A stretch of 64,000 bases of DNA from Dethiobacteria bacterium (GTDB taxonomy: Bacteria; Bacillota; Dethiobacteria; DTU022; UBA8154), in the NCBI GenBank assembly GCA_050942625.1, contig JBMNNS010000001.1, forward strand, positions 8,891-72,890, in the 5' to 3' direction. The position numbers and the translations under genes were made by a program. Of this stretch, positions 1 through 64,000 are shown one piece after another; position 1 is the stretch's first letter, and the number at the start of each line of letters is the position of its first letter. A model generated the notes under the pieces. The model had not been told where the DNA came from. It made no database searches and worked only from the letters and a program-made list of their open reading frames with translations.

Positions 1-264
1 TTCATCATTTCGCAACAATAATTGGTTATAACGCTCTGGAAATTCTTCATTTTTTAACACCTGTCTAATCATAATTTCACACTCAAATTCGTCAACAAGT
101 GCATACCCTAAAATATATCCCTCACGGTCAACAATGTAGATGTTGGCATGAATAACGGTTTTTAAAACCTCTGCCACATCTAAAAAGTCCACCCTTTGGC
201 CTGCAGTTTTTTGGAGTATTTTATTGATACGGCGTGTTTTCTCTAACAGGGGGGAAACAATCAA
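1..264 (-). CDS. codY: GTP-sensing transcriptional pleiotropic repressor CodY, N-terminal part (gene runs off the window start)
   Basis: Minus-strand translation 'MIVSPLLEKTRRINKILQKTAGQRVDFLDVAEVLKTVIHANIYIVDREGYILGY...' aligns with the B. subtilis CodY N-terminus ([24 protein letters not shown]...). A TTG start sits at 262-264, 6 nt after the RBS GGAAGAGGTG. It lies directly downstream of hslU, which is the conserved xerC-hslVU-codY order. Confidence 0.8.
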   Translation of the reverse strand, partial: MIVSPLLEKTRRINKILQKTAGQRVDFLDVAEVLKTVIHANIYIVDREGYILGYALVDEFECEIMIRQVLKNEEFPERYNQLLLRNDE

Positions 265-292
265 CTTTTTCACCTCTTCCCATAACTGTAAT

Positions 293-1708
293 TTATAAAA
301 TATATTTGCTTAAATCTCTATTTTTAACAATATTCTTAAATTTATTCCTTACATATTCCTGGTTTATGGTAATTTTTTGCCCTTTCATATCGGATGCATT
401 GAAAGAAATATCTTCTAATAATTTCTCCATGATAGTATGCAAACGCCTAGCACCGATATTTTCCACTTCCTCGTTTACCACATAAGCAATGTCAGCAATC
501 TCCTCAATACCATCATCTGAAAACTCTATGTTCACCCCCTCTGTCATCAATAAAGCAGAATATTGTTTAGTAAGGGCATTTTCCGGTTCAACAAGTATTT
601 GTTTTAAATTTTCCTTGGATAGACTTTGCAGTTCTACCCTGACGGGGAACCTGCCCTGGAGTTCGGGGATAAGATCAGAGGGTTTTGTAAAATGGAAAGC
701 CCCGGCAGCAATAAATAACATATAATCCGTCTTTACTGGTCCGTACTTTGTCATAACTGTTGATCCTTCTACAATAGGCAAGATGTCACGTTGAACCCCT
801 TCCCTGGAAACATCAGGACCTCCACTTGTAATTTCTTTGCCGGTAATTTTATCAATTTCGTCCAGAAAAACAATTCCGTACTGTTCTGCTCTTTCTACTG
901 CTTCATTGATAACTTCATCCATGTCGATCAGCTTTTCCCCTTCCTCTTGCTTGAAAAGCTTTCTCGCCTGTTTTAAAGGAACCTTTTTTTTCTTCTTCTG
1001 GCGTAGCAACAAATTTCCAAATAAATCTTGCATGTTGAGACCTATTTCATCCATGCCAAGCCCTGAAAAAACCTTTTGCATAGGAGGAGCATTGTCTTCT
1101 ACCTCAACCTCCACCAGAATATCCTCTAACTGACCTCCTTTTAATTTTTCCTGTATAACTTTACGTTGTTCGCTGATGTTTTTCCCGGTACTGCTATCCC
1201 CATTTTCCTGTGAAATATGACTATTCTCTAATGGAGACTGAAAAAACATACTGAAAGGGTTATTTTTTTGTTGCTGCCCTGGCGGTGGAACAAGTATATC
1301 TAGAAGCCTCTTTTCGGCTAATTCTAAAGCTTTAAGTTCTACAGCTTTCATCTTTTCTGCTTTTACGATTCTTACAGAAGTATCCACAATATCCCTAACA
1401 ATTCCCTCAACATCTCTGCCCACATAACCTACTTCAGTAAATTTAGTAGCCTCTACCTTCACAAAAGGAGCATTAACAAGTCTGGCTAACCGCCTGGCAA
1501 TTTCCGTTTTTCCGACCCCGGTTGGGCCTATCATGATTATATTTTTAGGAAATATTTCTTCTTTAATCTTTCCCCTGAGATTTCTGCGACGATACCTATT
1601 GCGCAAGGCAATGGCCACACTTTTTTTAGCTTCTTCCTGACCAATAATATACTTATCAAGTTCCTCAACAATTTCTCTAGGGGTTAGTACAGTTTCCAGG
1701 TTGGACAT
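293..1708 (-). CDS. hslU: ATP-dependent protease ATPase subunit HslU
   Basis: '[41 protein letters not shown]' and '[15 protein letters not shown]' (Walker A) match the HslU/ClpY N-terminus. The ORF track extends to 1750, but the MSNLETV start at 1708 matches homologues. GGAGGTG lies upstream. Confidence 0.93.
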
Positions 1709-1783
1709 TTTTGGCGGAAAACGCACCTCCATAAAAACAAATTTCTTCATCAGGCTTATCTCGGGCTTATCCAGATTAATTGA

Positions 1784-2314
1784 TCAGATTTCTTCTACTG
1801 AAATATGATTATTAGTGTAAACACAAATTTCCGATGCTATAGTTAGGGCTTCGCGAGCAACTTCAGCAGGCGAAAGTTTAGTATTTCTGACAAGGGCCCG
1901 GGCAGCAGCCAGTGCATAAGCACCTCCAGATCCTATGGCGGATATACCATCATCAGGTTCGATTACCTCCCCGGTTCCTGAAATGAGTAACAGGGCTTCT
2001 TTGGAAGCGACAACCAGTAATGCTTCGAGCCTTCTCAAGAAACGATCTGTTCTCCATTCCCTGGCAAGTTCAACAGCAGCCCTGCGTAAGTTACCGTGAT
2101 AATTCTCCAATTGTTTTTCAAATTTGTCAAAAAGCGTTAAAGAATCAGCTACAGAGCCTGCAAAACCGGCCAAAACCCTGTCGTTATAAAACCTTCTTAT
2201 TTTTACAGCCCGGTGTTTCATGATAATGCTGCCAGAAAAAGTAACCTGGCCATCTCCAGCAATAGCCACATTATTACCTATTTTAACCGCCAGAATCGTT
2301 GTCGCACTAAACAA
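1784..2314 (-). CDS. hslV: ATP-dependent protease subunit HslV
   Basis: It is 176 aa and begins 'TTILAVK...GDGQVTFG', the N-terminal Thr nucleophile family. It sits immediately upstream of hslU. Confidence 0.93.
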
Positions 2315-2366
2315 TAAATATCACCCTTCATGTTTCCGAAATTTAGATAACCTTTAGAAAATTTAT

Positions 2367-3263
2367 CTAGGATCTTGGGTGGGTTTTTAAATAAGTTCTT
2401 TTAATATTTTCTTTTGTTATATGGGTATAGAGCTGGGTTGTGGATATGCTAACATGCCCAAGCATTTCCTGAACAATTCTTAAATCTGCACCGGCATTTA
2501 ACAAATGGCTGGCAAAGGAATGCCTTAATACATGGGGACTGATATCATGGCAGTAACTTATTTTTAGGCCATAATTATGTACCATGCGCCTAACACTCCT
2601 GTCGGATAACCTTTTTCCAAATTTGTTTAGAAATAGTGCAGGACTTTTAATTACTTCCTTATTAGCTTCTTCCAGAACAGGCCTGCTTTTTTTTAGATAT
2701 AGCGCAAGAGCCTGTAAAGCATAAGCACCTAACGGCACCAGGCGTTCCTTAGAGCCCTTGCCATATACTTTCAAAAGCCCTTCTTCCATATCTACAGCAG
2801 CAAGATCCAGGCCGGTAAGTTCGCTTACCCTTATACCGGCCCCATAAAGTACCTCTAGTATGGCTATATCCCTGCAACCCAAAACGGTTTTCTGATCGGG
2901 GGCAGCAAGAAGCTCCAAAACCTCATCAACATAAAGAAACTTGGGAAGTTTCTTTCCTTTTTTGGGAGAAGCAATAATTTCCCAAGTGTTATTCAGGAGT
3001 TTATTTTCCCTTTTTAGATAACTTAAAAAGGCCCGGATTGCTGACAATTTCCTGGCAATTGTAGTCCGAGTATAGTTATATTCTTTTAACAAGGCAAGAT
3101 ATTGTCGCAACAACGGATAATTAATTTGCCCTATATTTATCGAATTTTGATCGATAAAACGTAAAAATTGTAAAATGTCAGACCTGTAACTTTGAACAGT
3201 TAATGGGGCTGCATTCTTTTCTAGCTCTAAAAACTGTAAAAAACCCTTAAAATGATTGTCCAT
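2367..3263 (-). CDS. xerC: Tyrosine recombinase XerC (CodV-like)
   Basis: It is 298 aa with the C-terminal catalytic motifs 'LRHSFASHLL' and 'HVSISTTQLYTH'. Its position upstream of hslVU matches codV/xerC. Confidence 0.88.
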   Translation of the reverse strand: MDNHFKGFLQFLELEKNAAPLTVQSYRSDILQFLRFIDQNSINIGQINYPLLRQYLALLKEYNYTRTTIARKLSAIRAFLSYLKRENKLLNNTWEIIASPKKGKKLPKFLYVDEVLELLAAPDQKTVLGCRDIAILEVLYGAGIRVSELTGLDLAAVDMEEGLLKVYGKGSKERLVPLGAYALQALALYLKKSRPVLEEANKEVIKSPALFLNKFGKRLSDRSVRRMVHNYGLKISYCHDISPHVLRHSFASHLLNAGADLRIVQEMLGHVSISTTQLYTHITKENIKRTYLKTHPRS

Positions 3264-3371
3264 TGCCTATCTTCCTTAAATATTAGCATATTCAAACTGT
3301 TTATGCAAGCAATTGATAGAATATTTTTCGAAATTTCGACAAGTTATTCAGGTTAACGTTGTTTTTAATTA

Positions 3372-5480
3372 CTAATTACCTTTGCTTTTAACCGCATCCC
3401 TTTCCACATAGGTACACTCTTTATTACTGCAGCAATATGATAAATAAGGGCCGCGGGTTTTTCTTTCAACCAAATAATTGTTGCATTGAGGACAAGACTT
3501 ATCCACAGGTTTTTGTGACGAAACGAACTTACAGTTGGGATAATTGCTACAACCAAAAAATTTCCGCCCCCTCTTGCTCCTACGTTCAACAACATCCCCT
3601 CCACAAAGAGGACATTTAACCCCGGTAAAAACTTTTGGCTGCATGGTATAGCGGCAATCAGGGAACCCCGGACAGGCATAAAATTCACCGTACCTGCCAA
3701 ATTTTTTTACAAGATTTTTTCCACAGTGAGGACAAACTTCGTCAGTTTCTTCGTCTGTTATCCTCACCTTTTCCATTTCTTTTTCTGCAACCTCCAAACG
3801 TTTTAGAAATGGAGCATAAAAGTTATTTAATACCATTTGCCACGAGATTTCCCCTGTTTCCACCTTATCCAATTCATCCTCAAGCTGAGCAGTAAAATCA
3901 ACATCAATTATTTCAGGAAAATAATTTTTCATTAAATCTACAACAATAAAACCTAGTTCGGTTGGCTTTAAAGTTTTTTCCTCCTTAACAACATAGCCCC
4001 TTCCCTGAACTGTTTCAATGATTGGAGAATACGTGCTGGGTCTCCCTATACCTTTATTTTCCATAGCCTTGACCAGCGAGGCTTCAGTATAGCGAGGTGG
4101 AGGCTGGGTAAAGTGCTGGTTTGGTTTAAGGGAAAGGAGCTTTAATAGTTGTCCCTCCTTTAATGGGGGAAGCTGTTTGTCTACTTCTTTTTCTTTTTCC
4201 TTATCCTCATTTTCAAATTCCTGATAAATGATCATAAACCCCGGAAATTTTACGGTGGAACCGCTAGCTTTGAACAGGTAGTCCCCTGCTTTAATATCCA
4301 CCTTAACAAGTTCTATCAAGGCCGCTTCCATCTGGCTGGCCAAAAAACGATTCCAGATAAGACTATATAAACGAAATTGATCCCTATTAAGATATTTTTT
4401 AATTAGCTCTGGTTCCCTGGTAATCGAAGTAGGACGAATTGCCTCGTGAGCCTCCTGCGCTCCTTTTTTGGAGGAAAACACCCTTGGTTTCTGGGGCAAG
4501 TATTGCTTCCCATATTTTTCATTAATAAAGGAGCGTGTTTCTTCCTGGGCCAGGGATGATACTTTTGTAGAGTCAGTCCTGATATAAGTGATCAGGCCCA
4601 CAGATTCTCCTCTTTCACCCACCCCCAATCCTTCATAAAGCTGTTGGGCAATCATCATAGTTTTTTTAGTAGTAAAACCAAGCTGTTTTGAGGCTTCCTG
4701 CTGCAGGGTACTGGTAGTAAATGGTGCAGAAGGGTTACGTTTTCTTTCCTGTACCTGAAGCTTTTCTATCCGGTAATCCTTCCCCTGAAGATTATCAATG
4801 ATTGCATTTACTTGTTTTTCGTTTTTAAGATCCATCTTACTGTTAGGATGGCCATAAAATTTGGCTATAAAGGTGTTTTTATCTTCCGGGGTCTCAAAAT
4901 TTCCCTCTATAGACCAGTATTCCTCTCTAACGAAGGATTTTATTTCTTGCTCACGGTCACAGATTAAGCGCAAGGCAACGGACTGAACTCTTCCGGCACT
5001 AAGACCCTTACGTACTTTTTGCCAAAGTAGGGGGCTGATCATATAACCCACCAACCGGTCTAAAATTCGTCTGGCCTGTTGTGCTTCAAATTTATTTCCG
5101 TCGATAAGCCGGGGCTTTGCAAAGGCATTAACAACAGCATTTTTGGTTATTTCATTAAACTCTACCCGGCAGGGAGCATCTTCTTTAATCCCTAAAGAAT
5201 TACTTAAATGCCAGCTGATTGCCTCGCCCTCCCTGTCAGGGTCAGTAGCCAAATATATTTGATCAGCTTTTTTGGCAACATCCTTTAGTTCCGTTAGTAT
5301 TTTTCCTTTTCCCCTGATGGTTATATATTTTGGTTTAAAATTATTTTGTGGGTCAATCCCCAGCTGGCTTTTGGGTAGATCTACCAAATGCCCCATGGAA
5401 GCTTTAACACGATAATTTTTTCCTAAAAACTTACTAATGGTTCTTGCTTTTGCAGGGGATTCTACAATTACAAGGTGCAT
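3372..5480 (-). CDS. topA: DNA topoisomerase I
   Basis: It is 702 aa. The TOPRIM N-terminus 'LVIVESPAKARTISKFLG' is present, and there are several C-terminal Zn-ribbon CxxC repeats (CPHCG, CPLCGG, CPQCN). Confidence 0.95.
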   Translation of the reverse strand: MHLVIVESPAKARTISKFLGKNYRVKASMGHLVDLPKSQLGIDPQNNFKPKYITIRGKGKILTELKDVAKKADQIYLATDPDREGEAISWHLSNSLGIKEDAPCRVEFNEITKNAVVNAFAKPRLIDGNKFEAQQARRILDRLVGYMISPLLWQKVRKGLSAGRVQSVALRLICDREQEIKSFVREEYWSIEGNFETPEDKNTFIAKFYGHPNSKMDLKNEKQVNAIIDNLQGKDYRIEKLQVQERKRNPSAPFTTSTLQQEASKQLGFTTKKTMMIAQQLYEGLGVGERGESVGLITYIRTDSTKVSSLAQEETRSFINEKYGKQYLPQKPRVFSSKKGAQEAHEAIRPTSITREPELIKKYLNRDQFRLYSLIWNRFLASQMEAALIELVKVDIKAGDYLFKASGSTVKFPGFMIIYQEFENEDKEKEKEVDKQLPPLKEGQLLKLLSLKPNQHFTQPPPRYTEASLVKAMENKGIGRPSTYSPIIETVQGRGYVVKEEKTLKPTELGFIVVDLMKNYFPEIIDVDFTAQLEDELDKVETGEISWQMVLNNFYAPFLKRLEVAEKEMEKVRITDEETDEVCPHCGKNLVKKFGRYGEFYACPGFPDCRYTMQPKVFTGVKCPLCGGDVVERRSKRGRKFFGCSNYPNCKFVSSQKPVDKSCPQCNNYLVERKTRGPYLSYCCSNKECTYVERDAVKSKGN

Positions 5481-5497
5481 CTACACGACCTCCATCA

Positions 5498-6604
5498 CTA
5501 AATCCTTACATAGTATTGCCCGGGCATCTGTTTAATAAGCCCCTTGAGTTCTAAATTTAAAAGTAAGAGATTAATAAGGGTAAGGTGCACTCCGCTTTGA
5601 CGACTAATATCTTCTAAAAGAAGGGGTTCATAGGATATACAGTTAAGTAGTTTAAGTTCGTCTTCTCCTATTTCAAGTTCTTCATGTTCTTTGTTTTTTA
5701 ATGAATCAATTGGATGCTTATTATCACTGGGGAAAACTGCTATTTCCTCTAAAATATCATCGACCTTCTCTGTAAGTTTTGCCCCCATTTTTATTAGTTT
5801 ATGACACCCTCTGCTATAAGGGCTACCAATTCCTCCTGGAACAGCAAAAACTTCTCTGCCTTGTTCCAGGGCAAAATCTGCGGTAATAAGGGCTCCGCTA
5901 TTTTCTTTTGCTTCTACAACTAATATTCCCAAAGAAAGACCGCTTATGATCCTGTTTCTGCGTGGGAAATTCCCGGGGAATGGTTTGGTTTGGGGGGGAA
6001 ATTCGCTAACAACAACGCCAGAATAAGCTATTTTTTCCCAGAGTTTTTTATTTTCGGGTGGATAACAAATATCTACTCCACAGCCCAGCACGGCTACCGT
6101 CTTCCCACCAGAATCTACAGCCCCTTTATGTGACCAGGAATCTATGCCGCGGGCCAGGCCGCTGACTATCGCAAATCCTGAGTTAGACAATAGTGAAGCA
6201 AATTTATAGGCTATTTCCCTCCCGTAAACAGTGTGACGGCGGCTGCCAACTATGCCTAAACAAGGTTTTTCATTTAAAATACCAATATCCCCCTTATAAT
6301 ATAATATGGAAGGGGGATCATAAATATTTAACAATGACTGGGGATAAGCAGGTTCTTCCCAGGTTACTGCAGAACAACCGGTTTTCAGGAACTGTTGCCA
6401 GGATTGTTCTGGATCAATTTTTTGGCGTGCATTAACAATTTGCTGTGTCAGGCTTGGACCAAAACCCCCGATGGCTTGAAACTCACTGGCAGAAGCCTCC
6501 CAGATGGCCACAGGGTTGCCAAAATGCTTGATTAATTTTTTCATCCTCAGTGGTCCAAGGGATGGTATTAAGTTTAATGCATGATAGTATTTTGCGGATA
6601 ACAA
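5498..6604 (-). CDS. dprA: DNA processing protein DprA (Smf)
   Basis: It is 368 aa. 'GIVGSRRHTVYGREIAYKFASLLSNSGFAIVSGLARGIDSWSHKGAV...VLGCGVDICYP' is the DprA Rossmann core. It lies upstream of topA as in Firmicutes. Confidence 0.9.
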   Translation of the reverse strand: MLSAKYYHALNLIPSLGPLRMKKLIKHFGNPVAIWEASASEFQAIGGFGPSLTQQIVNARQKIDPEQSWQQFLKTGCSAVTWEEPAYPQSLLNIYDPPSILYYKGDIGILNEKPCLGIVGSRRHTVYGREIAYKFASLLSNSGFAIVSGLARGIDSWSHKGAVDSGGKTVAVLGCGVDICYPPENKKLWEKIAYSGVVVSEFPPQTKPFPGNFPRRNRIISGLSLGILVVEAKENSGALITADFALEQGREVFAVPGGIGSPYSRGCHKLIKMGAKLTEKVDDILEEIAVFPSDNKHPIDSLKNKEHEELEIGEDELKLLNCISYEPLLLEDISRQSGVHLTLINLLLLNLELKGLIKQMPGQYYVRI

Positions 6605-6644
6605 TTTTTTTTTGCCACCTTCAAGATCTACAATTATTCACAAA

Positions 6645-6690
6645 ATGGGTATTTTTTTAGGAATTAGAAACCATGGGTAATTACCCATGG
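6645..6690 (-). terminator. Hairpin and terminator downstream of the aminomutase gene
   Basis: There is a perfect 10-bp palindrome, ccatgggtaa/ttacccatgg, at 6671-6690. On the minus strand it is followed by a U-rich stretch (uuucuaauuccuaaaaaaa). Confidence 0.4.
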
Positions 6691-6730
6691 CTCCAAAATT
6701 AAGTATACTATCAGGCCAGTAGAGGCCCTG

Positions 6731-7963
6731 CTATTCCAAATTTTCATATTCTATAATGCGTTTTTCCCAGGTTCGGACCAGCAACTTGTTAGTTCCCATA
6801 GAGATGAGATACTGGGGAAGCATCGGTGTTTTCCCATAGCCGCCTGGTGCATTTACAATATAAGTTGGTATGGCAAGCCCAGAAGTATATCCTCTTAATT
6901 TCTCCATAATTTCAATACCTTCTTCAACCTTGGTGCGAAAGTGTGAAGTACCTTTTACTCCCTTGGCGTGGAATAAGTAATAAGGCTTGACCATGTTTTT
7001 AAGGAGCTCATGGTTTAATTTTCTCATCAACAAAGGATCATTATTGATACCTTTTAATAATACTGCCTGGTTCCCAAGGCTGATTCCACTTTTGGCAAGG
7101 GCCATTAAAGCTTCCCTTGCATCTGGTGTAATCTCCAAAGGGTGATTGACCTGGATATTAAGATAAAGGGGTAAATGTTCACTTAACATCCGGCATAACT
7201 CAGGTGTAATTCTGTATGGTAATGTAATAGGAACCCTGGACCCCAAACGTTTAATTTCTACGTGGGGTATGCGATCAAGCTCTGTTAGCAACCAATCCAG
7301 GGTTTCATCAGCAAGCATTAAGGCATCTCCACCGGTAAGAAGCACATCTCTTATTTCTTCCGTTTCAGCAATATACTGTATGGCAGCTTCTAAATTTTCC
7401 CTGGGGGTCTCAGTATCCACCTCACCAATATTGCGTCGACGCTGGCAATGGCGACAGAAAGAAGCACACTGGTTAGTTACATTAATAATAAGGCGGTCCG
7501 GATATCTCCGGGTAATTGCCGGGGCAGGTGAAGTAAATTCCTCAGCCATGGGATCCATAACCCCACTACTATCATAATATTCCAGCCCACTGGGTATGGA
7601 CTGCAGGCGAACAGGGTCGTCTTTCTTTTGAGGATCTATAAGACTAAGATAATAAGGCACCACAGCCCAGCGGAATTTAGAACCTGCTAAGGATATTTCT
7701 TCTTTTTCCTCCGCCGTAAGCTCAATTAATTGCGCGAGGGTATCCACATCGGAAATCCGTTTCTTTAACTGCCATTTCCAATCCAGCCATTCCTGATCGG
7801 AGGCCTTAAAAAATGTTTTAATTTTTTCCTGCCGTTCCCTAATCTGTTGCCATTCCGTAAAACCCGTTGGGATAGATCCCTGGTATTCCAGATAATCCTT
7901 AATATTGTCTTTAAGTTCCTTGCAGCGTTTTAAGGCTATCTCCTTACGTACATTTGTTTCCAT
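6731..7963 (-). CDS. eam: KamA-family radical SAM aminomutase; residue signature indicates glutamate 2,3-aminomutase
   Basis: It is 410 aa with the radical-SAM motif 'CASFCRHCQRRR' and the PLP-lysine motif 'NAPGGYGK'. Aligned to Clostridium subterminale lysine 2,3-aminomutase, Asp293 becomes Lys ('HAKGVKGTSHFR' vs 'QCDLSLGLEHFR') and Asp330 becomes Asn ('VNAPGG' vs 'VDAPGG'). Confidence 0.75.
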   Translation of the reverse strand: METNVRKEIALKRCKELKDNIKDYLEYQGSIPTGFTEWQQIRERQEKIKTFFKASDQEWLDWKWQLKKRISDVDTLAQLIELTAEEKEEISLAGSKFRWAVVPYYLSLIDPQKKDDPVRLQSIPSGLEYYDSSGVMDPMAEEFTSPAPAITRRYPDRLIINVTNQCASFCRHCQRRRNIGEVDTETPRENLEAAIQYIAETEEIRDVLLTGGDALMLADETLDWLLTELDRIPHVEIKRLGSRVPITLPYRITPELCRMLSEHLPLYLNIQVNHPLEITPDAREALMALAKSGISLGNQAVLLKGINNDPLLMRKLNHELLKNMVKPYYLFHAKGVKGTSHFRTKVEEGIEIMEKLRGYTSGLAIPTYIVNAPGGYGKTPMLPQYLISMGTNKLLVRTWEKRIIEYENLE

Positions 7964-8038
7964 ATATTAAACCTCCGGAATATAGCTAATATCAAATTTA
8001 CGATAAGGTAATAAATACTTTATTTATGAATTTTTGTT

Positions 8039-8066
8039 ATTATACCATAAATTTAAAAAAGTGTAA
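8039..8066 (-). promoter_or_regulatory. Candidate sigma-A promoter for the aminomutase gene
   Basis: The minus strand reads TTACAC, then a 16-nt spacer, then tgGTATAAT (an extended -10). It is about 75 nt upstream of the start codon. Confidence 0.4.
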
Positions 8067-8118
8067 ATAGATATATTATTACCTATTTCTAGTACGACAA
8101 AGGGATAGTCTGATCTTC

Positions 8119-8484
8119 TTAGCATTCTGTAGAGATTTCTGTTATTCTATTTTTTTCATCAACAAAAACTACCTTGGGGGAATAATTTTGCAGCTCCTCC
8201 TGGGAATAATGGGCATAACTAATAATAATAACAATGTCACCGCTTTGTACCAACCGGGCTGCAGCACCATTCAAGCAAATCTCACCCTTGCCACGCTCTC
8301 CTTTGATGACATATGTTTCCAGTCTGGCTCCATTATTGATATTAACAACATGTACCTTTTCATAGGGCAGGATGTCCGCCTTTTCCAGCAGTTCAGCATC
8401 AATGGTTATACTTCCTACATAATTAAGGTTTGAATCTGTAACAGTTGCCCTGTGTATTTTAGATTTACAAATTGTGCGCCACAA
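8119..8484 (-). CDS. panD: Aspartate 1-decarboxylase proenzyme
   Basis: It is 121 aa. '[29 protein letters not shown]' carries the Gly-Ser self-processing site at VGS. Confidence 0.93.
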
Positions 8485-8487
8485 TTT

Positions 8488-9333
8488 TTACACCTCCAAG
8501 ACAATATTGTCAATTAACCTTGTGTTGCCAAACTTAACAGCGACAGCTATAAGGCATTTGCCCTCAAGTATAGACAAGGGAAATAACTCATGGGCATCTA
8601 CAATTTCAACGTAATCAGGTTTGGCGTTTTGAGCCCGTGAAATAATTTGTAGGATTAGTTGTTTCACCTTTTCTGCTTCCCGTTCTCCCTTTTCTACCAG
8701 TTTTTTAGCTTCTAACAAACTTTCATAGATCACTAATGCCTGCTTCCGATCCTCAGAACTTAAGTACTTATTCCGGGAACTCATTGCCAGCCCGTCCTTT
8801 TCGCGAACAGTAGGAAGAATGATAAACTCTAGATCCATATTCAAGTCCTCTACCATTTTCTTGAGGATCATAGCTTGCTGGGCATCTTTCTGGCCAAAAT
8901 AAGTCCGATCCGGGCAAACAAGGTTAAAGAGTTTTGTCACAACGGTGGTAACACCACGAAAATGTCCTGGCCTTGATGCGCCACAAAGCCCATTGGTCAA
9001 GTTTTCTACCTCTACAAAAGTAGCAAAACCGGGAGGATACATTTCTTTAACAGATGGAGAAAAAATCAGATCACAGCCTACCGAGGCCGCCTTTATTTTG
9101 TCTCTTTCAAGATCACGTGGATATTCATCATAGTCTTCTCCTGGACCAAATTGCATGGGGTTAACAAAAATGCTGATTACTAAGAAATCGTTCTCCGACT
9201 TGGCCTTCTTCATCAGGGAAAGGTGCCCTTCATGTAAAAAACCCATTGTGGGGACAAACCCTATACTTAAGCCCCTTCTTTTAATTTCCCTGATTTTCTT
9301 TTTTAAAGCGGATATTTCTTCGATAACAAGCAT
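8488..9333 (-). CDS. panC: Pantoate--beta-alanine ligase
   Basis: It is 281 aa. 'VPTMGFLHEGHLSLM' is the HxGH motif of class-I-like nucleotidyltransferases. Confidence 0.93.
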   Translation of the reverse strand: MLVIEEISALKKKIREIKRRGLSIGFVPTMGFLHEGHLSLMKKAKSENDFLVISIFVNPMQFGPGEDYDEYPRDLERDKIKAASVGCDLIFSPSVKEMYPPGFATFVEVENLTNGLCGASRPGHFRGVTTVVTKLFNLVCPDRTYFGQKDAQQAMILKKMVEDLNMDLEFIILPTVREKDGLAMSSRNKYLSSEDRKQALVIYESLLEAKKLVEKGEREAEKVKQLILQIISRAQNAKPDYVEIVDAHELFPLSILEGKCLIAVAVKFGNTRLIDNIVLEV

Positions 9334-9382
9334 CGTTTCCCTCTCCCTGTTAAAATACTTCCTGGGCTAAAATATTTTGTTC

Positions 9383-9421
9383 CTGCCTGGGGCTATAAGG
9401 TCCTGTATCCCCAGGCAGGAT
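9383..9421 (-). other. Intra-operon stem-loop between panB and panC
   Basis: An 11-bp perfect stem, cctgcctgggg...ccccaggcagg, closes a 16-nt loop. The downstream U-tract is weak. Confidence 0.35.
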
Positions 9422-9508
9422 ATCCTGAAGGTATTACCTTCCCAGGTTTGTTATTTTCTATTTTTCGTTTTAACTTCAGGCTTCACAGGCCTGGACTGTT
9501 ACAATTAT

Positions 9509-10336
9509 TTATTTGATCTGCTCCAAAACCTCTTCTGGCATTGTGAAAACATGTTTTTCTTCTGGGAAACTGCCATCCCTTACTTCCGACATATATGCTT
9601 TAACCCCTTTTAACATTTCCTCCCTGGCATTGGCATATTGTTTAACAAATTTTGGCCTTTTGCCGGTGTAAAGACCCATAACATCATGATAGACGAGCAC
9701 CTGGCCATCACAATGCAAGCCGGCTCCAATGCCGATAACAGGAATGGAAAGCTTTGCGGTAATAAGCTTTGCTAACTGCCAGGGAATACATTCTAGAACC
9801 ACCATGCAAGCACCTGCTTCTTCCAGTGCTAAGGAGTCCTCAACCATTTTCCTTGCCACTGTGGGATCCTTGCCCTGGACTTTAAAGCCCCCCAGCTGAC
9901 CTACCGATTGTGGAGTTAGCCCCAGGTGCCCTACTAACGGAATACCTGCTTGTGTAATAGCTCGAACTGCTTCAATAATTTCCAGTCCACCTTCGAGTTT
10001 GACGGCCTGGGCCCCGCTTTCCTGAATAATCCTCCCGGCGTTACGAAGGGCATTTTTGGGACTTACTTCATAGGTTAAAAATGGCATGTCTACAATCACG
10101 AAAGCCTTTTTACTGCCTCTGACAACTGCTTTACCATGGTGAATCATATCGTCGAGAGTAACAGGCAGCGTGTCCTGGTAACCCAGCACAACCATCCCTA
10201 AAGAGTCTCCAACCAGAATAGTTTCCACCCCTGCCTCGTCTACCAACTGTGCAGTTGGAAAATCATAAGCTGTGATCATGGTAATCTTTTCATTGTTTTC
10301 TTTCATCTTTTTAAAATCGAGAGTGGTAAAACGCAT
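9509..10336 (-). CDS. panB: 3-methyl-2-oxobutanoate hydroxymethyltransferase
   Basis: It is 275 aa. '[32 protein letters not shown]' is typical of PanB. Confidence 0.93.
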
Positions 10337-10340
10337 TTTT

Positions 10341-11207
10341 TTAGCCTCCTAATAATTTTTTTAAGGCTTTTTGCCCTTCTTCCTGCAGGGTTCCTTTCCT
10401 AACGGCAAGCCCGGCAGTATAAATTCCCAGTTCTTTGTACAGCGGCAAAAAATCCGGGATTAGTTCCTTTAATTGTTTAAGATGAGCGCTAATAGTGGGA
10501 AGATCACCCCTGGCAATCGGGCCGGTTAAAGCTTTTTCAGTGCCAAGCTCCTTGATGTTTTTTAGTGTGGAATCAATAAGAGGGGATAGGGCTTCCATCG
10601 CCTGTCCAGCAGAAATCCCCATTGGCTCATACATCAAAAAAGCCATATCCATCAGTGAGGAAAGATAGTTACAGGCTACACATGCTGCCGCATGATAAAG
10701 GGCTTTCATTTCCGTGGGTATAGAAAGCATCTTTCCTTCCAGGGCTGTTACCAATTCCTCTGCAACAGGGTAGGCTTCCTTGTCTCCTTCTACAGCATAA
10801 TAGGTGCCCGGCAAGGAACGTATTCCCACTTCAAACCCTGGAAATGTTTGCAGGGGGTGAAAAGAGATTACTTGGGCACCTTCTTTACTTGCTGAAAGCA
10901 AAACACTGGAACTATGGGCTCCACTTGTATGCAAAACCAACTGTCCTTTTTTAAAAGCATCCCGAGCTGCCATTTGTTCACATACTTCCTCAATAAGACG
11001 ATCAGGGGTTGTAATAAACACTATTTCCGCATCTGCCGCAGCCTTTGCTGGATCATCAAAAACTGCACAGTCCAATAATCTGGCTGCTGTTTCCCTTGAA
11101 GCCTGAGTTTTAGCAGTAGCGGCCAGAATCCGGTAACCTTTTTCTTTCAAAGCATAACCCAGGACCTTTCCTACGTTTCCAGCACCAATGATTGATATTG
11201 TTTTCAT
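10341..11207 (-). CDS. Rossmann-fold NAD(P)-binding / DUF2520-type oxidoreductase, putative ketopantoate reductase (PanG-like)
   Basis: '[20 protein letters not shown]' is a GxGxxG dinucleotide fold. It is the first gene of the pan operon. The ORF-track start at 11261 is a GTG that runs through the upstream terminator hairpin, whereas the ATG at 11207 has the RBS AAGGTGG. Confidence 0.55.
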
Positions 11208-11221
11208 GACCACCTTACCCC

Positions 11222-11259
11222 GTATAAAATAATAAAGCCTTTCTGCCGAGCAGAAAGGC
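11222..11259 (-). terminator. Intrinsic terminator or attenuator hairpin immediately upstream of the pan-operon RBS
   Basis: Stem gcctttctg, loop ccgag, stem cagaaaggc (9 bp plus a 5-nt loop). On the minus strand it is followed by UUUAUUAUUUUAUAC. Confidence 0.55.
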
Positions 11260-11384
11260 ACAGTATGACCCTTTTCATGTACCCCTGTCCCGGTCCTGTA
11301 TCTGGCTCCAGGCAGAAAAAAAGGTTTATTGATTTGTTTTTTAAAAATTACGCTGGTGCAGGTTCCGGTTCCCGCCCAAAAAAT

Positions 11385-11413
11385 ATTTTACCATTTTTTA
11401 AAACAAGATGCAA
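11385..11413 (-). promoter_or_regulatory. Candidate sigma-A promoter driving the pan leader
   Basis: The minus strand reads TTGCAT, then a 17-nt spacer, then tgGTAAAAT. It is about 170 nt upstream of the panG-like ATG, so the terminator hairpin lies inside the predicted 5' leader. Confidence 0.4.
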
Positions 11414-11439
11414 GAACAAAATTGCTTATATTTAAGTTT

Positions 11440-12438
11440 TTACGGCCACTTATCCTTTAATATCTCCAATAATAGGGTAATACCGTTTTCTATGTCCTTC
11501 AGGTCGACTATTTCTGCCGGTGTATGTACATAGCGGCAGGGAATGGATAACACCCCGGCTGGAACACCCTCCCTGGAAAGATGAATTGCGCCGGCATCAG
11601 TGCCGCCCCTTTCTAGTATTTCCAATTGATAAGGAATTTTATTTTTCTCTGCAATTTCTATCATCCGGCCTGTCACCTCAGGATGACAAATGATAGATGA
11701 ATCTTTAATTTTTATGGCAGGACCTTTGCCCAGAGAAACCTCCATTTTGAATTCAGGTTTTGGTGTGTCGCCTACCCTGGTTACATCTACCGCTATCCCA
11801 TAGTCCGGTTTGAGGCGATATGCAATAGGGCCGGCCCCTCTGAGTCCAACCTCCTCCTGCACAGTAAAGACAAAATAAAGATTGTTTGGCAATGAATCCG
11901 GGACTTTTTTCAAGGTCTCCAACAAAACTGCGCAACCGACGCGGTTATCCAATGATTTGGCAACAATTCTGTCCCCATTTTGGTGAAAGGAGGCAAAAAA
12001 AGCAGCTGTATCACCTATTCTAACCATTTTCAGGGCTTCATCCCTATCTTTAGCCCCTATATCAATATATAATTTGTTTAGGGCCAGGTCTTTTCGTTGT
12101 TTAAGCTTTTCCTGCCCAATAACCCCGACTGTCCCATTACTAAAAATTACTTTAGAGCCAACCAGAGTGTTTAGCAGAAGGCCACCGATGTTGGTAAAAC
12201 GTAAAAACCCTTTTTCATCAATAAAGGTAACCATAAAACCGATTTCATCCATATGGGCTGCCAACAAAATGTCCTTTTTTGCAGCAGGGCTTTTTTTGAT
12301 TGCAACTAAATTTCCAAGGGGATCAATAAAGATTTCATCACAATACTTTTTTGCCTCTTCTTCAATCAATAAGCGTATTTTTTGCTCAGAACCTGCAGGC
12401 CCAAAGGTTGCGGTTAGCTTTTGAATTAAATCCCTCAT
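11440..12438 (-). CDS. M42 family metallo-aminopeptidase (TET/FrvX-like), paralogue 3
   Basis: It is 332 aa. 'AHMDEIGFMVT', 'LDNRVGC' and 'VQEEVGLRGA' are M42 metal-ligand motifs. Confidence 0.88.
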   Translation of the reverse strand: MRDLIQKLTATFGPAGSEQKIRLLIEEEAKKYCDEIFIDPLGNLVAIKKSPAAKKDILLAAHMDEIGFMVTFIDEKGFLRFTNIGGLLLNTLVGSKVIFSNGTVGVIGQEKLKQRKDLALNKLYIDIGAKDRDEALKMVRIGDTAAFFASFHQNGDRIVAKSLDNRVGCAVLLETLKKVPDSLPNNLYFVFTVQEEVGLRGAGPIAYRLKPDYGIAVDVTRVGDTPKPEFKMEVSLGKGPAIKIKDSSIICHPEVTGRMIEIAEKNKIPYQLEILERGGTDAGAIHLSREGVPAGVLSIPCRYVHTPAEIVDLKDIENGITLLLEILKDKWP

Positions 12439-12439
12439 T

Positions 12440-13459
12440 TTACAACCCCCTTATGTTAACTGATCTAATAAAGGAATCTACTATTTCCACAAGGTGTCTC
12501 CAATCATCAAGGCATAACTGAGAAACCGGTGTATGAATATAGCGGCAGGGCGTAGAAATCACACCGGAGATAACACCACCACGGGAAACTGAAACGGCTC
12601 CAGCATCAGTAAAGCTGCCGGTATAACGGCGAAATTGATAGGGCCTTTTTTCTTGCTCGGCTATTTCGATCAAACGCTCAAGAAGCTTAGGGTGCGTAAT
12701 AACTGAATTATCCATTAAGGTAAAAGCGGGACCAGAGCCCAGGGACGTAGAATGATCTTGTTCCTTAGCACCCGGCACATCAACCGCCAGCGTTGTTTCA
12801 ATGATGAGGGCAATCTCAGGTTTTACATGGTAAGCGGCTACTTTTGCCCCCCTAATTCCAACCTCCTCCTGGACTGTAAAGACTGCGGTAAAGTTAAAGG
12901 GGTAATCCCTTTTTAGGATCTGCAACAGAGCTGCACACCCTGCCCTGTTGTCCAGCGCTTTGCCCCTGAAATAATGGTCAGTGCTTTCTGCTGTGGTATC
13001 AAAAGTAACGTAATCACCTATTTTGACATGCTTTTCGGCCTCTTCCTTATTTTTTACACCAATATCAATATATAATTGCTCAACTTCCAGTGTTTTTTGG
13101 CGTTCTTCTTTTTTTTGCAGGTGAATGGCTTTAGCACCAATCACACCACTAATACCGCGGGAACCAATTTTAACGGGCTTGGAAACAAGAAAATCCTTGT
13201 TAACCCCACCTACTAAATAAAAACGCAGGTGGCCGTTTTTTTCTATGGAGGAAATCATTAAACCAACCTCATCCATATGGGCAGAAAGCATAAGGCTTTG
13301 TTCCCCAGCAGTTCCCCCTTCTTTGAAGGCATACAGATTACCCATGGTGTCCACATAATTTTTTATACCCCAGGCCTCCAATTTTTCTCTAATAAAATTT
13401 CTAACCCTTCTTTCATCACCGGAAACACCACTTATTTGGGAAAGTTCTTTTAGATACAT
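12440..13459 (-). CDS. M42 family metallo-aminopeptidase, paralogue 2
   Basis: It is 339 aa. 'AHMDEVGLMIS', 'LDNRAGC' and 'VQEEVGIRGA' are present. Confidence 0.88.
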   Translation of the reverse strand: MYLKELSQISGVSGDERRVRNFIREKLEAWGIKNYVDTMGNLYAFKEGGTAGEQSLMLSAHMDEVGLMISSIEKNGHLRFYLVGGVNKDFLVSKPVKIGSRGISGVIGAKAIHLQKKEERQKTLEVEQLYIDIGVKNKEEAEKHVKIGDYVTFDTTAESTDHYFRGKALDNRAGCAALLQILKRDYPFNFTAVFTVQEEVGIRGAKVAAYHVKPEIALIIETTLAVDVPGAKEQDHSTSLGSGPAFTLMDNSVITHPKLLERLIEIAEQEKRPYQFRRYTGSFTDAGAVSVSRGGVISGVISTPCRYIHTPVSQLCLDDWRHLVEIVDSFIRSVNIRGL

Positions 13460-14502
13460 CTTAATCCCTCCACAAATTCCTCATCTATCCCTGCTACAAA
13501 ATAAGCAAGCAACCTGCCGGCAACCCTGATATCCTCCAGGTCAACCAGCTCAACGGAAGTATGCATGTAGCGTAATGGTATAGAAAGAAGCCCGGTTGGT
13601 ACACCTTCCAGGCTTACCTGGATAGCCCTGGCATCAGTTCCGGTAGGGCCTGGGGAAATATCCTTCTGGCAAGGAAGATGATATTCATGGGCGATTTGCT
13701 GTAGTTTTTCAGCAACATGGGGATGTATGTTTGGTCCATAGGTGACAACCGGTCCTTTACCCAGCTCAGAAACTTCATGTTCCGCTGCCCCCGGAAAATT
13801 GCCATGGCAAACATCGATAGCAATACCGATATCAGGGGCAATACCATATGTCGAAGTTATGGCACCCCTTACGCCCACTTCTTCCTGGACAGTCGCCACC
13901 ATATAAACATCAGCTTCGTGGTTAATACGGGTTAGCTCTTGCAGGCATTGCCATAAAACCGCCACCCCGGCACGATCATCGAGTGCTTTACCGGCCCGGC
14001 ATTTATTCTGGAGGGTAAGAAATTTTCTTTTAATAGCCACAACATTTCCAGGTTTGATAAGCTCACGAACTACTTCCGCCGGAAGGCCGGTGTCAATAAA
14101 CAAATCTTCCATTTTGACACCCTTACCTTTTTCCGAGGCTTTTTTTAGGTGAGGTGCCTTAAAACCAATTATACCAGTCACAGGCTTTTGACCATATACA
14201 GTCACTTCCTGACCTGTTAGGGTACGCTGATCAAAACCCCCAATAGCTGTAAAGCGCAGGAAACCTTCGTCTTCCAACCTGGTAACCATTAGCCCAATTT
14301 CATCCATATGGGCACATAAAATGATCCTTGGCCTCCCTTTTCCCTTTCCTTTTTTATATAGAATAAGGTTTCCCAGACTATCTTTTCTGATACTATCCAA
14401 TTGGGGAGCAAAAATATTTTTAATATAGTTACTTACGTCTTTTTCAAAACCTGAAACACCATCTATTTCTGTTATTTTTTGTAACAGATCATGCAAATCC
14501 AA
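13450..14502 (-). CDS. M42 family metallo-aminopeptidase, paralogue 1
   Basis: It is 350 aa. 'AHMDEIGLMVT', 'LDDRAGV' and 'VQEEVGVRGA' are present. Confidence 0.88.
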   Translation of the reverse strand: MDLHDLLQKITEIDGVSGFEKDVSNYIKNIFAPQLDSIRKDSLGNLILYKKGKGKGRPRIILCAHMDEIGLMVTRLEDEGFLRFTAIGGFDQRTLTGQEVTVYGQKPVTGIIGFKAPHLKKASEKGKGVKMEDLFIDTGLPAEVVRELIKPGNVVAIKRKFLTLQNKCRAGKALDDRAGVAVLWQCLQELTRINHEADVYMVATVQEEVGVRGAITSTYGIAPDIGIAIDVCHGNFPGAAEHEVSELGKGPVVTYGPNIHPHVAEKLQQIAHEYHLPCQKDISPGPTGTDARAIQVSLEGVPTGLLSIPLRYMHTSVELVDLEDIRVAGRLLAYFVAGIDEEFVEGLRCI

Positions 14503-14546
14503 TAAAAACTAACCTCCTTCCACAATTGCCCTTTTTTATACTAATA

Positions 14547-15653
14547 CTAAGTTTGTTTGTTTTGCTCTGGGAAGTTATTATAAAGTATTTCTTGTAGTTC
14601 CCTGGTAACTGCATAAACTTTTTCGGCCTGGGGGATGGTTAGGGTCCCTGTGCCGCAACTGGGTGTAATTAAATACTGTTTTGTTAAAAGCCCGGGATCA
14701 ACCCCCTTCTGTGCCAGGCGCTGCACCAAGGCATAAAACCTTTCCTTTAAAGATTGGGCATTTTCCTTTTCAATAGCTTCCGAGGTTGGAACGATGCCCC
14801 AGGCCAGACAGCCGCCCCGGCGCAAAAAGGAGTTCAATTCTTCAGCATAGACTAGCATGGAATCAAAATAGTTATAAGCATCAAAATTAATAATATCAAA
14901 GGGCAACTCCAGTAAAAGGGACCAGTCCACCCCAGAACAACAATGTACGCCTGCATAAGCATCTTCAGCTTTGATTGCAAAAAGGACATCTTCAATACTG
15001 GCAGATATGTCATCCCTTGAGAGGGAAATAAAGGAAGATTGGCCATAGCAGTATATTGCTGGATCGTCAATAAAGATTACTACAGGTAAGGAATGTTTTT
15101 TTAATTCCCGTATCTGGGCCCTTGATATTAAAGCTAAAAGCTTATTAATGATATCCCGCAGTTCTTCTTCATAAAAAGCAACAGTACCGTCTTCTGTACT
15201 AATCTGTAAACCAATGGTAAGTGGCCCACCAACATGGCCTTTTAGAAAGGCAGGCCTTTTCCCAGGTTTATCCCATTTTTCTTTTAAAAAAGCGTAAAAA
15301 CCTGCTGCCGCATCGGCAGGAAAAGAAAAAAAAGAAAGTACTTCTTCCTTTCCCTTGCCCTCTTCTAAAGAATCCAAATAAAATTGATAAAACTGTTCAA
15401 GCTTACCTAACCAGCCCTTCTCTTTGTTAAGGAAAAAAGGTGTATCATCTTTTTCTATTTCAAGCATTTTTAATTTTACCAGCGGGGTCAAATTTTGCCT
15501 GACAAAACTTTCTTTTCTTCCACGTTTTGGGAGTTGGGGCCAGTGTGGTCCATGGGGCAAATATTCTTTTATAAGATCTATAGCTTGATCAGCTTCCTGA
15601 TGGGGTGTACTTCCAACGCCTGTTGCTAAACCATAAAGAAATCCATTCTGCAA
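14547..15653 (-). CDS. MetE C-terminal-domain-like (Meth_synt_2 / URO-D-like fold) zinc methyltransferase-family protein; substrate unknown
   Basis: It is 368 aa. 'VVIFIDDPA' resembles the MetE 'IQIDEPA' motif, 'GVHCCSG' resembles the 'HMCY' Zn-ligand His-x-Cys, and 'ITPSCGTG' resembles 'PDCGL'. There is no N-terminal MetE domain. Confidence 0.4.
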   Translation of the reverse strand: MQNGFLYGLATGVGSTPHQEADQAIDLIKEYLPHGPHWPQLPKRGRKESFVRQNLTPLVKLKMLEIEKDDTPFFLNKEKGWLGKLEQFYQFYLDSLEEGKGKEEVLSFFSFPADAAAGFYAFLKEKWDKPGKRPAFLKGHVGGPLTIGLQISTEDGTVAFYEEELRDIINKLLALISRAQIRELKKHSLPVVIFIDDPAIYCYGQSSFISLSRDDISASIEDVLFAIKAEDAYAGVHCCSGVDWSLLLELPFDIINFDAYNYFDSMLVYAEELNSFLRRGGCLAWGIVPTSEAIEKENAQSLKERFYALVQRLAQKGVDPGLLTKQYLITPSCGTGTLTIPQAEKVYAVTRELQEILYNNFPEQNKQT

Positions 15654-15693
15654 ATGATCCCCTCCAAATACATAATTTAAGGTTCCATGTAAA

Positions 15694-17334
15694 TTAACAG
15701 CCGTTAACCATCCGTTCTTCTTCCCAGGTCATTTCTTTAAATGCCTTTTTAAAGTCATCAATTTTGGGGCTCTGGTTACAAAGCAAACCATATTCTACAC
15801 TATCAACAAGGGCAATCCAACTGGCTTCAATAATATTTTCAGAAACCCCTACAGTCCCCCACTGTTTATTGTCGTCCTTGGAGAAAATAAGGACTCTAAC
15901 TTTGGAGGCCGTGCCTTCTTTACCGTCAAAAACCCGGACTTTATAATCCACTAATTTAATTTTCTTCAGTTCCGGATATATTTCCTCCAAAGCTTTGCGC
16001 AAGGCACTGTCCATAGCATGCACAGGGCCGTTCCCTTCGGCAGCAGTATGAACAATCCTATCCCCAACCCTTAATTTAATAGTAGCTTCCACATAGAAAT
16101 CGTCTTCACGCCACTGTTTATCAACGATGACACGGAAACCCTCCAACTTAAAAAAAGGCTGGTAGGCTTTCATCGTTTTCCAGATCAGCAGTTCAAAGGA
16201 TCCTTCTGCACCTTCAAACTGGTAACCCTCATGTTCCATTTTTTTGAGGGTATCAAGTATTTCTTTGGCTTCAGGATATGTGTTAATCAATTGAATTTTA
16301 TTTTCACGAACTTTTAAAAGGATGTTACTTTTACCGGAAAGCTCGGAAACCAAAATGCGCCTTTTATTGCCTATTTCCTCTGGAACAGCATGTTCGTAGG
16401 TACAGGCATGTTTGGAAACGGCATCAACATGGAGCCCACCCTTATGCGTAAAGGCATTTCTGCCCACATACGGCTGGTTATCCTGGGGTGTCATGTTTGC
16501 CAGTTCGGCTACTACTTTAGAAATGTTGGTTAGTTCTTTTAATTGCTGGGAACTAAATTTATTAATCCCTAATTTAAATTGTATATTGGGTATGATTGTG
16601 CATAGATCGGCGTTCCCACATCGCTCACCGTAGCCATTCACTGTCCCCTGCAAATGGGTTGCCCCGCTTTGCAAAGCAATAATGGTATTTGCCACAGCCA
16701 TCCCACTGTCATTATGGGCATGAATCCCTAGAGGAACGGCAATTTCCTTTCTGATTTCCTCAATAATCTCCTGGATTTCCAGGGGCATGGTCCCACCATT
16801 TGTATCGCATAAAACAATGGTGTCAGCTCCACCTTTGGCTGCTGCCTTGATGGTTTCCAGGGCATAATGGGGATTGCTTTTATATCCGTCAAAAAAATGT
16901 TCTGCATCATAAAATACTTCCCGGTTTTTGTTTTTCAAGAAAGATACTGACTCCTCTATCATAGCAAGGTTCTCTTTGAGGGTCGTATCCAGGGCATTAA
17001 AAACATGGAAGTCCCAACTTTTCCCCACAATTGTAACGACAGGGGTATTCGCTTCTAGCAAAGCTTTAAGATTATTATCAAGTTCAACTTTTTGGTGGGC
17101 ACGCCTTGTGCTGCCAAAAGCGGCAAGTTTGGCATTTTTTAAGGTTAGTTCCTGCACCTTCTGGAAAAAATCCAGATCTTTTGGGTTAGATCCCGGCCAT
17201 CCTCCCTCAATATAATCAACACCAAGATTATCTAGAAGTTTTACTATTTGAAGTTTATCACCCACAGAAAAAGAAATACCTTCTCTCTGGGCTCCATCCC
17301 GTAATGTTGTATCATAGATTATTACCTTATTCAT
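15694..17334 (-). CDS. cimA: (R)-citramalate synthase (LeuA/CimA family)
   Basis: '[54 protein letters not shown]' is the CimA-type N-terminus. The length (about 546 aa) suits the C-terminal LeuA-dimer regulatory domain. The ORF-track TTG start at 17346 is replaced here by the ATG at 17334. Confidence 0.8.
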
Positions 17335-17520
17335 AACATCCTCCAAAAAACCCCTCCTTAATTTAGCGCTATTATACTATAATGCTAAAAAAGTGTCTAC
17401 TACACACAGTTTATACTCCCACAATTGCCAAATACTAATTATAAATGGTTTTTTTATTGTATGAATAGTTCCCCGGCAAAAGGATAACCTAAACAGGAAA
17501 ACACGGAAAGGAGGGGTAAA

Positions 17521-17751
17521 ATGCAAACGACGACCAAGATCAAAAATATTGGCAAAGCCGAATTTATGTCTCTTTTTCACCAGTATCAAAGTGAATCCCT
17601 ATGTTCCAAGAAACTATCCAACTATATGAATCAGGTTGAGGACACCACCTTGAAAAATATGCTCAGCCAAATGAGCATCCAGTGTCAGGAAAGGGCTGAA
17701 AATCTTTCATCACTACTACAAGAAGCCGGTGGTGGCCATTTACTAACTTAG
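17521..17751 (+). CDS. Small CotF-like / ferritin-like spore coat-associated protein
   Basis: It is 76 aa. It has a helical low-complexity pattern resembling the Coat_F family and the neighbouring gene. AGGAGGGG lies 5 nt upstream. Confidence 0.4.
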   Translation: MQTTTKIKNIGKAEFMSLFHQYQSESLCSKKLSNYMNQVEDTTLKNMLSQMSIQCQERAENLSSLLQEAGGGHLLT

Positions 17752-17773
17752 TACTAAGGAAGGAGGGCTATTA

Positions 17774-18010
17774 ATGCCACAAATGCAACAATTCTCTGAT
17801 AAGGATATTGCAAGCGACATTTTGTCGGGTTCAAAATTATTATCACAAGGGTATATGACGGCAATCCTTGAATCCCAGGATCAAAACCTGCGCCAAACTT
17901 TCCAAAATTATCATGATCAGTGTATAAACGAACACCATCAAATATTTCAAATGATGCAAAAAAACGGGTGGTATAAAGTTCCTATGATCCTTGATGAAAG
18001 CAGACCATAG
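17774..18010 (+). CDS. Spore coat protein F (Coat_F domain) family protein
   Basis: 'FSDKDIASDILSGSKLLSQGYMTAILESQDQNLRQTFQNYHDQCINEHHQIFQMMQKNGWYKVP' matches the Coat_F consensus (L.DKDIA.D.L...K......Y..A..E..N..LR). The RBS is AAGGAGGG. Confidence 0.65.
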   Translation: MPQMQQFSDKDIASDILSGSKLLSQGYMTAILESQDQNLRQTFQNYHDQCINEHHQIFQMMQKNGWYKVPMILDESRP

Positions 18011-18030
18011 TATTTTCTAGGAGTGAATAG

Positions 18031-18453
18031 GTGATGAGTCTTATCGAATGGAATCCCTTTAGGGAAATGGAAAAAGAAATGAGCAATTATTTAGAACGTT
18101 CTCCCTTTAGGTTCTTCGGTGGTTTTGGTACACCAAGAGTTGATATTTACCAAACCGAAAAGGATATTACAGTTAAGGCTGAAATACCGGGGGTTTCAAA
18201 GGAAGACCTCAATATTTTTATAGATGAAAATTCTATCCGGTTGTCGGGAAAAACCAAAAAGGACGAAGTGTTTAAGGACGAAAATGTCTACAAAAGAGAA
18301 AGATATTTTGGTAGTTTTTCCAGAACAATACCTCTTCCTGCAGAGGTAAATTCGGAACAGGCAACAGCAGAATATCATGACGGTATACTATCCATTACCG
18401 CTCCCAAAATTGAGCCTTCCAGAACCAGGGGCAGAAGGATTGATATCCATTAA
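18031..18453 (+). CDS. Hsp20/alpha-crystallin family small heat-shock protein (CotM/CotP-like)
   Basis: It is 140 aa. 'VDIYQTEKDITVKAEIPGVSKEDL...ERYFGSFSRTIPLP...DGILSITAPK' forms an alpha-crystallin domain. Confidence 0.85.
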   Translation: MMSLIEWNPFREMEKEMSNYLERSPFRFFGGFGTPRVDIYQTEKDITVKAEIPGVSKEDLNIFIDENSIRLSGKTKKDEVFKDENVYKRERYFGSFSRTIPLPAEVNSEQATAEYHDGILSITAPKIEPSRTRGRRIDIH

Positions 18454-18456
18454 GAA

Positions 18457-18480
18457 AACCAGGCTTTTGCCTGGTTTTCT
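18457..18480. terminator. Bidirectional intrinsic terminator between hsp20 (+) and comM (-)
   Basis: The sequence is aaaaccaggc-tttt-gcctggtttt. The 8-bp GC-rich stem is flanked by an A-run and a T-run, so it works on both strands. Confidence 0.7.
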
Positions 18481-18541
18481 TAATGGGGTCCAGCTACATA
18501 AATACTGAAAAGAAAGTCTTTCATGCTTGTTTTTCTGTAAA

Positions 18542-20083
18542 TCAATATTTCCGATCCAGGCTCCTATATTGGATGGCTTCTGCAATATGTTCAGAAGCTA
18601 TTCTATCCTCCCCCTCCAGATCGGCGATCGTCCGTGCTACTTTAATAATCCTGTCATGTGCCCTCATGGACAAAGATAAGGAATCAAAGACACGGCGTAA
18701 AAGGCTGCGAGCATCTTTGTCAAGGGGGCAAAATTCTTGCAGATGGCGGTGTGACATTTCTGCATTACAACTAATCCCCCTGTCTTTAAACCTGTTCCTT
18801 TGGATCTCCCGCACCTTTTCCACCCTTTTTTTAATTTCAAGAGAACTTTCAAGATGGCTGTCGTCTTCTATTTCTTTATATTCTATCCAGGGCACCTCAA
18901 CATGCAGGTCTATCCTGTCCATCAGGGGGCCGGATGATTTCATCTGGTAGCGCCGTATCTGTGCTTCAGTACAATTGCACTCCCGAAATGGATGCTGAAA
19001 AAAACCGCAGGGGCATGGGTTCCTGGAAGCAACTAACATAAAGCGTGCAGGGTAGCGCACGGTCATTTCCGCCCTGGTTATCGTGACCTCCCCATCTTCT
19101 AAAGGTTGACGAAAACCCTCCAAAACGTCTCTGGGGTATTCGGGGAATTCATCCAGGAAAAGGACACCAAGATGGGCTAAGCTTACTTCACCTGGTTGCG
19201 GAATGCGGCCTCCCCCCAGGATCCCGATGGGTGTAGCGGAATGATGGGGGGAACGAAAAGGCCTTTCGGTAATCAGAGGGTTATCCTCCTTAATTAGCCC
19301 AGCCACGCTATGTATCCTGGTAACCTCCAGACACTCCTCAAGGGTCATGGAAGGCAGTATGGAGGGTATCCTTTTTGCCAGCATAGTTTTCCCGGTGCCG
19401 GGAGGGCCGGTCAGAATTATATTATGCCCCCCGCATGCAGTAATTTCCAGGGCCCTCTTAACAGCCTGGTGGCCCTTAACTTCACTGAAGTCAAGTTTTT
19501 CCTTTCCATCTCCCCTGGCATAGATATCTTCAAGGTTGGCTTCAATATTGGGGAGTGCTATTTCACCCCTGAGGTAGGCAGCCAGTTCTTGTAAATTTGT
19601 GACACCCTTCACAAAAATACCTCCCACCAGTGAAGCTTCCAGAGCATTTCCCCGCGGGAGAATTAATTCCCGGCCGCCATTTTTCCCCAGGCTATTTTTG
19701 AGATAAAGGGCCATAGCAAGTGTTCCCGGAACTTCCCTTAATTCCCCGTCCAGCGAAAGTTCACCCACAAATACCTTTTGTTCCAGGGATAAAGGCGGCA
19801 ACTGGGAAGTTGCCACGAGGATTCCAACCGCAATTGCCAGATCAAAAGCCGAGCCGTCCTTCTTCAAGTCTGCAGGTGCCAAATTAACGGTAATACGTTT
19901 AGCGGGAAACTTAAAGCCGCTATTTTTAAGTGCTGCCCTGACTCTTTCCCGTGCCTCCTTGATCGAGGTAGCTGCTAATCCAACGATCTGGAAATTTGGC
20001 AAACCATTTGCTATGTCAACCTCTACAGAAATATCGTGTCCGTCTATACCTACAAGAGTACATGTGGGGACCCTTGAAAACAT
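18542..20083 (-). CDS. comM: YifB/ComM family Mg-chelatase-like AAA+ ATPase
   Basis: It is 513 aa. It has an N-terminal Lon-like domain ('TLVGIDGHDISVEVDIANGLPNFQIVGL'), a Walker A 'TGPPGTGKTM', and an Mg-chelatase-like C-terminus. Confidence 0.9.
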   Translation of the reverse strand: MFSRVPTCTLVGIDGHDISVEVDIANGLPNFQIVGLAATSIKEARERVRAALKNSGFKFPAKRITVNLAPADLKKDGSAFDLAIAVGILVATSQLPPLSLEQKVFVGELSLDGELREVPGTLAMALYLKNSLGKNGGRELILPRGNALEASLVGGIFVKGVTNLQELAAYLRGEIALPNIEANLEDIYARGDGKEKLDFSEVKGHQAVKRALEITACGGHNIILTGPPGTGKTMLAKRIPSILPSMTLEECLEVTRIHSVAGLIKEDNPLITERPFRSPHHSATPIGILGGGRIPQPGEVSLAHLGVLFLDEFPEYPRDVLEGFRQPLEDGEVTITRAEMTVRYPARFMLVASRNPCPCGFFQHPFRECNCTEAQIRRYQMKSSGPLMDRIDLHVEVPWIEYKEIEDDSHLESSLEIKKRVEKVREIQRNRFKDRGISCNAEMSHRHLQEFCPLDKDARSLLRRVFDSLSLSMRAHDRIIKVARTIADLEGEDRIASEHIAEAIQYRSLDRKY

Positions 20084-20103
20084 CTTTTTTCCCTTGCTCC
20101 TTT

Positions 20104-20367
20104 TTAATCTTCTTTATCCGGTGGGTGATCTATAAAATATTCCCGTTCAAGAAGTTCATGAAATTCATCCGGTACTGAGAAACTACGTTTAAACGGAGTT
20201 TTATCTTCAATAGCCAATTCAAGGACCAGATCATAACTACCGTCCTTATTTTTGCGTGGCCACCAAGCTTTAATTTCAACCCCATCACGTTCAATATTGG
20301 CTTGCGCAACATTATCACACCAGGTAAAGAAACGTTCTTGTTCATTATCCAGATACCCTACTAGCAT
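20104..20367 (-). CDS. Hypothetical small acidic protein (87 aa)
   Basis: An intact ORF with the RBS AAGGGAG 4 nt upstream of the ATG. I recognise no family. Confidence 0.4.
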   Translation of the reverse strand: MLVGYLDNEQERFFTWCDNVAQANIERDGVEIKAWWPRKNKDGSYDLVLELAIEDKTPFKRSFSVPDEFHELLEREYFIDHPPDKED

Positions 20368-20496
20368 TATGCTGCTCCCTTCTGTATGCAGAAATGGATA
20401 ATTTATGGAATACGCTTTTATTGTTATTCGTCAACAGGTTTAATATTTCCTTTACAATGGCTTTTCAATAAACCCGTTAGAAGATTTACGAAGGGT

Positions 20497-21273
20497 TTAT
20501 AAAGAGGCCGCCACACAAACATTACGGCCAATATCGGGAATATGGTGTAAACGCAGGTCCACACCATAAAGGGAGGATAAAAAGTGTTCGTTGATCAGTG
20601 TGTTGGAACTACCAAAGATGAATTGCCCGTTGCTATTAATGGCTGCCACCTCCCCGCCCAGCAGTAAGGCGTGATCGGGGTTGTGGGTCGTGATTACAGC
20701 AGCATATCCTTCGGCAGCCAATTTTTTTATGATCTTCAAGACCTTGATCTGGTTTCCATAATCCAGATGGGCGGTAGGTTCGTCCATCAATATTACCCTT
20801 GGTTTTTGGACCAGGGCCCTGGCTATACTGACCTGTTGTCTTTCACCCCCGCTGATCTGTGTATAGTACTTATGTGCTAAATGGGAGATCCCCATCTGCT
20901 CAAGTGCACGCTCTGCTAATTTATAATGTTCCCTTTTTGGTTTTTCGAAGGTGCCCAGCCTTGGTGCACAACCTGTAACAACATAGCTGAGCACCTCATA
21001 AGCAAAGGAAGGGACAATAAATTGTGGCACGTAGGCAATCTTGTTAGCAATTTCCTTTGCTTTCATTTGTATCAGGCTTTTTCCGTCTAACAGTATTTCC
21101 CCACTTTTCGGTGTAAGTAGATTTGCCATGCAATTCAACAGCGTTGTTTTGCCAACGCCGTTAGGGCCGATGATGCAGATAATCTGCCCCCGGCTTACGG
21201 AAAAAGAAATATCGTTAAATATTGTTGGGCCGCCAGCATAGACAAAACTAAGTTTTTTAATTTCTATAATCAT
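20497..21273 (-). CDS. ABC transporter ATP-binding protein (iron-siderophore/cobalamin FepC/FecE-type)
   Basis: 'GPNGVGKTTLLN' is Walker A, 'LSGGERQQVSIARAL' is the ABC signature, and 'ILMDEPT' is Walker B. The true start is the ATG at 21273 (MIIEIKKLS) with the RBS AGGTGGGG. The ORF-track N-terminal extension is spurious. Confidence 0.9.
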   Translation of the reverse strand: MIIEIKKLSFVYAGGPTIFNDISFSVSRGQIICIIGPNGVGKTTLLNCMANLLTPKSGEILLDGKSLIQMKAKEIANKIAYVPQFIVPSFAYEVLSYVVTGCAPRLGTFEKPKREHYKLAERALEQMGISHLAHKYYTQISGGERQQVSIARALVQKPRVILMDEPTAHLDYGNQIKVLKIIKKLAAEGYAAVITTHNPDHALLLGGEVAAINSNGQFIFGSSNTLINEHFLSSLYGVDLRLHHIPDIGRNVCVAASL

Positions 21274-21283
21274 TTTTCCCCAC

Positions 21284-22333
21284 CTAAAAAACATTTGTCC
21301 TTTGCCTGTACAATAACCACGCATAACAGGGAGCACCAATTACTCCTGTCAGGATCGAAAGGGGTATTTCTACCGTTAATGTAGCACGTGCAATTGTGTC
21401 GATAATCAGCATAAAGAGGGCACCTGCTACCACTGTAACCGGTATCATCTTAATATGATCAGAACCGACAAGCAATCGCGCCAGGTGTGGTATTACCAGG
21501 CCAATCCAGCCAATCGTTCCACAGACACTTACAGCACTGGCAGTTAGGAAGCTGGCACAGGCAATGGTGATACCTCTTATCTGCCTGACGTCCATACCAA
21601 GGGTTTTGGCCTCGACTTCCCCAAAGGAAAGGATATTTATGCGCCATGATAAACTTAGAAGTAGAAATGTACAAATTAAAAATGCGGGGCTAATGGCACC
21701 TACTTCCTTCATGTTGATGGGAGAAAAACTGCCCATTTGCCAGAATACAATCGTCGAAAGTTCGGTTTGTTCCTCGGCAACAAATTTCATTATGGCGAGC
21801 AGCGATGTCAAAAACCCTCCCACGATGATGCCCGAAAGCACAAGAACCAGGTTAGAATAATTCTTTAGCAATTTCGGAATTGTCGTAGCCAGCACCACTG
21901 CTAAGATGCCCCCCAAAAAAGCAAAAAATTGTCTTTCAACCATTCCCAGTCCAAGTAAAATAGCAGCAGCAGCACCTACGCTGGCTCCCGATGAAACACC
22001 AAGAATATCGGGGGAAATGAGGGGGTTTCTAAAGATCCCCTGATAAACCGCCCCCGAAAGAGAAAGCATCGCTCCAACCATAATTGCTGCCAAAACACGG
22101 GGTATTCTGATTTTAAACAGTGCTATTTCCATGCCCTCTAAGGGTTCATCAATGCCGGGCCCCAAACCTAATTTGCTGCTTATTTTATAACTAATGACCT
22201 GGTAAACGTCAACAGGGTTCGCACTCAGCCGGCCAACACAGATAGCCACCAGGGCAAAAAAACAAAGTAGAAACAACAAGATGAAAAAAGTTCGAAGGTA
22301 TATATGCTTGTTCATTATGATTTCCTTAATCAA
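21284..22333 (-). CDS. FecCD-family ABC transporter permease (iron-siderophore/B12 type)
   Basis: It is 349 aa with multiple transmembrane segments. 'RIPRVLAAIMVGAMLSLSGAVYQGIFRNPLISPDILGVSSGA' matches the FecCD/BtuC consensus. Confidence 0.9.
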   Translation of the reverse strand: MIKEIIMNKHIYLRTFFILLFLLCFFALVAICVGRLSANPVDVYQVISYKISSKLGLGPGIDEPLEGMEIALFKIRIPRVLAAIMVGAMLSLSGAVYQGIFRNPLISPDILGVSSGASVGAAAAILLGLGMVERQFFAFLGGILAVVLATTIPKLLKNYSNLVLVLSGIIVGGFLTSLLAIMKFVAEEQTELSTIVFWQMGSFSPINMKEVGAISPAFLICTFLLLSLSWRINILSFGEVEAKTLGMDVRQIRGITIACASFLTASAVSVCGTIGWIGLVIPHLARLLVGSDHIKMIPVTVVAGALFMLIIDTIARATLTVEIPLSILTGVIGAPCYAWLLYRQRTNVF

Positions 22334-22339
22334 AACTAC

Positions 22340-22375
22340 AAGGCTACCCGGGAAAAAGCCGGTAGCCTTGTAATT
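22340..22375 (-). other. Intra-operon stem-loop between the SBP gene and the permease gene
   Basis: The sequence is acaaggctacccggg-aaaaa-gccggtagccttgt, a 14-bp interrupted stem. On the minus strand it sits between the SBP stop codon and the permease RBS. Confidence 0.45.
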
Positions 22376-22393
22376 CGTTTTTGTTATGTTATT

Positions 22394-23641
22394 TTAGCTA
22401 AGTCCCAACTGTTTTGCAGTAAACTTCTTGCCATAAACAAGGTTGTAGAATTCATCTGCATTTTTCATTAAGTCTTCCAGGCTATAAAGCTCGGGATGGA
22501 GGCTGTATAACCCCCAACGCAAGCCCAGTACTGCGGATGCTGTCGGGTAATCCCATGGTTCAAGTTCGGAGGGGAACACATATACAGCTTTTTCCTTTAT
22601 TGCTTTTATGCTGCTCCATTTTGGATCCTTCAGGAGGTCTTCAACCGTGTAGCTTGCATACTTGGGTACCCAGATAATATCGGGATTCCAGGCCATGATT
22701 TGTTCAATATTGACATCTGCAAAGCCACCTTTTACATCTACCCCTTTAACTGCATTAGTGCCGCCGGCCATCTCAATAATATCCGTTTGTATCATTGAAG
22801 ATGTTGCTACAGAAAAGGGGCTGGAGCTTCCCAGAAACATAACGCTTGGACGGGTTTTAACCTTGGCAGCGATAGCCTTTGTTTCGGAAATATTCCTATC
22901 AATAAATGAGTTGATTTTTTTGGCCCTTTCTTCTACACCCAATACTTTGGCAACAATGGTAAGGGAATTTTTAATGGTATCAAAGCTTTCGGAATTCGGA
23001 AGAGCGACAACAGCCGGAATGCCGACATTTTCAAATTTTTCTACCTGTGTTTTGAAGCGCTCCGGCAATATGGCGACATTGTTCTTCCCCAGAGCAACAA
23101 CCGTTTCGAAATTAATGTTATTGCCTTTCCCGATCTCTACAATGCCTTCATAATCTTCCATTACAAAGTCATAAAGTTTGTCAGCCATTTTTTTGTTGCC
23201 AAAGCCGGCAATATACTTGTCCCCCCCGCCTAAAACGATAGCCGTGTTTAGCGATGGGTTATGTGTACCAAGGATCTTGCTTGCCGGACGATCCAATGTA
23301 ACTACGCGGCCGATAACATCGGTAACTGTAATCTTTGTTGATCCGGGAACCGGGGCAGGCTTGGGAGCCGGGGCAGGCTTGGGAGCCGGGGCCGGTGTTG
23401 GGGCTGGAGCCGGAGTTGCTTTTTGATCCGGAATGATCAGTTTTTGTCCAACAAAGATCAAATTGGGATTTTTAAGGTTATTCTTTTTGGCAATGGTGGT
23501 GTAGGGCACACCATAGTTCTTGCCGATCCTCCAGAGGCAGTCTCCTTTTTTTACAACGTACGTAGTATCTGCCGCCAATACCGTTCCCATACATAATAAG
23601 AGCAGAACCACAACTAAAAGCGCACTAATTATTTTTTTCAT
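22394..23641 (-). CDS. Secreted LysM-domain / class III periplasmic-binding-protein fusion (substrate-binding component of the ABC importer)
   Basis: A signal peptide (MKKIISALLVVVLLLLCMGTVLA^AD) is followed by a LysM domain ('YVVKKGDCLWRIGKNYGVPYTTIAKKNNLKNPNLIFVGQKLIIP'). Next comes a Pro-Ala linker (TPAPAPTPAPAPKPAPAPKPAPVPG), then a FecB/FhuD-like binding domain of about 300 aa. Confidence 0.85.
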   Translation of the reverse strand: MKKIISALLVVVLLLLCMGTVLAADTTYVVKKGDCLWRIGKNYGVPYTTIAKKNNLKNPNLIFVGQKLIIPDQKATPAPAPTPAPAPKPAPAPKPAPVPGSTKITVTDVIGRVVTLDRPASKILGTHNPSLNTAIVLGGGDKYIAGFGNKKMADKLYDFVMEDYEGIVEIGKGNNINFETVVALGKNNVAILPERFKTQVEKFENVGIPAVVALPNSESFDTIKNSLTIVAKVLGVEERAKKINSFIDRNISETKAIAAKVKTRPSVMFLGSSSPFSVATSSMIQTDIIEMAGGTNAVKGVDVKGGFADVNIEQIMAWNPDIIWVPKYASYTVEDLLKDPKWSSIKAIKEKAVYVFPSELEPWDYPTASAVLGLRWGLYSLHPELYSLEDLMKNADEFYNLVYGKKFTAKQLGLS

Positions 23642-23670
23642 CCATTTTCCTCCTTGTATACTTTATATGC

Positions 23671-23692
23671 CGTGGGAAAAATACTCGTACTT
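23671..23692. promoter_or_regulatory. Operator-like motif copy 1 (GTGGGAAAAATACTCGTAC) overlapping the ABC-importer promoter
   Basis: It lies between the putative -35 and the -10 (TATAAA) of the minus-strand promoter. That promoter is followed by AAGGAGG and the SBP start codon. Confidence 0.4.
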
Positions 23693-23885
23693 TTTGAATA
23701 AGTTATCACTTCCCTGCTACAAATTTTTAAATTGCCGGCTATGTATGCCCAAGCATATCTCTTTTAATTATAAACCAAGATAAAATTGATTTCAAGAAAA
23801 TAATTCCTTTTTGGAGGTATTTAAAGAAAGATAAAATAAGCTGGACAGGGATATAGACAAAGTATAATTTTTTGCCGGATTGACT

Positions 23886-23905
23886 GTGGGAAAAAGTACG
23901 TAAAA
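23886..23905. promoter_or_regulatory. Operator-like motif copy 2 (GTGGGAAAAAGTACGTA)
   Basis: It is about 110 nt upstream of the citrate synthase ATG and adjacent to a TTGACT hexamer. Confidence 0.35.
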
Positions 23906-23962
23906 AAAGTCTGGCAAAAAACAATACTCTAAAAAGTCATTATAGCAAAACTTATTTTTTAT

Positions 23963-23992
23963 ATGACAAAGCCAGAAAATCAATGATATAAT
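23963..23992 (+). promoter_or_regulatory. Candidate sigma-A promoter of the citrate synthase gene
   Basis: The sequence reads ATGACA, then an 18-nt spacer, then TGaTATAAT (an extended -10). It is about 20 nt upstream of the start codon. Confidence 0.45.
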
Positions 23993-24010
23993 GGAAGAGA
24001 TTATGGAATA

Positions 24011-25444
24011 ATGAAAGTGGTGAATAAAGTAATGAGCATCTGCTTTTCCAAAATAACGCCTGAAATATTAAAGCTTTCAGATTTATGTAAGAAAAATAGC
24101 AGTATTGATCCCTCTCTCTATGAAAAATATGATGTCAAAAGAGGATTGCGTGATTTAAGTGGAAAAGGTGTGCTAACAGGATTAACAGAAATTTCAGAGA
24201 TAGTTTCCACCAAAATAGTTGATGGGAAAAAAGTTCCTTGCGAGGGCAAATTATATTACAGAGGTATTGATATAGAAGAAATAGTAAATGGGTTCATTAA
24301 AGAAAATCGCTTTGGTTTTGAGGAGATAGCCTACTTGTTAATGTTTGGCGAGCTACCTAATAGCCATGAACTAGAAGAATTTAACCGCATACTTGGTAAT
24401 TACCGTTCACTGCCTACAAATTTTGTGCGGGATATTATTATGAAGGCGCCTAGCCAGGATATGATGAACACACTGGCTCGCAGTGTGTTAACAATGTATG
24501 CTTATGATGATCGTGCCGAAGACGACTCCCTGCCTAATGTTTTGCGCCAGTGTTTACAGTTATTAGCTTTGTTTCCGTTGTTGGCCGTGTATGGATACCA
24601 GGCCTACCGCCACTACCATGATAAAAACAGTCTCTTCATTCATACCCCTAAGCCTGAGCTATCTACGGCAGAAAATATTCTGCATATACTACGGGTTGAT
24701 AGCCAGTATACACCGCTTGAGGCCCGTATTTTGGACCTTGCTTTAGTGCTTCATGCCGAACATGGTGGTGGGAATAACTCCACTTTTACTGTTCACGTGG
24801 TAACTTCTACAGGAACTGACACCTATTCTACTATTGCAGCTGCGATTGGATCCTTAAAAGGATTCAGGCATGGCGGTGCCAACATTAAGGTTATCCAGAT
24901 GTTTGAGGACATGAAAAATAATATAAAGGACTGGACTAATGAGGCCGAAGTGGCGGATTACCTAACAAAATTATTGTGCAAAAAGGCTTTTGATCGTACC
25001 GGGCTTATATATGGCATGGGACATGCGATCTATTCCCTGTCTGACCCACGTGCCAAAATACTACGGAAATTTGTAGAAAGGCTTTCAAAGGAAAAAAATC
25101 GACTGGAGGAATTCCAGCTTTATTCTCTTGTCGAAAGGTTAGCACCGCAAATTATTGCTAAAAAACGACGCATTTATAAAGGCGTCAGCGCCAATGTCGA
25201 TTTTTATAGCGGCTTTGTCTACCATATGCTGGGCCTTCCCATCCAATTATTTACACCATTGTTTGCCATTGCCCGCATTGCAGGTTGGTCGGCACACCGG
25301 CTGGAGGAAATAATCAATATCAACAAAATCATCCGCCCAGCCTATAAAGCTGTTTCGGAATACCAGAAATATATACCTTTGAAAGACCGCGGTTTTCACC
25401 ATAATCATGATCCGGATAACAAATTAAGTATGGCAACTAACTAG
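24011..25444 (+). CDS. Citrate synthase (Si-type citrate/2-methylcitrate synthase family)
   Basis: It is 477 aa. 'LVLHAEHGGGNNSTFTVHVVTSTGTD' (the catalytic His loop) and 'GFRHGGANIKV' are citrate-synthase hallmarks. Confidence 0.9.
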   Translation: MKVVNKVMSICFSKITPEILKLSDLCKKNSSIDPSLYEKYDVKRGLRDLSGKGVLTGLTEISEIVSTKIVDGKKVPCEGKLYYRGIDIEEIVNGFIKENRFGFEEIAYLLMFGELPNSHELEEFNRILGNYRSLPTNFVRDIIMKAPSQDMMNTLARSVLTMYAYDDRAEDDSLPNVLRQCLQLLALFPLLAVYGYQAYRHYHDKNSLFIHTPKPELSTAENILHILRVDSQYTPLEARILDLALVLHAEHGGGNNSTFTVHVVTSTGTDTYSTIAAAIGSLKGFRHGGANIKVIQMFEDMKNNIKDWTNEAEVADYLTKLLCKKAFDRTGLIYGMGHAIYSLSDPRAKILRKFVERLSKEKNRLEEFQLYSLVERLAPQIIAKKRRIYKGVSANVDFYSGFVYHMLGLPIQLFTPLFAIARIAGWSAHRLEEIININKIIRPAYKAVSEYQKYIPLKDRGFHHNHDPDNKLSMATN

Positions 25445-25493
25445 GATATATTTAATTTAAGTTACCAATTTTAGCAGGTATACCTGAGAGCAT

Positions 25494-25548
25494 GCAGGGG
25501 CAGACGACCTTGTCTGCCCCTGCATAATTATCGTTTTTTTTGTTTTTT
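25494..25548 (+). terminator. Rho-independent terminator of the citrate synthase gene
   Basis: The sequence is gcaggggcagac-gacctt-gtctgcccctgc, a 12-bp GC stem, followed by ataattatcgtttttttttgtttttttt. Confidence 0.85.
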
Positions 25549-25579
25549 TTATTGTATTTTCTGAGGATGGAGGGGGTTC

Positions 25580-25807
25580 CTACCAAAGATAATTCAAATC
25601 GGGTGTTTTTGCCTCCCTGGTAAAGCCCATATTAGTGTTTTGTGCTATATGTTCATTGGCTATAATACGCCCCAAATTATACATATTATAGGCATATATG
25701 CTTTCTTTTTCGGTGGGCATGGAGTTGCTAAACTTAAAACCAACTAGAAAAAACGTCAGGGATAATAGGACCAAATATTTTTTTATGATGCTGCAATAAT
25801 TATTCAT
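25580..25807 (-). CDS. Hypothetical small membrane or secreted protein, apparently co-transcribed with sigG
   Basis: It is 75 aa with a hydrophobic N-terminus (YLVLLSLTFFLVGF). It begins 13 nt after the sigG stop codon. Confidence 0.35.
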   Translation of the reverse strand: MNNYCSIIKKYLVLLSLTFFLVGFKFSNSMPTEKESIYAYNMYNLGRIIANEHIAQNTNMGFTREAKTPDLNYLW

Positions 25808-25820
25808 CTATATCCCCCTT

Positions 25821-26591
25821 TCACTGCATATGTTTGCGTAATTGACCAAGTGCTGACTTTTCCAGCCTGGAAACCTGTGCCTGGGAAATGCCTATTTCTT
25901 CGGCTACCTCCATCTGTGTTTTACCACGGTAAAACCTGAGGGTTAAGATCAGCTTTTCCCTTTCATTTAATTTATGCAGGGCATCTTTGATGGAGATGAC
26001 TTCCAACCACTTTTCATCCTGATTTTTCTCATCCTTAATTTGGTCCATGATAAAAATAGGATCCCCACCATCATGATAGATGGGTTCAAAAAGTGAAACC
26101 GGTTCTTGCGTGGAATCAAGGGCAAAAATTATTTCTTCCCTGCTAAACTCCAATTCAGAGGCTATTTCATCCATGGTAGGTTCGCGGGAAAGCTTGTGGG
26201 CAAGCTGATCCCTTACTTGTAAAACTTTATAAGCAATATCTCTTAAAGACCTGCTAACCCTGATAGGCGTGTTATCCCTTAAGTAGCGCCTTATTTCACC
26301 AATAATCATGGGAACAGCATAGGTGGAGAATTTTACATTTTGTCCTAAATCAAAGTTATCAATAGCCTTTATTAAGCCTATGCAACCTACCTGGAAAAGA
26401 TCATCCACCAATTCGCCCCTGTTATTAAAGCGCTGAATAACGCTTAAAACCAACCTTAAATTACCAGTAACCAACTTTTCTCTTGCAAATGTATCTCCAT
26501 TATTCATTTTTGCAAACAACAAACGCATTTCTTTATTTTTTAGAACGGGTAGTTTAGCTGTGTTTACTCCGCAGATTTCAACTTTGTTCAA
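25821..26591 (-). CDS. sigG: RNA polymerase sporulation sigma factor SigG
   Basis: 'MNKVEICGVNTAKLPVLKNKEMRLLF...' is the characteristic SigG/SigF N-terminus. It has sigma-70 regions 2 through 4 and follows sigE. Confidence 0.9.
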   Translation of the reverse strand: MNKVEICGVNTAKLPVLKNKEMRLLFAKMNNGDTFAREKLVTGNLRLVLSVIQRFNNRGELVDDLFQVGCIGLIKAIDNFDLGQNVKFSTYAVPMIIGEIRRYLRDNTPIRVSRSLRDIAYKVLQVRDQLAHKLSREPTMDEIASELEFSREEIIFALDSTQEPVSLFEPIYHDGGDPIFIMDQIKDEKNQDEKWLEVISIKDALHKLNEREKLILTLRFYRGKTQMEVAEEIGISQAQVSRLEKSALGQLRKHMQ

Positions 26592-26793
26592 TGGAGATTT
26601 CCCCCCGGTTAAACTATTTGCTAAACCTTCCTACTACCTAGAAGTATTTCCCCGTTTTATTATTTTATACCGGAAGGGTTCATCCCATTTTACTACTTGG
26701 CAAAAAAAATGGAGTCATCTATGGCTCATCCATTTTTAAAAATGATCTAATACTGATATTAGTACTCCTATACTATTGCAAAACTTTTCCAAA

Positions 26794-27525
26794 TCATTCC
26801 ATTTTTTTGATTTCTTTTTTTAATCTTTTAATAATGCGTTTTTCTAAACGGGATATGTAGGATTGGGAGATGCCTAAAACCTCTGCTACTTCCTTTTGTG
26901 TTTTTTCCTGACCATTATTTAGACCAAACCTGAGCTGCAGGATCCTTTTTTCCCTGAGCGTGAGCTTTTCTATCGCCGAGTATAACAAGCTTCGATCGAC
27001 TTCTTCTTCCAAATTACGTATTACCAGATCGTTTTCTGTGCCTAAAACATCAGAGAGCAAAAGTTCATTGCCGTCCCAATCCACATTCAAAGGCTCATCA
27101 AAAGAGATCTCCGCCCTGATTTTGTTATTCCTTCTTAAATACATGAGTATTTCGTTTTCTATACATTTGGAAGCATAGGTAGCTAATTTAATATTTTTAT
27201 GGGGGTCAAAGGTGTTGACAGCCTTAATTAAGCCTATTGTGCCTATGGAAACAAGATCATCGACAGCTATACTGGTGTTTTCAAACTTCCTGGCGATATA
27301 AACTACCAGTCTCAAATTGCGTTCTATGAGAGGGCCCCTGACAGTATCCTCCCCAATTTTGAGCCTTTCCAAAAGATCTTGTTCTTCCTGGGAGGAAAGC
27401 GGCGGGGGCAAAGCCTTATGGTTACTAATATAATAAATGACTTTACCATAACTAAGCTTAAGTCTACGGGCAAAAAATAAGATAGTTAGTTTGACTCTCC
27501 AGTACACCAACATTATTTTTCTCAT
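26794..27525 (-). CDS. sigE: RNA polymerase sporulation sigma factor SigE (pro-sigma-E)
   Basis: The N-terminal pro-sequence '[44 protein letters not shown]', '[18 protein letters not shown]' and '[23 protein letters not shown]' match pro-sigma-E. It overlaps spoIIGA by 4 nt. Confidence 0.93.
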
Positions 27526-28445
27526 AAATATGAACCTTCCTTATCCTTGGCCATCCGCCATAATTCTAACGGCAAAAGGGCCTCATATTCTGCCCCGGGA
27601 ACAAAATTTCCCGGTTGGACGCCAATCACCACTTCATTTATAAATTCAAATCTGCGTCCATTTTGTATGAGTGTTACACTCTCCGGTCGAAAGGAGAGTA
27701 AAAAATCCTCACCGGAAAGGGTTTGATAAGGAACAAGCGAAAACCTGGAGGGGTTTTTGAGCCTGGTAAGGGCATTCCCCATTTCATTCCAATTAATCCC
27801 TCCCTGGTTTGATATTAGTTTGTAAATTTCAAATGGTAGTATTTCCTTAACTGCTTCGTTTGGTACTACAATAACCGGTAAACCGGAAAATGGCTCTCTG
27901 AGCATATTTCCAGTGTCCAAAAAAGCAGATAAATTTTTAATTTTACCTGCAAAACAAACCCTAATCTGCAGCTTTGTAGCAGGCAGTTTAAAATTAAGTT
28001 TTTCTACGAGTACCGGGCCTATCCAGCGCACTGCAATGTATAGTAAAGCTGCAGCACATAAAACATAAAAAACGGAAGGGGCCGTAAGGTAATAAATACC
28101 CTGGTAGTAACTTGCATCATAATTACTCCAATAAGTAAAGGCGAAGACGACCCCCCCCATCGCAAAGGAACAAAGATAGAAAACAATAAAAAACAGTAGT
28201 CCCTGTGTCCACTGTCGGGGTTGGAATGTTAACAATATCATAGCCATTGGTAATAATATTTTCCCTGACCAGGTATAAAATGTTAAATTACCGGGAAGAA
28301 ACAATGTTAAAATAAAAGCTGATCCCAGCAAAGAACCCAAAAACACTCTCATTAGGGAAGTTTCTCTACGAGTAATTAAACCTGTCAACCGCAATAAAAA
28401 ATAGTTAACAGCAATATTTAAAGCCAGAACCAGATCAAGATACAC
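27522..28445 (-). CDS. spoIIGA: Sigma-E processing aspartic peptidase SpoIIGA
   Basis: It is 307 aa and polytopic. '[18 protein letters not shown]' and the '[11 protein letters not shown]' active-site motif (DTGN) are present. Confidence 0.9.
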
Positions 28446-28534
28446 AACCTAACACCTGCCCCCAGGGGACAAAAGGTGGGTTATTAATGTCTATGCTCTG
28501 CCCCAAAAGTTAATGAACCCGCTACTAACATTAT

Positions 28535-28571
28535 AGCAGCCTTCCTTACAATAATTTGTTATAATTTGGCA
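28535..28571 (-). promoter_or_regulatory. Candidate spoIIG-operon promoter region
   Basis: The minus strand carries a TATAAT hexamer (28535-28540) and upstream AT-rich sequence. I could not identify Spo0A boxes with confidence. Confidence 0.25.
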
Positions 28572-28604
28572 TACAAATAAAAAAGGTATGGTTTAACCAT
28601 ACCT
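28572..28604 (-). terminator. Rho-independent terminator after ftsZ
   Basis: The sequence is ggtatggtt-taa-accatacc. On the minus strand it is followed by UUUUUUAUUU. Confidence 0.6.
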
Positions 28605-28717
28605 GGGTTTTGTCAATCTCATTGCAGTTGTTTTTTCATAACAAAAAGTGAGAAACTATGGAACCATATAGCTATCAAGGGGTTTTTTGGATTTCAGGGT
28701 CTTAAACCTCTTCATTT

Positions 28718-29773
28718 TTAATCCCTGCCCCTCCTGTTCCTCAAAAATGCAGGGATATCAATATCCGTATCACCAAACCTGGAACGTGAAAAAGCATCAT
28801 CTTTTTTGGGGGTGCTTATTATTTTATCGAATCCTGTAGCTATAACTGTTACGTGTGTTTCTCCTTTAAAGGACTCGTCAATAACAGCGCCAAAGATAAT
28901 ATTGGCATCCTGATCGGCAGCCTGTGAAACAGTCTCAGCGGCCTCATGAATATCAAAAAGGCTTAGTTCGCTTCCCCCTGTTATATTAATGAGCACACCC
29001 CGGGCCCCGTCAATTGAGGTTTCAAGCAAGGGGCTATAAATAGCAGCTTTAGCAGCCTCTACGGCGCTATTATCACCTTTAGCTATACCAACCCCCATCA
29101 AGGCGGTCCCCCGTTCTTCCATAATGGATTTTACGTCTGCAAAGTCCAAGTTAATTAATCCCGGTATGGCAATAAGGTCTGAAATACCCTGTACCCCCTG
29201 TCTTAATACATCATCCGCAATACGGAAAGCTTCTACAAGGGGTGTCCTCTTATCCACAACCTGAAGGAGTTTATCGTTAGGTATAACAATCAATGTATCT
29301 ACTTTTTCCTTGAGGGCATTAATGCCTTTTTCTGCCTGGGACATACGCCGCCGACCTTCAAAACTAAAAGGACGTGTTACCACACCTACCGTTAAAGCCC
29401 CAAGGTTTTTAGCAATGTCGGCAATAACAGAAGCTCCACCGGTACCTGTGCCACCACCCATGCCGGCGGTGATAAAAACCATATCTGAGCCTTTGATGGC
29501 TGCTTCGATTTCTTCCCTGCTTTCTTCTGCCGCCTGATTACCAATTTCCGGGTTGCCACCCGATCCCAGGCCTTTTGTTAATTTTGTGCCAATCTGTAAT
29601 TTTGTACTGGAATTGGAAAGTTCCAGAGCCTGGGCATCGGTATTTACAGAAATAAAATCAACACCCTTTAATCCCGCAGCTATCATGCGGTTAACCGCAT
29701 TACTGCCACCCCCGCCAACCCCAATCACTTTAATCTGAGCATAAAGCTCCATTTCAATTTCGAAATCAATCAT
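28718..29773 (-). CDS. ftsZ: Cell division GTPase FtsZ
   Basis: '[17 protein letters not shown]' and 'GGGTGTG' are the tubulin signature. It is 351 aa. Confidence 0.96.
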
Positions 29774-29825
29774 CTCCAGAACCTCCCAAATCTAAATAAC
29801 AGAAAATTAAAATAAAAAAACAAAG

Positions 29826-31055
29826 TTAATGTTCAAAAATTTGATTAAAAAATGTAGTTATTTGATTCCATAGTTTAGAAAAAAGACTTTTTTCGGTTTC
29901 CTGGTATTTGCTTAGCCCCATGGCATGGTTTCTTACAACATAATGAATAATACCTACAGCAGTAGAAAAAATTGGACTTTTTACACCCAGATATTCGGGT
30001 TGAGCAACACGAATGGGACATTCAAATAATTCCTCAGCAAATTCTGTGATACCATTCATTAAAGAAACGCCGCCAGTAAGGACCATTCCTGCGGGAGGCA
30101 TTTTTGTTAAACCCATGCGGGCTATTTCCTGACTACAAAGTTGCATTATTTCTTCTATGCGGGGTTCTATATATTTAAAAAGATCCATGGAGGATATCTT
30201 ACGTTTTTCTTTGCCACTTATTCCTTGGATTTCAATATCTTTTTCATCAGTAACCATTTCACTTCTTGCAAAGCCATGTTCTATTTTTAATTTTTCTGCC
30301 AGCTCAAAGGTTGTCCTCAGGCCTACAGCCAGATCGTTGGTAATATGATCCCCGCCAATGGGTAAAACAGCGATATCCTTTAAATTACCATGTTTAAAAT
30401 AGGACACTTCTGTAGTTCCTCCCCCCAGGTCGATCAGGAAAACACCGAGTTCCTTTTCATCCCGCGAGAGACATATTTCCCCATTAGCAAGTGCATTTAG
30501 GATCAAGACATTCACTTCAAGGCCAGAGATGTTAAGGCAACGCAAGAGGTTCCGCAGGGAGGTCATGGCACCTATAATAACCATTGCTTCAACTTCCAGT
30601 CTTACCCCCAACATGCCAACAGGATCGCGGATACCGTCATAACCGTCTACAATAAATTCCCGGGGGATTACATCTATAATTTGCCTATCCTGGGGAAGGG
30701 CTATCACCCGGGCTGCCTGTAAAACCCTTTCGACATCCTGATCCGTTATTTCCTTGTCCTCCCTTGCCACGGCAACCACACCCCTGTTATTGACCAGACC
30801 CACATGGGAACCTACTATCCCCACATTAATAAGATCTATTTTAGAGCCAATCATTCTTTCGGCTTCTGCCGTAGCCTTGGAAATAGAATCTATTGTACGT
30901 TCTAAATCTATGATAACTCCCTTTTTTATACCCTCAGATGGGCTTGTACCTACTCCTATGATATTAATTGCTCCATCAGAAACAACTTCCCCAACTATGA
31001 CCCTTACATTTGATGTTCCAACATCCATCCCAACAACAATGTCCCGTCTGGCCAA
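29826..31055 (-). CDS. ftsA: Cell division protein FtsA
   Basis: It is 409 aa with an actin-like ATPase fold ('VGLDVGTS', 'DLGGGTT'). It lies upstream of ftsZ. Confidence 0.93.
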   Translation of the reverse strand: MARRDIVVGMDVGTSNVRVIVGEVVSDGAINIIGVGTSPSEGIKKGVIIDLERTIDSISKATAEAERMIGSKIDLINVGIVGSHVGLVNNRGVVAVAREDKEITDQDVERVLQAARVIALPQDRQIIDVIPREFIVDGYDGIRDPVGMLGVRLEVEAMVIIGAMTSLRNLLRCLNISGLEVNVLILNALANGEICLSRDEKELGVFLIDLGGGTTEVSYFKHGNLKDIAVLPIGGDHITNDLAVGLRTTFELAEKLKIEHGFARSEMVTDEKDIEIQGISGKEKRKISSMDLFKYIEPRIEEIMQLCSQEIARMGLTKMPPAGMVLTGGVSLMNGITEFAEELFECPIRVAQPEYLGVKSPIFSTAVGIIHYVVRNHAMGLSKYQETEKSLFSKLWNQITTFFNQIFEH

Positions 31056-31156
31056 TGTATTACACCCCCTGCACTAGGAACATAACTTGCAGACTCTATC
31101 TTGTTACATATTCCACACACTTAATATATTTCCTTTTAAGGTATTTATTTATTTTT

Positions 31157-31951
31157 TTAAAAGGGTTTAAAAACTGGGGCATCAGCAGTCCTCAGATCCA
31201 GATAACCCTCCTTATGCTCATTTTGCAATAACCGATTATTAATATACTGTAAAATTTCTAGTTTGTCCAATAAATTATTATCGTTTCCCAACCAGACCTC
31301 CATGCCCTCCTTAGTGTATAACATAATTTGTTGCGGTTCCTCAAGATTAATTTCAGCTATAGGTAAAGTTGGTATCGCTTGAAATGCTTTTAAAAAAACC
31401 TCTAAAATTTCCCCACGGGGCAGATCGCTTATTGTAGTCCCCACCTCTATGCTGTTCCTTGAAAAACCATTGACAAGTGGTAGCTCACCCCTGTATGTTT
31501 TTTTTAAACCAATTATCATGCCATCGGCAGCAAGTTCTAGAAAGTGATCATGGTGAGAGATCATTACAACCGGTTGTTTTTCTTCAACCGTAATTATTAG
31601 TTTATCAGGCAGTTCCCTTTTAACATCTACCCCTGCAATTCTTGGGATTAAGAGGATACGGTTCCGTAGAACCGGGGGGCTTATTTTCCAAATATTCATT
31701 CCTTCTTTAATACCTGTTGCCGCCCGAATATCCTCTACTGGTACCTTGTCCACGCCTTTGATAGAGATTTCCTCAACAGCAAAAAAGGAGGAACGTAAAA
31801 ATAATAACAAAGAAAATGTTACAAAACAAAACAGTAAAATAAAGGATAATTTACTTTTAACTTTTTTATTTTCTTTACGTTGGATAACGAGTTCTTGTTT
31901 TCCAAAAGAAAACAAGTCAGCATTTTTCTCCATTTTTAAAACGCACCCCAT
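31157..31951 (-). CDS. ftsQ: Cell division protein FtsQ/DivIB (POTRA domain)
   Basis: It has a single transmembrane segment (FILLFCFVTFSLLLFL) followed by a POTRA-like region. Its position between murA and ftsA matches. The start may be the internal ATG at 31933. Confidence 0.8.
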   Translation of the reverse strand: MGCVLKMEKNADLFSFGKQELVIQRKENKKVKSKLSFILLFCFVTFSLLLFLRSSFFAVEEISIKGVDKVPVEDIRAATGIKEGMNIWKISPPVLRNRILLIPRIAGVDVKRELPDKLIITVEEKQPVVMISHHDHFLELAADGMIIGLKKTYRGELPLVNGFSRNSIEVGTTISDLPRGEILEVFLKAFQAIPTLPIAEINLEEPQQIMLYTKEGMEVWLGNDNNLLDKLEILQYINNRLLQNEHKEGYLDLRTADAPVFKPF

Positions 31952-33229
31952 TTAATACATAGCTTCCACATTATTTTCTACCCTTATGATTTTTGCACCC
32001 AATTTCTGTAGTTGCTTCTCAAAACCTTCATAGCCACGGTCTATAAAATTAATATTTTTTACCACGGTTGTTCCCCTGGCTCCCAGGGCCGCTATAACTA
32101 GGCCTGCCCCTGCTCGCAAGTCAGTAGCGACAACTTCTGCGCTGCTAAGTGCCTTTACCCCTTGAATAAATGCCTTTCTACCTTTTACGGAAATCTTAGC
32201 TTTCATCCGGTTCAGTTGTTCTACATGTTTAAAACGGGCCTCGAAAACACTCTCTATAATCGTACTATTGCCCTTAGCTGTAGCCAACATTGCCATCATA
32301 GGGGCTTGCAGATCGGTTGGAAACCCCGGATAAGGCAAGGTGCATAAGGTTTCAACACCCCGAAGATTGCTTTCAACCACTTTTAGGGTAACTTCAGTAG
32401 CCTTTATTTTAACGCCTGCCTCTCTCATTTTAGCAACTACGGCATCAAGATGAACAGGGATAATGTTTTTTAGTAAAAGCTGGCCGCCTGTTATCGCAGC
32501 TGCCATTAAATAAGTGCCCGCTACAATCCTGTCCGGTATGATGCGATAGGTACAATTTACAAGAGAATTAACACCTTCAATGCGAAGCGTTTCGGTACCA
32601 GCACCACGGACGTATGCACCCATGGTATTCAAAAAATTTTGTAAGTCCACTATTTCAGGTTCTTTGGCTGCGTTGTGAATTAGCGTTTTACCTTTCGCAA
32701 ACACTGCTGCCATCATCAAATTTTCTGTGGCCCCCACACTTGGATAATCAAGGTGCAGTGTAGTCCCTTTTAAACCGGATGTAGATGCAAAGAAGTAGCC
32801 ATTTTTTTCCGTAATTTGCGCCCCAAGGGCCTCTAAACCCTTAATATGTAGATCTATAGGTCGGGGGCCAATTGAGCATCCTCCTGGATAAGTAACCCTC
32901 ACCTTCCCCAGACGGCCCAGCAAGGGGCCCATTAGAAAAATTGAAGAGCGCATCTCCCTCATCAAGATGTCGGGAATTATATGGCTTTTAAGTGTACGGG
33001 CATTAATTTTTAAGACATTGTTAGCATACTTTACCTCAACGCCCAGGGAACGTAAAATACTTTTCATAACATGCATATCATATATATCCGGAATATTGTG
33101 TAGTTCAATACCTTTAGCATGGCTATTTAAAACGGTAGCGGCCATTATTGGAAGCATTGAATTTTTTGCCCCTTTAATATCCACAGTGCCAATAAGTGGA
33201 TAACCACCCTCAATAATAAATTTATCCAT
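31952..33229 (-). CDS. murA: UDP-N-acetylglucosamine 1-carboxyvinyltransferase
   Basis: 'MDKFIIEGGYPLIGTVDIKGAKNSMLPIMAATVL' is the canonical MurA N-terminus. The upstream extension in the ORF track is probably spurious. Confidence 0.93.
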   Translation of the reverse strand: MDKFIIEGGYPLIGTVDIKGAKNSMLPIMAATVLNSHAKGIELHNIPDIYDMHVMKSILRSLGVEVKYANNVLKINARTLKSHIIPDILMREMRSSIFLMGPLLGRLGKVRVTYPGGCSIGPRPIDLHIKGLEALGAQITEKNGYFFASTSGLKGTTLHLDYPSVGATENLMMAAVFAKGKTLIHNAAKEPEIVDLQNFLNTMGAYVRGAGTETLRIEGVNSLVNCTYRIIPDRIVAGTYLMAAAITGGQLLLKNIIPVHLDAVVAKMREAGVKIKATEVTLKVVESNLRGVETLCTLPYPGFPTDLQAPMMAMLATAKGNSTIIESVFEARFKHVEQLNRMKAKISVKGRKAFIQGVKALSSAEVVATDLRAGAGLVIAALGARGTTVVKNINFIDRGYEGFEKQLQKLGAKIIRVENNVEAMY

Positions 33230-33230
33230 C

Positions 33231-34151
33231 TTAGTTTTCCCCTTGTTCATGGCCATTTTCTCCAATAATTTCGATTTCAAGCTCTAAGTTGATGTTAAAG
33301 CTCTCTTTTACCTTTTCCCTAATAATTCCTATCAAAGCTAACACATCTCTGGCAGTGGCATTATCTTTATTAACAATAAAATTAGCATGTTTAGTTGATA
33401 TTTGTGCACCGCCAACAGTCATTCCTTTTAGTCCTGTTTGTTCGATAAGGTAGCCGGCCGCATATCCAGGTGGGTTACGGAAAATGCTGCCCGCACTGGG
33501 CAAACTTGGTTGTTTTAACCGTCTTTCCTTTTGCATTCTCTTTGCACTGAGCAAGAGCTCCTCCCTTTCCCCTTCCGAAAGGGTCAACACTGCCTGGAGG
33601 ATAATTATTTTTTCTTCCTGCAGGCTGCTATAGCGATAGGAAAAAACAATCCTATCTTTTGAATATTCCCGGAGGTTTCCCTTATAGTCTAGACAGACAA
33701 CTTTTTGGAGAAGGGCACCTATGGAATAACCAAAGGCACCGGCATTCATATAAATTGCCCCACCAACGCTCCCAGGGATTCCGATAGCAAATTCCAGCCC
33801 TTGTAGCCCCCTGTTTATTGCTGCTCTGGCAAGCAAGGGTAACGGTACTCCTGCACCGCTTTTGACATTTATACCTGTAAATTGGAAACCTGAACAGAGG
33901 TTGGATATATTAATTAAAATCCCTCTGACGCCTCCATCCCTTACTAGCAAGTTGGTGCCTTTTCCTATAACCCCAAAAGGAATTTCATACCTGGATACCA
34001 GTTTGAGAATTTCCTGTAGTTCCCTCAGGTTAGAAGGAAAAACTAAAAATTCAGCAGGGCCCCCAATACGCAAAGATGTATGCAAGGATAAAGGTTCTTC
34101 CTCTAAAGGGGGTTTACTTAAAATAGATTTTAGTGTGTTCCTCCAACCCAA
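33231..34151 (-). CDS. murB: UDP-N-acetylenolpyruvoylglucosamine reductase
   Basis: It is 306 aa with the FAD-binding PCMH domain 'SLRIGGPAEFLVFPS...GKGTNLLVRD'. Confidence 0.92.
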   Translation of the reverse strand: MGWRNTLKSILSKPPLEEEPLSLHTSLRIGGPAEFLVFPSNLRELQEILKLVSRYEIPFGVIGKGTNLLVRDGGVRGILINISNLCSGFQFTGINVKSGAGVPLPLLARAAINRGLQGLEFAIGIPGSVGGAIYMNAGAFGYSIGALLQKVVCLDYKGNLREYSKDRIVFSYRYSSLQEEKIIILQAVLTLSEGEREELLLSAKRMQKERRLKQPSLPSAGSIFRNPPGYAAGYLIEQTGLKGMTVGGAQISTKHANFIVNKDNATARDVLALIGIIREKVKESFNINLELEIEIIGENGHEQGEN

Positions 34152-34330
34152 AGATACTCACCCCACTGTTAGGAATATTGTTAAAACATTTTCCAAAATC
34201 AAACAGTGAATAACTGTTAATCCATATTATGCAAAGAACAAAGAACGGGTGCAAAGAAGATACTTGTCCATGGGGGGATTCAGGAACAATAGTTGAACAC
34301 GGGGATTTTTAGTAATAAAACACAGAAGCG

Positions 34331-35446
34331 TTAATTTGTATGCATAAATGTTTTAATGAGCCCATACATATGTTCCGCAGCCCGGCGGTACCCAATCCTT
34401 TTGCTATTTTCTTGCATCTGTTCCCTTTTATAGGGGTTATTTAACAAGGTAAAAAGTTCTTGCTGCAAAATTTGGCCACTTAGTTTTTTTTCTTCAATGA
34501 CAATAGCAGCACCCTGGTGTAATAATTCTTTTGCATTGATAAGCTGATGGTTATGAACTACATTCGGTGAAGGTATGACAACGGCGGGAAGGCCTATTGC
34601 TGTTATCTCGGCAATAGTAGTAGCTCCTGCCCTCGTGACAATGATATCAGCGGCAGCCATTGCCAGGGGCATATCCTTTTGATAAGGATGGACCTGCAGG
34701 CGTTCGCCGTATTTTTTTAAAAGATGTTCATTTTGCAAAGTGGTTCTTATGTTTTCATAATACCTTTCACCTGTAATGTAAAGGACTTGGAAATGTTTTA
34801 TTCCAGCTGACCTTCGTAAAAAGTCAACCATGCCGGCATTAATGGCCGCAGCGCCCCTGCTACCACTTACAACTAGGATCATCAGCAGGTTCGGGTCAAA
34901 ATTTAATAACCGTCGTGCTTCGGCCTTCTTAATTAGTCCCAACTCCGATGCCCTGGGATTACCGGTCACATAAAGGTTGGAACGTCTAAAAAAATACTGG
35001 CGGGAAGCTTCAAAAGAAAGGCAAACACCATGAACAAAAGGGGCTAAAAAGCGGTTGGTTATTCCAGGAACAACATTTTGCTCATGCAAAAAAACCTTTT
35101 TGCGCTTTATTATGGCTGCAAGCAATACGGGAGCAGCCGCATACCCCCCGGTACCAATAATAATATCGGGCTGAAATTTCCGAATAATCTTCAGGGCCTG
35201 GTTGCCTGCTTTTCCCAACAAATAGAAGCTTCTAAGAATTGAAGGGGATAGTTTTCTGGGAATTCCTTGCACAGGTAAAGTTTCCAGGGGGAAACCCGTT
35301 CCCGGGATGATCTCTTCTTCCATCCCCCCCCTGGCACCTACAAAAAGAATATCCGTTCCAGCATCAACGCGTTTCAGGTAACGTGCCAGCGCCAGGGCCG
35401 GATAAATATGGCCGCCTGTTCCACCACCTGTAAAAATAATGCGCAT
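34331..35446 (-). CDS. murG: Undecaprenyldiphospho-muramoylpentapeptide beta-N-acetylglucosaminyltransferase
   Basis: 'MRIIFTGGGTGGHIYPALALA' is the MurG N-terminus. It is 371 aa. Confidence 0.95.
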   Translation of the reverse strand: MRIIFTGGGTGGHIYPALALARYLKRVDAGTDILFVGARGGMEEEIIPGTGFPLETLPVQGIPRKLSPSILRSFYLLGKAGNQALKIIRKFQPDIIIGTGGYAAAPVLLAAIIKRKKVFLHEQNVVPGITNRFLAPFVHGVCLSFEASRQYFFRRSNLYVTGNPRASELGLIKKAEARRLLNFDPNLLMILVVSGSRGAAAINAGMVDFLRRSAGIKHFQVLYITGERYYENIRTTLQNEHLLKKYGERLQVHPYQKDMPLAMAAADIIVTRAGATTIAEITAIGLPAVVIPSPNVVHNHQLINAKELLHQGAAIVIEEKKLSGQILQQELFTLLNNPYKREQMQENSKRIGYRRAAEHMYGLIKTFMHTN

Positions 35447-35465
35447 GCTGGTTCCCCCTTCTATT

Positions 35466-36581
35466 TTATCGATTATACTTAGAAATATTCATTACTATTC
35501 CCATGGCACACATGGAAAAAAAAAGTGAACTTCCTCCGGCACTAATAAATGGCAAGTTAATGCCTGTCACGGGAATAGAGCCAGTTACCACACCAATATT
35601 AATAAGTGCTTGCACTGCTATCATGGTTGTTAAACCTGCCGCCAGAAGGCTACCAAAAGTATCAGGCGCCAGGAGCGAAGTTTTAAACCCCCTCCAGATA
35701 AGAATGAAGAAAAGCAGGATGATCGTGACAGCGCCCAAAAACCCCAGTTCCTCCCCTATAATAGCAAAAATAAAGTCATTCTGGGGTTCTGGTAAATAGT
35801 ACAATTTTTGGCGGCTTCGTCCCAACCCTACACCAAAAAGGCCTCCAGGCCCCAATGCATAAAGTGATTGGATAATGTGATAACCAGTTTTTAAAGGATC
35901 AGCCCAGGGATCCAGGAAGGAAAAAAGACGCTTTATGCGATAAGACTTATTCAGCATTAAGTAAAACCCAGCTGGTACACTTAGTAACAATAACCCAAGT
36001 ATCTGTTTTATGGGCATACCTGCAGCAAAAATTATAATACCCGTGATCAACGCCAGGGCTGCCGCGGTGCCAAAGTCGGGCTGGATCATAATTAAAAAAA
36101 AGCAGATGCCCATCATAGCAAGGGGAATAAAACTGCTATTCCAGAAATCATTTAAATTAAGATTTTTTTTGCTTAAAAAGGAAGCTGTAAAAATAATAAT
36201 AACCAATTTTGTAAACTCTGCTGGTTGTATTGTAAAACCTCCCAGGCCAATCCAGCGGCGGGCCTCATTAATTTCGATCCCAACCCCGGGAATAAAAACT
36301 GCTATAAGAAGGATAAAGTTAAGAAAGATTAGCATAGGGAGAAACTTACGCCATTTCCAATAACTTATATTAGAGGTAGCGATCATACCGATAAACCCCA
36401 GTAGTGCCCAAAAGGATTGGCGTTTTAGGAAATAAAATGCATCCTGCCTGGATTCCAGTGCTATTATATAGCTGGCGCTAAAGACCATGATTAATCCAAA
36501 ACAGACCAATATAATTACAGTAAAGAAGATGGTAAAATCTATCGCTTTCCTTGAATCACGCTCTGTGGGGGCTCTTTTCAC
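35466..36581 (-). CDS. spoVE: SEDS-family peptidoglycan glycosyltransferase FtsW/SpoVE
   Basis: It is 371 aa with 10 transmembrane segments. 'GSIPVTGINLPFISAGGSSL' is the SEDS C-terminal motif. Its position between murD and murG matches spoVE/ftsW. Confidence 0.9.
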   Translation of the reverse strand: MKRAPTERDSRKAIDFTIFFTVIILVCFGLIMVFSASYIIALESRQDAFYFLKRQSFWALLGFIGMIATSNISYWKWRKFLPMLIFLNFILLIAVFIPGVGIEINEARRWIGLGGFTIQPAEFTKLVIIIFTASFLSKKNLNLNDFWNSSFIPLAMMGICFFLIMIQPDFGTAAALALITGIIIFAAGMPIKQILGLLLLSVPAGFYLMLNKSYRIKRLFSFLDPWADPLKTGYHIIQSLYALGPGGLFGVGLGRSRQKLYYLPEPQNDFIFAIIGEELGFLGAVTIILLFFILIWRGFKTSLLAPDTFGSLLAAGLTTMIAVQALINIGVVTGSIPVTGINLPFISAGGSSLFFSMCAMGIVMNISKYNR

Positions 36582-37962
36582 CGTCCAGGCCCTCCCTTAA
36601 AGCAGTTACTGCCTCTTTAAATTTATTTCCCCGTTCCTCAAAATTCTCAAACATATCCCAACTGGCACAGGCCGGAGATAACAAAACAGTATCCCCCGGA
36701 AGGGCAGCAGCAAATGCCTTTAAAACAGCATCCCCTAGCTCTGAAACAGTAATAACTTCCTCATACCCTTCCTTTCGGGCCATAGCGGCAAGCATTGCTG
36801 CAGTCTCCCCTAACAGGACCAGTTTTTTAACCTTGGTGCCCTTCATTTCCTTAAACAGGGGTTTAAAGTCGCTGTTTTTGTTAAAGCCCCCTGCTATCAA
36901 TATTTTGGGCTGCTCAATAGCTTGAAGGGCTTTGATAGTAGCATCCGGGTTGGTTCCCTTGGAATCATTAACAAAGTTTATCCCCCTGATATTTGCTACC
37001 TGTTCAAGACGGTGTGGAACCCCTGGGAAATTTTTTAAAACCTGAGCTATTTTGCTCACCTCCAACCCTCCCAACCAGGAGACCGCTACAGCAGCCAGTG
37101 CATTCTCCAGGTTATGCCTTCCAGGTATTTTCACTTCTTCTTCCCGGCAAACCCTGTATGACTTAGCACCGAAGTTTATCACTATATTGCCCTCTTGCAA
37201 ACATATGCCAGGATTTAGTTTTTCAACACTGCTGAAGAGTAATAAATTTCCTTTCACAAATGGTAGTAATTCAAAAACAGACCTATTGTCTTTGTTTAGT
37301 ACTGCCCAATCGCTATATTTTTGGTTTTGTAAAATCTTTCTTTTGGCAGCAATATAATTGCTTTCGTTTCCATGATAATCTAAATGATCAGGAGTTATAT
37401 TTAAAACGGCTGCAACATGCAAGTGGAACCTTTTCGTGTTTTCAAGCTGAAAGCTGCTCAATTCCGCAACAATTAGATCCCTTTCCGTTGCCTGAAGCAC
37501 CGCCCCTGAAAGGGGAAACCCAATATTTCCTGCTACATAAACATTGGGATATTGCAGTTTCATCATTTCCCCAATTAGCGATGTCGTTGTCGTTTTCCCA
37601 TTGGTCCCTGTTATACCAAATATAGGTGCTTTACTAAAAAAATATGCAAGTTCAATCTCAGAATAGATGGGAATACCCAGCGAAACCGCCCTTTTTAGCA
37701 AAGGCAGTTGTGGATTTATTCCAGGACTTTTAATTATAAAACTGATTCCCTTTAACATTGTTTCAGGATGGCCGCCTGCTACTATTTCAACCCGGGGAAG
37801 CCCCAAAAAATCCTTCATTTCTTTTTCCACGGAACTAAGTTCCTTGCAGTCGTTGGCTATTACTTTAGTTGCTCCAGCTTTGAGTAAAAGTTTAATAGCA
37901 GCGTGCCCACTTTTTCCTAGCCCCAGGACCAATATTTTTTTCCCTTCCAAACTTTTCACCAT
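36556..37962 (-). CDS. murD: UDP-N-acetylmuramoylalanine--D-glutamate ligase
   Basis: 'KILVLGLGKSGHAAIKLL' and 'GITGTNGKTTTTSL' are Mur ligase motifs. It is 468 aa. Confidence 0.93.
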   Translation of the reverse strand: MVKSLEGKKILVLGLGKSGHAAIKLLLKAGATKVIANDCKELSSVEKEMKDFLGLPRVEIVAGGHPETMLKGISFIIKSPGINPQLPLLKRAVSLGIPIYSEIELAYFFSKAPIFGITGTNGKTTTTSLIGEMMKLQYPNVYVAGNIGFPLSGAVLQATERDLIVAELSSFQLENTKRFHLHVAAVLNITPDHLDYHGNESNYIAAKRKILQNQKYSDWAVLNKDNRSVFELLPFVKGNLLLFSSVEKLNPGICLQEGNIVINFGAKSYRVCREEEVKIPGRHNLENALAAVAVSWLGGLEVSKIAQVLKNFPGVPHRLEQVANIRGINFVNDSKGTNPDATIKALQAIEQPKILIAGGFNKNSDFKPLFKEMKGTKVKKLVLLGETAAMLAAMARKEGYEEVITVSELGDAVLKAFAAALPGDTVLLSPACASWDMFENFEERGNKFKEAVTALREGLDGEKSPHRA

Positions 37963-37966
37963 ATAT

Positions 37967-38914
37967 TCACCCTACCATTCCTAGTACGGAAAAACAAAAA
38001 CCAAGGGCCCAAAACCCTACCACTATACGCCATTCAGAATATCCCTTCATTTCAAAATGGTGGTGCAGGGGGCTCATAAGAAAAAGCCTTTTTCCGGTAA
38101 GCCGAAATGAAATAACCTGCAAAATGACAGAAATAGTTTCCAGAACAAATATTCCTCCAATAACAACGATCAAAAATTCCGACTTGGTCAATATAGCTAC
38201 AACCGCCAAAGCCGTGCCCAGCGAAAGCGAGCCCACATCACCCATAAATACCCTGGCGGGGTGCAAATTATAGATCAGAAAACCAAAACAGGCCCCAACA
38301 AGAATGCCACAAAAATAAACCAGTTCCTCCAAACCCTGCCAGGAAGCTAAAAACAGCAGGGCCAGCAGCGCCAAAATAGCAGACCCTCCTGCCAAACCAT
38401 CAATACCGTCCGTTAGGTTTACTCCATTTGAAAATCCACTGACAATAATAAAAATAAGCAGGGGATAAAAGTAGCCAAAATCAATTTCCAACGAAGAAAA
38501 GGGCACACGGACTAATGTTGAATGTCCATATCTTAAGAGAAAAAAATAAATTATCAGGGCAATAGCCAGTTGACCCAGTAACTTATGTCTGGCCTTCAGC
38601 CCTAAAGAACGTCGGTTCACAACCTTTTGATAGTCATCCAAAAATCCCAGCAAGGCACTGACTAAAGTCATCGATAACGCCAGGATAAAAAGAGGGGTTT
38701 TAGGTGCAAAAAAAATTGATGTCAAAACCAGGGAGGCAAGAAAAACCAGCCCCCCCATGGTAGGAGTACCGGCTTTTTTTAGATGCCTCCTGGGCCCATC
38801 CTCCCTGATCTGCTGCCCGTACCGCTGCCGGCGATTAAAGTAAATATAAAAAGGACAGATGATCAGGCTAAGGAAAAAAGACACCATTGCCGCAAGATAT
38901 ACTGATAAAGACAA
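37967..38914 (-). CDS. mraY: Phospho-N-acetylmuramoyl-pentapeptide-transferase
   Basis: It is 315 aa and polytopic. 'GTPTMGGL' and 'NLTDGIDGLAGG' are MraY motifs. Confidence 0.95.
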   Translation of the reverse strand: MSLSVYLAAMVSFFLSLIICPFYIYFNRRQRYGQQIREDGPRRHLKKAGTPTMGGLVFLASLVLTSIFFAPKTPLFILALSMTLVSALLGFLDDYQKVVNRRSLGLKARHKLLGQLAIALIIYFFLLRYGHSTLVRVPFSSLEIDFGYFYPLLIFIIVSGFSNGVNLTDGIDGLAGGSAILALLALLFLASWQGLEELVYFCGILVGACFGFLIYNLHPARVFMGDVGSLSLGTALAVVAILTKSEFLIVVIGGIFVLETISVILQVISFRLTGKRLFLMSPLHHHFEMKGYSEWRIVVGFWALGFCFSVLGMVG

Positions 38915-38967
38915 AATAGACCCCCCCTTTTTTGCAGCTAACTGTCATGCACTGGCAAGGCAGCGAA

Positions 38968-40386
38968 CTAATTATACTTTGCCAGAAGCTTTTCTACAAT
39001 GCCCTCCATATACATTCCCCGGGAACCTTTTACAAGAATAAAAGAGTCATGCAGATCTTGCTGCCCAAGGAATTTGATGGCTTCTGTTTGGTTATTTGCA
39101 ATAAATATATTGTCAGAAAAAAAACCTGCACTCCTTGCTCCTTCTGCAATTAATGCTGCCAACCGACCTACTGTAATAAGGCAATCAATTTTATCTACCA
39201 GGTATGCCCCTATTTCTAGATGCCTTTCTTCTTCCAGGGAGCCCAGTTCCAACATATCACCAAGAATAGCAATTTTTTTATTGGAACCAGCGAATTTTTT
39301 TAATGACTGGAGGGCAAATTTCATAGAGTCAGGATTGGCGTTATAGGCATCGTTAACAATGTAGAATCCGCTTTTTAAAGAAATCTTTTTCAACCTCATT
39401 GCAGAAAAGTCTGCCTTTAAAAGACCTTTTTTTATTTGTGCAGGTGTCAACATACAATGCCAGCCGGCGGCAATGGCTGCCAGGGCATTGTAAAGGTGAT
39501 GTTTTCCCGGAAAAGGAATCCAAAAATTTTCTGTGCTACCATCAGGAAGGAGGGTCTCAAAACTTGTACCCTCTCCATTTGACGAGTAATTTATCACCCT
39601 GAAGTGACTGTTTTTTGTGAAACCATAATAAAATACCTGTCCCTTAAATTCCCCCCCCAAATGCAATAACAGAGGATCATCGCCGTTTAATAAAGCTGTA
39701 GCCCCGGAGCCCATCTCCAAAAGCAGTTCCCCTTTCGCTTTTGCTATGTTTTCCTTGCTTCCTAATAGCCCTATGTGAGCCTCTCCTATATTAGTTATTA
39801 CACCTATGGAGGGCCGGCTCAGCATGGTAAGAAAAGCAATTTCACCTCTACCACTCATACCCAGCTCTAGCACTGCAGCCTCATGTCCTTTTCTCAGGCA
39901 CAAAAGGGTCAAAGGAAGACCCAAATGGTTATTGAAGTTACCTTCTGTTTTTAGGGTTTTATACTTGGAGGATAATACGGAGGCAATAAAATCTTTGGTT
40001 GTGGTTTTCCCGCTACTGCCTGTCACTGCTATAAAAGGGATCTCAAACTTATTGCGATGGTAAGAAGCTAATTTTTGCAAGGATTGCTGGCTATCTTTAA
40101 CGATGATTATACATTTTCCAGGAGGAAAAATCCCCTGGGAAAACTGTCCTTTTTGAGCACTTTCTAATAAGGAACCCCTAGCCCCCCGTTGGAGTGCCCC
40201 TAGAATATAGCTATGCCCATCCTCCTTCGCCCCCCTCAGGGGAAAGAACAGATCGCCCTCCTTTATTTCCCGGGAGTCAATACTCACCCCTTCAAATACA
40301 GCATCCACTTCCCCAAGCCAGAGACTGCCTCCTGTTACCTTTAACACTTCATCTGCAGTAAATAACATGTTTTCCCCTTTTAACAT
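38968..40386 (-). CDS. murF: UDP-N-acetylmuramoyl-tripeptide--D-alanyl-D-alanine ligase
   Basis: 'IAVTGSSGKTTTKDF' is a Mur ligase P-loop. It is 472 aa. The start may be the ATG at 40368. Confidence 0.92.
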   Translation of the reverse strand: MLKGENMLFTADEVLKVTGGSLWLGEVDAVFEGVSIDSREIKEGDLFFPLRGAKEDGHSYILGALQRGARGSLLESAQKGQFSQGIFPPGKCIIIVKDSQQSLQKLASYHRNKFEIPFIAVTGSSGKTTTKDFIASVLSSKYKTLKTEGNFNNHLGLPLTLLCLRKGHEAAVLELGMSGRGEIAFLTMLSRPSIGVITNIGEAHIGLLGSKENIAKAKGELLLEMGSGATALLNGDDPLLLHLGGEFKGQVFYYGFTKNSHFRVINYSSNGEGTSFETLLPDGSTENFWIPFPGKHHLYNALAAIAAGWHCMLTPAQIKKGLLKADFSAMRLKKISLKSGFYIVNDAYNANPDSMKFALQSLKKFAGSNKKIAILGDMLELGSLEEERHLEIGAYLVDKIDCLITVGRLAALIAEGARSAGFFSDNIFIANNQTEAIKFLGQQDLHDSFILVKGSRGMYMEGIVEKLLAKYN

Positions 40387-41888
40387 TGATTAATCAATCT
40401 TTTATTAATTATCTCGGAAGCAACCACCCTGTCATCAAAAGGAATGATATAGTCGCTGAATATCTGGTAATTTTCATGCCCTTTTCCGGCAATAATCACC
40501 ATATCACCGGGCCTTGCCAACTCTATTCCCAGCTTAATAGCTTCATAACGATCCGCCTGAATAATATAACCACTTCCAAAGCTTTTACCCTCCTGCAGAC
40601 CAGCTTCTACCTCCTTAATGATCTGCCAGGGATCCTCACCTCTGGGGTTGTCGGTGGTAAGAATACAATAATCGCTGTATTGGCTTGCAACACGTCCCAT
40701 TAGAAACCTTTTGGATCTGTCACGCTCACCACCGCAGCCAAAAATGGTAATCAATTTACCACGCACAATTTTTGCAGCTGTTTGTAAAACATTTTCCAAC
40801 CCATCAGGGGTGTGAGCATAGTCAACAATAACGGAAAAATTCTGTCCCAGGTCGATCCGTTCAAATCTTCCCGGAACACCAGTGACCCTTTCCAGGCTTT
40901 CTTTGATCTTAGATAGGGGTATACCTTCCAAAAGGGCAACCGCAGTAGCAGCTAAAGCATTATAAACGCTAAAATAGCCGGCTAATTTTAAATCAAATTC
41001 CTCTTTGCCCCAGGGGGTACTCAACTCGTAACAGACACCCTCTTCTTTTACAATAACGTTACCTGCTTTTATTTCGGCAGGTTCCTCCAGGCCATAAGAA
41101 ATAGTTTGAACAGTTGCTTGCCGGTAGAAATAACTGTAATGGGGATCATCACAATTTAGAACAGCATAACGAGGGGCTGTGCCTTTCAAGCAACTGCCTC
41201 CTAGCTGCGAAAAAAGTTTACCTTTGGAATTAAGATATTTTTCAAAAGTAAGATGAAAATCAAGATGATCTTCGGTTACATTTGTTAGTACCGCTATATC
41301 AAAGTCGCTACCTGCAACCCGGTTTAGCTCCAAAGCATGAGAAGAAACTTCTATAACAGCATACTCTATTCCTTTTTGAACCATATGATTAAACATTTTT
41401 TGTAAATCCGGGGCTTCGGGTGTAGTAGCCAGAACTGGAAATCTTTCCTGGCCAATTTTATATTTAATTGTTCCCAGAATTCCTGTTGTATGGTTTTGCG
41501 ATGCAAGGATGGTCTCAATAAGGTGGGCAGTAGTGGTTTTTCCATTTGTTCCCGTTATCCCAATGAGCCGAAGTTTTTGGGAGGGTGAATCATAAAAAAT
41601 TTCAGATAATACAGCCATAGCCACCCTGACGTCAGGAACCATAATCTTTACGGCACCCTTTACTTCTTTTTCCCTTTGTAACACCACTGCAATTGCTCCA
41701 GCAGCTACAGCCTGATCAATATACTCGTGCCCATCGCCCCTGACCCCCTCCAAGCAAAAGAAAATAAAGCCGGGTTGAACACGGTCCGAATGATAGGCCA
41801 AACCCCTGACAGGAATATCGGTTCGACCCTCTACTGTTTTAATGTGGAGAAACTTTAATAGTTCGTCTAATTGCTTAATTATTTCCAT
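40380..41888 (-). CDS. murE: UDP-N-acetylmuramoyl-L-alanyl-D-glutamate--2,6-diaminopimelate ligase
   Basis: 'IGITGTNGKTTTAHL' and the 'DNPR' motif are consistent with meso-DAP specificity. It is 502 aa. Confidence 0.92.
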   Translation of the reverse strand: MEIIKQLDELLKFLHIKTVEGRTDIPVRGLAYHSDRVQPGFIFFCLEGVRGDGHEYIDQAVAAGAIAVVLQREKEVKGAVKIMVPDVRVAMAVLSEIFYDSPSQKLRLIGITGTNGKTTTAHLIETILASQNHTTGILGTIKYKIGQERFPVLATTPEAPDLQKMFNHMVQKGIEYAVIEVSSHALELNRVAGSDFDIAVLTNVTEDHLDFHLTFEKYLNSKGKLFSQLGGSCLKGTAPRYAVLNCDDPHYSYFYRQATVQTISYGLEEPAEIKAGNVIVKEEGVCYELSTPWGKEEFDLKLAGYFSVYNALAATAVALLEGIPLSKIKESLERVTGVPGRFERIDLGQNFSVIVDYAHTPDGLENVLQTAAKIVRGKLITIFGCGGERDRSKRFLMGRVASQYSDYCILTTDNPRGEDPWQIIKEVEAGLQEGKSFGSGYIIQADRYEAIKLGIELARPGDMVIIAGKGHENYQIFSDYIIPFDDRVVASEIINKRLINQC

Positions 41889-41987
41889 CAGAAGCTTCTC
41901 CCCCTCTCAAATATGATTAAATTACATTAATTTAGATCCTCAGGTTCTCCTTTTAGGGTTTCATTATAACCTAATATACCTTATAAA

Positions 41988-44093
41988 TTAGTGAAGTGGA
42001 GGTGAAAAATTAACCTTTACAACCGTATTTTTACTTACTGGGGTCCCAGCTGAAGGCTCCTGTTCAAAAGCAATACCTGTTCCTGTTGCCTCCAGTTGTA
42101 ATCCCAGGCGTGCCAGTATTTCACCAGCTTCTTTTATAGTCATCCCTTGCAGAGCAGGAATCAAAATCTTTTCGGGTTCTTCTTCAGGCCACAAATCTTC
42201 AAGGTAGACAATTATGTTTGTATGCATGGGGATTTTGGCTCCTGCTTTTGGTGTTTGGTCAACAATCACTCCTTCACTACCTACCACTTTAACTTTTAGA
42301 CCTTTAGTGTCAAGCAAAGCTCCTATTTCATCAACGGTTAAACCTTTTAACTGCGGCACTTCCAGAAGACTAATTTCCCCCTCATCGAGGGCTTTCGCCG
42401 GTGCAATTTCCAGGTAAGAAAGTACATCCTGCATTATATCACGGAAAAGTGGAGCGCTTACTTGGGAACCCCATTGTGGCCCTCTTTTTACACCGTCTAC
42501 AGCAATATAAAGAAGGATCTGTGGATCCTCTACCGGTGCAAAACCAATAAATGAAAGGATATACTTACCACCTACATAAAAACCATCGGGGCCAACCTTT
42601 TGGGCTGTACCTGTTTTACCAGCTATACGATAGCCTTCTATAATAGCGTTAGATCCACTGCCTTCTTCCACGACTTTTTCCATAATGGAAATAATCCTCT
42701 TGGAAGTATCGTTTGATATTACCTGTCTTATTATTTCAGGTTCCCTTTTTTCAATTGTTTGATGTTCAGAGTCTGTGATTTCCTTAACAATGTAGGGACG
42801 CATCAAATAACCACCGTTAGCTATTGCAGAAACAGCCATAACTTGTTGTAAGGGGGTAACAGAAACCCCCTGCCCAAATGAGGTAGTAGCCAATTCAAGT
42901 GGGCCTACCTGCTCAGGGCTGAAAATCAAACCCGTTCCTTCACCGGGATAGTCAATCCCGGTTCTAGTTCCAAAACCAAAGGCGCGGATATATTCAAACA
43001 ATTTTTGAACACCTAATTTTTCCCCCAGATTCATAAAGGCAGGGTTGCAGGAAGAAAGCACTGCTTCTAAAAAATTGATGGAACCATGCCCCCCCTGGCC
43101 TGAAGTCCAACATCTAACAGTTTGGCCGGCTACTACAGAAGCTCCACTGCAAAAAAATGGGTCCGTTTCACAATATAAATTTTCTTCAATTGCTGCTGCA
43201 AGCGTGATAAGCTTAAAAGTTGAACCAGGCTCAAAAGTGTCAGTAACAGGAAACAACCTCCAGAACTCCTTATTATAATCGCTATAATTATTGGGATTAA
43301 AGTCAGGTTTTGAAGATGCTGCTAAAACTTCTCCCGTTTTGGGATTAACGGCTATGGCCTGAATCCTTTCAGGCTCATACTCCAGCATAGCTTTAGCCAA
43401 CTCACGTTCAACAATAAACTGAATGGTTTCGTCAATTGTTAAAACAAGGTTTTTCCCTTCCTTGGGGGGAATTAAACGGCGAACACCCGGCACTTCCCGA
43501 CCAAGGTTATCCGTAGGAAAAACAAAATTGCCATCCCGGCCTTTTAATATATCTTCATAATAGATTTCTAACCCTCCCCAACCCTGATCCATACCTACAA
43601 AGCCTAAAAGCTGGGACAGAAGGGTTCCATTGGGGTATACTCTTTTTGTTTCTTGTGCAAAGTTGATCCCCGGCAGGTTTAAAAGTCTTATTTCTTTTGC
43701 AACTTCATCTTCAACTTTTCTTTTTAAATAAACTGCCGCCCGTTGTTGTGTAACAAGCTCATAGAGTTCTTCCTCACTCATTTCCAATATTGGTGCCAAA
43801 GCTTTAGCTGTAAGATGGGGATCCTCGATTTGTGGTGGTATGGCTACAACAGTTTCTACGGTAGCACTGCTCGCAAGCAGCTTGCCATTACGATCAAAGA
43901 TATCACCTCTTGACGATCTTGCCGGTATGCTACGGTTCCATTGCTCCCAGGCTTTTTGTTGCAATTCCTCGGCCATGACGAGTTGTATCCAACCCAGCCT
44001 GACAATTAAGCCCAGGATTAATACTGTTGTTAGCAGAAAAATAATTAGCAGTCTTTTTCGCATGAATAAATTGGAGGCAACATCCCTGGCCAT
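41988..44093 (-). CDS. Class B penicillin-binding protein (FtsI/SpoVD/PBP2B-like) with C-terminal PASTA domains
   Basis: It is 701 aa with an N-terminal transmembrane segment, a dimerisation domain, and a transpeptidase domain carrying 'STFK', 'SSCN' and 'KTGT'. Two C-terminal PASTA-like repeats are present. Confidence 0.9.
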   Translation of the reverse strand: MARDVASNLFMRKRLLIIFLLTTVLILGLIVRLGWIQLVMAEELQQKAWEQWNRSIPARSSRGDIFDRNGKLLASSATVETVVAIPPQIEDPHLTAKALAPILEMSEEELYELVTQQRAAVYLKRKVEDEVAKEIRLLNLPGINFAQETKRVYPNGTLLSQLLGFVGMDQGWGGLEIYYEDILKGRDGNFVFPTDNLGREVPGVRRLIPPKEGKNLVLTIDETIQFIVERELAKAMLEYEPERIQAIAVNPKTGEVLAASSKPDFNPNNYSDYNKEFWRLFPVTDTFEPGSTFKLITLAAAIEENLYCETDPFFCSGASVVAGQTVRCWTSGQGGHGSINFLEAVLSSCNPAFMNLGEKLGVQKLFEYIRAFGFGTRTGIDYPGEGTGLIFSPEQVGPLELATTSFGQGVSVTPLQQVMAVSAIANGGYLMRPYIVKEITDSEHQTIEKREPEIIRQVISNDTSKRIISIMEKVVEEGSGSNAIIEGYRIAGKTGTAQKVGPDGFYVGGKYILSFIGFAPVEDPQILLYIAVDGVKRGPQWGSQVSAPLFRDIMQDVLSYLEIAPAKALDEGEISLLEVPQLKGLTVDEIGALLDTKGLKVKVVGSEGVIVDQTPKAGAKIPMHTNIIVYLEDLWPEEEPEKILIPALQGMTIKEAGEILARLGLQLEATGTGIAFEQEPSAGTPVSKNTVVKVNFSPPLH

Positions 44094-44129
44094 CTTTTCC
44101 CCTCTTCCTGGCGCCGCAATCTAAACATT

Positions 44130-44540
44130 TTAATCCCCCCTTGCGGAGATAAACAACCACTGTTTTTCTTCGGGATACTGTAGCCCAAGGTCATTTTTAG
44201 CTATTTCCTCAATCCTTTCCAGGGAACTGAGACGTTTAACTTCGATAAGTAAATGTTCCTGTTCTTCTCTCAATTGTGAAATTTCCCTGCTAACGCGATG
44301 TATTTTGTAGTTAACAGCAAGAACACGGCTATATTGACTGATTAGGCTTACACCAATGATAATTAGACAAAGAATGAGGCCACAAAACAAAAAACCTTCC
44401 CTGTAACCAGTTTTTTGCTGTTTCCTTTTTGAGGATAAATTTAGTTCCCCCACTGGTTGAGTTGCATGCTGGTTTTTAAGTGCATAATTTTGATAAACAA
44501 TTTGTTTTGGCTTTTCTCTTGCTACTATCAACCTATTCAC
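44130..44540 (-). CDS. ftsL: Cell division protein FtsL (septum formation initiator)
   Basis: It is 136 aa with a single transmembrane segment and a coiled coil. It lies between rsmH and the PBP gene. Confidence 0.8.
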   Translation of the reverse strand: MNRLIVAREKPKQIVYQNYALKNQHATQPVGELNLSSKRKQQKTGYREGFLFCGLILCLIIIGVSLISQYSRVLAVNYKIHRVSREISQLREEQEHLLIEVKRLSSLERIEEIAKNDLGLQYPEEKQWLFISARGD

Positions 44541-45532
44541 CTGCCATTCTTCTTAGAACTATTTGGCAAGGGCAGTTTTTTTGCTGCTCTTAGCCTGGCA
44601 CTTTTAGCCCTTGAATTCATATTAATTTCTTTTTTGGTTGGGACAAGGGGTTTGGGTGTGAGAACTTGGAGGACAGGTAATCTTCCGCAACTACAAACAG
44701 GTAGTTTGGGAGGGCAAATACATCCCTGGGAATATTCATTGAAATATTGTTTTACAATTACATCCTCCAGAGAATGATAAGAAATAACTACTACCCTTCC
44801 CCCATGGTGGAGAATATCAATTCCGCTATGTAAACCTTTTTTAATATTTTCAAGTTCATTGTTTACGGCAATACGTAAGGCTTGAAAAACGCGTTTGGCA
44901 GGATGTCCCCTTCGTCGTTTGGCAGCCGGGACTGCTGCCCTTATAAGATCAACAAGCTGGCTGCTTCGGGTAAAAAGCCCCTCCCGCTCACGATGCTGGA
45001 TGATGAAAGAGGCAATTCTTTTGGCCCATCTTTCTTCGCCATATTCCCAAAAAATTTTAGCAAGCTGCTGCAGGGATAAGTTATTTAAAAGATCAGCAGC
45101 AGTTTGGGGTAAATCCCGATCCATACGCATGTCTAGAAATACATCTTCCCTGTAAGCAAAACCCCGTTTTTCGCTATCCAGTTGAAAAGAGGAGACCCCA
45201 AGATCAAAAAGTAGGCCGTCCACACCTTCCAAACTAAGTCCATGAACAACTTCCTTTAGGGAGCTAAAATTGGCCTTCACAGGTATAAAAGAATCCTCAT
45301 ATGCAGCAAGCCTTTTTTTAGCTTCATTAAGGGCCTCCTGATCACAATCTATGCCTATTAACTTTCCGCCGGGCAGGATCCTGCTTAAAATTTCTTCTGC
45401 GTGTCCACCCCCCCCAAGGGTTGCATCCACAATTATTTTCCCGGGAGCAGGCTGTAAAAAGCTGAGGGTTTCCTGGAGCATGACAGGTTTATGAAAATAT
45501 GGGGTTACTTCTTCTTTTTCTGTTTGAACCAT
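44537..45532 (-). CDS. rsmH: 16S rRNA (cytosine1402-N4)-methyltransferase RsmH (MraW)
   Basis: 'YFHKPVMLQETLSFL...IVDATLGGGGHAEEIL' is the RsmH signature. It is 331 aa. Confidence 0.93.
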   Translation of the reverse strand: MVQTEKEEVTPYFHKPVMLQETLSFLQPAPGKIIVDATLGGGGHAEEILSRILPGGKLIGIDCDQEALNEAKKRLAAYEDSFIPVKANFSSLKEVVHGLSLEGVDGLLFDLGVSSFQLDSEKRGFAYREDVFLDMRMDRDLPQTAADLLNNLSLQQLAKIFWEYGEERWAKRIASFIIQHREREGLFTRSSQLVDLIRAAVPAAKRRRGHPAKRVFQALRIAVNNELENIKKGLHSGIDILHHGGRVVVISYHSLEDVIVKQYFNEYSQGCICPPKLPVCSCGRLPVLQVLTPKPLVPTKKEINMNSRAKSARLRAAKKLPLPNSSKKNGR

Positions 45533-45565
45533 TTTATTTTGGTATACACCATCCCATACCTTGCC

Positions 45566-45997
45566 TTATAATTCAAAATCCACCATTTTTTCCGCAACCA
45601 GTTCAAAGGACAGGTTTGACTTGTTACTATATTCTTCCCATTTCTCCTTGCTCCAAATCTCTGCTCTGGTGGAAACTCCTAAAAAGACCAACTCTTTTTT
45701 TAGCTCTGCATGTTCCCTTAGCGGAGGGGGAATTAACACCCGGCCCTGTTTGTCGATTTCTAATTCTGAAGCACCTGAAAAAAACATCCTCATAAAGGCT
45801 CTTGCTTCTGCTTTGGTAAATGGCAGGCTCTTTAATTTGTTTTCCAGGGATAACCACTCCTCCATGGGGTAAAGAAAAAGGCAATTGTCCAGGCCACGGG
45901 TAATAATAAAATTATCACCCAGCCCCTCACGCAGTCGCGCTGGTACAATTACCCGTCCTTTATTGTCCAATGTATGGTAATATTCCCCCATTAACAT
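45566..45997 (-). CDS. mraZ: Transcriptional regulator MraZ
   Basis: '[22 protein letters not shown]' is the MraZ N-terminus. The start is trimmed to the ATG that matches the MFMGEY consensus. Confidence 0.9.
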
Positions 45998-46185
45998 GAA
46001 GAGACCCACCTAGTAATAAAAAATCATCCCTTCCAACCACTTTCCCCCACATTTAACCACTTGAAATAGTATTCTCCTTCCATTTTTAAATTCCTGCCCC
46101 TGGAAATAGTTTAAATTTTTAAAATATCTGTTTCCAATTTTTAAGGTAAGATCATAACTATTAAAAAATGCTCATGTTTGCGTTG

Positions 46186-46232
46186 TCGAAAAATTATTAA
46201 GGGGAGAAACCACTACAATGGTTTCTCCCCTT
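46186..46232 (-). terminator. Rho-independent terminator downstream of mgtE
   Basis: The sequence is aaggggagaaacca-ctaca-atggtttctcccctt, a 14-bp stem. On the minus strand it is followed by aauaauuuuucg. Confidence 0.65.
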
Positions 46233-46298
46233 AATATCGCCTGGGATTACTATTAAATTACCTGCATATTCCCCAACCCTTGTCCACTTCCCGCCTTT

Positions 46299-47615
46299 TT
46301 AAACAATATAAGGTAAGAATAAAGAGGCAATCCAAAAATAAATTAGCAGTCCTGTAACATCCTTGATAGTTGTGACAATAGGGCCCGAACTAAGAGCAGG
46401 ATCAAAGCCATAATGGTTAAAAAAGATAGGCACCAACGTCCCTATAAGGGCAGCAATGGTAATCGTAGTAAACATGGACACCCCCACTGCCAGACCAAGC
46501 AAAGGTATACCCTTCCAGACCGAAGCAGCTATTGCGATTAAAACCCCGTTGATTATCCCCATGCTCAGGCCTACCTTTACCTCCCGTAGAAAGTACCGCC
46601 AGATATCCTTATTCCTGATTTCCTCTGTTGCCAGGCCACGAACGAAAAGAGTTGATGACTGGGTAGCTACATTGCCGCCCATATCCATAATTACCGGTAT
46701 AAAAATTGCGAATGTTACTACTGAACGCAGTGTGTTTTCAAAAGATCCAATCACGCTCCCGGATAAAATTCCACCCAGAAGGCAAATTACCAGCCACGGC
46801 AGCCTTTTGCGTGCCAGGCTAAAGATAGAGGCATCAAATAAATCCCCTTCAACCTCCCCGGTTCCAGCTAAACGGTAAATATCCTCCGTTGCTTCTTCTT
46901 CCATAACATCGAGTATATCATCTACGGTAATAATCCCCAGCAATCGTTGTTCTTCATCGATGACTGGTATTGCAAATAAGTCATAACGTGATACAACCCT
47001 GGCTACCTCTTCCTGGTCCATATCGGAAGGGACACTAATAACGTTGCGGATCATGATCTCTTTGAGTAGCGTTCCATCCTCCGCAGCAATCAAGTCCCTT
47101 AGAGAAAGAACACCGCTCAGCCTGGTTTCCGCATCAACAACATAAACATAATAGATAATTTCTGCCTCAGGGGCTATCTCCCGCAAACGCTGGATAGCTT
47201 CCTCAACAGGAATGTACTCCGGAAGGGCAATAAAGTCAGTGGTCATGAGGCCGCCCGCTGTATCTTCCGGATATTTTAGAAGACCCCTTATTTCTTCGGC
47301 CTCTTCCTCAATAAGAGCAAGTAAGTCCCTGGCTTCCTCTGGAGAAAGCTCCCCCAGGAGATCCGCAGCATCGTCGATGGCCATTTCCTTGAGGATGGCT
47401 GAAGCACGGTGCTTGGTTAATAATCGCAAGAGAGAAACCTGGTCAAAGTCTTCCATCTCTTGTATAATCAGTGCTGCAGCTTCATCTGAAAGAAGTTCAA
47501 AGAGTTCTTTTTTTTGTTGATCTGTGAGTTCTTCAACAAGATCAGCCAGATCGCTGGGGTGAAAACCTTCTTTAACATGGCGTAATATTCTTTCAAGGGT
47601 TTGTTGGATGGACAA
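46299..47615 (-). CDS. mgtE: Magnesium transporter MgtE
   Basis: It is 438 aa with an MgtE N-domain, tandem CBS domains and a C-terminal 5-TM domain ('IMDMGGNVATQSSTL'). A TTG start follows the RBS GGGAGGGGG. Confidence 0.92.
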   Translation of the reverse strand: MSIQQTLERILRHVKEGFHPSDLADLVEELTDQQKKELFELLSDEAAALIIQEMEDFDQVSLLRLLTKHRASAILKEMAIDDAADLLGELSPEEARDLLALIEEEAEEIRGLLKYPEDTAGGLMTTDFIALPEYIPVEEAIQRLREIAPEAEIIYYVYVVDAETRLSGVLSLRDLIAAEDGTLLKEIMIRNVISVPSDMDQEEVARVVSRYDLFAIPVIDEEQRLLGIITVDDILDVMEEEATEDIYRLAGTGEVEGDLFDASIFSLARKRLPWLVICLLGGILSGSVIGSFENTLRSVVTFAIFIPVIMDMGGNVATQSSTLFVRGLATEEIRNKDIWRYFLREVKVGLSMGIINGVLIAIAASVWKGIPLLGLAVGVSMFTTITIAALIGTLVPIFFNHYGFDPALSSGPIVTTIKDVTGLLIYFWIASLFLPYIV

Positions 47616-47923
47616 CTTACCCGCCCCCTCCCAAAACTTACTGCCTAATTATAACAGATTAATTAAAGTCCATCAAAAAAAAAAATTAACCCCACCATGC
47701 CGTGGACCGAGGTTTTGAACTGCTCTTGCCTAAGGTGGGTGTCCTCTTACATGCTTTATAGGTCCCAGCGAAGGGCTTCTACGCCGCACATAAAGTCGGA
47801 CTCCCTCTTCGTAAATGTTAGCTCAAAACTTTAACGGTTTTGCACGCGCATAGTAGGGTACTTGCAATTAATTCTTAATATTATGATATCATAAACTTTT
47901 ACTAGATGCAAGCCAAAAATTTT
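47616..47923 (-). ncRNA. Structured 5' leader with intrinsic terminator upstream of mgtE; candidate Mg2+-sensing M-box (ykoK) riboswitch
   Basis: The aspS-mgtE gap is 308 nt. On the minus strand, guuuugagc pairs over a long range with guucaaaac around a domain of about 110 nt. Then comes a GC stem (cccacc...ggugggg) and UUAAUUUUUUUUUUU, which sit about 55 nt before the mgtE RBS. Confidence 0.4.
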
Positions 47924-49708
47924 TTAAATAGTCTTTTTATTATCCCTTGCTATAGTAGAAATATTCAGTTCTTCCAGTTGGGCTGCAGAAACAGGAGCAG
48001 GAGCACCTGTTAGCAAACAGGTTGCAGCTGCAGTTTTAGGAAAGGCGATTACATCCCTGATACTCCTTTTCCTGGCCATGAGCATCAGCAGGCGATCAAA
48101 ACCAAAAGCAATGCCTCCATGTGGTGGAGCACCATACTGAAAGGCCTGCAAAAGGAAACCGAATTTTTCCTGGGCCTCTTCTGTTGAGATCCCCAGAAGC
48201 CGGAAAATTTCTTCCTGTACCTCTTTTTTATGGATCCTGATGCTGCCGCCTGCTACCTCAATGCCATTATAAACAAGATCATAGGCCTGGGAGCGCATTC
48301 TAAGGGGTTCATCCCTTAAAAGGGGAAGATCCTCCTCCAGCGGTGCCGTAAAAGGATGATGCTCTGATGTATAACGGTTCTCTTCATAATCATAAGACAA
48401 CAAAGGAAAGTCCAGGACCCAAAGGAAACGATCCTCTTCCCGGGGAATCAGGTTGAGGAGTTCAGCTAAATATATTCTTAACTGTCCCAGTATTTTAAGG
48501 GCCAGATCCCGCTTGTCTGCTATAAAAAGAAGCAAGTCGCCTGTTTGAGCTTCCATTTTCTTTTTAATATTTTTCAGCTGTTCTGCACTAAAAAATTTTG
48601 CAACAGGGCTTTTAAAGCCATCTTCTGTAACGATCATCCAGGCCAGGCCATTGGCTCCCCAGGACTGGACCTTTAAAGTCAAATCGTCCAAATCCTTGCG
48701 GCTAAAAGAAGCGCACTTTTTAGCATTTAAACCTTTTACTACTCCTCCGCCCTTAAGAACATTCTTAAATACTTTAAAATTAGATTGGTGAGCGATTTCC
48801 CCCAGATCTACAATTTCCATGGCAAAACGGGTATCGGGTTTATCACTTCCGAAACGTTCCATAGCCTCCCGGTATGAAATATGAGGAAAAGGGACAGTTA
48901 CCTTCCGGCCCAAAACCTCCTGGAAAAGAAAGGCTACCAAACCCTCTACTTCTTTTATGATATCTTCACGCGTACAAAATGACATTTCCAGATCTATCTG
49001 GGTAAACTCCGGCTGGCGATCTGCTCTTAAATCCTCATCCCGGAAACAGCGGGCAACCTGAAAATATTTATCAAAACCGGAAACCATTAATAATTGCTTA
49101 AATAACTGGGGTGATTGGGGCAAGGCAAAAAAACTACCTGGTGTATTACGGCTGGGGACAAGGTAATCACGGGCCCCTTCAGGTGTACTGCGTGTTAATT
49201 CCGGTGTTTCTATTTCCCAGAATCCCTTTGAATCGAGATATTTTCTGACAGCCATCAAACTTTTATGCCGCATCCTGAGCGTTCTTTGCATCTCAGGCCG
49301 TCGTAAATCCAGGTACCTGTATTTTAAACGCAAGTTTTCATCGGTGTCGATAGCATCTTCGATATAAAAAGGAGGCGTGCGGGAGGTATTGAAAATATCC
49401 AGATCCAGGGCAATGATCTCAACCTCCCCTGTAGGGAGTGCCGGGTTAACCGTTTCAGGTGATCTGGCAACTACTGTACCCTGAACTGCTAAAACATATT
49501 CGGAACGCAACTTTTCAGCTTCGCTAAAAATAGAGGTATTTTTTTTATAATCAAACACCAATTGTATAATTCCAGAACGATCTCTTAAATCAATAAAGAT
49601 TAGACCCCCATGGTCCCTTCTACTCTGTACCCATCCAGCAACAACAACCTCTTCTCCGATATTTTCCCTGGAAATTACTCCGCAGTAATGAGTTCTTTTT
49701 AAACGCAT
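47924..49708 (-). CDS. aspS: Aspartate--tRNA ligase
   Basis: 'RTHYCGVISRENIGEEVVVAGWVQSRRDHGGLIFIDLRDRSG' is the AspRS anticodon-binding N-terminus. It is 594 aa. Confidence 0.95.
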   Translation of the reverse strand: MRLKRTHYCGVISRENIGEEVVVAGWVQSRRDHGGLIFIDLRDRSGIIQLVFDYKKNTSIFSEAEKLRSEYVLAVQGTVVARSPETVNPALPTGEVEIIALDLDIFNTSRTPPFYIEDAIDTDENLRLKYRYLDLRRPEMQRTLRMRHKSLMAVRKYLDSKGFWEIETPELTRSTPEGARDYLVPSRNTPGSFFALPQSPQLFKQLLMVSGFDKYFQVARCFRDEDLRADRQPEFTQIDLEMSFCTREDIIKEVEGLVAFLFQEVLGRKVTVPFPHISYREAMERFGSDKPDTRFAMEIVDLGEIAHQSNFKVFKNVLKGGGVVKGLNAKKCASFSRKDLDDLTLKVQSWGANGLAWMIVTEDGFKSPVAKFFSAEQLKNIKKKMEAQTGDLLLFIADKRDLALKILGQLRIYLAELLNLIPREEDRFLWVLDFPLLSYDYEENRYTSEHHPFTAPLEEDLPLLRDEPLRMRSQAYDLVYNGIEVAGGSIRIHKKEVQEEIFRLLGISTEEAQEKFGFLLQAFQYGAPPHGGIAFGFDRLLMLMARKRSIRDVIAFPKTAAATCLLTGAPAPVSAAQLEELNISTIARDNKKTI

Positions 49709-49778
49709 GGATTTTCAGCCGGTTGGGCTGCCAGCCCCCTTCCTTGTCATACAGGTAAACATTGGGAACCTAATGACA

Positions 49779-51032
49779 CTAATATAATAAAAAATTGATT
49801 AAATCGGTTTCAGAAAGTTCTTGCTGTTCCCCGCTTTCCATATCTCTGAGCAAGACCTTGTTTTTGTTCTCTTTCTCCAAAATAATCACATAACGGAACT
49901 TTTTCCTGCCGGCATATTTCATCTGTGCTTTTAAACTACGGTTTTGGTAATCTATATCTGCCTTAATACCTTTGTCACGCAAAAGATAAAGCAGTCTAAA
50001 AGCATCTTTTTTCAGTTCCGGGGCTTCAATAGCCAGAAAAGTCCCGATGACTGCCTCTTTTTTGGGTTTTATACCCTCTTGTTCCATAGCAAGCAGTATC
50101 CTTTCAATCCCGGCAGCCATACCGACCCCAGGGGTAGGTGGACCGCCACAGATCTCTACTAAATTATCATAGCGCCCTCCTCCACCCAGTGATCCCTGGG
50201 CACCCAGATAATCAGAAATAAATTCAAAGGCTGTATTTGTATAATAGTCCAGCCCCCTCACCAGGTAGGGATCAAAAAAATAGGGAATATTTAAGCTTTC
50301 CAGCAATTCTTGAACCTCCTGAAGCTGTTCATAACAGGAGGAACACAAACAAGTATGCATTTGGGGGGCTTCCTTCATAATAGCACGGCAAGAATTTTCC
50401 TTACAATCCAAAAGGCGCAGGGGATTGGTTATAACCCTCCTTCGACAATCCGGACATAACAAGGCAGATTTTGCAGCAGCAAAGTCGTTAAGGACTTTTT
50501 GATAAGAAGGCCTGCAGTTGCGGCAACCAACGCTATTAAGGTGCAGTTTGACTCCTTTTAATCCCAGCCTTGAAAAAAAGTCAGCCGTTAATTTAATAAT
50601 TTCAACATCCGTAGCCGGATCCTGGGAACCGAAACATTCCAACCCAAATTGAAAAAATTGTCTCTGCCTGCCGGCTTGAGGACGGTCATACCTGAACATG
50701 GGACCAAAGTAAAAAAGTTTTACCGGTTGTACAGCGTTATACAATCCATGTTCAATATAAGCACGGGCGACAGCGGCAGTTCCCTCCGGCCTGAGTGCTA
50801 ATTCCCTTTTTCTTTTACTTCTATCATGAAATAAATACATTTCTTTTTTTACTACGTCACTTTCCTCCCCTACACTGCGAATAAAAAGTTGAGACTCCTC
50901 AAATATAGGGGTAATGATTTCCTCAAAACCATAAAGTTGACATAATTTTCTAAATTCCTCAACTAGATACCGCCACCTTGCAGCCTCTTCAAACATCACG
51001 TCCCGGGTTCCCCGTGGAGCTTTATAACCCAT
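49779..51032 (-). CDS. hisS: Histidine--tRNA ligase
   Basis: 'MGYKAPRGTRDV' is the HisRS N-terminus. It has class II motifs and a C-terminal anticodon-binding domain. Its position upstream of aspS matches. Confidence 0.93.
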   Translation of the reverse strand: MGYKAPRGTRDVMFEEAARWRYLVEEFRKLCQLYGFEEIITPIFEESQLFIRSVGEESDVVKKEMYLFHDRSKRKRELALRPEGTAAVARAYIEHGLYNAVQPVKLFYFGPMFRYDRPQAGRQRQFFQFGLECFGSQDPATDVEIIKLTADFFSRLGLKGVKLHLNSVGCRNCRPSYQKVLNDFAAAKSALLCPDCRRRVITNPLRLLDCKENSCRAIMKEAPQMHTCLCSSCYEQLQEVQELLESLNIPYFFDPYLVRGLDYYTNTAFEFISDYLGAQGSLGGGGRYDNLVEICGGPPTPGVGMAAGIERILLAMEQEGIKPKKEAVIGTFLAIEAPELKKDAFRLLYLLRDKGIKADIDYQNRSLKAQMKYAGRKKFRYVIILEKENKNKVLLRDMESGEQQELSETDLINFLLY

Positions 51033-51122
51033 TTTAACCTCAACCCCCAAGATTTCCCTTTACCAAAAAAAGAGAAGATACACACTGATTTTAGCCAATA
51101 CTGGCTGTATTGTCAACTTGCC

Positions 51123-51572
51123 CTAAAATTGTTTCCTGCTATCCAGGAGGATCGTTACAGGTCCTTCATTGTGGACATTTACCCTCATTTTTGCCTGGAA
51201 AATACCGCTTGCTACCATAAAACCCTTTGTTTCTAGCAGCTTGCATAGTTTTTTGTAAAGCCGGGCAGCTTTTTCAGGTGTAGCTGCTGCAATAAAACTG
51301 GGGCGAAGCCCCTTCCGGCAGTCGCCATACAAAGTGAACTGGGATATGCAAAGTATTTCCCCTCCTACCTCGCCAAGAGAGAGGTTCATTTTGCCCTTAC
51401 TATCTTCAAAAATGCGTAAACCAGTAATTTTATCTGCTAGGTAGAGGCAGTCCTTCTCATCGTCCTCCTCACCAACACCTATAAATACTACTATTCCCCT
51501 GTTAATCCGGCCTACCACCTTGCCGTCTACCTCCACCCAGGATTTCCCTGCCCTTTGCACAACAACCCGCAT
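51123..51572 (-). CDS. dtd: D-aminoacyl-tRNA deacylase
   Basis: 'MRVVVQRAGKSWVEVDGKVVGRINRGIVVFIGVG...SQFTLYGDCRKGLRPSF' matches Dtd, including the SQFTL motif. It is 149 aa. Confidence 0.93.
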   Translation of the reverse strand: MRVVVQRAGKSWVEVDGKVVGRINRGIVVFIGVGEEDDEKDCLYLADKITGLRIFEDSKGKMNLSLGEVGGEILCISQFTLYGDCRKGLRPSFIAAATPEKAARLYKKLCKLLETKGFMVASGIFQAKMRVNVHNEGPVTILLDSRKQF

Positions 51573-51576
51573 TATA

Positions 51577-53781
51577 TCACCATTCTTTCTTTAAGTTCTG
51601 GCGCAAAGGTTTACCCCTGGAACCGGCGCCCGTATAACGCCTGACAGAATAAACATCTTTCACCCGTTTGATCCTGTTCATAATAAAATCTAGATGCTCC
51701 AGGTTTTTTACCACAAAGGTCAAATTGATAATAGCAGTTTTGTCCCTGGTAGTTCGACCGTTGATAGCCGTAATATTGACCTTACTTTCGCTAACCGTCT
51801 GCATAATTTCACTTAAAAGACTGGTACGATCCATAGCTGTGACTTCAATTTCAACGGGGTAGCAAAGGTTTTCATCAGCTTCCCATTCAACTTTGATATA
51901 ACGTTGTTCTTTCTCCCTGTCCCATGTAACATTAGAACAGTCTTTGCGATGAATGGAAACACCTTTTCCCCTAGTGATAAACCCAATTATCTCATCGCCA
52001 GGAAGGGGATTACAACATTTGGAAAAGCGGACCAGAAGGTTGTTGAGCCCCTGGACCCTTACCCCCCGTGCTGCTTTGAAAGCACCCTCCCAGGGTTTAA
52101 TATCAATAAATGGTTGTTTTTCTTTTATCCCAAATTTTTTTCTGTATTCATCTTTAAGCCTGGTAATGATCTGTTGTGCAGAAACGCCCCCATAGCCAAC
52201 AGCAGCATAAACATCTTCTGAGGATAAAAGATTGAACCTCCTGCCTACCTCCTCCAAAAGTGGTTCCTTGAGGATAAGGCTGGGATCGAGATTCTGCCTG
52301 CGCAATTCTCTTTCCATATTCTCCTTGCCCTTACAAATATTTTCTTCTCTTCTTTCTTTTTTAAACCAGGCCCTAATTTTGCTTTTAGCCTGGGAGCTTT
52401 TTACCATTTTCAACCAATCCCTGCTGGGGTTCCCTTGTTTGCTGGTAATAATATTCACAATATCGCCTGTTTTAAGTTCATATTCAAGGGGTACAAGTCG
52501 CCCATTAACTTTAGCACCCACACAGTGGTTGCCAATATCGGTATGAATTTTATAAGCAAAGTCCAGAGTAATGGAACCGGCAGGAAGATCAATAACATCC
52601 CCCTTGGGGGTAAAAACAAAAACTTCATCTGTAAACAGGTCTATTTTCAAATGTTCCATAAATTCATGGGAGTCCTTTAGGTCTTGCTGCCATTCTAGTA
52701 GCTGTCTAAGCCAGGAAAGTTTTTCCTCAAATTCCTGGACGTTTTTTACCTTCTCCTTATACTTCCAGTGGGCTGCAATACCATATTCCGCGGTGCGGTG
52801 CATATCCCAGGTGCGAATTTGGACCTCTAATAATTCATTTTCAGGACAAACAACGGTTGTATGCAGGGATTGATACATGTTTGGTTTGGGCATGGCGATA
52901 TAATCGTTAAAATGTCCCGGGATGGGACGCCACTGGGTATGGACAATCCCCAGGACGGCATAACAGTCCTTAACACTATCTACTATAATTCGAATAGCAG
53001 TTAGATCATAGATTTCATTGAAATTTTTGCCCTGTTCTTTCATCTTGTTATAGATACTATAAATATGCTTGGGCCGGCCACTGATCTCTGCCTTAATACC
53101 TGCTTCCTGCAGTTTATGATTAATATCAACGATTACGCTATTGATAAATTCTTCCCTTTCCCTGCGCTTTTTGGCTAATTTATTTACAAGATAATAGTAT
53201 TCCTTTTTGTTTAAAAAACGAAAAGCCAGATCATCCAATTCCCATTTAATTTTATAAATTCCCAGGCGGTGGGCCAGGGGGGCATAGATTTCCAGTGTTT
53301 CCCGTGCTATTTCCATTTGTTTGGCTTTACTAAGATGGTGGAGTGTTCGCATATTATGCAACCTGTCAGCCAGTTTCACAAGGATGACCCTGATGTCTCT
53401 TGCCATCGCCACAAACATTTTGCGCCAGGTTTCAGCCTGATGTTCTTCTTTAGAACGAAATTCTATGCGGCTTAACTTTGTCACCCCATCTACCAGGGAA
53501 GCTACTTCTTCGCCAAACTCCTCTTCAATCTCCTCATAGCTAACCAGAGTGTCCTCCAGGACATCGTGAAGCAAGCCCGTGACAATGGTTACCAGGTCAA
53601 GCTCCAGATCGGAAAGAATAAGGGCTACACCCAGCGGATGAATAATAAAAGAATCGCCTGAAACCCTTTTCTGTCCTTCATGAGCCTTCAGGGCAAAGTT
53701 ATAGGCTTTTTGAATAAGCGCCCAATCTTCCTTTTTATAGTTATATTTTGTGAAAACTTGCTTTAATTGCCGCAGACTCAT
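51577..53781 (-). CDS. relA: Bifunctional (p)ppGpp synthetase/hydrolase RelA/SpoT
   Basis: It is 734 aa with an N-terminal HD hydrolase domain ('HPLGVALIL...LHDVLEDT'), a RelA/SpoT synthetase domain, and TGS and ACT domains. Confidence 0.95.
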   Translation of the reverse strand: MSLRQLKQVFTKYNYKKEDWALIQKAYNFALKAHEGQKRVSGDSFIIHPLGVALILSDLELDLVTIVTGLLHDVLEDTLVSYEEIEEEFGEEVASLVDGVTKLSRIEFRSKEEHQAETWRKMFVAMARDIRVILVKLADRLHNMRTLHHLSKAKQMEIARETLEIYAPLAHRLGIYKIKWELDDLAFRFLNKKEYYYLVNKLAKKRREREEFINSVIVDINHKLQEAGIKAEISGRPKHIYSIYNKMKEQGKNFNEIYDLTAIRIIVDSVKDCYAVLGIVHTQWRPIPGHFNDYIAMPKPNMYQSLHTTVVCPENELLEVQIRTWDMHRTAEYGIAAHWKYKEKVKNVQEFEEKLSWLRQLLEWQQDLKDSHEFMEHLKIDLFTDEVFVFTPKGDVIDLPAGSITLDFAYKIHTDIGNHCVGAKVNGRLVPLEYELKTGDIVNIITSKQGNPSRDWLKMVKSSQAKSKIRAWFKKERREENICKGKENMERELRRQNLDPSLILKEPLLEEVGRRFNLLSSEDVYAAVGYGGVSAQQIITRLKDEYRKKFGIKEKQPFIDIKPWEGAFKAARGVRVQGLNNLLVRFSKCCNPLPGDEIIGFITRGKGVSIHRKDCSNVTWDREKEQRYIKVEWEADENLCYPVEIEVTAMDRTSLLSEIMQTVSESKVNITAINGRTTRDKTAIINLTFVVKNLEHLDFIMNRIKRVKDVYSVRRYTGAGSRGKPLRQNLKKEW

Positions 53782-53802
53782 TCTTACACCCCGGTCAGGA
53801 CC

Positions 53803-56271
53803 CTAATTTGTAAACCTTTTTACTATTTCTTCCCCTTTGGCCATTAAAAGATATTGTTGCCAAAATAAAGTTTTTTCCCACCTTTCCTTTTCCTGGCGAA
53901 AGACATCCAATTTCCCAACATCACTTAAAAGGGAACAATAGTTAGTTTTTTCCCCCGTGGACAAAAATAGTTTATTATTATTATTGCCCAGGTAGCGGGC
54001 CTTTTCTAAAATTGCCATGCTTTGTTTCAAAAGATGTCTCGTTGTGGCAAAGGGAAGCATGCCCGGAAGCCTTTTGTAAACCTCCTCCAGGGCAATACTT
54101 TTCCCGGCAGCGATTTCCTCCAGGGAAAAATAAATATGTTCCATAGAGGAAAAAGAAGGAAGCGTAGCCCTGAGTAATTTTATATTGTCTGCAAAGTCCT
54201 CTTCCCCATATATTAAATGAATTTTTAGCAAAGAGGTTTCCAGCTGGTTGCTCAACAGGGATTCTACCAAATCTATAAATATATTTTCTCTCAAGGGGAG
54301 ATCATGGAGCACCAGGTGTTGTAAACCTAAAAGATGGTTATTCTCAGGAAGCTTGCCCTGGTGGGAAAAATAAATATTCTTGAAACCAGAAAAAACATTT
54401 TTTAATTGCTGGAGCCGTCGTGCAGTATTAACAAAAACTAATACCTTTTCTCCAGCCCGTAAAAGTTCCCGGATATAAGCTTTCTTTTCCTTTAAATTCC
54501 GGCGGTTAATAATAAATAAATTATTACCAACATGTTCATCGCTGTAAGAAAAATAATGTACCTCCAGCTGCAGGGCATTCCTACCCCGCCAACGATCAAA
54601 AGAAACAGTAAAAAGAAAATCCACTTCCCTAAAAATTGAAACCGGTGGCAACTTGCTTTTACCATTAAAACAAATTCCAGAAAAATGATGATTATTTTTG
54701 TTTAAAGTAAACCTTAGATGTTGCCCACCTTTACCTACCTCCCATTTTTGAGCCAAAACCCACCCCTCTCCATAAAATAAGGGAGGTGGGTTCCCAAAGC
54801 CAAAAGGTTCAAGGGTTTCCAAAATCCTTACCAGCTCCGGGGTTATTTCCTCAGGGTTTAATTTACCATCTATGTAATAGCTGGGGGCGGGACATTGATC
54901 CCTAAAAAATTTCTGGGCTAAAATATTCAGCCTTTCACGCAGGGAGGGGATCTGTTCAGCATTGATAGTTAACCCCACAGCTGCCTGATGCCCCCCATAA
55001 GCTTCCAGAAGGTGACTGCACTGCTGTAGGGCAGCGATCAAGTTAAAGTTTCCCCTGGTCCTTCCGGAGCCTTTTCCCTGGGAACCCTCCAGCGCAATTA
55101 AAATAACCGGGAGGTTATATTTTTCTGCAAGGCGGCTGGCAACTATACCCAGGACACCAGGATGCCATTTTTCACGTGCCAACAGTAAAAAATAGTTTTC
55201 CATAACTATTTCCGGATATTTTTCTACCATCTTACAGGCTTCAGCCATGATTTCATTTTCCAGCTTTTGACGCTGAATATTTTTCTCGTGCAATTTTTGA
55301 GCTTTCTTCTGAGCAACCTTTTCGTCAACTTCCAGAAGTAAAGAAAGTGAAAGGGAAGCATCGCCAAGGCGCCCGGCAGCATTTAGCCGGGGTGCAACGA
55401 TAAAAGCTATATCTTCAGCAGTAAGGGCCTTGTTTCCTAAACCAGCGATCGTGCAAAGGGCTTTTAAGCCCGGGCGCATCTTGTTTGCCATGGCTGCCAG
55501 ACCCTTTGCAACCATGATTCTGTTTTCGCCGGTAAGGGGAACTACATCAGCTACGGTACCCAGGGCAACCAGGTCAAGATAATCCATCACATTCACATTG
55601 CCAGAATTAGCCCGGCTAAGAAGGGCCTGCCCCAGTTTGAAAGCTATCCCAACACCACAAAGATCTTTAAAAGGATAGCTGCAATCGGTTCTGAGAGGAT
55701 TAATTATTGCAGCAACATCAGGCAAGTTTTCCAGTGGCTGATGATGGTCGGTAATGATTACTTCCATTCCAAGTTCACGTGCATAATGCAATTCTGCATC
55801 GTTGCTGATGCCACAGTCAACAGTGATAAGCAATGTAGCTCCCTGTTTTTTAAGATACTCCAGGGCCCCTTTGTGCAGGCCATACCCCTCAGTCAGGCGG
55901 TTTGGAAGGTAATAAAGAACATCCCCGCCAAGTTTTTGCAGCAATGAATATAAAAGGGCTGTAGCCGTAATACCATCAACATCATAGTCACCATAGATGG
56001 CAATTTTTTCGCCCTGTCCCCTGAATTTATTAATAATTTCCACTGCAGAATCCATGTCCTTCATCAAAAAAGGGGAATATAGCCTTGCCGGATCAGGTTC
56101 CAGAAACTCCTTTCCTTCCTCAACGGTATTAATTCCCCTGTTGAGCAAAACCTGGGCAACAACTACCGGGATATTTAACCTTTGGGCCATTATAAATGCT
56201 TTTTCCTTATTTTCAGGGTAAAAACGCCATCCCTTTTGCTTCTGTACATGGTTAATATTTGGTATTTTCAA
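53803..56271 (-). CDS. recJ: Single-stranded-DNA-specific exonuclease RecJ (DHH/DHHA1) with extended C-terminal region
   Basis: 'IAIYGDYDVDGITATALL' is the DHH motif and 'GGGH' is the DHHA1 motif. The N-terminus aligns to B. subtilis RecJ ('KGWRFYPENKEKAFIMAQRLNIP' against 'KMRWEIQRPDQDKVKSLTEQLHITP'). The start is uncertain: TTG at 56271 (RBS GGGAGGAAG) or ATG at 56358. Confidence 0.88.
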   Translation of the reverse strand: MKIPNINHVQKQKGWRFYPENKEKAFIMAQRLNIPVVVAQVLLNRGINTVEEGKEFLEPDPARLYSPFLMKDMDSAVEIINKFRGQGEKIAIYGDYDVDGITATALLYSLLQKLGGDVLYYLPNRLTEGYGLHKGALEYLKKQGATLLITVDCGISNDAELHYARELGMEVIITDHHQPLENLPDVAAIINPLRTDCSYPFKDLCGVGIAFKLGQALLSRANSGNVNVMDYLDLVALGTVADVVPLTGENRIMVAKGLAAMANKMRPGLKALCTIAGLGNKALTAEDIAFIVAPRLNAAGRLGDASLSLSLLLEVDEKVAQKKAQKLHEKNIQRQKLENEIMAEACKMVEKYPEIVMENYFLLLAREKWHPGVLGIVASRLAEKYNLPVILIALEGSQGKGSGRTRGNFNLIAALQQCSHLLEAYGGHQAAVGLTINAEQIPSLRERLNILAQKFFRDQCPAPSYYIDGKLNPEEITPELVRILETLEPFGFGNPPPLFYGEGWVLAQKWEVGKGGQHLRFTLNKNNHHFSGICFNGKSKLPPVSIFREVDFLFTVSFDRWRGRNALQLEVHYFSYSDEHVGNNLFIINRRNLKEKKAYIRELLRAGEKVLVFVNTARRLQQLKNVFSGFKNIYFSHQGKLPENNHLLGLQHLVLHDLPLRENIFIDLVESLLSNQLETSLLKIHLIYGEEDFADNIKLLRATLPSFSSMEHIYFSLEEIAAGKSIALEEVYKRLPGMLPFATTRHLLKQSMAILEKARYLGNNNNKLFLSTGEKTNYCSLLSDVGKLDVFRQEKERWEKTLFWQQYLLMAKGEEIVKRFTN

Positions 56272-56359
56272 GGTCCTTTTTCTTCCTCCCTGGGGAGAGA
56301 GAAGGCTTCTGTAATTATAAATTGGTGCATAAGCCCACCCACCCTCCTGGACCGGCATT

Positions 56360-57283
56360 CTAAGCCGGTGCTTTTTGTTTTTTCCCTTCGGCAGGTTTCC
56401 ACAGGAACCAAAGAGGACCGGCAATAAAAATGGAGGAATAAGTTCCGGATATAACCCCGATCAAGAGAGCAAGAGCAAAAACCTTGAGATCCATACCCCC
56501 TACAAAATAGTTAAAAGCTATAAAGAGGGAGATCAAAACTATAAGTGTAGTCGTAGAGGTATTAATGCAGCGTATTATACTTTCATTAATGCTATCATTG
56601 ACTACTTCCCCTATGGTCCTGTTCCTCCGGTACTTAAGGTTTTCTCTGATGCGATCAAAAATAACGATCGTATCATTGATCGAATAACCTATGGTTGTTA
56701 ATATCGCTGCAATAAAAGGGCTATTAATTTCAATCCTGAAGATGGAAAAAATGGTTAAAATTAAAAAAGCATCATGGATAAGGGTAATAATGGCCGCAAG
56801 GGCAAACCTAAACTCAAAACGTAACGTTATATACAAAATCATACCTACGGCAGCAATGAGCAACGCTAAAAAAGCTTCTTTAGTTAACTCCTTGCCGATT
56901 AGGGCTCCAACGTTATCAACACGCAAGATATCCTCGGAGGTCATCCCGGGCCAACGTTCCTTAAAGGCCTCAATAATTTCGTTCCTGGTAGAATCGTCCA
57001 GAGAAGGGGTTTTTATAATAACTTCATCCCCCCCGCCTGTTGCACTATGGCCGGCTCTTTGCAAAGGGGCCCCCTCCTGTCCAAAAGGAGATAACACCTC
57101 CCGGATCTCTTCCATCGCATACCCCTCGGTAAGGCGTAGATGGATGATTGTACCCCCTGTAAAGTCGATCCCCAAGTTTAACCCATTTAAAAAGAGGGAA
57201 AAGATCCCGATGATAATAAGAATACCGGAAAACAAGAAGGCACCGTTTTTATATTTTAAAAAAGGAATTTTAGGCCTGGCCAT
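56360..57283 (-). CDS. secF: Protein translocase subunit SecF
   Basis: It is 307 aa. 'GLDFTGGT' and six transmembrane segments are typical of SecF. Confidence 0.92.
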   Translation of the reverse strand: MARPKIPFLKYKNGAFLFSGILIIIGIFSLFLNGLNLGIDFTGGTIIHLRLTEGYAMEEIREVLSPFGQEGAPLQRAGHSATGGGDEVIIKTPSLDDSTRNEIIEAFKERWPGMTSEDILRVDNVGALIGKELTKEAFLALLIAAVGMILYITLRFEFRFALAAIITLIHDAFLILTIFSIFRIEINSPFIAAILTTIGYSINDTIVIFDRIRENLKYRRNRTIGEVVNDSINESIIRCINTSTTTLIVLISLFIAFNYFVGGMDLKVFALALLIGVISGTYSSIFIAGPLWFLWKPAEGKKQKAPA

Positions 57284-58522
57284 CTATAATACCTCCCTCA
57301 CCCTTATACCTAGATAAGCCACATTTTTAATCATTCCTGCCCGTGCTGCCAGACGCAACAAAAACCTGGTCAAGAAAAAGGCCGATATGATACTGGCAAA
57401 AGTGCCCACCAGTAGGACAACAGCAAACCCCCTGATGGAACCGCTGGCTACTATAAACAGGACTACCCCTGCAATAACAGTAGTTATATTGGAATCAAGT
57501 ATGGCGGTAAAAGCACGGCTAAAACCAATATTAATAGCCGTTAGGGTTGTCCTTCCCTTTTCAAGTTCCTCCTTAATGCGTTCAAAAATCAGGACATTGG
57601 CATCGACGGCCATGCCTACGGAAAGGATTAGACCGGCAATCCCCGCTAAAGTGATCGTAGCCTTGATACCTGCCAACACCAAAAAAACCAGAGCAAGGTA
57701 GGTAAGGAGGGCAATGCTGGCAACAAGGCCGGCAAAACGGTAAAAATAGATCATATAAGCCATCACAATTAAAAAACCAATAATACCTGCTAAAAAACTT
57801 AAACGCAGAGAATTTTCTCCCAGTACCGGCCCTATGGAACGGGTCTCTAGCTCTTCCAGGTCTACCGGGAGGGCACCTGAGCGTAACATCAAGGCCACGT
57901 TGCTGGCTTCCTCTGCAGTAGGGATACCGGTAATAACAGCATGTCCATCGGAAATTACATTCCTAACCGAAGGGGCAGAAACAAGCTCATCGTCGAGATA
58001 AATGGCAATTACCTGTCCCAGGTACTTTTCGGTTGCTTCGGCGAACTTTTGGCTCCCTTCAGCATCGAATTCAAGGGCAACCAGGGGTTCATTATTATTT
58101 CCACGTGTAAAATGGGCTGTCTTCAGGTTAGCCCCGGTAAGCAGCACTTCACCTTCAGTATTCTTAAAAGTCAAAAGCGCTGTTTTGCCAATAATATCCA
58201 TTGCCTGGGTTTGATCCTTTATTCCCGGCAGTTCGATCCTGATCCTGTTGTCACCTTCGCGCTGTAGTACCAATTCCCCAACACCAAGCTCATCAACCCT
58301 GTTTTGGATGATAGCCATTGCCCTTTGAATAGCATCGCGATCTACTTCGGTATCTGCAGTTTTTTTAGCTTCCAGTAGAACATAGACCCCACCTTCCAGG
58401 TCAAGGCCTTTTTTGAGGTAGCTTTCCCAGTTATAAAGAAAGAAAGCTGAAAGAACCACGAGTACCAAGGATACTAGAATAAAATGTAATGGTGACTGGA
58501 TACGTTTCTTTTTTCCCGACAT
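57284..58522 (-). CDS. secD: Protein translocase subunit SecD
   Basis: It is 412 aa. 'LDLEGGVYVLLEA' is present and the C-terminal transmembrane bundle is homologous to SecF. Confidence 0.92.
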   Translation of the reverse strand: MSGKKKRIQSPLHFILVSLVLVVLSAFFLYNWESYLKKGLDLEGGVYVLLEAKKTADTEVDRDAIQRAMAIIQNRVDELGVGELVLQREGDNRIRIELPGIKDQTQAMDIIGKTALLTFKNTEGEVLLTGANLKTAHFTRGNNNEPLVALEFDAEGSQKFAEATEKYLGQVIAIYLDDELVSAPSVRNVISDGHAVITGIPTAEEASNVALMLRSGALPVDLEELETRSIGPVLGENSLRLSFLAGIIGFLIVMAYMIYFYRFAGLVASIALLTYLALVFLVLAGIKATITLAGIAGLILSVGMAVDANVLIFERIKEELEKGRTTLTAINIGFSRAFTAILDSNITTVIAGVVLFIVASGSIRGFAVVLLVGTFASIISAFFLTRFLLRLAARAGMIKNVAYLGIRVREVL

Positions 58523-58654
58523 TTTTCTCCCCCTCCTGCAACTTTAAAAAGTTCAGCATACATGGTCCAATTATCTGCTGTTTAGATAAAAATGCTACGC
58601 CTTTATCATAACACAATCCGGGCCCGTTACCAAGAAAAAAAGAAGGGGCCTTTC

Positions 58655-59320
58655 CTAGAGAAGCTGGGCTTCGTTGATAATCAGAGCAAAACGGGCCAAA
58701 AGATAATCGGCAGCCCTGCGGCATAAGATCATCCTTAATAAAAATATTTCAAAGTACTCCAAAACCCTGCCTATAGAAGTATCAATCCTGAGCCTCAGTG
58801 TAATAATCCTGTTTTCAGGATCGATTTCCAGTGTAGATTGTTCCACAGCATAGTTAACCCGATCATGAATATCAAAAGTGGCAAAGTCTTGGTTACTAAC
58901 CCTGGAACGGTGCACGTCTGCCTTGTCGGCCAGGATAACCGCTGCAGAAATATTGCTTACTGGGTGGCCGGTTTCCTCATCATGGTTGCCGATGGCTGAA
59001 ACAACCTCTGCAACTTCGTTTTCATCCATACCTAACTCCCTTAAGAGCCCCATGGCAATAATTGCACCTGTATGATAATGGTGATTGCGGGCCACCACAT
59101 TACCGATATCATGTAAATAACCGGCAATGGCTGCCAACTCTGCCTCCCTTTGTGAAAATCCCAGTTCCGTGAGAATCCTGTAGGCAGTTTGGGCAGTTAG
59201 CTCAGTATGACGAAAACCATGTTCAGTAAAACCCAGAACACACATATTTTTATTTGCTTTACGTATATAGGCCCTGACAGCAGGATGTTTTTTTACCTCT
59301 TCTATGGTTATCTTCTTCAT
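58655..59320 (-). CDS. HD-domain (HDIG) metal-dependent phosphohydrolase
   Basis: 'HGFRHTELTAQTAY...AGYLHDIGN' is an HD motif. The start is set at the ATG at 59320 (MKKITIEE). The ORF-track TTG start at 59359 is less likely. Confidence 0.75.
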   Translation of the reverse strand: MKKITIEEVKKHPAVRAYIRKANKNMCVLGFTEHGFRHTELTAQTAYRILTELGFSQREAELAAIAGYLHDIGNVVARNHHYHTGAIIAMGLLRELGMDENEVAEVVSAIGNHDEETGHPVSNISAAVILADKADVHRSRVSNQDFATFDIHDRVNYAVEQSTLEIDPENRIITLRLRIDTSIGRVLEYFEIFLLRMILCRRAADYLLARFALIINEAQLL

Positions 59321-59376
59321 TTTAACTCTCTTTTTTTTAAATTCAATTTTAAAAAACAACCCCTTCTTCCTGCATT

Positions 59377-60489
59377 TTAAATTATTTTCCCCTGCAAGAA
59401 ATCTTTAATAACATCATTAATAATATTTGCCGGGGGTGCCTTGTAGATTATTACCCTGCCAATACAGTCGGGAAGAATAAAAATTAAATCCCCCCCTGCC
59501 CTTTTCTTATCAAGAAAAAGCGCCTCCAACACACTACTGGCCTTCAAGCCGGCAGGGGAAGGCGGTATTCTTAAGCCCTTAAGAATATTTATAATACGCC
59601 CTTTTGCTACCTCATCCAGGATCGACAAACGGCAGGCCAGGGTTGCTGCCATGGCCATCCCGCACCCCACTGCCTCACCGTGCAGGTAATGGGCATATCC
59701 TGTTGCTGCCTCCAGAGCATGACCAAAAGTATGGCCAAAATTAAGAATACGGCGCAAATCCGCTTCTTTTTCATCCTGCCGTACTATCTTTCCTTTGATC
59801 ATGATTGCACGGCTGATATATTTTAAAAATAATGGTTTTTTAGCGTGTATAAAAAGTTTCCCCTCACTCCCAGCAGATAAAGACTCCAGCTGTCTAAACA
59901 AGTTATAGTCCCAGATAACTCCATATTTTATTAGTTCTGCCAATCCGGCATTGATCTCCCGCTGGGGAAGGGTTTTTAAAGCCTTCAGGTCAGCAAGGAC
60001 AAAGGAGGGTTGGTAAAAAGCCCCGATCAGGTTTTTACCCTGGGGATGGTTTACTGCCACTTTACCTCCTACGCTGCTATCAATCATGGCCAGCAGTGTA
60101 GTAGGGACCTGAACATAAGGAACACCTCTTAAATAGGTGGCTGCAACAAAACCCGCCAAATCACCTATGATCCCACCACCCAGGGCAATAATAACCGATT
60201 GCCTATCCAGGCCGGCAGCTATGGCCCGGGAATAAAGAAAGGAGGCTTCCTCCAATGTTTTGGAACCCTCTCCACCTTTCACTACGCTCAGGTAAGGACG
60301 GTAACCTGCCATTTTTAGACCTTGCAAACACCTTTGGGCATAAAAGGAAGAAACGTTCCTGTCGGTTACAACCATCAAGGAACAAGGTGGGAAATGACGG
60401 GCCATAATTTTCCCTATATTTCTTAAAAGGCCCTGGCCCAAATAAACCGGGTATTGCCGGGAGGCCGTTTTTATATCAATTTTTAACAT
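59377..60489 (-). CDS. aroB: 3-dehydroquinate synthase
   Basis: It is 370 aa. '[40 protein letters not shown]' is the DHQS nucleotide-binding core. Confidence 0.93.
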
Positions 60490-61687
60490 TTTCCTTACCC
60501 CCAGCTTCTAACTTAGCTGCTGCCAAATACTCATTGACTAATCTCTGGTAGTTTTTATAGTTTAACTCCATTTCCCTAAGAGAGTCACCGCCAAACTTAT
60601 CCATGAAGGCAAGAGCAACCTCCCATGCTACTACGGCCTCCCCGGCAACGGATGCCGCAGGAACGGCACAAATATCAGAACGTTCCACAGAAGCGCAAAC
60701 AGGTTTTCCAGTAGCAAGATCTACACTTGGAAGCGCATTAATCAAGGTTGGTATAGGTTTCATAGCTGCCCTGATAAGAAGGGTTTCACCATTGGTTATC
60801 CCCCCTTCAAGTCCACCAGCATTGTTGGTTGGTCTACAGATTCCCCTTTCCCGGGATAGAATAATGGGATCATGTACCTGTGAACCAGGAACTGCAGCAG
60901 CCTTAAACCCCAATCCTATTTCCACACCTTTGATTGCCGGAATACTCATTAAGGCAGCCGCCAAACGTCCATCAAGGCGCCGATCCGGATGAACGTGGCT
61001 TCCCAAACCCGGTGGAAGCCCTTCAACACGCACTTCGAATATTCCCCCAAGTGTGTCCCCCTTTTCTGCAGCCTCTTTAATTTTGGAGAGCATCAATTCT
61101 TCAGCTTTTCGGTCGACGCAGTAAAGGGGAGAAGCGCTGATCTTTTTCTTGATAGTGTTAACGTTGTCTGCCGGATCGGGTGGATCTGCTGCTACGCCTC
61201 CAATTTCGGTTACGAAAGCGCCAATTTTGATCTGGAAATGCCCGAGCAGTAAAGAAGCTACAGCACCAATGGCAACACGCATTGCTGTTTCCCTGGCAGA
61301 GGCCCTTTCCAGCACATTACGCAGATCGGAATGCAGGTATTTTATTCCCCCGGCCAGATCAGCATGTCCAGGGCGTGGGGCACTAAGTTTCCGGTCTTTT
61401 GTTTCATCTTCCGGATCCGGTGACATCACCTTCTGCCAATTAACCCAATCCTTATTTTCAATTTGAAGGGCCAAAGGGGTCCCTAAGGTTTTGCCAAAAC
61501 GGAGTCCGGAAAGAAATTTAACGCGATCCCTTTCAATTGACATACGACCGCCCCGGCCATAACCACCCTGGCGTCTGGCCAACTGCTCATTGATAAACTC
61601 ACGGTCCAAAAACAAGCCAGAGGGTAAACCTTCTATAATTCCTACCAAAGCAGGACCATGAGATTCCCCTGCTGTCAAATAACGCAT
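60476..61687 (-). CDS. aroC: Chorismate synthase
   Basis: '[22 protein letters not shown]' is the AroC N-terminus. The start is trimmed to this ATG. Confidence 0.95.
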
Positions 61688-61731
61688 ACTGAACGAAAAC
61701 CTCCCCTGTAGCACCGGGATATATTGCCCTT

Positions 61732-62262
61732 TTAAAGTTTGTCAGCAAAAATCCCCGCTTCCAATTGATGACCCTCGATTTTTAGCAATGCCCTCTTCCA
61801 ATCCAACCCACATCCAAAACCCGTAAGCGCTCCATTTTGGCCTATAATGCGGTGACAGGGGATGAGAATGGGGGTACGGTTCCGTCCCAGTGCCTGGCCG
61901 ACAGCCCTGGCCCCAGCAGGAGAGCCGACCATGATGGCCAACTGTTTATAAGAGCGGGTTTCTCCAAAGGGAATGGCCTGAGCATGTTGCAAAACCTTCA
62001 ATGTCCAGGCAGTATAGCCTTCAGTGAGCAAAGGATAAGCACCCTGGATAGGTTTCCCTCGAAAGTAATTTTGCAGTTCTCCCTCCAGGGCAGGCCAGGG
62101 CAGCCGGCTCTCAATTTTCGCCTGGAAATGGTTTCCTTCATGCAAAAAATTTTTCTGCCGGCCCAGCAAAATGCTGTAAATACCCTGCTCATTAAATATT
62201 ATCGTAATAGGCCCCTCAGGCACTTCGATAGCCGTATATTTCCAAAAACCAATCTGCCCCAC
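61732..62262 (-). CDS. ogt: Methylated-DNA--protein-cysteine methyltransferase (Ogt/MGMT)
   Basis: '[31 protein letters not shown]' carries the PCHR active-site cysteine. It is 176 aa. Confidence 0.9.
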
Positions 62263-62265
62263 CCT

Positions 62266-62619
62266 TTACCCCTTCTTAAAAGTATCATCGGCTAATTTAC
62301 GGTAGAAACAACTTCTTGCCCCCGTGTGGCAAGCCGGGCCGCTTTGATCAACCTTAATTAAAAGTGTATCTTCATCGCAGTCATAGAAAATTTCCTGCAC
62401 CTTTTGAATATTACCCGAGCTTTCACCCTTCTGCCAAAGTTTTCCCCTGCTGCGGCTCCAAAACCATGTCAAACCGGTCTGAAGAGTCTTCTGAAAAGAT
62501 TCCTTGTTCATATAGGCAAGCATGAGAACCTCATTATTTTTATAATCTTGAATAATAGCAGGTAAAAGTTCATGCCTATCAAAAGCAAGAATCTCTATTA
62601 TTTTATCCTTGGATTTCAA
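62266..62619 (-). CDS. hisI: Phosphoribosyl-AMP cyclohydrolase
   Basis: It is 117 aa. '[23 protein letters not shown]...[17 protein letters not shown]...[20 protein letters not shown]' matches HisI. Confidence 0.93.
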
Positions 62620-63374
62620 GTCGACACCTCCACGCCTTGTTCTAGCAGGTATTGTTTCAGTTCACTTATAAAAATATGCCCATAGTGAAATACAGAAGCA
62701 GCCAACGCCGCTTCTGCCTTTCCTTCCGTTAAGACCCGGGAAAAGTGTTCCTTTTCCCCGGCGCCTCCAGAAGCAATAACTGGAATATCTACATATTCAG
62801 CTACGGCAGCAGTCAAAGGTATATCAAAACCATCCCTGGTACCATCAGCATCTATGCTCGTCAACAATATTTCGCCAGCGCCAAGGCTTTCCACCTTTTT
62901 TGCCCAGGCTAAAGCCGAAAGACCTGTTGCTTTTTTGCCACCGTGGCTATAAACTTCCCAATCCTTCATCCCTTCATTCCAAAGGGCATCAATCGCTACA
63001 ATGAGATGCCGGCTCCCAAAATTACGGGCTGCCCCGGCAATAAGTGTGGGATCCTCCAGTGCAGCAGTACCCAATGAAACCTTGTCCGCCCCGGCTTTTA
63101 GAATACTATGCATCTTTTCCAGGCTATTTATACCCCCACCGACAATGAAGGGAATGTTTATTTCCCTGGAGATCTTTCCGGCCACTTCCAGCATAGTTTG
63201 GCGCCCCTTTATAGAGGCAGTGATATCAAGGAAAACAAGCTCGTCAGCACCTGTTTTGTCATAGTAACGTGCCAGCTGGATAGGGTCGCCGGCATCTTTA
63301 AGATCAAGAAAACCTACCCCTTTGACCACCCTTCCATCTTTAACATCCAGACAAGGAATAATTCTTTTTACCAA
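62616..63374 (-). CDS. hisF: Imidazole glycerol phosphate synthase cyclase subunit
   Basis: '[22 protein letters not shown]' is the HisF N-terminus. It is 252 aa. Confidence 0.95.
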
Positions 63375-63410
63375 TACCTGCCCCCCTGCCTCGTTTGAAA
63401 AATTTTACTT

Positions 63411-64000
63411 TCATCCTTTACTTTTACGATTAATTTCCCTGATAGCATCACTTAAGGAAAACTTTTTGGCGTAAAGTGCCTGGCCAATTATTACACCTGT
63501 GATGCCGAAGTCTTCCAGCTCCTGCAGTTGATGGAGATCCTGAAGCCTTGAAACCCCTCCAGAAGCGATCACGGCAATGTCAAGGGCCCCGGCCATTTCC
63601 TTTAAAGCAGCAAAGTTGGGGCCCTCCAGGGTCCCATCACGGGCAATATCCGTATAAATAATTTCCTTGACACCGTACTCCTGTACTTGCAGAGCAAGTT
63701 CAAGGGCATCCTTTGTTGAATCCTTGACCCAACCCCTTGTAGCTGCCAGGCCCTGCCGGGCATCAATTCCTACAATTATTTTATCACCATAATTTTTTAC
63801 AAATTCCTTGACCATTGCAGTGTTTTCAACAGCAACTGTTCCCAGGATGACGCGGGATACACCCAGTTTTAGTGCGTTTTCTACTGTTTCAAAATCCCTG
63901 ATACCGCCTCCCAGTTGTACCGGTATGCTCACTGCCCCGGTAATCGCCTCGATTGCAGAAGAGTTTTGCGGTCTTCCTTCAAAAGCCCCATCAAGATCTA
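63411..64000 (-). CDS. hisA: ProFAR isomerase HisA (C-terminal about 195 aa; N-terminus lies beyond the window end)
   Basis: 'SIPVQLGGGIRDFETVENALKLGVSRVILGTVAV' matches HisA. The reading frame stays open to position 64000. Confidence 0.88.
   Translation of the reverse strand, partial: DLDGAFEGRPQNSSAIEAITGAVSIPVQLGGGIRDFETVENALKLGVSRVILGTVAVENTAMVKEFVKNYGDKIIVGIDARQGLAATRGWVKDSTKDALELALQVQEYGVKEIIYTDIARDGTLEGPNFAALKEMAGALDIAVIASGGVSRLQDLHQLQELEDFGITGVIIGQALYAKKFSLSDAIREINRKSKG

Follow-up and report, generated by a model that had tools for sequence, protein, structure and literature searches.

The predicted product of the eam gene, which lies in a 64-kb window (the whole 64,000-nucleotide stretch of Dethiobacteria DNA that was analysed), is glutamate 2,3-aminomutase (Eam, EC 5.4.3.9), an assignment supported by residue signature, family models, and phylogeny (Table 1). 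Taken together, it is highly probable that Eam is a glutamate 2,3-aminomutase, that eam forms its own transcription unit, that its adjacency to the pan genes is inherited, and that its role is most likely in compatible-solute synthesis. The direct observations on eam concern its sequence features, family placement, transcription signals, and comparative gene order, and each is described below together with the readings that it favors or disfavors.

Table 1. Positions of eam, its putative transcription signals, and adjacent genes in the window
Feature	Coordinates	Strand	Description
eam, predicted glutamate 2,3-aminomutase (KamA-family radical SAM/PLP enzyme)	6731..7963	-	410 aa; TIGR04368, 667.9 bits
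dprA, downstream neighbor of eam	5498..6604	-	profile matches
Terminator-like hairpin GGAGCCAUGGGU-AAUU-ACCCAUGGUUUC and U-rich tract	6666..6699 (approximate)	-	between the eam stop codon and dprA
eam leader, AT-rich, about 75 nt	7964..8038	-	unstructured, fold z-score +1.19
Putative eam promoter, sigma-70-type, extended -10	8039..8067	-	TTTACA-N17-TGgTATAAT, about 75 nt upstream of the ATG
panD (aspartate 1-decarboxylase), last gene of the separate pan operon	8119..8484	-	TIGR00223, 167 bits (cutoff 106)
panC	8488..9333	-	profile matches
panB	9509..10336	-	profile matches
Rossmann/DUF2520 gene, first gene of the pan operon	10341..11206	-	PF10727, PF10728
pan operon leader	11227..11378	-	pan motif RNA (11281-11378), then intrinsic terminator (11227-11259)

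Sequence Features of Eam

The eam open reading frame (ORF) starts with ATG, about 8 nt downstream of a GGAGG Shine–Dalgarno sequence. When all PDB sequences were searched with phmmer, the sole match of Eam was the lysine 2,3-aminomutase (LAM) of Clostridium subterminale (PDB 2A5H; E = 1.3e-116), with 358 residues aligned (Eam residues 49–406 against residues 7–365 of the chain). The LAM cluster cysteines (125/129/132) correspond in this alignment to Cys166, Cys170, and Cys173 of Eam, which constitute the CxxxCxxC motif within NQCASFCRHCQRRR. PLP-binding Lys337 of LAM corresponds to Lys378, and carboxylate-binding Arg134 corresponds to Arg175. Asp293 of LAM is replaced by Lys334, located in YLFHAKGVKGTSHFR, and Asp330 is replaced by Asn371, located together with Lys378 in IVNAPGGYGK. 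A MAFFT alignment of 233 sequences yielded the same residue equivalences. The initial annotation had described the radical-SAM motif, the PLP lysine, and the changes of Asp293 to Lys and Asp330 to Asn, all of which are borne out by these alignments; the C. subterminale peptides that it quoted as comparators match the 2A5H sequence exactly.

Lys334, Asn371, and Lys378 are invariant both in an 18-member alignment of close homologs and in all of 80 relatives, which were sampled at the species level from species-representative genomes. The substitutions are therefore a trait of the family and not a chance occurrence. Eam also matches the Pfam models Radical_SAM and LAM_C, the latter over only positions 1–55 of 127.

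Family Assignment and Phylogeny

The NCBIfam equivalog model for glutamate 2,3-aminomutase (TIGR04368) matches Eam from end to end (Eam residues 7–408 of 410; model positions 3–404 of 404) with a score of 667.9 bits, which exceeds the cutoff of 650 by only 18 bits. The next-best family, lysine 2,3-aminomutase (KamA/AblA; TIGR03820), scores 458.1 bits, below its cutoff of 525.4, and the models for arginine 2,3-aminomutase (TIGR04468; 350.5 bits, cutoff 600) and EpmB (TIGR03821; 220 bits, cutoff 369.3) are likewise below threshold. We take the Lys/Asn (K/N) pair at the positions of LAM Asp293 and Asp330 to be the criterion for glutamate 2,3-aminomutase, together with the NCBIfam model; a literature search for Asp293/Asp330 gave no match. 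An identical protein in public databases has been named glutamate 2,3-aminomutase by JGI, and the 90% cluster of Eam includes the NCBI entry MGI5875208.1 (“MAG: glutamate 2,3-aminomutase [Dethiobacteria bacterium]”). The name assigned here is correct, but it was already in use.

For comparison with the wider KamA superfamily, representatives of 50%-identity clusters were searched exhaustively with HMMER, and the best 150 of 1159 proteins found at E ≤ 1e-30 were combined with the 80 eam relatives, LAM 2A5H, and Escherichia coli EpmB. Eam and all 80 relatives have the K/N pair at the two diagnostic positions, as do 7 of the 14 best-ranked cluster representatives. The corresponding residues are D/D in 109 LAM-type sequences, including LAM itself, and D/E in EpmB. 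The tree was constructed by neighbor joining (NJ) only, from 178 sequences and 331 columns with 200 bootstraps. Eam was located inside a clade of exclusively K/N sequences in 200 of the 200 bootstraps (at least 29 members; median, 46 of 48), and LAM joined this clade only at a much deeper node.

As a single split, the whole K/N set is weak (35 of 200 bootstraps), because its boundary is blurred by a few deep-branching K/N representatives, among which three aberrant sequences (P0159, P0160, and P0229) nest. The K/N-only clade around Eam was therefore used as the more robust statistic, and the weak split of the full set leaves the placement of Eam unaffected. In alignment and phylogeny with KamA and EpmB, Eam thus does not group with the lysine 2,3-aminomutases. 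The assignment to glutamate 2,3-aminomutase proposed in the initial annotation accordingly stands, with the TIGR04368 score, the K/N signature, the clade apart from LAM, and the public name all in agreement.

Physiological Role of β-Glutamate

β-Glutamate has been established as an anionic compatible solute (PMC1224877), and several reports connect eam with osmotic conditions. c-di-AMP riboswitches have been linked to osmotic stress-response genes, and a tandem Na+/c-di-AMP switch has been described that controls a gene of the KamA family; Na+ riboswitches have also been reported upstream of eam, and eam and β-glutamate have been linked to osmoprotection (PMC9337991). In Moorella, eam is among the genes most strongly induced by blue light, which the authors interpret as an osmoprotective response (PMC7835215). 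A literature search for Dethiobacter together with β-glutamate returned no papers.

An Rfam scan of eight relatives from non-syntenic loci revealed three in which a c-di-AMP riboswitch immediately precedes eam. A covariance model was built from these three riboswitches and run on the 80 loci and the window (1.07 Mb), resulting in 20 hits, all of which are on the eam strand and 40–400 nt upstream of eam, with none elsewhere in the 1.07 Mb. The eam-linked riboswitches include those of Neomoorella, Desulforamulus, Desulfotomaculum, Desulfofundulus, and Thermodesulfobacterium, and that of one relative (L009) in the same subclade as the window; another example is the riboswitch of L073 (7810–7948). 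The earlier suggestion that the enzyme provides a compatible solute is plausible and is indirectly supported by the c-di-AMP riboswitch that precedes eam in 20 of the 80 relatives, but the window itself gave no hit with the covariance model. An osmolyte role is therefore, on the basis of the riboswitches in relatives and the literature, the best-supported, although indirect, inference for this gene, which has a plain promoter: the window eam most likely serves the synthesis of β-glutamate as an anionic compatible solute.

The main rival to osmolyte synthesis is a catabolic role, in which the same enzyme would carry out the entry step of anaerobic glutamate degradation via β-glutamate. A preprint assigns the bacterial enzyme to glutamate fermentation (10.1101/2025.11.21.689712). 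Consistent with this, a TAXI-type TRAP transporter, a possible uptake system, follows eam on the same strand in 11 relatives, and in 11 soda-lake loci eam faces a convergent gene similar to ADP-forming acyl-CoA synthetases. However, genes for a CoA-transferase, an ammonia-lyase, or a dehydrogenase are absent beside the window eam, whose neighbors are housekeeping genes, and the c-di-AMP riboswitch context in 20 relatives indicates osmotic homeostasis. In addition, the TRAP and riboswitch contexts belong to clades different from that of the window, apart from the riboswitch of L009. A catabolic role is thus unlikely, and the synthesis of an anionic compatible solute is the preferred reading.

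Catalytic Mechanism and Substrate

The mechanism and substrate proposed here follow from homology to characterized enzymes. The [4Fe-4S] cluster on Cys166, Cys170, and Cys173 would cleave S-adenosylmethionine to generate the 5′-deoxyadenosyl radical, and PLP, bound to Lys378 as an aldimine, would move the amino group from C2 to C3. Arg175 probably holds the α-carboxylate of the substrate. Lys334 and Asn371 replace both of the Asp residues that hold the ε-ammonium group of lysine, which suggests a fit for the γ-carboxylate of L-glutamate; the predicted product is β-glutamate.

Various known enzymes are instructive for comparison. The Clostridioides difficile enzyme is reportedly a biochemically characterized bacterial glutamate 2,3-aminomutase, described by Ruzicka and Frey in 2007, and to our knowledge it is the only bacterial member to have been assayed. 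As compared via the family model, Eam shares with it the end-to-end match to TIGR04368, the CxxxCxxC motif, the PLP lysine, and the Lys/Asn pair. The two proteins are also similar in length (about 410–420 amino acids), and both have an N-terminal extension and lack the LAM C-terminal domain. However, the window protein comes from another class (Dethiobacteria), and its score is barely above the TIGR04368 cutoff. The methanogen glutamate 2,3-aminomutase, which is said (Tunckanat and colleagues, in 2022) to be tied to salt tolerance, catalyzes the same reaction as that predicted for Eam.

LAM of C. subterminale SB4 belongs to the same fold family and uses the same set of cofactors, with the cluster cysteines, Arg134, and Lys337 conserved in Eam. 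Besides the changes of Asp293 to Lys and Asp330 to Asn, Cys268 of LAM, which we take from 2A5H to be a Zn ligand, is replaced by Asp309 in Eam. The C-terminus of Eam lies at approximately LAM residue 369, four residues past the position of LAM residue 365, and the C-terminal region of LAM presumably carries the remaining Zn-ligand cysteines. At the other end, Eam has about 48 extra N-terminal residues, which are conserved within the Eam family (18-member alignment). Eam also differs from LAM in its score below the TIGR03820 cutoff and in its separate clade.

EpmB (YjeK) of E. coli, the lysine 2,3-aminomutase of EF-P β-lysylation, is another member of the KamA family and retains the cluster motif, the Arg residue, and the PLP lysine. 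Unlike Eam, it has D/E instead of K/N at the diagnostic positions, and the score of Eam against TIGR03821 (220 bits versus 369.3) separates the two. EpmB is the most distant of the three tree anchors (NJ distance 1.35, versus 0.81 to LAM). Whereas E. coli epmB adjoins efp, the window eam has neither efp nor epmA as a neighbor. In Streptomyces, IdnL4 of the incednine cluster has been proposed to supply β-glutamate as a radical SAM glutamate 2,3-aminomutase (PMC11284099). IdnL4 is encoded in a secondary-metabolite cluster with the β-glutamate decarboxylase IdnL3, whereas no such partner or cluster is present near the window eam.

That only one bacterial member has been assayed, and that the TIGR04368 cutoff is exceeded by such a small number of bits, leaves room for the view that the annotation has been over-extended from a single characterized enzyme and that Eam acts on lysine or another amino acid (e.g., alanine, aspartate, or 2-aminoadipate). 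This is very unlikely, as both lysine-binding Asp residues are gone and the cationic/polar pair in their place suits a carboxylate. In addition, the lysine, arginine, and EpmB models all remain under their cutoffs, the K/N-only clade was recovered in every bootstrap, and efp and epmA are absent nearby. L-Glutamate is thus the probable substrate of Eam.

Transcription Signals at eam and the pan Operon

The transcription signals predict that eam is its own transcription unit, outside the pan operon. The putative eam promoter has 11 of 12 matches with the TG of the extended -10 element present, and is the best promoter match in a 6-kb region. When the panD–eam spacer of the window was aligned with those of 13 syntenic relatives, the promoter block was the only conserved island. 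Besides the window, 8 of the 13 relatives have the strict pattern (TTTACA-N17-TGnTATAAT), and near-matches can be recognized by eye in 4 more. No known riboswitch was found in the eam leader of the window, where Rfam matches were only at chance level and far under the gathering scores.

The hairpin behind eam consists of 12 bp and is located 40 nt past the stop codon. Although unlisted by a simple terminator scan, it was confirmed by folding (96-nt fold, -28 kcal/mol, z = -2.68), and only 1 of 200 shuffles was as good. In the form proposed here, the eam unit would thus run from a strong and conserved extended -10 promoter through a short leader lacking structure to the hairpin and U-rich tract behind the stop codon.

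The pan operon would be governed at its own 5′ end by the pan motif RNA and the terminator. The RNA (Rfam RF01749) scores 47.1 bits, above its gathering score of 36.2, and the first gene of the operon, encoding the DUF2520 protein, likely starts at the ATG at 11206, not at the GTG at 11261. After panD, the simple terminator scan detected no terminator in the window, and folding was unconvincing (z = +0.43), so some read-through from the pan operon into eam is possible. In several relatives (e.g., L057 and L064), a hairpin with a T-run appears, by eye, to follow panD.

Gene Order around eam

As stated in the initial annotation, eam is adjacent to the pan genes: panD, panC, and panB are located immediately upstream on the same strand, and the panD–eam spacer is 155 bp. 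Because the minus strand encodes nearly all genes of the window, the shared orientation of the pan genes and eam carries no weight. Gene order was compared by tblastn between the fifteen genes nearest to eam in the window and the 80 loci, with clustering of all flanking ORFs.

Pan genes lie beside eam in 14 of the 80 loci, and the remaining 66 have no pan gene in the flank examined. All 14 loci have the same backbone, consisting of orf368, three M42 peptidase genes, DUF2520-panB-panC-panD, eam, dprA, topA, xerC, hslV, and hslU; their shared possession of this full backbone indicates shared ancestry. The backbone is that of Dethiobacter/Syntrophomonadaceae-type genomes, many of which come from soda-lake and serpentinite samples. 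One locus with this synteny (L011), from a Dethiobacter alkaliphilus MAG, is 75% identical. Six loci (L027, L030, L034, L037, L039, and L070) have three M42 peptidase genes followed by eam without pan genes between them; dprA follows eam in five of these, and the contig of the sixth (L037) ends just past eam. In a further five (L025, L031, L042, L043, and L062), the genes preceding eam-dprA-topA are unrelated or the contig ends there. Within the window's subclade, two members (L007 and L009; 71–72% identical) have neither pan genes nor dprA beside eam, and on the eam tree the loci with adjacent pan genes do not form a monophyletic group. The commonest neighbor of eam is dprA (24 of 80 loci), a gene with no evident link to β-amino acids. 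The pan–eam adjacency is thus not conserved across eam-bearing lineages, being present in 14 of 80 loci and broken within the backbone in six or more; it is an inherited gene order in one lineage, not a functional β-amino acid cluster.

The contexts of eam across the 80 species fall into at least three types that exclude one another: with a c-di-AMP riboswitch (20), in a TAXI-TRAP operon (11), and in a housekeeping dprA backbone (24).

β-Glutamate (3-aminoglutarate) is no intermediate of β-alanine or pantothenate synthesis, and PanD already supplies β-alanine. Coupling of eam to panD and panBC, by co-transcription or by a shared metabolic purpose, had been suggested in the initial annotation as a genomic neighborhood devoted to β-amino acids. 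The genes are indeed adjacent and co-oriented with a 155-bp spacer, the window gave no terminator behind panD, and the arrangement recurs in 14 loci. This recurrence, however, is explained by shared ancestry, and the pan genes are missing from six loci with the same backbone and from the flanks of most loci. Among all 80 loci, dprA is a commoner neighbor than pan. Moreover, the spacer contains a conserved promoter specific to eam, the pan operon has its own leader, the apparent hairpin and T-run after panD in several relatives point the same way, and co-orientation is the rule in this window. Comparative gene order, transcription signals, and knowledge of the pathway therefore do not support the β-amino acid neighborhood, which is largely refuted by the comparative data and is the least probable of the readings considered here. 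The possibility that pantothenate synthesis is fed by a natural alanine 2,3-aminomutase was also rejected, as panD is present and the K/N pocket and the family model indicate glutamate.

Implications

The enzyme family, its Lys/Asn pair, and its product have already been published, and standard pipelines already name the protein. The finding is thus of little importance beyond correct annotation. Its useful result is a negative one, namely that adjacency to pan genes should not be taken as a functional β-amino acid cluster.

A more speculative and quite improbable idea is that Dethiobacteria may have given up control by a c-di-AMP riboswitch, as found in 20 other species, in favor of a strong, unregulated promoter. 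β-Glutamate would then be produced constitutively, as a standing anionic solute at high pH and salt, and read-through from the pan operon would provide a second, pantothenate-linked input. If this is the case, the pan adjacency would have a weak regulatory meaning and no metabolic one. For the family as a whole, the link between eam and the c-di-AMP riboswitch, present in about a quarter of the sampled species, provides comparative evidence for osmoregulated β-glutamate synthesis in bacteria.

Genomic contexts of eam in related genomes

In 20 of the 80 species-representative genomes that carry a relative of the glutamate 2,3-aminomutase gene eam, a covariance-model search placed a c-di-AMP riboswitch directly 5′ of eam, and the searched loci contained no match away from this gene. 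Four of these riboswitches are listed in the table, and 16 further loci were matched. A c-di-AMP switch has been reported for a KamA-family gene, named ablA in the source, and the same study ties eam to Na+ riboswitches only (PMC9337991). In our literature search, this study was the sole source in which a c-di-AMP riboswitch and a KamA-family aminomutase were found together. The gene for a TrkA_C-containing regulator of the GntR family lies immediately 5′ of the riboswitch–eam unit in L063, L073, L077, and L078, an arrangement that is seen in the Desulfotomaculum/Desulforamulus group.

Eleven loci of diverse taxonomy (L016, L033, L040, L047, L050, L052, L056, L060, L065, L069, and L079) have co-oriented genes for a TAXI-type TRAP transporter downstream of eam. 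The solute-binding protein of this transporter is of the NMT1_3 family, DUF1850 is usually present as well, and the permease is a fused DctM protein. There is no overlap between the loci with this transporter and those with the riboswitch.

Directly 5′ of eam and co-oriented with it, 13 loci (listed as L014–L024, L029, L033, L036, L040, and L041), mostly from Syntrophomonadaceae MAGs of soda lakes, encode a conserved protein of about 318 amino acids without a Pfam match. Most of these loci also have convergent downstream genes for an ADP-forming acyl-CoA synthetase-like protein and a DRTGG/AAA_26 protein. Two cluster representatives with the Lys/Asn signature, P0122 (579 aa) and P0123 (635 aa), exceed the other signature-bearing representatives by 170–225 residues, a difference that implies fusion of Eam to an additional domain at its C-terminus.

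Three MAG contigs (L001, L005, and L009) are labelled Desulfovibrio or Desulfovibrionaceae, and their Eam proteins are 71–75% identical to that of the window. L001 and L005 have the Dethiobacteria-type backbone M42–pan–eam–dprA–topA–xerC–hslVU. The bins of all three are probably misclassified or chimeric.

Leader of the pan operon and other features of the window

The pan leader has the order pan-motif RNA, terminator, DUF2520–panB–panC–panD. The pan-motif RNA is an orphan cis-regulatory element. A strong intrinsic terminator (GCCTTTCTGC-TCGG-GCAGAAAGGC followed by a U-run) starts 21 nt past it. The start of the longest DUF2520 ORF, a GTG at 11261, overlaps this terminator, and the true start is therefore probably the ATG at 11206.

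The features below were located in the window and in loci of eam relatives.

Coordinates of features in the window and in representative loci
Feature	Location	Position (strand)	Remark
Pan-motif RNA and terminator	window	11227-11378 (-)	Rfam; riboswitch-like pan operon leader
Promoter-like site	window	~11385-11415	next to pan leader
Three M42-family aminopeptidase paralogues	window	11440-14502 (-)	tandem
368-aa ORF	window	14547-15653 (-)	next after M42 paralogues
Citrate synthase gene	window	24011-25444 (+)	clear plus-strand exception
6S RNA	window	47685-47862 (-)	RF00013, 95 bits; between mgtE and aspartate-tRNA ligase genes
c-di-AMP riboswitch	L073	7810-7948	upstream of eam
c-di-AMP riboswitch	L077	7813-7949	upstream of eam
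c-di-AMP riboswitch	L046	7740-7892	upstream of eam
c-di-AMP riboswitch	L009	25-155	upstream of eam
GntR/TrkA_C regulator	L077	7079-7705	example
~318-aa protein	L019	240-1196	example
TRAP transporter	L047	10585-13395	example
TRAP transporter	L065	2186-3250	example

The M42 paralogues are about 35–43% identical among themselves. The 368-aa ORF has no NCBIfam match, and its position is kept in 13 related genomes. Strand bias over window positions 1-64000 is extreme, with essentially all credible genes on the minus strand, and the cumulative GC skew drops monotonically over the same span; both are as expected if the window lies within a single replichore and the genome is of the Firmicute type.

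Follow-up and report, generated by a model that had tools for sequence, protein, structure and literature searches.

A pan-motif leader with a predicted attenuation terminator ahead of the pantothenate operon of a Dethiobacteria bacterium

The pantothenate (pan) operon in the window, a 64-kb stretch (64,000 nucleotides) of a Dethiobacteria contig, is preceded by a leader of about 170 nt that contains a terminator-like hairpin. This arrangement raises the question of whether the leader is a regulatory RNA, and if so of which kind, or whether the hairpin only closes the upstream cimA-to-M42 transcription unit. The promoter, hairpins, terminator, ribosome-binding site (RBS) and pan genes all lie on the minus strand. 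The first gene (11207-10341) encodes an oxidoreductase with Rossmann-like and DUF2520 domains (Pfam PF10727 and PF10728), which is probably a PanG-type ketopantoate reductase, a homology that follows the description in PMC4572677. It is followed by panB (10336-9509; PF02548), panC (9333-8488; PF02569) and panD (8484-8119; PF02261), whose Pfam matches have E-values between 1e-55 and 1e-118. Of the 80 PanB loci that we compared, most have the reductase gene in first place, ahead of panB.

Reading of the sequence revealed a -35-like hexamer, TTGCAT (11413-11408), separated by a 17-nt spacer from an extended -10 element, TGgTAAAAT (11393-11385), as the earlier note on this DNA had reported for a position about 170 nt upstream of the first pan gene. 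Because the -35 hexamer agrees with TTGACA at only 3/6 positions, the promoter is missing from the list produced by a consensus scan, and the grade of "good" given to this predicted promoter rests on the extended -10 element, not on the -35. In a comparison of 13 related leaders, little or no variation was seen in the TTG of the -35 or in the TG-TA--AT of the -10, and these elements stand 5-8 nt ahead of hairpin 1 in every one of them, whereas the sequence farther upstream varies. Transcription most likely starts from this conserved extended -10 promoter near 11378, at the base of hairpin 1, and the distance from there to the ATG at 11207 accounts for the leader length of about 170 nt.

Rfam analysis revealed a match to the pan motif (RF01749) at 11378-11281, covering hairpin 1, the linker, hairpin 2 and the 3' GG, with a score of 47.1 bits (gathering score 36.2) and an E-value of 4.8e-5 over the whole 64-kb window; the match is full length (model positions 1-92 of 92). 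The pan motif was described by Weinberg et al. in 2010 (Genome Biol 11:R31) as tandem hairpins with two bulged A residues each, located upstream of panB, panC or panD; according to that paper (PMC2864571), the tandem form is typical outside the delta-proteobacteria, which have one hairpin, and the motif occurs in three phyla, Firmicutes among them. The window contains the tandem arrangement, with hairpin 1 at 11378-11354 and hairpin 2 at 11315-11285, and in each hairpin both strands of the stem have one unpaired A residue, the two lying on either side of a 5-bp helix. Hairpin 1 (UGG-GCGGG-A-(ACCGGAA)-CCUGC-A-CCA; unpaired A at 11370 and 11357) has an energy of -10.2 kcal/mol (z = -2.1) and is conserved among relatives; in this clade it has no upper stem, and its 5' unpaired A therefore falls within an 8-nt loop. 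Hairpin 2 (CUG-CCUGG-A-GCC...GGA-CCGGG-A-CAG; bulged A at 11307 and 11288) has an energy of -10.4 kcal/mol and also satisfies the strict hairpin descriptor that we built for this analysis. Between them lies an A/U-rich linker of 38 nt (11353-11316), neither the sequence nor the length of which is conserved in relatives. The same-strand DUF2520 reductase gene, panB, panC and panD follow downstream of the leader, the genomic setting expected for RF01749. By this match, the leader is a typical representative of a known orphan motif; it is a genuine feature, but not the undescribed RNA that the earlier note had considered possible.

Other assignments for the region were rejected. The PyrR binding site (RF00515) scored 24.7 bits, below its gathering score of 54 (E = 0.28), with the alignment lying mostly on the terminator, and a match to IS009 was below threshold. 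Our own hairpin descriptor has a background in the window of about 0.23 hits per kb on each strand and gave 217 hits on the sense strand versus 82 on the control strand in the PanB loci; because of this background, single descriptor hits were not trusted without positional or Rfam support. The 3' end of the linker, CCUUUUUUU (11324-11316), can pair with GAAAAGGG (11276-11269), and the whole leader, when folded to minimum energy, contains this helix, which would extend hairpin 2; some relatives have similar U-rich/purine-rich pairings at positions that are not conserved, and we keep the helix as a possibility only.

The terminator predicted from the sequence begins about 25 nt 3' of hairpin 2. 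It consists of a G+C-rich hairpin, GCCUUUCUGC-UCG-GCAGAAAGGC (11259-11237; 10 bp, 6 G-C pairs, 3-nt loop), directly followed by the U-tract UUUAUUAUUUUAUAC (11236-11222), with 11 U in 15 nt, as is characteristic of intrinsic (Rho-independent) terminators. The GC-rich hairpin and U-tract noted earlier are thus present, although the stem has 10 bp rather than 9 and ends 17 nt, not about 15 nt, before the RBS. The hairpin energy is -16.4 kcal/mol (z = -5.2), which none of 200 shuffled sequences equalled. Five terminator-like patterns were found in a 5-kb stretch against 6.6 expected, so that as a class they are not above chance; the significance of the predicted terminator at 11259-11237 comes from its strength and from its conservation in 16/16 related leaders checked, in all of which it is located after hairpin 2. 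In these 16 leaders, 95.8% of the terminator cells are paired and four pairs change on both sides.

The RBS, GGUAAGGUGG (11219-11210), and the ATG start codon (11207-11205) were read in the sequence downstream of the U-tract, and the protein N-terminus is the same as in relatives. A longer open reading frame from GTG 11261 was dropped in favour of ATG 11207, since it starts inside the terminator and its extra residues are missing in relatives. A 24-codon upstream open reading frame (ATG 11278, with an ATGA ending on the gene start) was taken as a chance occurrence, since it has counterparts only in loci L007 and L010 and is not conserved.

Comparison across relatives, which the earlier note had suggested, revealed that the order of promoter, hairpin 1, variable linker, hairpin 2 and terminator is common to 14/14 of the closest loci. 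The RF01749 threshold was passed by 9/14 of these loci and by 11/14 more distant Firmicutes loci, so that 20/28 related loci carry the motif above threshold at the same position. In 16 related leaders, 89.8% of the cells of hairpin 2 alone are paired; for hairpin 2 and the terminator together, the value is 92.5%, compared with 30-63% when the partners are slid, and seven pairs change on both sides. The stem sequences of the pan hairpins differ widely between clades. An additional metagenome scan with the exact hairpin-2 pattern yielded 120 matches, of which about 13-15 are real pan leaders and were used as independent lineages, while the remaining matches were rejected as chance occurrences in G+C-rich coding DNA.

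These comparisons bear on the reading in which the hairpin is a mere terminator of the cimA-to-M42 unit, the pan-like hairpins play no part in regulation, and the pan genes depend on the promoter or on unregulated read-through. There is no other terminator between the M42 stop codon (11440) and the promoter or the terminator hairpin, and for this reason upstream transcripts would also meet the pan-leader terminator and either end there or read through; the weak -35, with its 3/6 positions, is likewise compatible with such a reading. Against it, the promoter elements, unlike their flanks, are conserved and keep a fixed spacing to hairpin 1, the Rfam motif sits between promoter and terminator, and across the 80 PanB loci the leader goes with the pan operon, not with the upstream M42 genes. 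Pan hairpins with a terminator also stand ahead of pan operons that have other upstream genes in Pelotomaculum, Desulfovirgula, Neobacillus, Selenomonadales and metagenomic lineages, and several independent lineages have a terminator after their last pan hairpin. Moreover, transcriptome studies of Bacillus place the pan motif within the mapped 5' untranslated region of panB, and in the 2010 seed alignment a terminator is annotated in Caldicellulosiruptor before what seems to be the same Rossmann-type first gene (PMC2864571). Because the leader order is conserved and the motif recurs without upstream M42 genes, we assign the terminator to the pan leader and not only to the upstream unit, and we regard the purely upstream explanation as very improbable. 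The general classification of the region as an attenuator or riboswitch holds, in that it appears to be a cis-regulatory leader, close to its promoter and read out by an intrinsic terminator.

RNAduplex and nascent-transcript folding suggested a pairing that may compete with the terminator. The 5' strand of this proposed antiterminator is made up of CCGGG-A-CAG of hairpin 2 together with GGGUACA (11293-11278), and its 3' strand, UGUGCCUU followed by CUGCUCGG (11262-11246), extends over most of the terminator 5' arm and through the loop to the opening base of the 3' arm; its CUGCUCGG part is similar to the 5' strand of hairpin 2, CUGCCUGG. The duplex between 11293-11278 and 11262-11247 has an RNAduplex energy of -16.2 kcal/mol, and with z = -1.08 and 16% of shuffles equally good it is not individually significant in the window. 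Across leaders, the duplex of the hairpin 2 3' strand and its flank with the terminator 5' arm was better than shuffles in 20/22 cases, with a mean z of about -1.4. The nascent-transcript fold of the window through 11244 forms the antiterminator helix at -19.3 kcal/mol (z = -2.1).

In 16 relatives, the six core antiterminator pairs are standard in 69-94%, and all eight pairs average 76.6%, compared with 38-51% when the partners are slid. No compensatory changes in antiterminator pairs were found within the clade (the same 16 relatives), a test without power, since the 3' strand of hairpin 2 does not vary there. The terminator 5' arm sequence GUGCCUUCCUG is kept throughout the clade, unlike the linker. 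A second clade, which was misaligned by MAFFT and was therefore compared by hand and by duplex energies, has CCGAG-A-CGG in hairpin 2 together with the terminator arm CCUUUCGG, so that complementarity is preserved. The antiterminator is also strong in three distant loci (L125, L020 and L062).

In several lineages the extended antiterminator uses up the 3' strand of hairpin 2, making the two structures mutually exclusive there. A boundary-matched control in the window gave a minimum-energy nascent fold that retains hairpin 2 beside a shorter antiterminator (ddG = 0), and over 26 leaders the native ddG was 2.0 kcal/mol versus 1.1 kcal/mol for shuffled arms. The idea that the antiterminator must unzip hairpin 2 was not robust to this control and was set aside. 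In these folding models of the window, hairpin 2 and the antiterminator appear weakly coupled, to a degree that varies with the point at which the transcript is cut.

Taken together, we consider it likely that this is the pan-motif leader of a panG-like-panB-panC-panD operon and that it acts by effector-controlled OFF transcription attenuation. The GGGUACA that directly follows hairpin 2 would pair in the nascent RNA with the terminator 5' arm to form the antiterminator, joined in an extended form by the 3' strand of hairpin 2, and transcription would then read through into the pan genes. An effector reporting pantothenate or CoA sufficiency would bind and lock the hairpins, weakening or blocking the antiterminator; the terminator would then form and a transcript of about 150 nt would be released.

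The direction of this switch was weighed against its reverse, in which termination is the default and hairpins bound by an effector signalling pantothenate or CoA shortage prevent it. Such ON logic would agree with the terminator state being by far the most stable fold of the full-length leader, and with the ability of hairpin 2 and the short antiterminator to coexist in the window, where a bound factor could in principle stabilise the antiterminator. It conflicts with the consumption of the hairpin 2 3' strand by the extended antiterminator in several lineages and with the end-product repression that is usual for biosynthetic operons. Clostridium leaders have a further pan-type hairpin, the last one, that holds the Shine-Dalgarno sequence in its 3' strand; OFF logic is favoured because stabilising this hairpin can only repress translation. 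We therefore find ON logic improbable.

As to the effector, the tandem hairpins could be a true riboswitch, with a small molecule of the pantothenate/CoA pathway (pantoate, ketopantoate, 4'-phosphopantothenate, 4'-phosphopantetheine, dephospho-CoA or an acyl-CoA) binding the RNA directly, perhaps at the interface of the two hairpins, and triggering termination. The layout is the classic one, a conserved structured leader with predicted alternative pairing and a terminator before a biosynthetic operon; the same hairpins carry different read-outs (terminator or RBS sequestration) by lineage, as riboswitches do; and guanidine-II provides a precedent for two small tandem hairpins. Apart from the unpaired A residues, on the other hand, almost no nucleotide is conserved, the stems covary freely and the loops vary in length and sequence, which leaves little material for a ligand pocket. 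Hairpin copy number, from one in delta-proteobacteria to apparently three in Clostridium, is also unusual for an aptamer. In-line probing of a Geobacter pan RNA with 1 mM pantothenate, CoA or beta-alanine left the cleavage pattern unchanged, a negative result that, according to its authors, does not rule out a ligand (PMC2864571), and this probing covered only three compounds on one single-hairpin construct. The same three compounds are among the four that the earlier note had named for in-line probing. In the searchable literature of the 16 years since the 2010 description, we found no functional study or validation of the pan motif, only transcriptome catalogues. On balance, we hold direct ligand sensing to be unlikely, less so than ON logic.

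A protein effector agrees better with the features of the motif. Its describers proposed a dimeric RNA-binding protein and thought protein binding likelier than ligand binding (PMC2864571). In our comparison, the quasi-symmetric, sequence-poor hairpins of variable copy number appear to fit protein binding better than a small-molecule aptamer, and the variable copy number itself fits a modular protein-binding site.

For the window, the outcome is mainly one of annotation, namely a pan operon with its own promoter and a predicted pan-motif attenuator, not a new RNA class. More broadly, 16 years after its description the pan motif remains an orphan, and no regulator of pantothenate biosynthesis acting through it was found in the literature. 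Three comparative observations narrow the search for the effector: the conserved complementary terminator arm, the matched change of both partners in the second clade and the Clostridium RBS hairpin, all of which point to repression upon stabilisation of the hairpins. If direct small-molecule sensing were nevertheless true, the leader would belong to the first riboswitch class for vitamin B5 or coenzyme A metabolism, and two sequence-poor hairpins with unpaired A residues would, by analogy with guanidine-II, jointly form the pocket.

Compared with known systems, the leader shows no essential difference from the pan motif RF01749, sharing the tandem hairpins with two unpaired A residues each, the position in the 5' leader of a pantothenate operon and a Firmicute (Dethiobacteria-like) host. 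A terminator follows the motif here as in at least one sequence of the seed alignment, whereas the antiterminator proposed here is absent from the accessible part of the 2010 description (PMC2864571). Further differences are the missing upper stem of hairpin 1 in this clade and the first regulated gene, which is the DUF2520-type reductase rather than panB. In the PyrR attenuator of the Bacillus pyr operon (RF00515), an end-product-sensing factor binds an anti-antiterminator hairpin, the antiterminator is prevented and the terminator forms. This is the same logic as in the favoured pan model, although the hairpin architecture differs and a binding protein is known for pyr but not for pan. RAT hairpins, single elements before sugar-utilisation genes, are bound by LicT/SacY/BglG dimers, and binding stabilises the antiterminator (ON). 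Like the pan hairpins, they are short, with two similar interruptions and a quasi two-fold symmetry suited to a protein dimer, and like the pan leader they overlap a terminator; they differ in being single and ON, where the pan hairpins are tandem and OFF logic is favoured, and no CAT/PRD protein is implicated for the pan leader. Guanidine-II (mini-ykkC) RNAs, pairs of small tandem hairpins for which protein binding was at one time suspected, bind a small ligand, and they resemble the pan motif in seeming too simple for an aptamer. Their hairpins have strictly conserved, mutually interacting ACGR loops, whereas the pan loops are variable and the conserved features of the pan motif are the unpaired A residues in the stem.

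The whole window was scanned against Rfam, which returned two matches: a full-length 6S RNA elsewhere (RF00013, 47685–47862, minus strand, 95 bits) and a full-length match to RF01749, the 'pan motif', at 11378–11281 (minus strand), with a score of 47.1 bits against a gathering score of 36.2. The match comprises hairpin 1 at 11378–11354 (UGG-GCGGG-A-(loop)-CCUGC-A-CCA) and hairpin 2 at 11315–11285 (CUG-CCUGG-A-GCC...GGA-CCGGG-A-CAG), both on the minus strand. Weinberg et al. 2010 (PMC2864571) described the motif as mostly tandem and present in three phyla, with B. subtilis among the carriers; their in-line probing of a pan RNA revealed no modulation, a ligand still being possible according to the authors. 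Two Bacillus transcriptome papers place the pan motif in the panB 5' UTR, and no functional study of the motif after 2010 was found in the searchable literature. All testable defining features place the leader in the pan motif. Given the RF01749 match and the 2010 description, it is an already described cis-regulatory RNA; the earlier note assigned it correctly to the attenuator or riboswitch category, but its suggestion of an undescribed RNA is refuted. The instance is ordinary and, for finding the pan effector, offers nothing beyond B. subtilis.

All features of the pan leader lie on the minus strand. After the end of the third and last M42 peptidase gene (11440) comes a promoter-like site, TTGCAT (11413–11408), 17 nt and TGgTAAAAT (11393–11385), with GGUAAGGUGG and ATG 11207 about 170 nt further on. 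Its -35 element agrees with the consensus at only 3/6 positions, which explains its absence from the consensus-scan listing. The intrinsic terminator hairpin GCCUUUCUGC-UCG-GCAGAAAGGC (11259–11237), followed by UUUAUUAUUUUAUAC, folded at -16.4 kcal/mol, a value equalled or bettered by 0/200 shuffles. The initial description of a promoter, a terminator within the leader and the pan genes was accurate, except that the hairpin has 10 bp, not 9. Because no terminator is present between the M42 stop and the promoter in the window, upstream transcription that reads through would also be subject to this attenuator.

The comparison of the leader across related genomes that had been proposed was based on a PanB search with one genome per species, which gave 80 loci (numbered L); the closest belonged to Dethiobacteria and Syntrophomonadaceae genome bins with 65–83% PanB identity. 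All 14 of the closest loci shared the same order about 1 kb upstream of panB: promoter, hairpin 1, linker, hairpin 2, short spacer, terminator with U-tract, RBS and DUF2520 gene. The linker was conserved in neither sequence nor length in these loci. The Rfam threshold was passed in 9/14, the remaining five showing both hairpins by eye, and at the equivalent position in 11/14 more distant loci, including Clostridium, Pelotomaculum, Desulfovirgula, Neobacillus, Roseburia and Selenomonadales. In relatives, the -35 TTG and the -10 TG-TA--AT were invariant or nearly so and were located 5–8 nt before hairpin 1; sequence upstream of the promoter was not conserved. In an alignment of 16 leaders, hairpin 2 and the terminator were 92.5% paired versus 30–63% with slid partners, and seven pairs showed changes on both sides. 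No M42 gene lay upstream of the leader from L014 onward. The conserved order and promoter, the pan-motif matches in distant loci and this absence of M42 indicate that leader and terminator belong to the pan operon, contrary to the fallback reading that the hairpin only terminates an upstream cimA-to-M42 unit.

A strong terminator follows the structured motif in the window and in several independent lineages, and the 2010 seed alignment marks one in Caldicellulosiruptor, before apparently the same kind of first gene. The terminator 5' arm, GUGCCUUCCUG, is conserved across the clade, unlike the linker, and such clade-wide sequence conservation is unusual for a plain terminator. Four observations suggest an antiterminator: arm conservation, pairing in the window, pairing in 16 relatives and complementarity in other lineages. 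Its putative 5' strand (11293–11278, minus) consists of CCGGG-A-CAG of hairpin 2 plus GGGUACA, and its putative 3' strand (11262–11246, minus), UGUGCCUU..CUGCUCGG, spans most of the terminator 5' arm, its loop and one base more; CUGCUCGG is similar to hairpin 2's own 5' strand, CUGCCUGG. In the window, this duplex had an energy of -16.2 kcal/mol, and the nascent transcript to 11244 folded into the antiterminator helix at -19.3 kcal/mol (z = -2.1). Among the 16 relatives, the six core pairs were standard in 69–94% of sequences, all eight averaged 76.6% standard versus 38–51% for slid partners, and terminator loop bases 1–3 were pyrimidines facing GGG in most. In a second clade (L017, L019, L024, L053), hairpin 2 carries CCGAG-A-CGG and the terminator arm carries CCUUUCGG, so that complementarity is kept, and competition between hairpin 2 and the antiterminator is clear in the distant leaders L125, L020 and L062. 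Since hairpin 2 would share a strand with the antiterminator, its stabilisation should disfavour the antiterminator and favour termination (OFF).

In the window alone the antiterminator was not significant (z = -1.08), and under a boundary-matched control the minimum-energy nascent fold was hairpin 2 plus a shorter antiterminator (ddG = 0). Across 26 leaders, the gain from opening hairpin 2 was 2.0 kcal/mol for native versus 1.1 for shuffled arms, and no compensatory changes in antiterminator pairs were found within the clade. Window state energies were about -18.7 kcal/mol for hairpin 2 plus an extra helix (linker 3' end with 11276–11269), -20.5 kcal/mol for hairpin 2 plus the short antiterminator and -21.4 to -24.3 kcal/mol for the full antiterminator; these close values fit, but do not prove, a poised switch.

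Nine loci of Clostridium and relatives (L016, L035, L050, L054, L061, L063, L066, L068, L075) carry a further pan-type hairpin directly before the DUF2520 gene, in addition to the two that the Rfam model describes, with stems that covary between species (for example L068:4126–4155, AGU-GUCAC-A-CUC..GAG-GUGAU-A-AUU). Its 3' strand, GGAGGUGAU, is the Shine-Dalgarno sequence, with the start codon 0–3 nt on, so this hairpin, through which the same regulator would act on translation, lends independent support to the OFF logic. Several of the nine have AUA or AUU, not AUG, at the start position. Six Lachnospiraceae loci (L022, L026, L037, L039, L041, L078) have, instead of a terminator, a small hairpin, CUUCC-GAAA-GGAGG, after the pan hairpins and 20–40 nt upstream of the start of the DUF2520 gene (for L026, the copy that immediately follows hairpin 2); its predicted sequestration of the RBS gives the pan motif a further kind of read-out.

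The gene opened by ATG 11207 (10341–11207, minus) encodes a Rossmann-like+DUF2520 oxidoreductase without an NCBIfam equivalog and is followed by panB, panC and panD. In most of the 80 loci it takes the same place ahead of panB, and it probably encodes a ketopantoate reductase of the PanG type, like that described in Francisella (FTT1388; cited in PMC4572677). A 24-codon upstream ORF (11204–11278, minus; ATG 11278) extends across the terminator and overlaps the gene start by ATGA; it was rejected as a real feature and probably reflects chance given the conserved GGUACAUG, because comparable ORFs occur only in L007 and L010. The panB-panC spacer (9334–9508) measures 175 nt, exceeding the ~50 nt of the closest relatives by about 120 nt, and contains a perfect 12-bp hairpin, UCCUGCCUGGGG/CCCCAGGCAGGA (9381–9420, minus), with no Rfam family match. 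The sequence of pan hairpin 2 recurs in its 5' arm and loop (CTGCCTGG, then GATACAGGACC), though the unpaired A residues are absent, and the shared 11-mer is found nowhere else in the window. This spacer hairpin may have arisen by partial duplication of hairpin 2, or it may serve as an internal element for processing or stability. Directly upstream of the leader lie three consecutive M42 peptidase paralogues (11440–14502, minus); the 14 closest relatives, unlike more distant ones, retain the last of these ahead of their pan operon, and in L008, about 1.1 kb separates it from the leader. A 368-aa ORF (14547–15653, minus) between the citramalate-synthase-like gene and the M42 genes had no match in Pfam or NCBIfam.

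Conservation in pan hairpins is limited to the unpaired A residues and the geometry, whereas stems covary freely and loops vary; each hairpin is quasi-symmetric, with an unpaired A at the end of both strands of its central 5-bp helix, and copy number ranges from one to apparently three. This sparse conservation, the quasi-symmetry and the variable copy number incline us towards a protein as effector and make a metabolite rather unlikely, although guanidine-II is a precedent for keeping a ligand in view. In the favoured model, the pan leader would resemble the PyrR attenuator in its way of working, but it is no PyrR site (24.7 bits versus 54). The quasi-symmetric pan hairpin also recalls the RAT elements bound by LicT/SacY dimers, which follow the opposite logic.

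Follow-up and report, generated by a model that had tools for sequence, protein, structure and literature searches.

The core-MetE of Dehalococcoides mccartyi CBDB1 (cbdbA481), a protein of 343 aa characterised by Deobald et al. (2020, PMC7005905), uses methylcobalamin, but not methyl-THF, to methylate homocysteine, and it shows no activity on Cys, GSH or DTT. Its zinc ligands are His215, Cys217, Asp236 and Cys312, and His122, located within an HxxG motif, has been proposed as a 'His-on' cobalamin ligand (PMC7005905). The enzyme failed to complement an E. coli metE mutant (PMC7005905), which indicates that its activity in vivo would depend on a putative partner. The family was named MesB by Price et al. 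(2021, PMC7857596), with a phmmer cut-off against DET0516 given as at least 173 bits in their Methods and as 130 bits in their Results. In the same work, the zinc ligands are reported missing from non-enzymatic Chloroflexales homologs of MesB, some MesB paralogs or 'MesB-like' proteins are considered to have possibly other donors or functions, and a clustering with Wood-Ljungdahl genes is described, which the text mentions for methanogens (PMC7857596). No later paper on MesB was found in our literature search.

The stretch of DNA analysed here (64 kb, hereafter the window, meaning the whole stretch) comes from a spore-forming member of the Bacillota and has a housekeeping character: it encodes a dcw cluster, aspS/hisS, relA, secDF, aro and his genes and a 6S RNA, as well as spoIIGA and two sigma factors of the sporulation type. 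The initial annotation of this DNA had pointed to a stand-alone protein of 368 aa, encoded next to cimA and lacking the N-terminal MetE domain, as a possible 'core-MetE' with a corrinoid donor. The gene and its surroundings comprise the following features:

14547..15653, minus strand: putative mesB-type core methionine synthase gene, 368 aa, TTG start
15661..15665, minus strand: Shine-Dalgarno sequence GGAGG, 7 nt 5' of the TTG start, read directly from the sequence
15694..17346, minus strand: cimA (citramalate synthase, TIGR00977), 40 nt upstream of mesB
17371..17399, minus strand: closest match to a sigma-70-like promoter, TAGACA-17-TATAAT (11/12), immediately 5' of cimA, a consensus match only
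11440..14502, minus strand: three tandem M42-family aminopeptidase genes, directly downstream of mesB
11281..11378, minus strand: pan motif RNA (Rfam RF01749), 47.1 bits against a gathering score of 36.2

The N-terminus of the window protein is collinear from residue 1 with the characterised-type Dehalococcoides enzyme. The same protein and gene order were found, identical, in one NCBI MAG and two independent SRA assemblies, and the exact protein is labelled 'hypothetical protein [Dethiobacteria bacterium]' at NCBI (accession MGI5875216.1). Another ORF of the window with a TTG start and 368 codons' worth of protein (5498..6604, 368 aa) was considered as a paralog and rejected, being DprA; its equal length is coincidental.

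The adjacency of cimA holds, as the upstream neighbour is a citramalate synthase by TIGR00977 (774 bits against a cut-off of 450). On the other side, the M42 genes follow mesB after a gap of 44 nt and are separated from each other by a 10-nt overlap and by 1 nt; PF05343 was detected in the first and third of them (E 1e-90 to 1e-95), and in all three in locus L084, while NCBIfam aminopeptidase models match the M42 genes below the model cut-offs. Given the short intergenic gaps (40 and 44 nt) and the conserved synteny described below, cimA, mesB and the three M42 genes probably form one operon. The promoter-like site upstream of cimA is a possible promoter of this operon; a scan of the region for promoters and terminators returned site counts equal to the shuffled expectation. 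The pan motif RNA likely opens a separate DUF2520-panB-panC-panD unit, so it would mark the 3' boundary of the cimA-mesB-M42 block. In the window, searches at gathering and permissive thresholds found neither a SAM riboswitch nor a Met T-box upstream of cimA/mesB, and none turned up in 16 homolog loci either. The genes acs, metF, metH and metE are all absent from the 64-kb window. A btuFCD-like ABC importer is encoded about 5 kb from mesB.

For a direct comparison with the characterised enzyme, a reference gene was fished from metagenome contigs by the published forward primer, yielding a locus (L082) on a 465-kb contig. Its ORF encodes 343 aa, starting with MTKTDF and ending with KHGTV, which fits both published primers, and W69, H122, H215, C217, D236 and C312 stand at exactly the published positions (6/6). 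A second match of the forward primer (L081) was rejected as a chance match within an unrelated membrane protein. By our own reading, an MTA-phosphorylase-like gene lies upstream of the MesB-type gene in L082. In phmmer, the L082 protein, a Dehalococcoides ortholog that may differ in letters from DET0516, gives the window protein a score of 217.6 bits, above the 173-bit cut-off; homologs score 141-255 bits against the Dehalococcoides enzyme, placing the window protein in the upper part of the range. BLASTP aligned the two proteins over their full length with 38% identity (349 columns, E = 4e-73), and the zinc ligands pair one-to-one (window/Dehalococcoides: H237/H215, C239/C217, D258/D236, C333/C312), as do His140 and His122. 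The residues concerned, and those predicted to bind homocysteine, are located as follows:

15609..15620, minus strand: GVGS, residues 12-15, with Ser15 corresponding to MetE Ser433 and MesB Ser15, the homocysteine-carboxylate binder
15222..15242, minus strand: KGHVGGP, residues 138-144, with His140 aligned to Dehalococcoides His122 of HxxG
15057..15071, minus strand: IDDPA, residues 195-199, with Asp196 at the position of MetE Asp599, which binds the amino group of homocysteine
14937..14945, minus strand: HCC, residues 237-239, His237-x-Cys239 zinc ligands predicted from the alignment
14874..14888, minus strand: NFDAY, with Asp258 as predicted fourth zinc ligand, an Asp where MetE has Glu665
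14652..14663, minus strand: PSCG, residues 331-334, with Cys333 as zinc ligand predicted from the alignment

Conservation was evaluated over 79 sequences, namely 78 genome-derived homologs and the Dehalococcoides protein. The IDDPA, HCC and PSCG motifs quoted in the initial annotation lie at residues 195-199, 237-239 and 331-334 and, judging from this alignment, are conserved far beyond chance. Reading HCC as His-x-Cys was also appropriate: residue 238 varies (C/S/V/A), while H237 and C239 are invariant (79/79) and aligned both to Dehalococcoides H215/C217 and to MetE H641/C643. The His/Cys/Cys ligand set proposed at that time stands but was incomplete, having missed the fourth ligand, Asp258 of NFDAY, which is invariant as well (79/79) and aligned to Dehalococcoides D236, a residue with a zinc-ligand role in that enzyme (PMC7005905). 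C333 is kept in all 78 alignable homologs, opposite Dehalococcoides C312. The window protein would hold zinc by the His, Cys, Asp (or Glu), Cys set expected of MesB. The homocysteine-binding Ser (MetE S433) and Asp (MetE D599) of the family are likewise found, as Ser15 and Asp196. Ser15, whose position has a homocysteine-carboxylate role in MetE and MesB (PMC7857596), is aligned to Dehalococcoides Ser15 and is a Ser in 76 of 77 homologs; Asp196 is invariant (79/79). Position 140 behaves differently, with Gln in 71 of the 79 homologs and His in the remaining eight, the window protein among them. As this position is mostly Gln, a general role as cobalamin ligand there is unlikely, and the alignment suggests that the proposed 'His-on' histidine is not a general mechanistic feature of the family.

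Searches with sequence profiles were uninformative. Against Pfam, the window protein matched no Meth_synt_1, Meth_synt_2, URO-D or other relevant family at E <= 10, the sole listed match being a sub-threshold Thioredoxin_14 (E = 0.16), and single-sequence searches against NCBIfam and PDB sequences gave no relevant match. A profile of 42 family sequences (alignment A1) did not find MetE among PDB sequences either. The initial annotation had let its reading depend on a match to Meth_synt_2 or URO-D-like families; none exists at E <= 10, but this cannot refute the assignment, since the characterised-type MesB (343 aa) has no Pfam match at E <= 10 itself. At least 2,626 homologs were retrieved by protein search, and among the best 120 of them none carries a Pfam domain and most are named 'hypothetical', with a few named 'methionine synthase' or 'URO-D/MetE family'.

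An AlphaFold2 model built from A1 (pLDDT 92.6, pTM 0.92) was compared with the PDB by Foldseek, and the top 15 matches were all cobalamin-independent MetE (best E = 2e-8, 12-16% identity). By hhalign, A1 was aligned to E. coli MetE with E = 7e-5, setting V-H-C-C on T-H-M-C (His641/Cys643) and IDDPA on IDEPA (residues 598-602), with D196 on D599. Based on these Foldseek matches and the alignment of the motifs, the window protein is predicted to be a single MetE-catalytic-domain-like (beta/alpha)8 barrel, as the initial annotation had expected for a stand-alone protein, and the modelled fold appears nearer to MesD/MetE than to URO-D/MtaA. It is a single domain without the MetE N-terminal half, that is, the lone MetE-C-terminal-like barrel without folate-binding N-terminal domain that is typical of MesB. 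The family was reachable only by fold comparison and by direct comparison with the characterised enzyme, the sequence-profile routes having failed.

The MesB score, the MetE-like fold and the apparently intact zinc and homocysteine residues support the earlier idea of a 'core-MetE' with a possible corrinoid donor. In our view, the gene product is quite likely a MesB-type, folate-independent, corrinoid-dependent methionine synthase, and its homology to the characterised Dehalococcoides enzyme suggests homocysteine methyltransferase activity. As such, the window protein is an ordinary member of an already described family. In the mechanism that we propose, Zn2+ held by His237, Cys239, Asp258 and Cys333 would bind the thiol of L-homocysteine, whose carboxylate and amino groups would be placed by Ser15 and Asp196. 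The zinc would convert the thiol to a thiolate, which would attack the methyl of a methyl-Co(III) corrinoid (SN2), probably methylated CoFeSP, giving methionine and Co(I). Because the folate-binding domain is absent, direct use of 5-methyl-THF is not expected.

The gene context of the relatives was surveyed by clustering the ORFs of 80 homolog loci and annotating the recurrent neighbours. The arrangement of the window, cimA -> mesB -> three M42 aminopeptidases -> DUF2520 -> panB -> panC, recurs in about 20 genomes that bear the label Dethiobacter, Syntrophomonadaceae or Bacillota; the mesB homolog has cimA as its neighbour in 21 loci and is followed by the M42 trio in 26. In this window-type clade, the partners of mesB are cimA and the M42 peptidase genes, with no linkage to Wood-Ljungdahl or methionine/SAM genes. 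In Moorella-type genomes, the mesB homolog lies directly upstream of mraZ-rsmH-ftsL-ftsI-murE-murF, and in 15 loci a gene for a PHP-family phosphatase is found 3' of it. Homologs were found in Moorella, Sporomusa, Desulforudis, Desulfitobacterium, Pelotomaculum and Calderihabitans, several of which also appear in the MesB taxon list of Price et al. (2021, PMC7857596). A further arrangement was observed in eight loci, from Syntrophales, Leptospirales, Aminicenantes, Fibrobacterota, Spirochaetota and unclassified Proteobacteria, where the mesB homolog stands between cooC, CODH (PF03063), an acsB-acsD fusion (domains CdhC, ACS_CODH_B_C and CdhD) and acsC (domains CdhD and FeS). In these eight loci, the mesB homolog sits inside the operon encoding the proposed methyl donor, the corrinoid Fe-S protein (CoFeSP), which extends the Wood-Ljungdahl clustering described by Price et al. 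(PMC7857596).

Cultured Dethiobacteria carry cooS-acsABCDE (PMC10376724; PMC10608574). On taxonomic grounds only, the source, a Dethiobacteria MAG, would be expected to have the Wood-Ljungdahl pathway, with MesB as its sole methionine synthase. The in vivo methyl donor of the window protein is probably CoFeSP. Alternatively, a homocysteine methyltransferase of the MesB fold could take the methyl group from another corrinoid protein or from free methylcobamide, in which case the retained His140 (HxxG) could be the lower axial 'His-on' ligand of the free cofactor. The proposed histidine is indeed kept in the window protein, one of only 8 out of 79 homologs, the btuFCD-like importer is about 5 kb away, and some paralogs have been suggested to use other corrinoid proteins (Price et al., PMC7857596). 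The acs genes are also unlinked to mesB in the window-type clade, but this counts for little, given that MesB genes are mostly unlinked to acs. Nevertheless, there is no corrinoid-protein gene nearby within the 64-kb window, the Km of the characterised enzyme for free methylcobalamin (about 240 µM) was judged unphysiological by its authors (PMC7005905), and the context in the eight other phyla-level loci favours CoFeSP, so that we regard a different donor as rather unlikely. For the Dethiobacteria/Syntrophomonadaceae sub-clade in particular, the conserved cimA-mesB-3xM42 block (about 20 genomes) and the rare retention of His140 could be read as signs of a non-CoFeSP donor (another corrinoid protein or His-on free methylcobamide) or of a methionine-supply or salvage module involving the M42 peptidases, a reading to which we give a small chance.

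The acceptor could also differ, the window protein being a 'MesB-like' paralog that acts on another thiol, for example, or has another role, with methionine supplied by MetH or MetE encoded elsewhere. Distant MesB homologs encoded beside other methionine synthases may act differently (Price et al., PMC7857596), nothing in the conserved cimA/M42 context is specific to methionine, and no methionine- or SAM-responsive RNA element was found in the window or the 16 loci. Such a paralog is very improbable here, as the 217.6 bits clearly exceed the family cut-off and rank high within the 141-255 range, Ser15 and Asp196 for homocysteine binding are conserved together with the four zinc ligands, and the characterised enzyme accepts homocysteine specifically (PMC7005905). 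We find it scarcely credible that the window protein serves as catalytic subunit in a split MetE that depends on folate, or that it is a methylcobamide:CoM-type methyltransferase or decarboxylase of the URO-D/MtaA family. Split MetE systems are known (PMC7857596), but no Meth_synt_1-like partner occurs among the annotated recurrent neighbour clusters of 78 loci, the MesB-type Asp replaces the Glu of MetE, and the enzyme with which the protein shares 38% identity has no activity with methyl-THF. Pfam Meth_synt_2, Meth_synt_1 and URO-D are all unmatched, and the predicted fold, nearer to MesD/MetE, argues against the URO-D/MtaA family.

A MesB-type enzyme is the expected methionine synthase for a Wood-Ljungdahl-type anaerobe, so our reading overturns nothing and its value is practical. 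The window protein is unmatched by Pfam and NCBIfam, and the characterised enzyme is unmatched by Pfam; owing to this annotation gap, pathway reconstructions for these anaerobes will wrongly call methionine synthesis missing. The bacterial homologs embedded in acs operons, from several phyla, provide independent genomic support for CoFeSP as the physiological methyl donor, which is still a proposal. The Gln found in about 90% of relatives at the 'His-on' position argues against a general mechanistic feature. These three points, together with the cimA-mesB-M42 block, are of modest interest.

Among the known systems, MesA and MesC, recognised by at least 174 bits to METE_METTM or at least 38 bits to Q8TUL3 and an archaeal host, are reportedly less than 30% identical to MesB (PMC7857596), to which the window protein is 38% identical. 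MtaA/MT2 methylcobamide:CoM methyltransferases, whose acceptor is CoM, and URO-D (PF01208) gave a lower structural score and no sequence match; membership in URO-D or MtaA-CmuA (PF01208) was rejected, as no profile match was found and the fold neighbours are MetE. The C-terminal domain of MetE (PDB 1T7L/1XPG; Meth_synt_2) shares 12-16% identity with the window protein, below Pfam detection, and MetE has in addition an N-terminal folate-binding barrel and Glu as fourth ligand, whereas the window protein lacks this barrel and has Asp instead. A canonical two-barrel MetE was rejected on the same basis (no MetE-family Pfam or NCBIfam match at E <= 10; Asp258 for Glu665). MesD is recognised by at least 560 bits to ACIAD3523, an adjacent MesX (DUF1852) and an aerobic host; the MesD of Shewanella (PDB 3RPD) is 16% identical to the window protein, and MesD belongs to aerobes and needs MesX/DUF1852 and O2, whereas the window host is an anaerobic spore-former. 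No DUF1852 (MesX) was found among the scanned annotated ORFs of the window, and the window protein was not assigned to MesD.

In contrast, the similarities with MesB (cbdbA481 = DET0516 type) are extensive. The two differ in length, the window protein having 25 residues more than Dehalococcoides MesB, mainly in a C-terminal tail and in an insertion near residues 95-110, and in their gene context, as Dehalococcoides MesB is encoded in an operon with the genes for SAM synthetase and SAH hydrolase (PMC7005905) and the window has cimA-mesB-3xM42. Nevertheless, each consists of a single domain, is about 340-370 aa long and has no Pfam match, and both are found in strict anaerobes with the Wood-Ljungdahl pathway, which for the window host is inferred from taxonomy. 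They also have in common the homocysteine motifs IGS (GVGS in the window protein) and (D/E)PA, the His of HxxG, and a zinc site of nearly equal spacing, where His-x-Cys, Asp and Cys are separated by x18 and x74 in the window protein and by x18 and x75 in Dehalococcoides MesB.

Residue 140 of the MesB-type protein (nt 15234-15236 in the window) corresponds to His122 of the Dehalococcoides MesB, which was proposed as a "base-off/His-on" cobalamin ligand (Deobald et al., 2020; PMC7005905). In the alignment of 79 homologs, this position is occupied by glutamine in 71 sequences and by histidine in only eight, the window protein being among the latter. The bit-score cut-off for MesB differs between the Results and the Methods of Price et al. 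(2021; PMC7857596), being given as 130 and 173, and 18 of the 78 genome-derived homologs, including those of Sporomusa and Desulfitobacterium, score between these two values.

The genomic context of mesB varies among lineages. In MAGs of Syntrophales, Leptospirales, Aminicenantes, Fibrobacterota, and Spirochaetota, bacterial homologs lie inside cooC-CODH-acsB/acsD-acsC operons (L061, L062, L066, L068, L075, L078, L079, and L080; mesB near locus position 10000). One of these loci, L066, encodes a 1,166-aa protein with CODH_A_N, CdhC, ACS_CODH_B_C, and CdhD domains, a domain content that makes it an AcsB-AcsD fusion. In Moorella-type genomes (L020 Neomoorella, L025 Moorellaceae, L029 Moorella, and L032 Thermanaeromonas), the dcw cluster (mraZ-rsmH-ftsL-ftsI-murE-murF, at about 11000-20000) is immediately downstream of mesB; the product of rsmH is a SAM-dependent methyltransferase. 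The dcw cluster of the window is located at 28.7-45.5 kb, 13-30 kb from mesB. A PHP-family gene (HisJ-like, histidinol-phosphatase-type) directly follows mesB in 15 loci, from Pelotomaculum, Desulforudis, Thermincola, and others (L017, L019, L024, L030, L042, L043, L055, and L076, among others). Just past this PHP gene, L042 carries a group II intron at 12098-12396 on the plus strand (RF02001, 130 bits; RF01998, 68 bits).

In the metagenome contig encoding the Dehalococcoides-type MesB (L082; minus-strand positions 4373-5317 and 1590-3185), a gene overlapping mesB lies upstream of it. By our own reading, this is a candidate methylthioadenosine/purine-nucleoside-phosphorylase-like gene, which would agree with the methionine/SAM-cycle neighbourhood reported for cbdbA476-481.

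Around mesB and farther along the window, the following features were found:
6731-7963, minus strand, radical-SAM aminomutase (glutamate 2,3-aminomutase TIGR04368, 668 bits, just over the cut-off of 650)
11281-11378, minus strand, pan-motif RNA (Rfam RF01749, 47.1 bits vs. a gathering score of 36.2)
11440-14502, minus strand, three tandem M42 aminopeptidase paralogs downstream of mesB
20497-23641, minus strand, FecCD/BtuCD-type ABC importer
47685-47862, minus strand, 6S RNA (RF00013, 95 bits), between aspS and an mgtE-type transporter gene

The Peripla_BP_2 substrate-binding protein of the importer (22394-23641) presents an unusual fusion to an N-terminal LysM domain, and the region upstream of the importer yielded no cobalamin riboswitch. 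The ~680 nt upstream of cimA (17347-18030) contain two short ORFs oriented opposite to cimA; at the equivalent MAG locus (L084), the 78-aa ORF is annotated as Coat_F and the 76-aa one as DUF3231. An hsp20 gene (18031-18453) adjoins them.

Downstream of the pan-motif RNA are the genes for a DUF2520/Rossmann protein (10341-11261), panB, panC, and panD (8119-8484), the DUF2520 protein being, at this location, a candidate substitute for ketopantoate reductase. The family assignment of the aminomutase suggests beta-glutamate synthesis, which would be consistent with use as an osmolyte by an alkaliphilic or halophilic organism.

Finally, the M42 trio is always 3' of the mesB homolog in the clade of the window (26 loci), and occurs at L001-L016, L018, L021-L023, L026, L036, L039, and L046. 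This set of paralogs resembles the archaeal TET1/2/3 hetero-oligomer sets.
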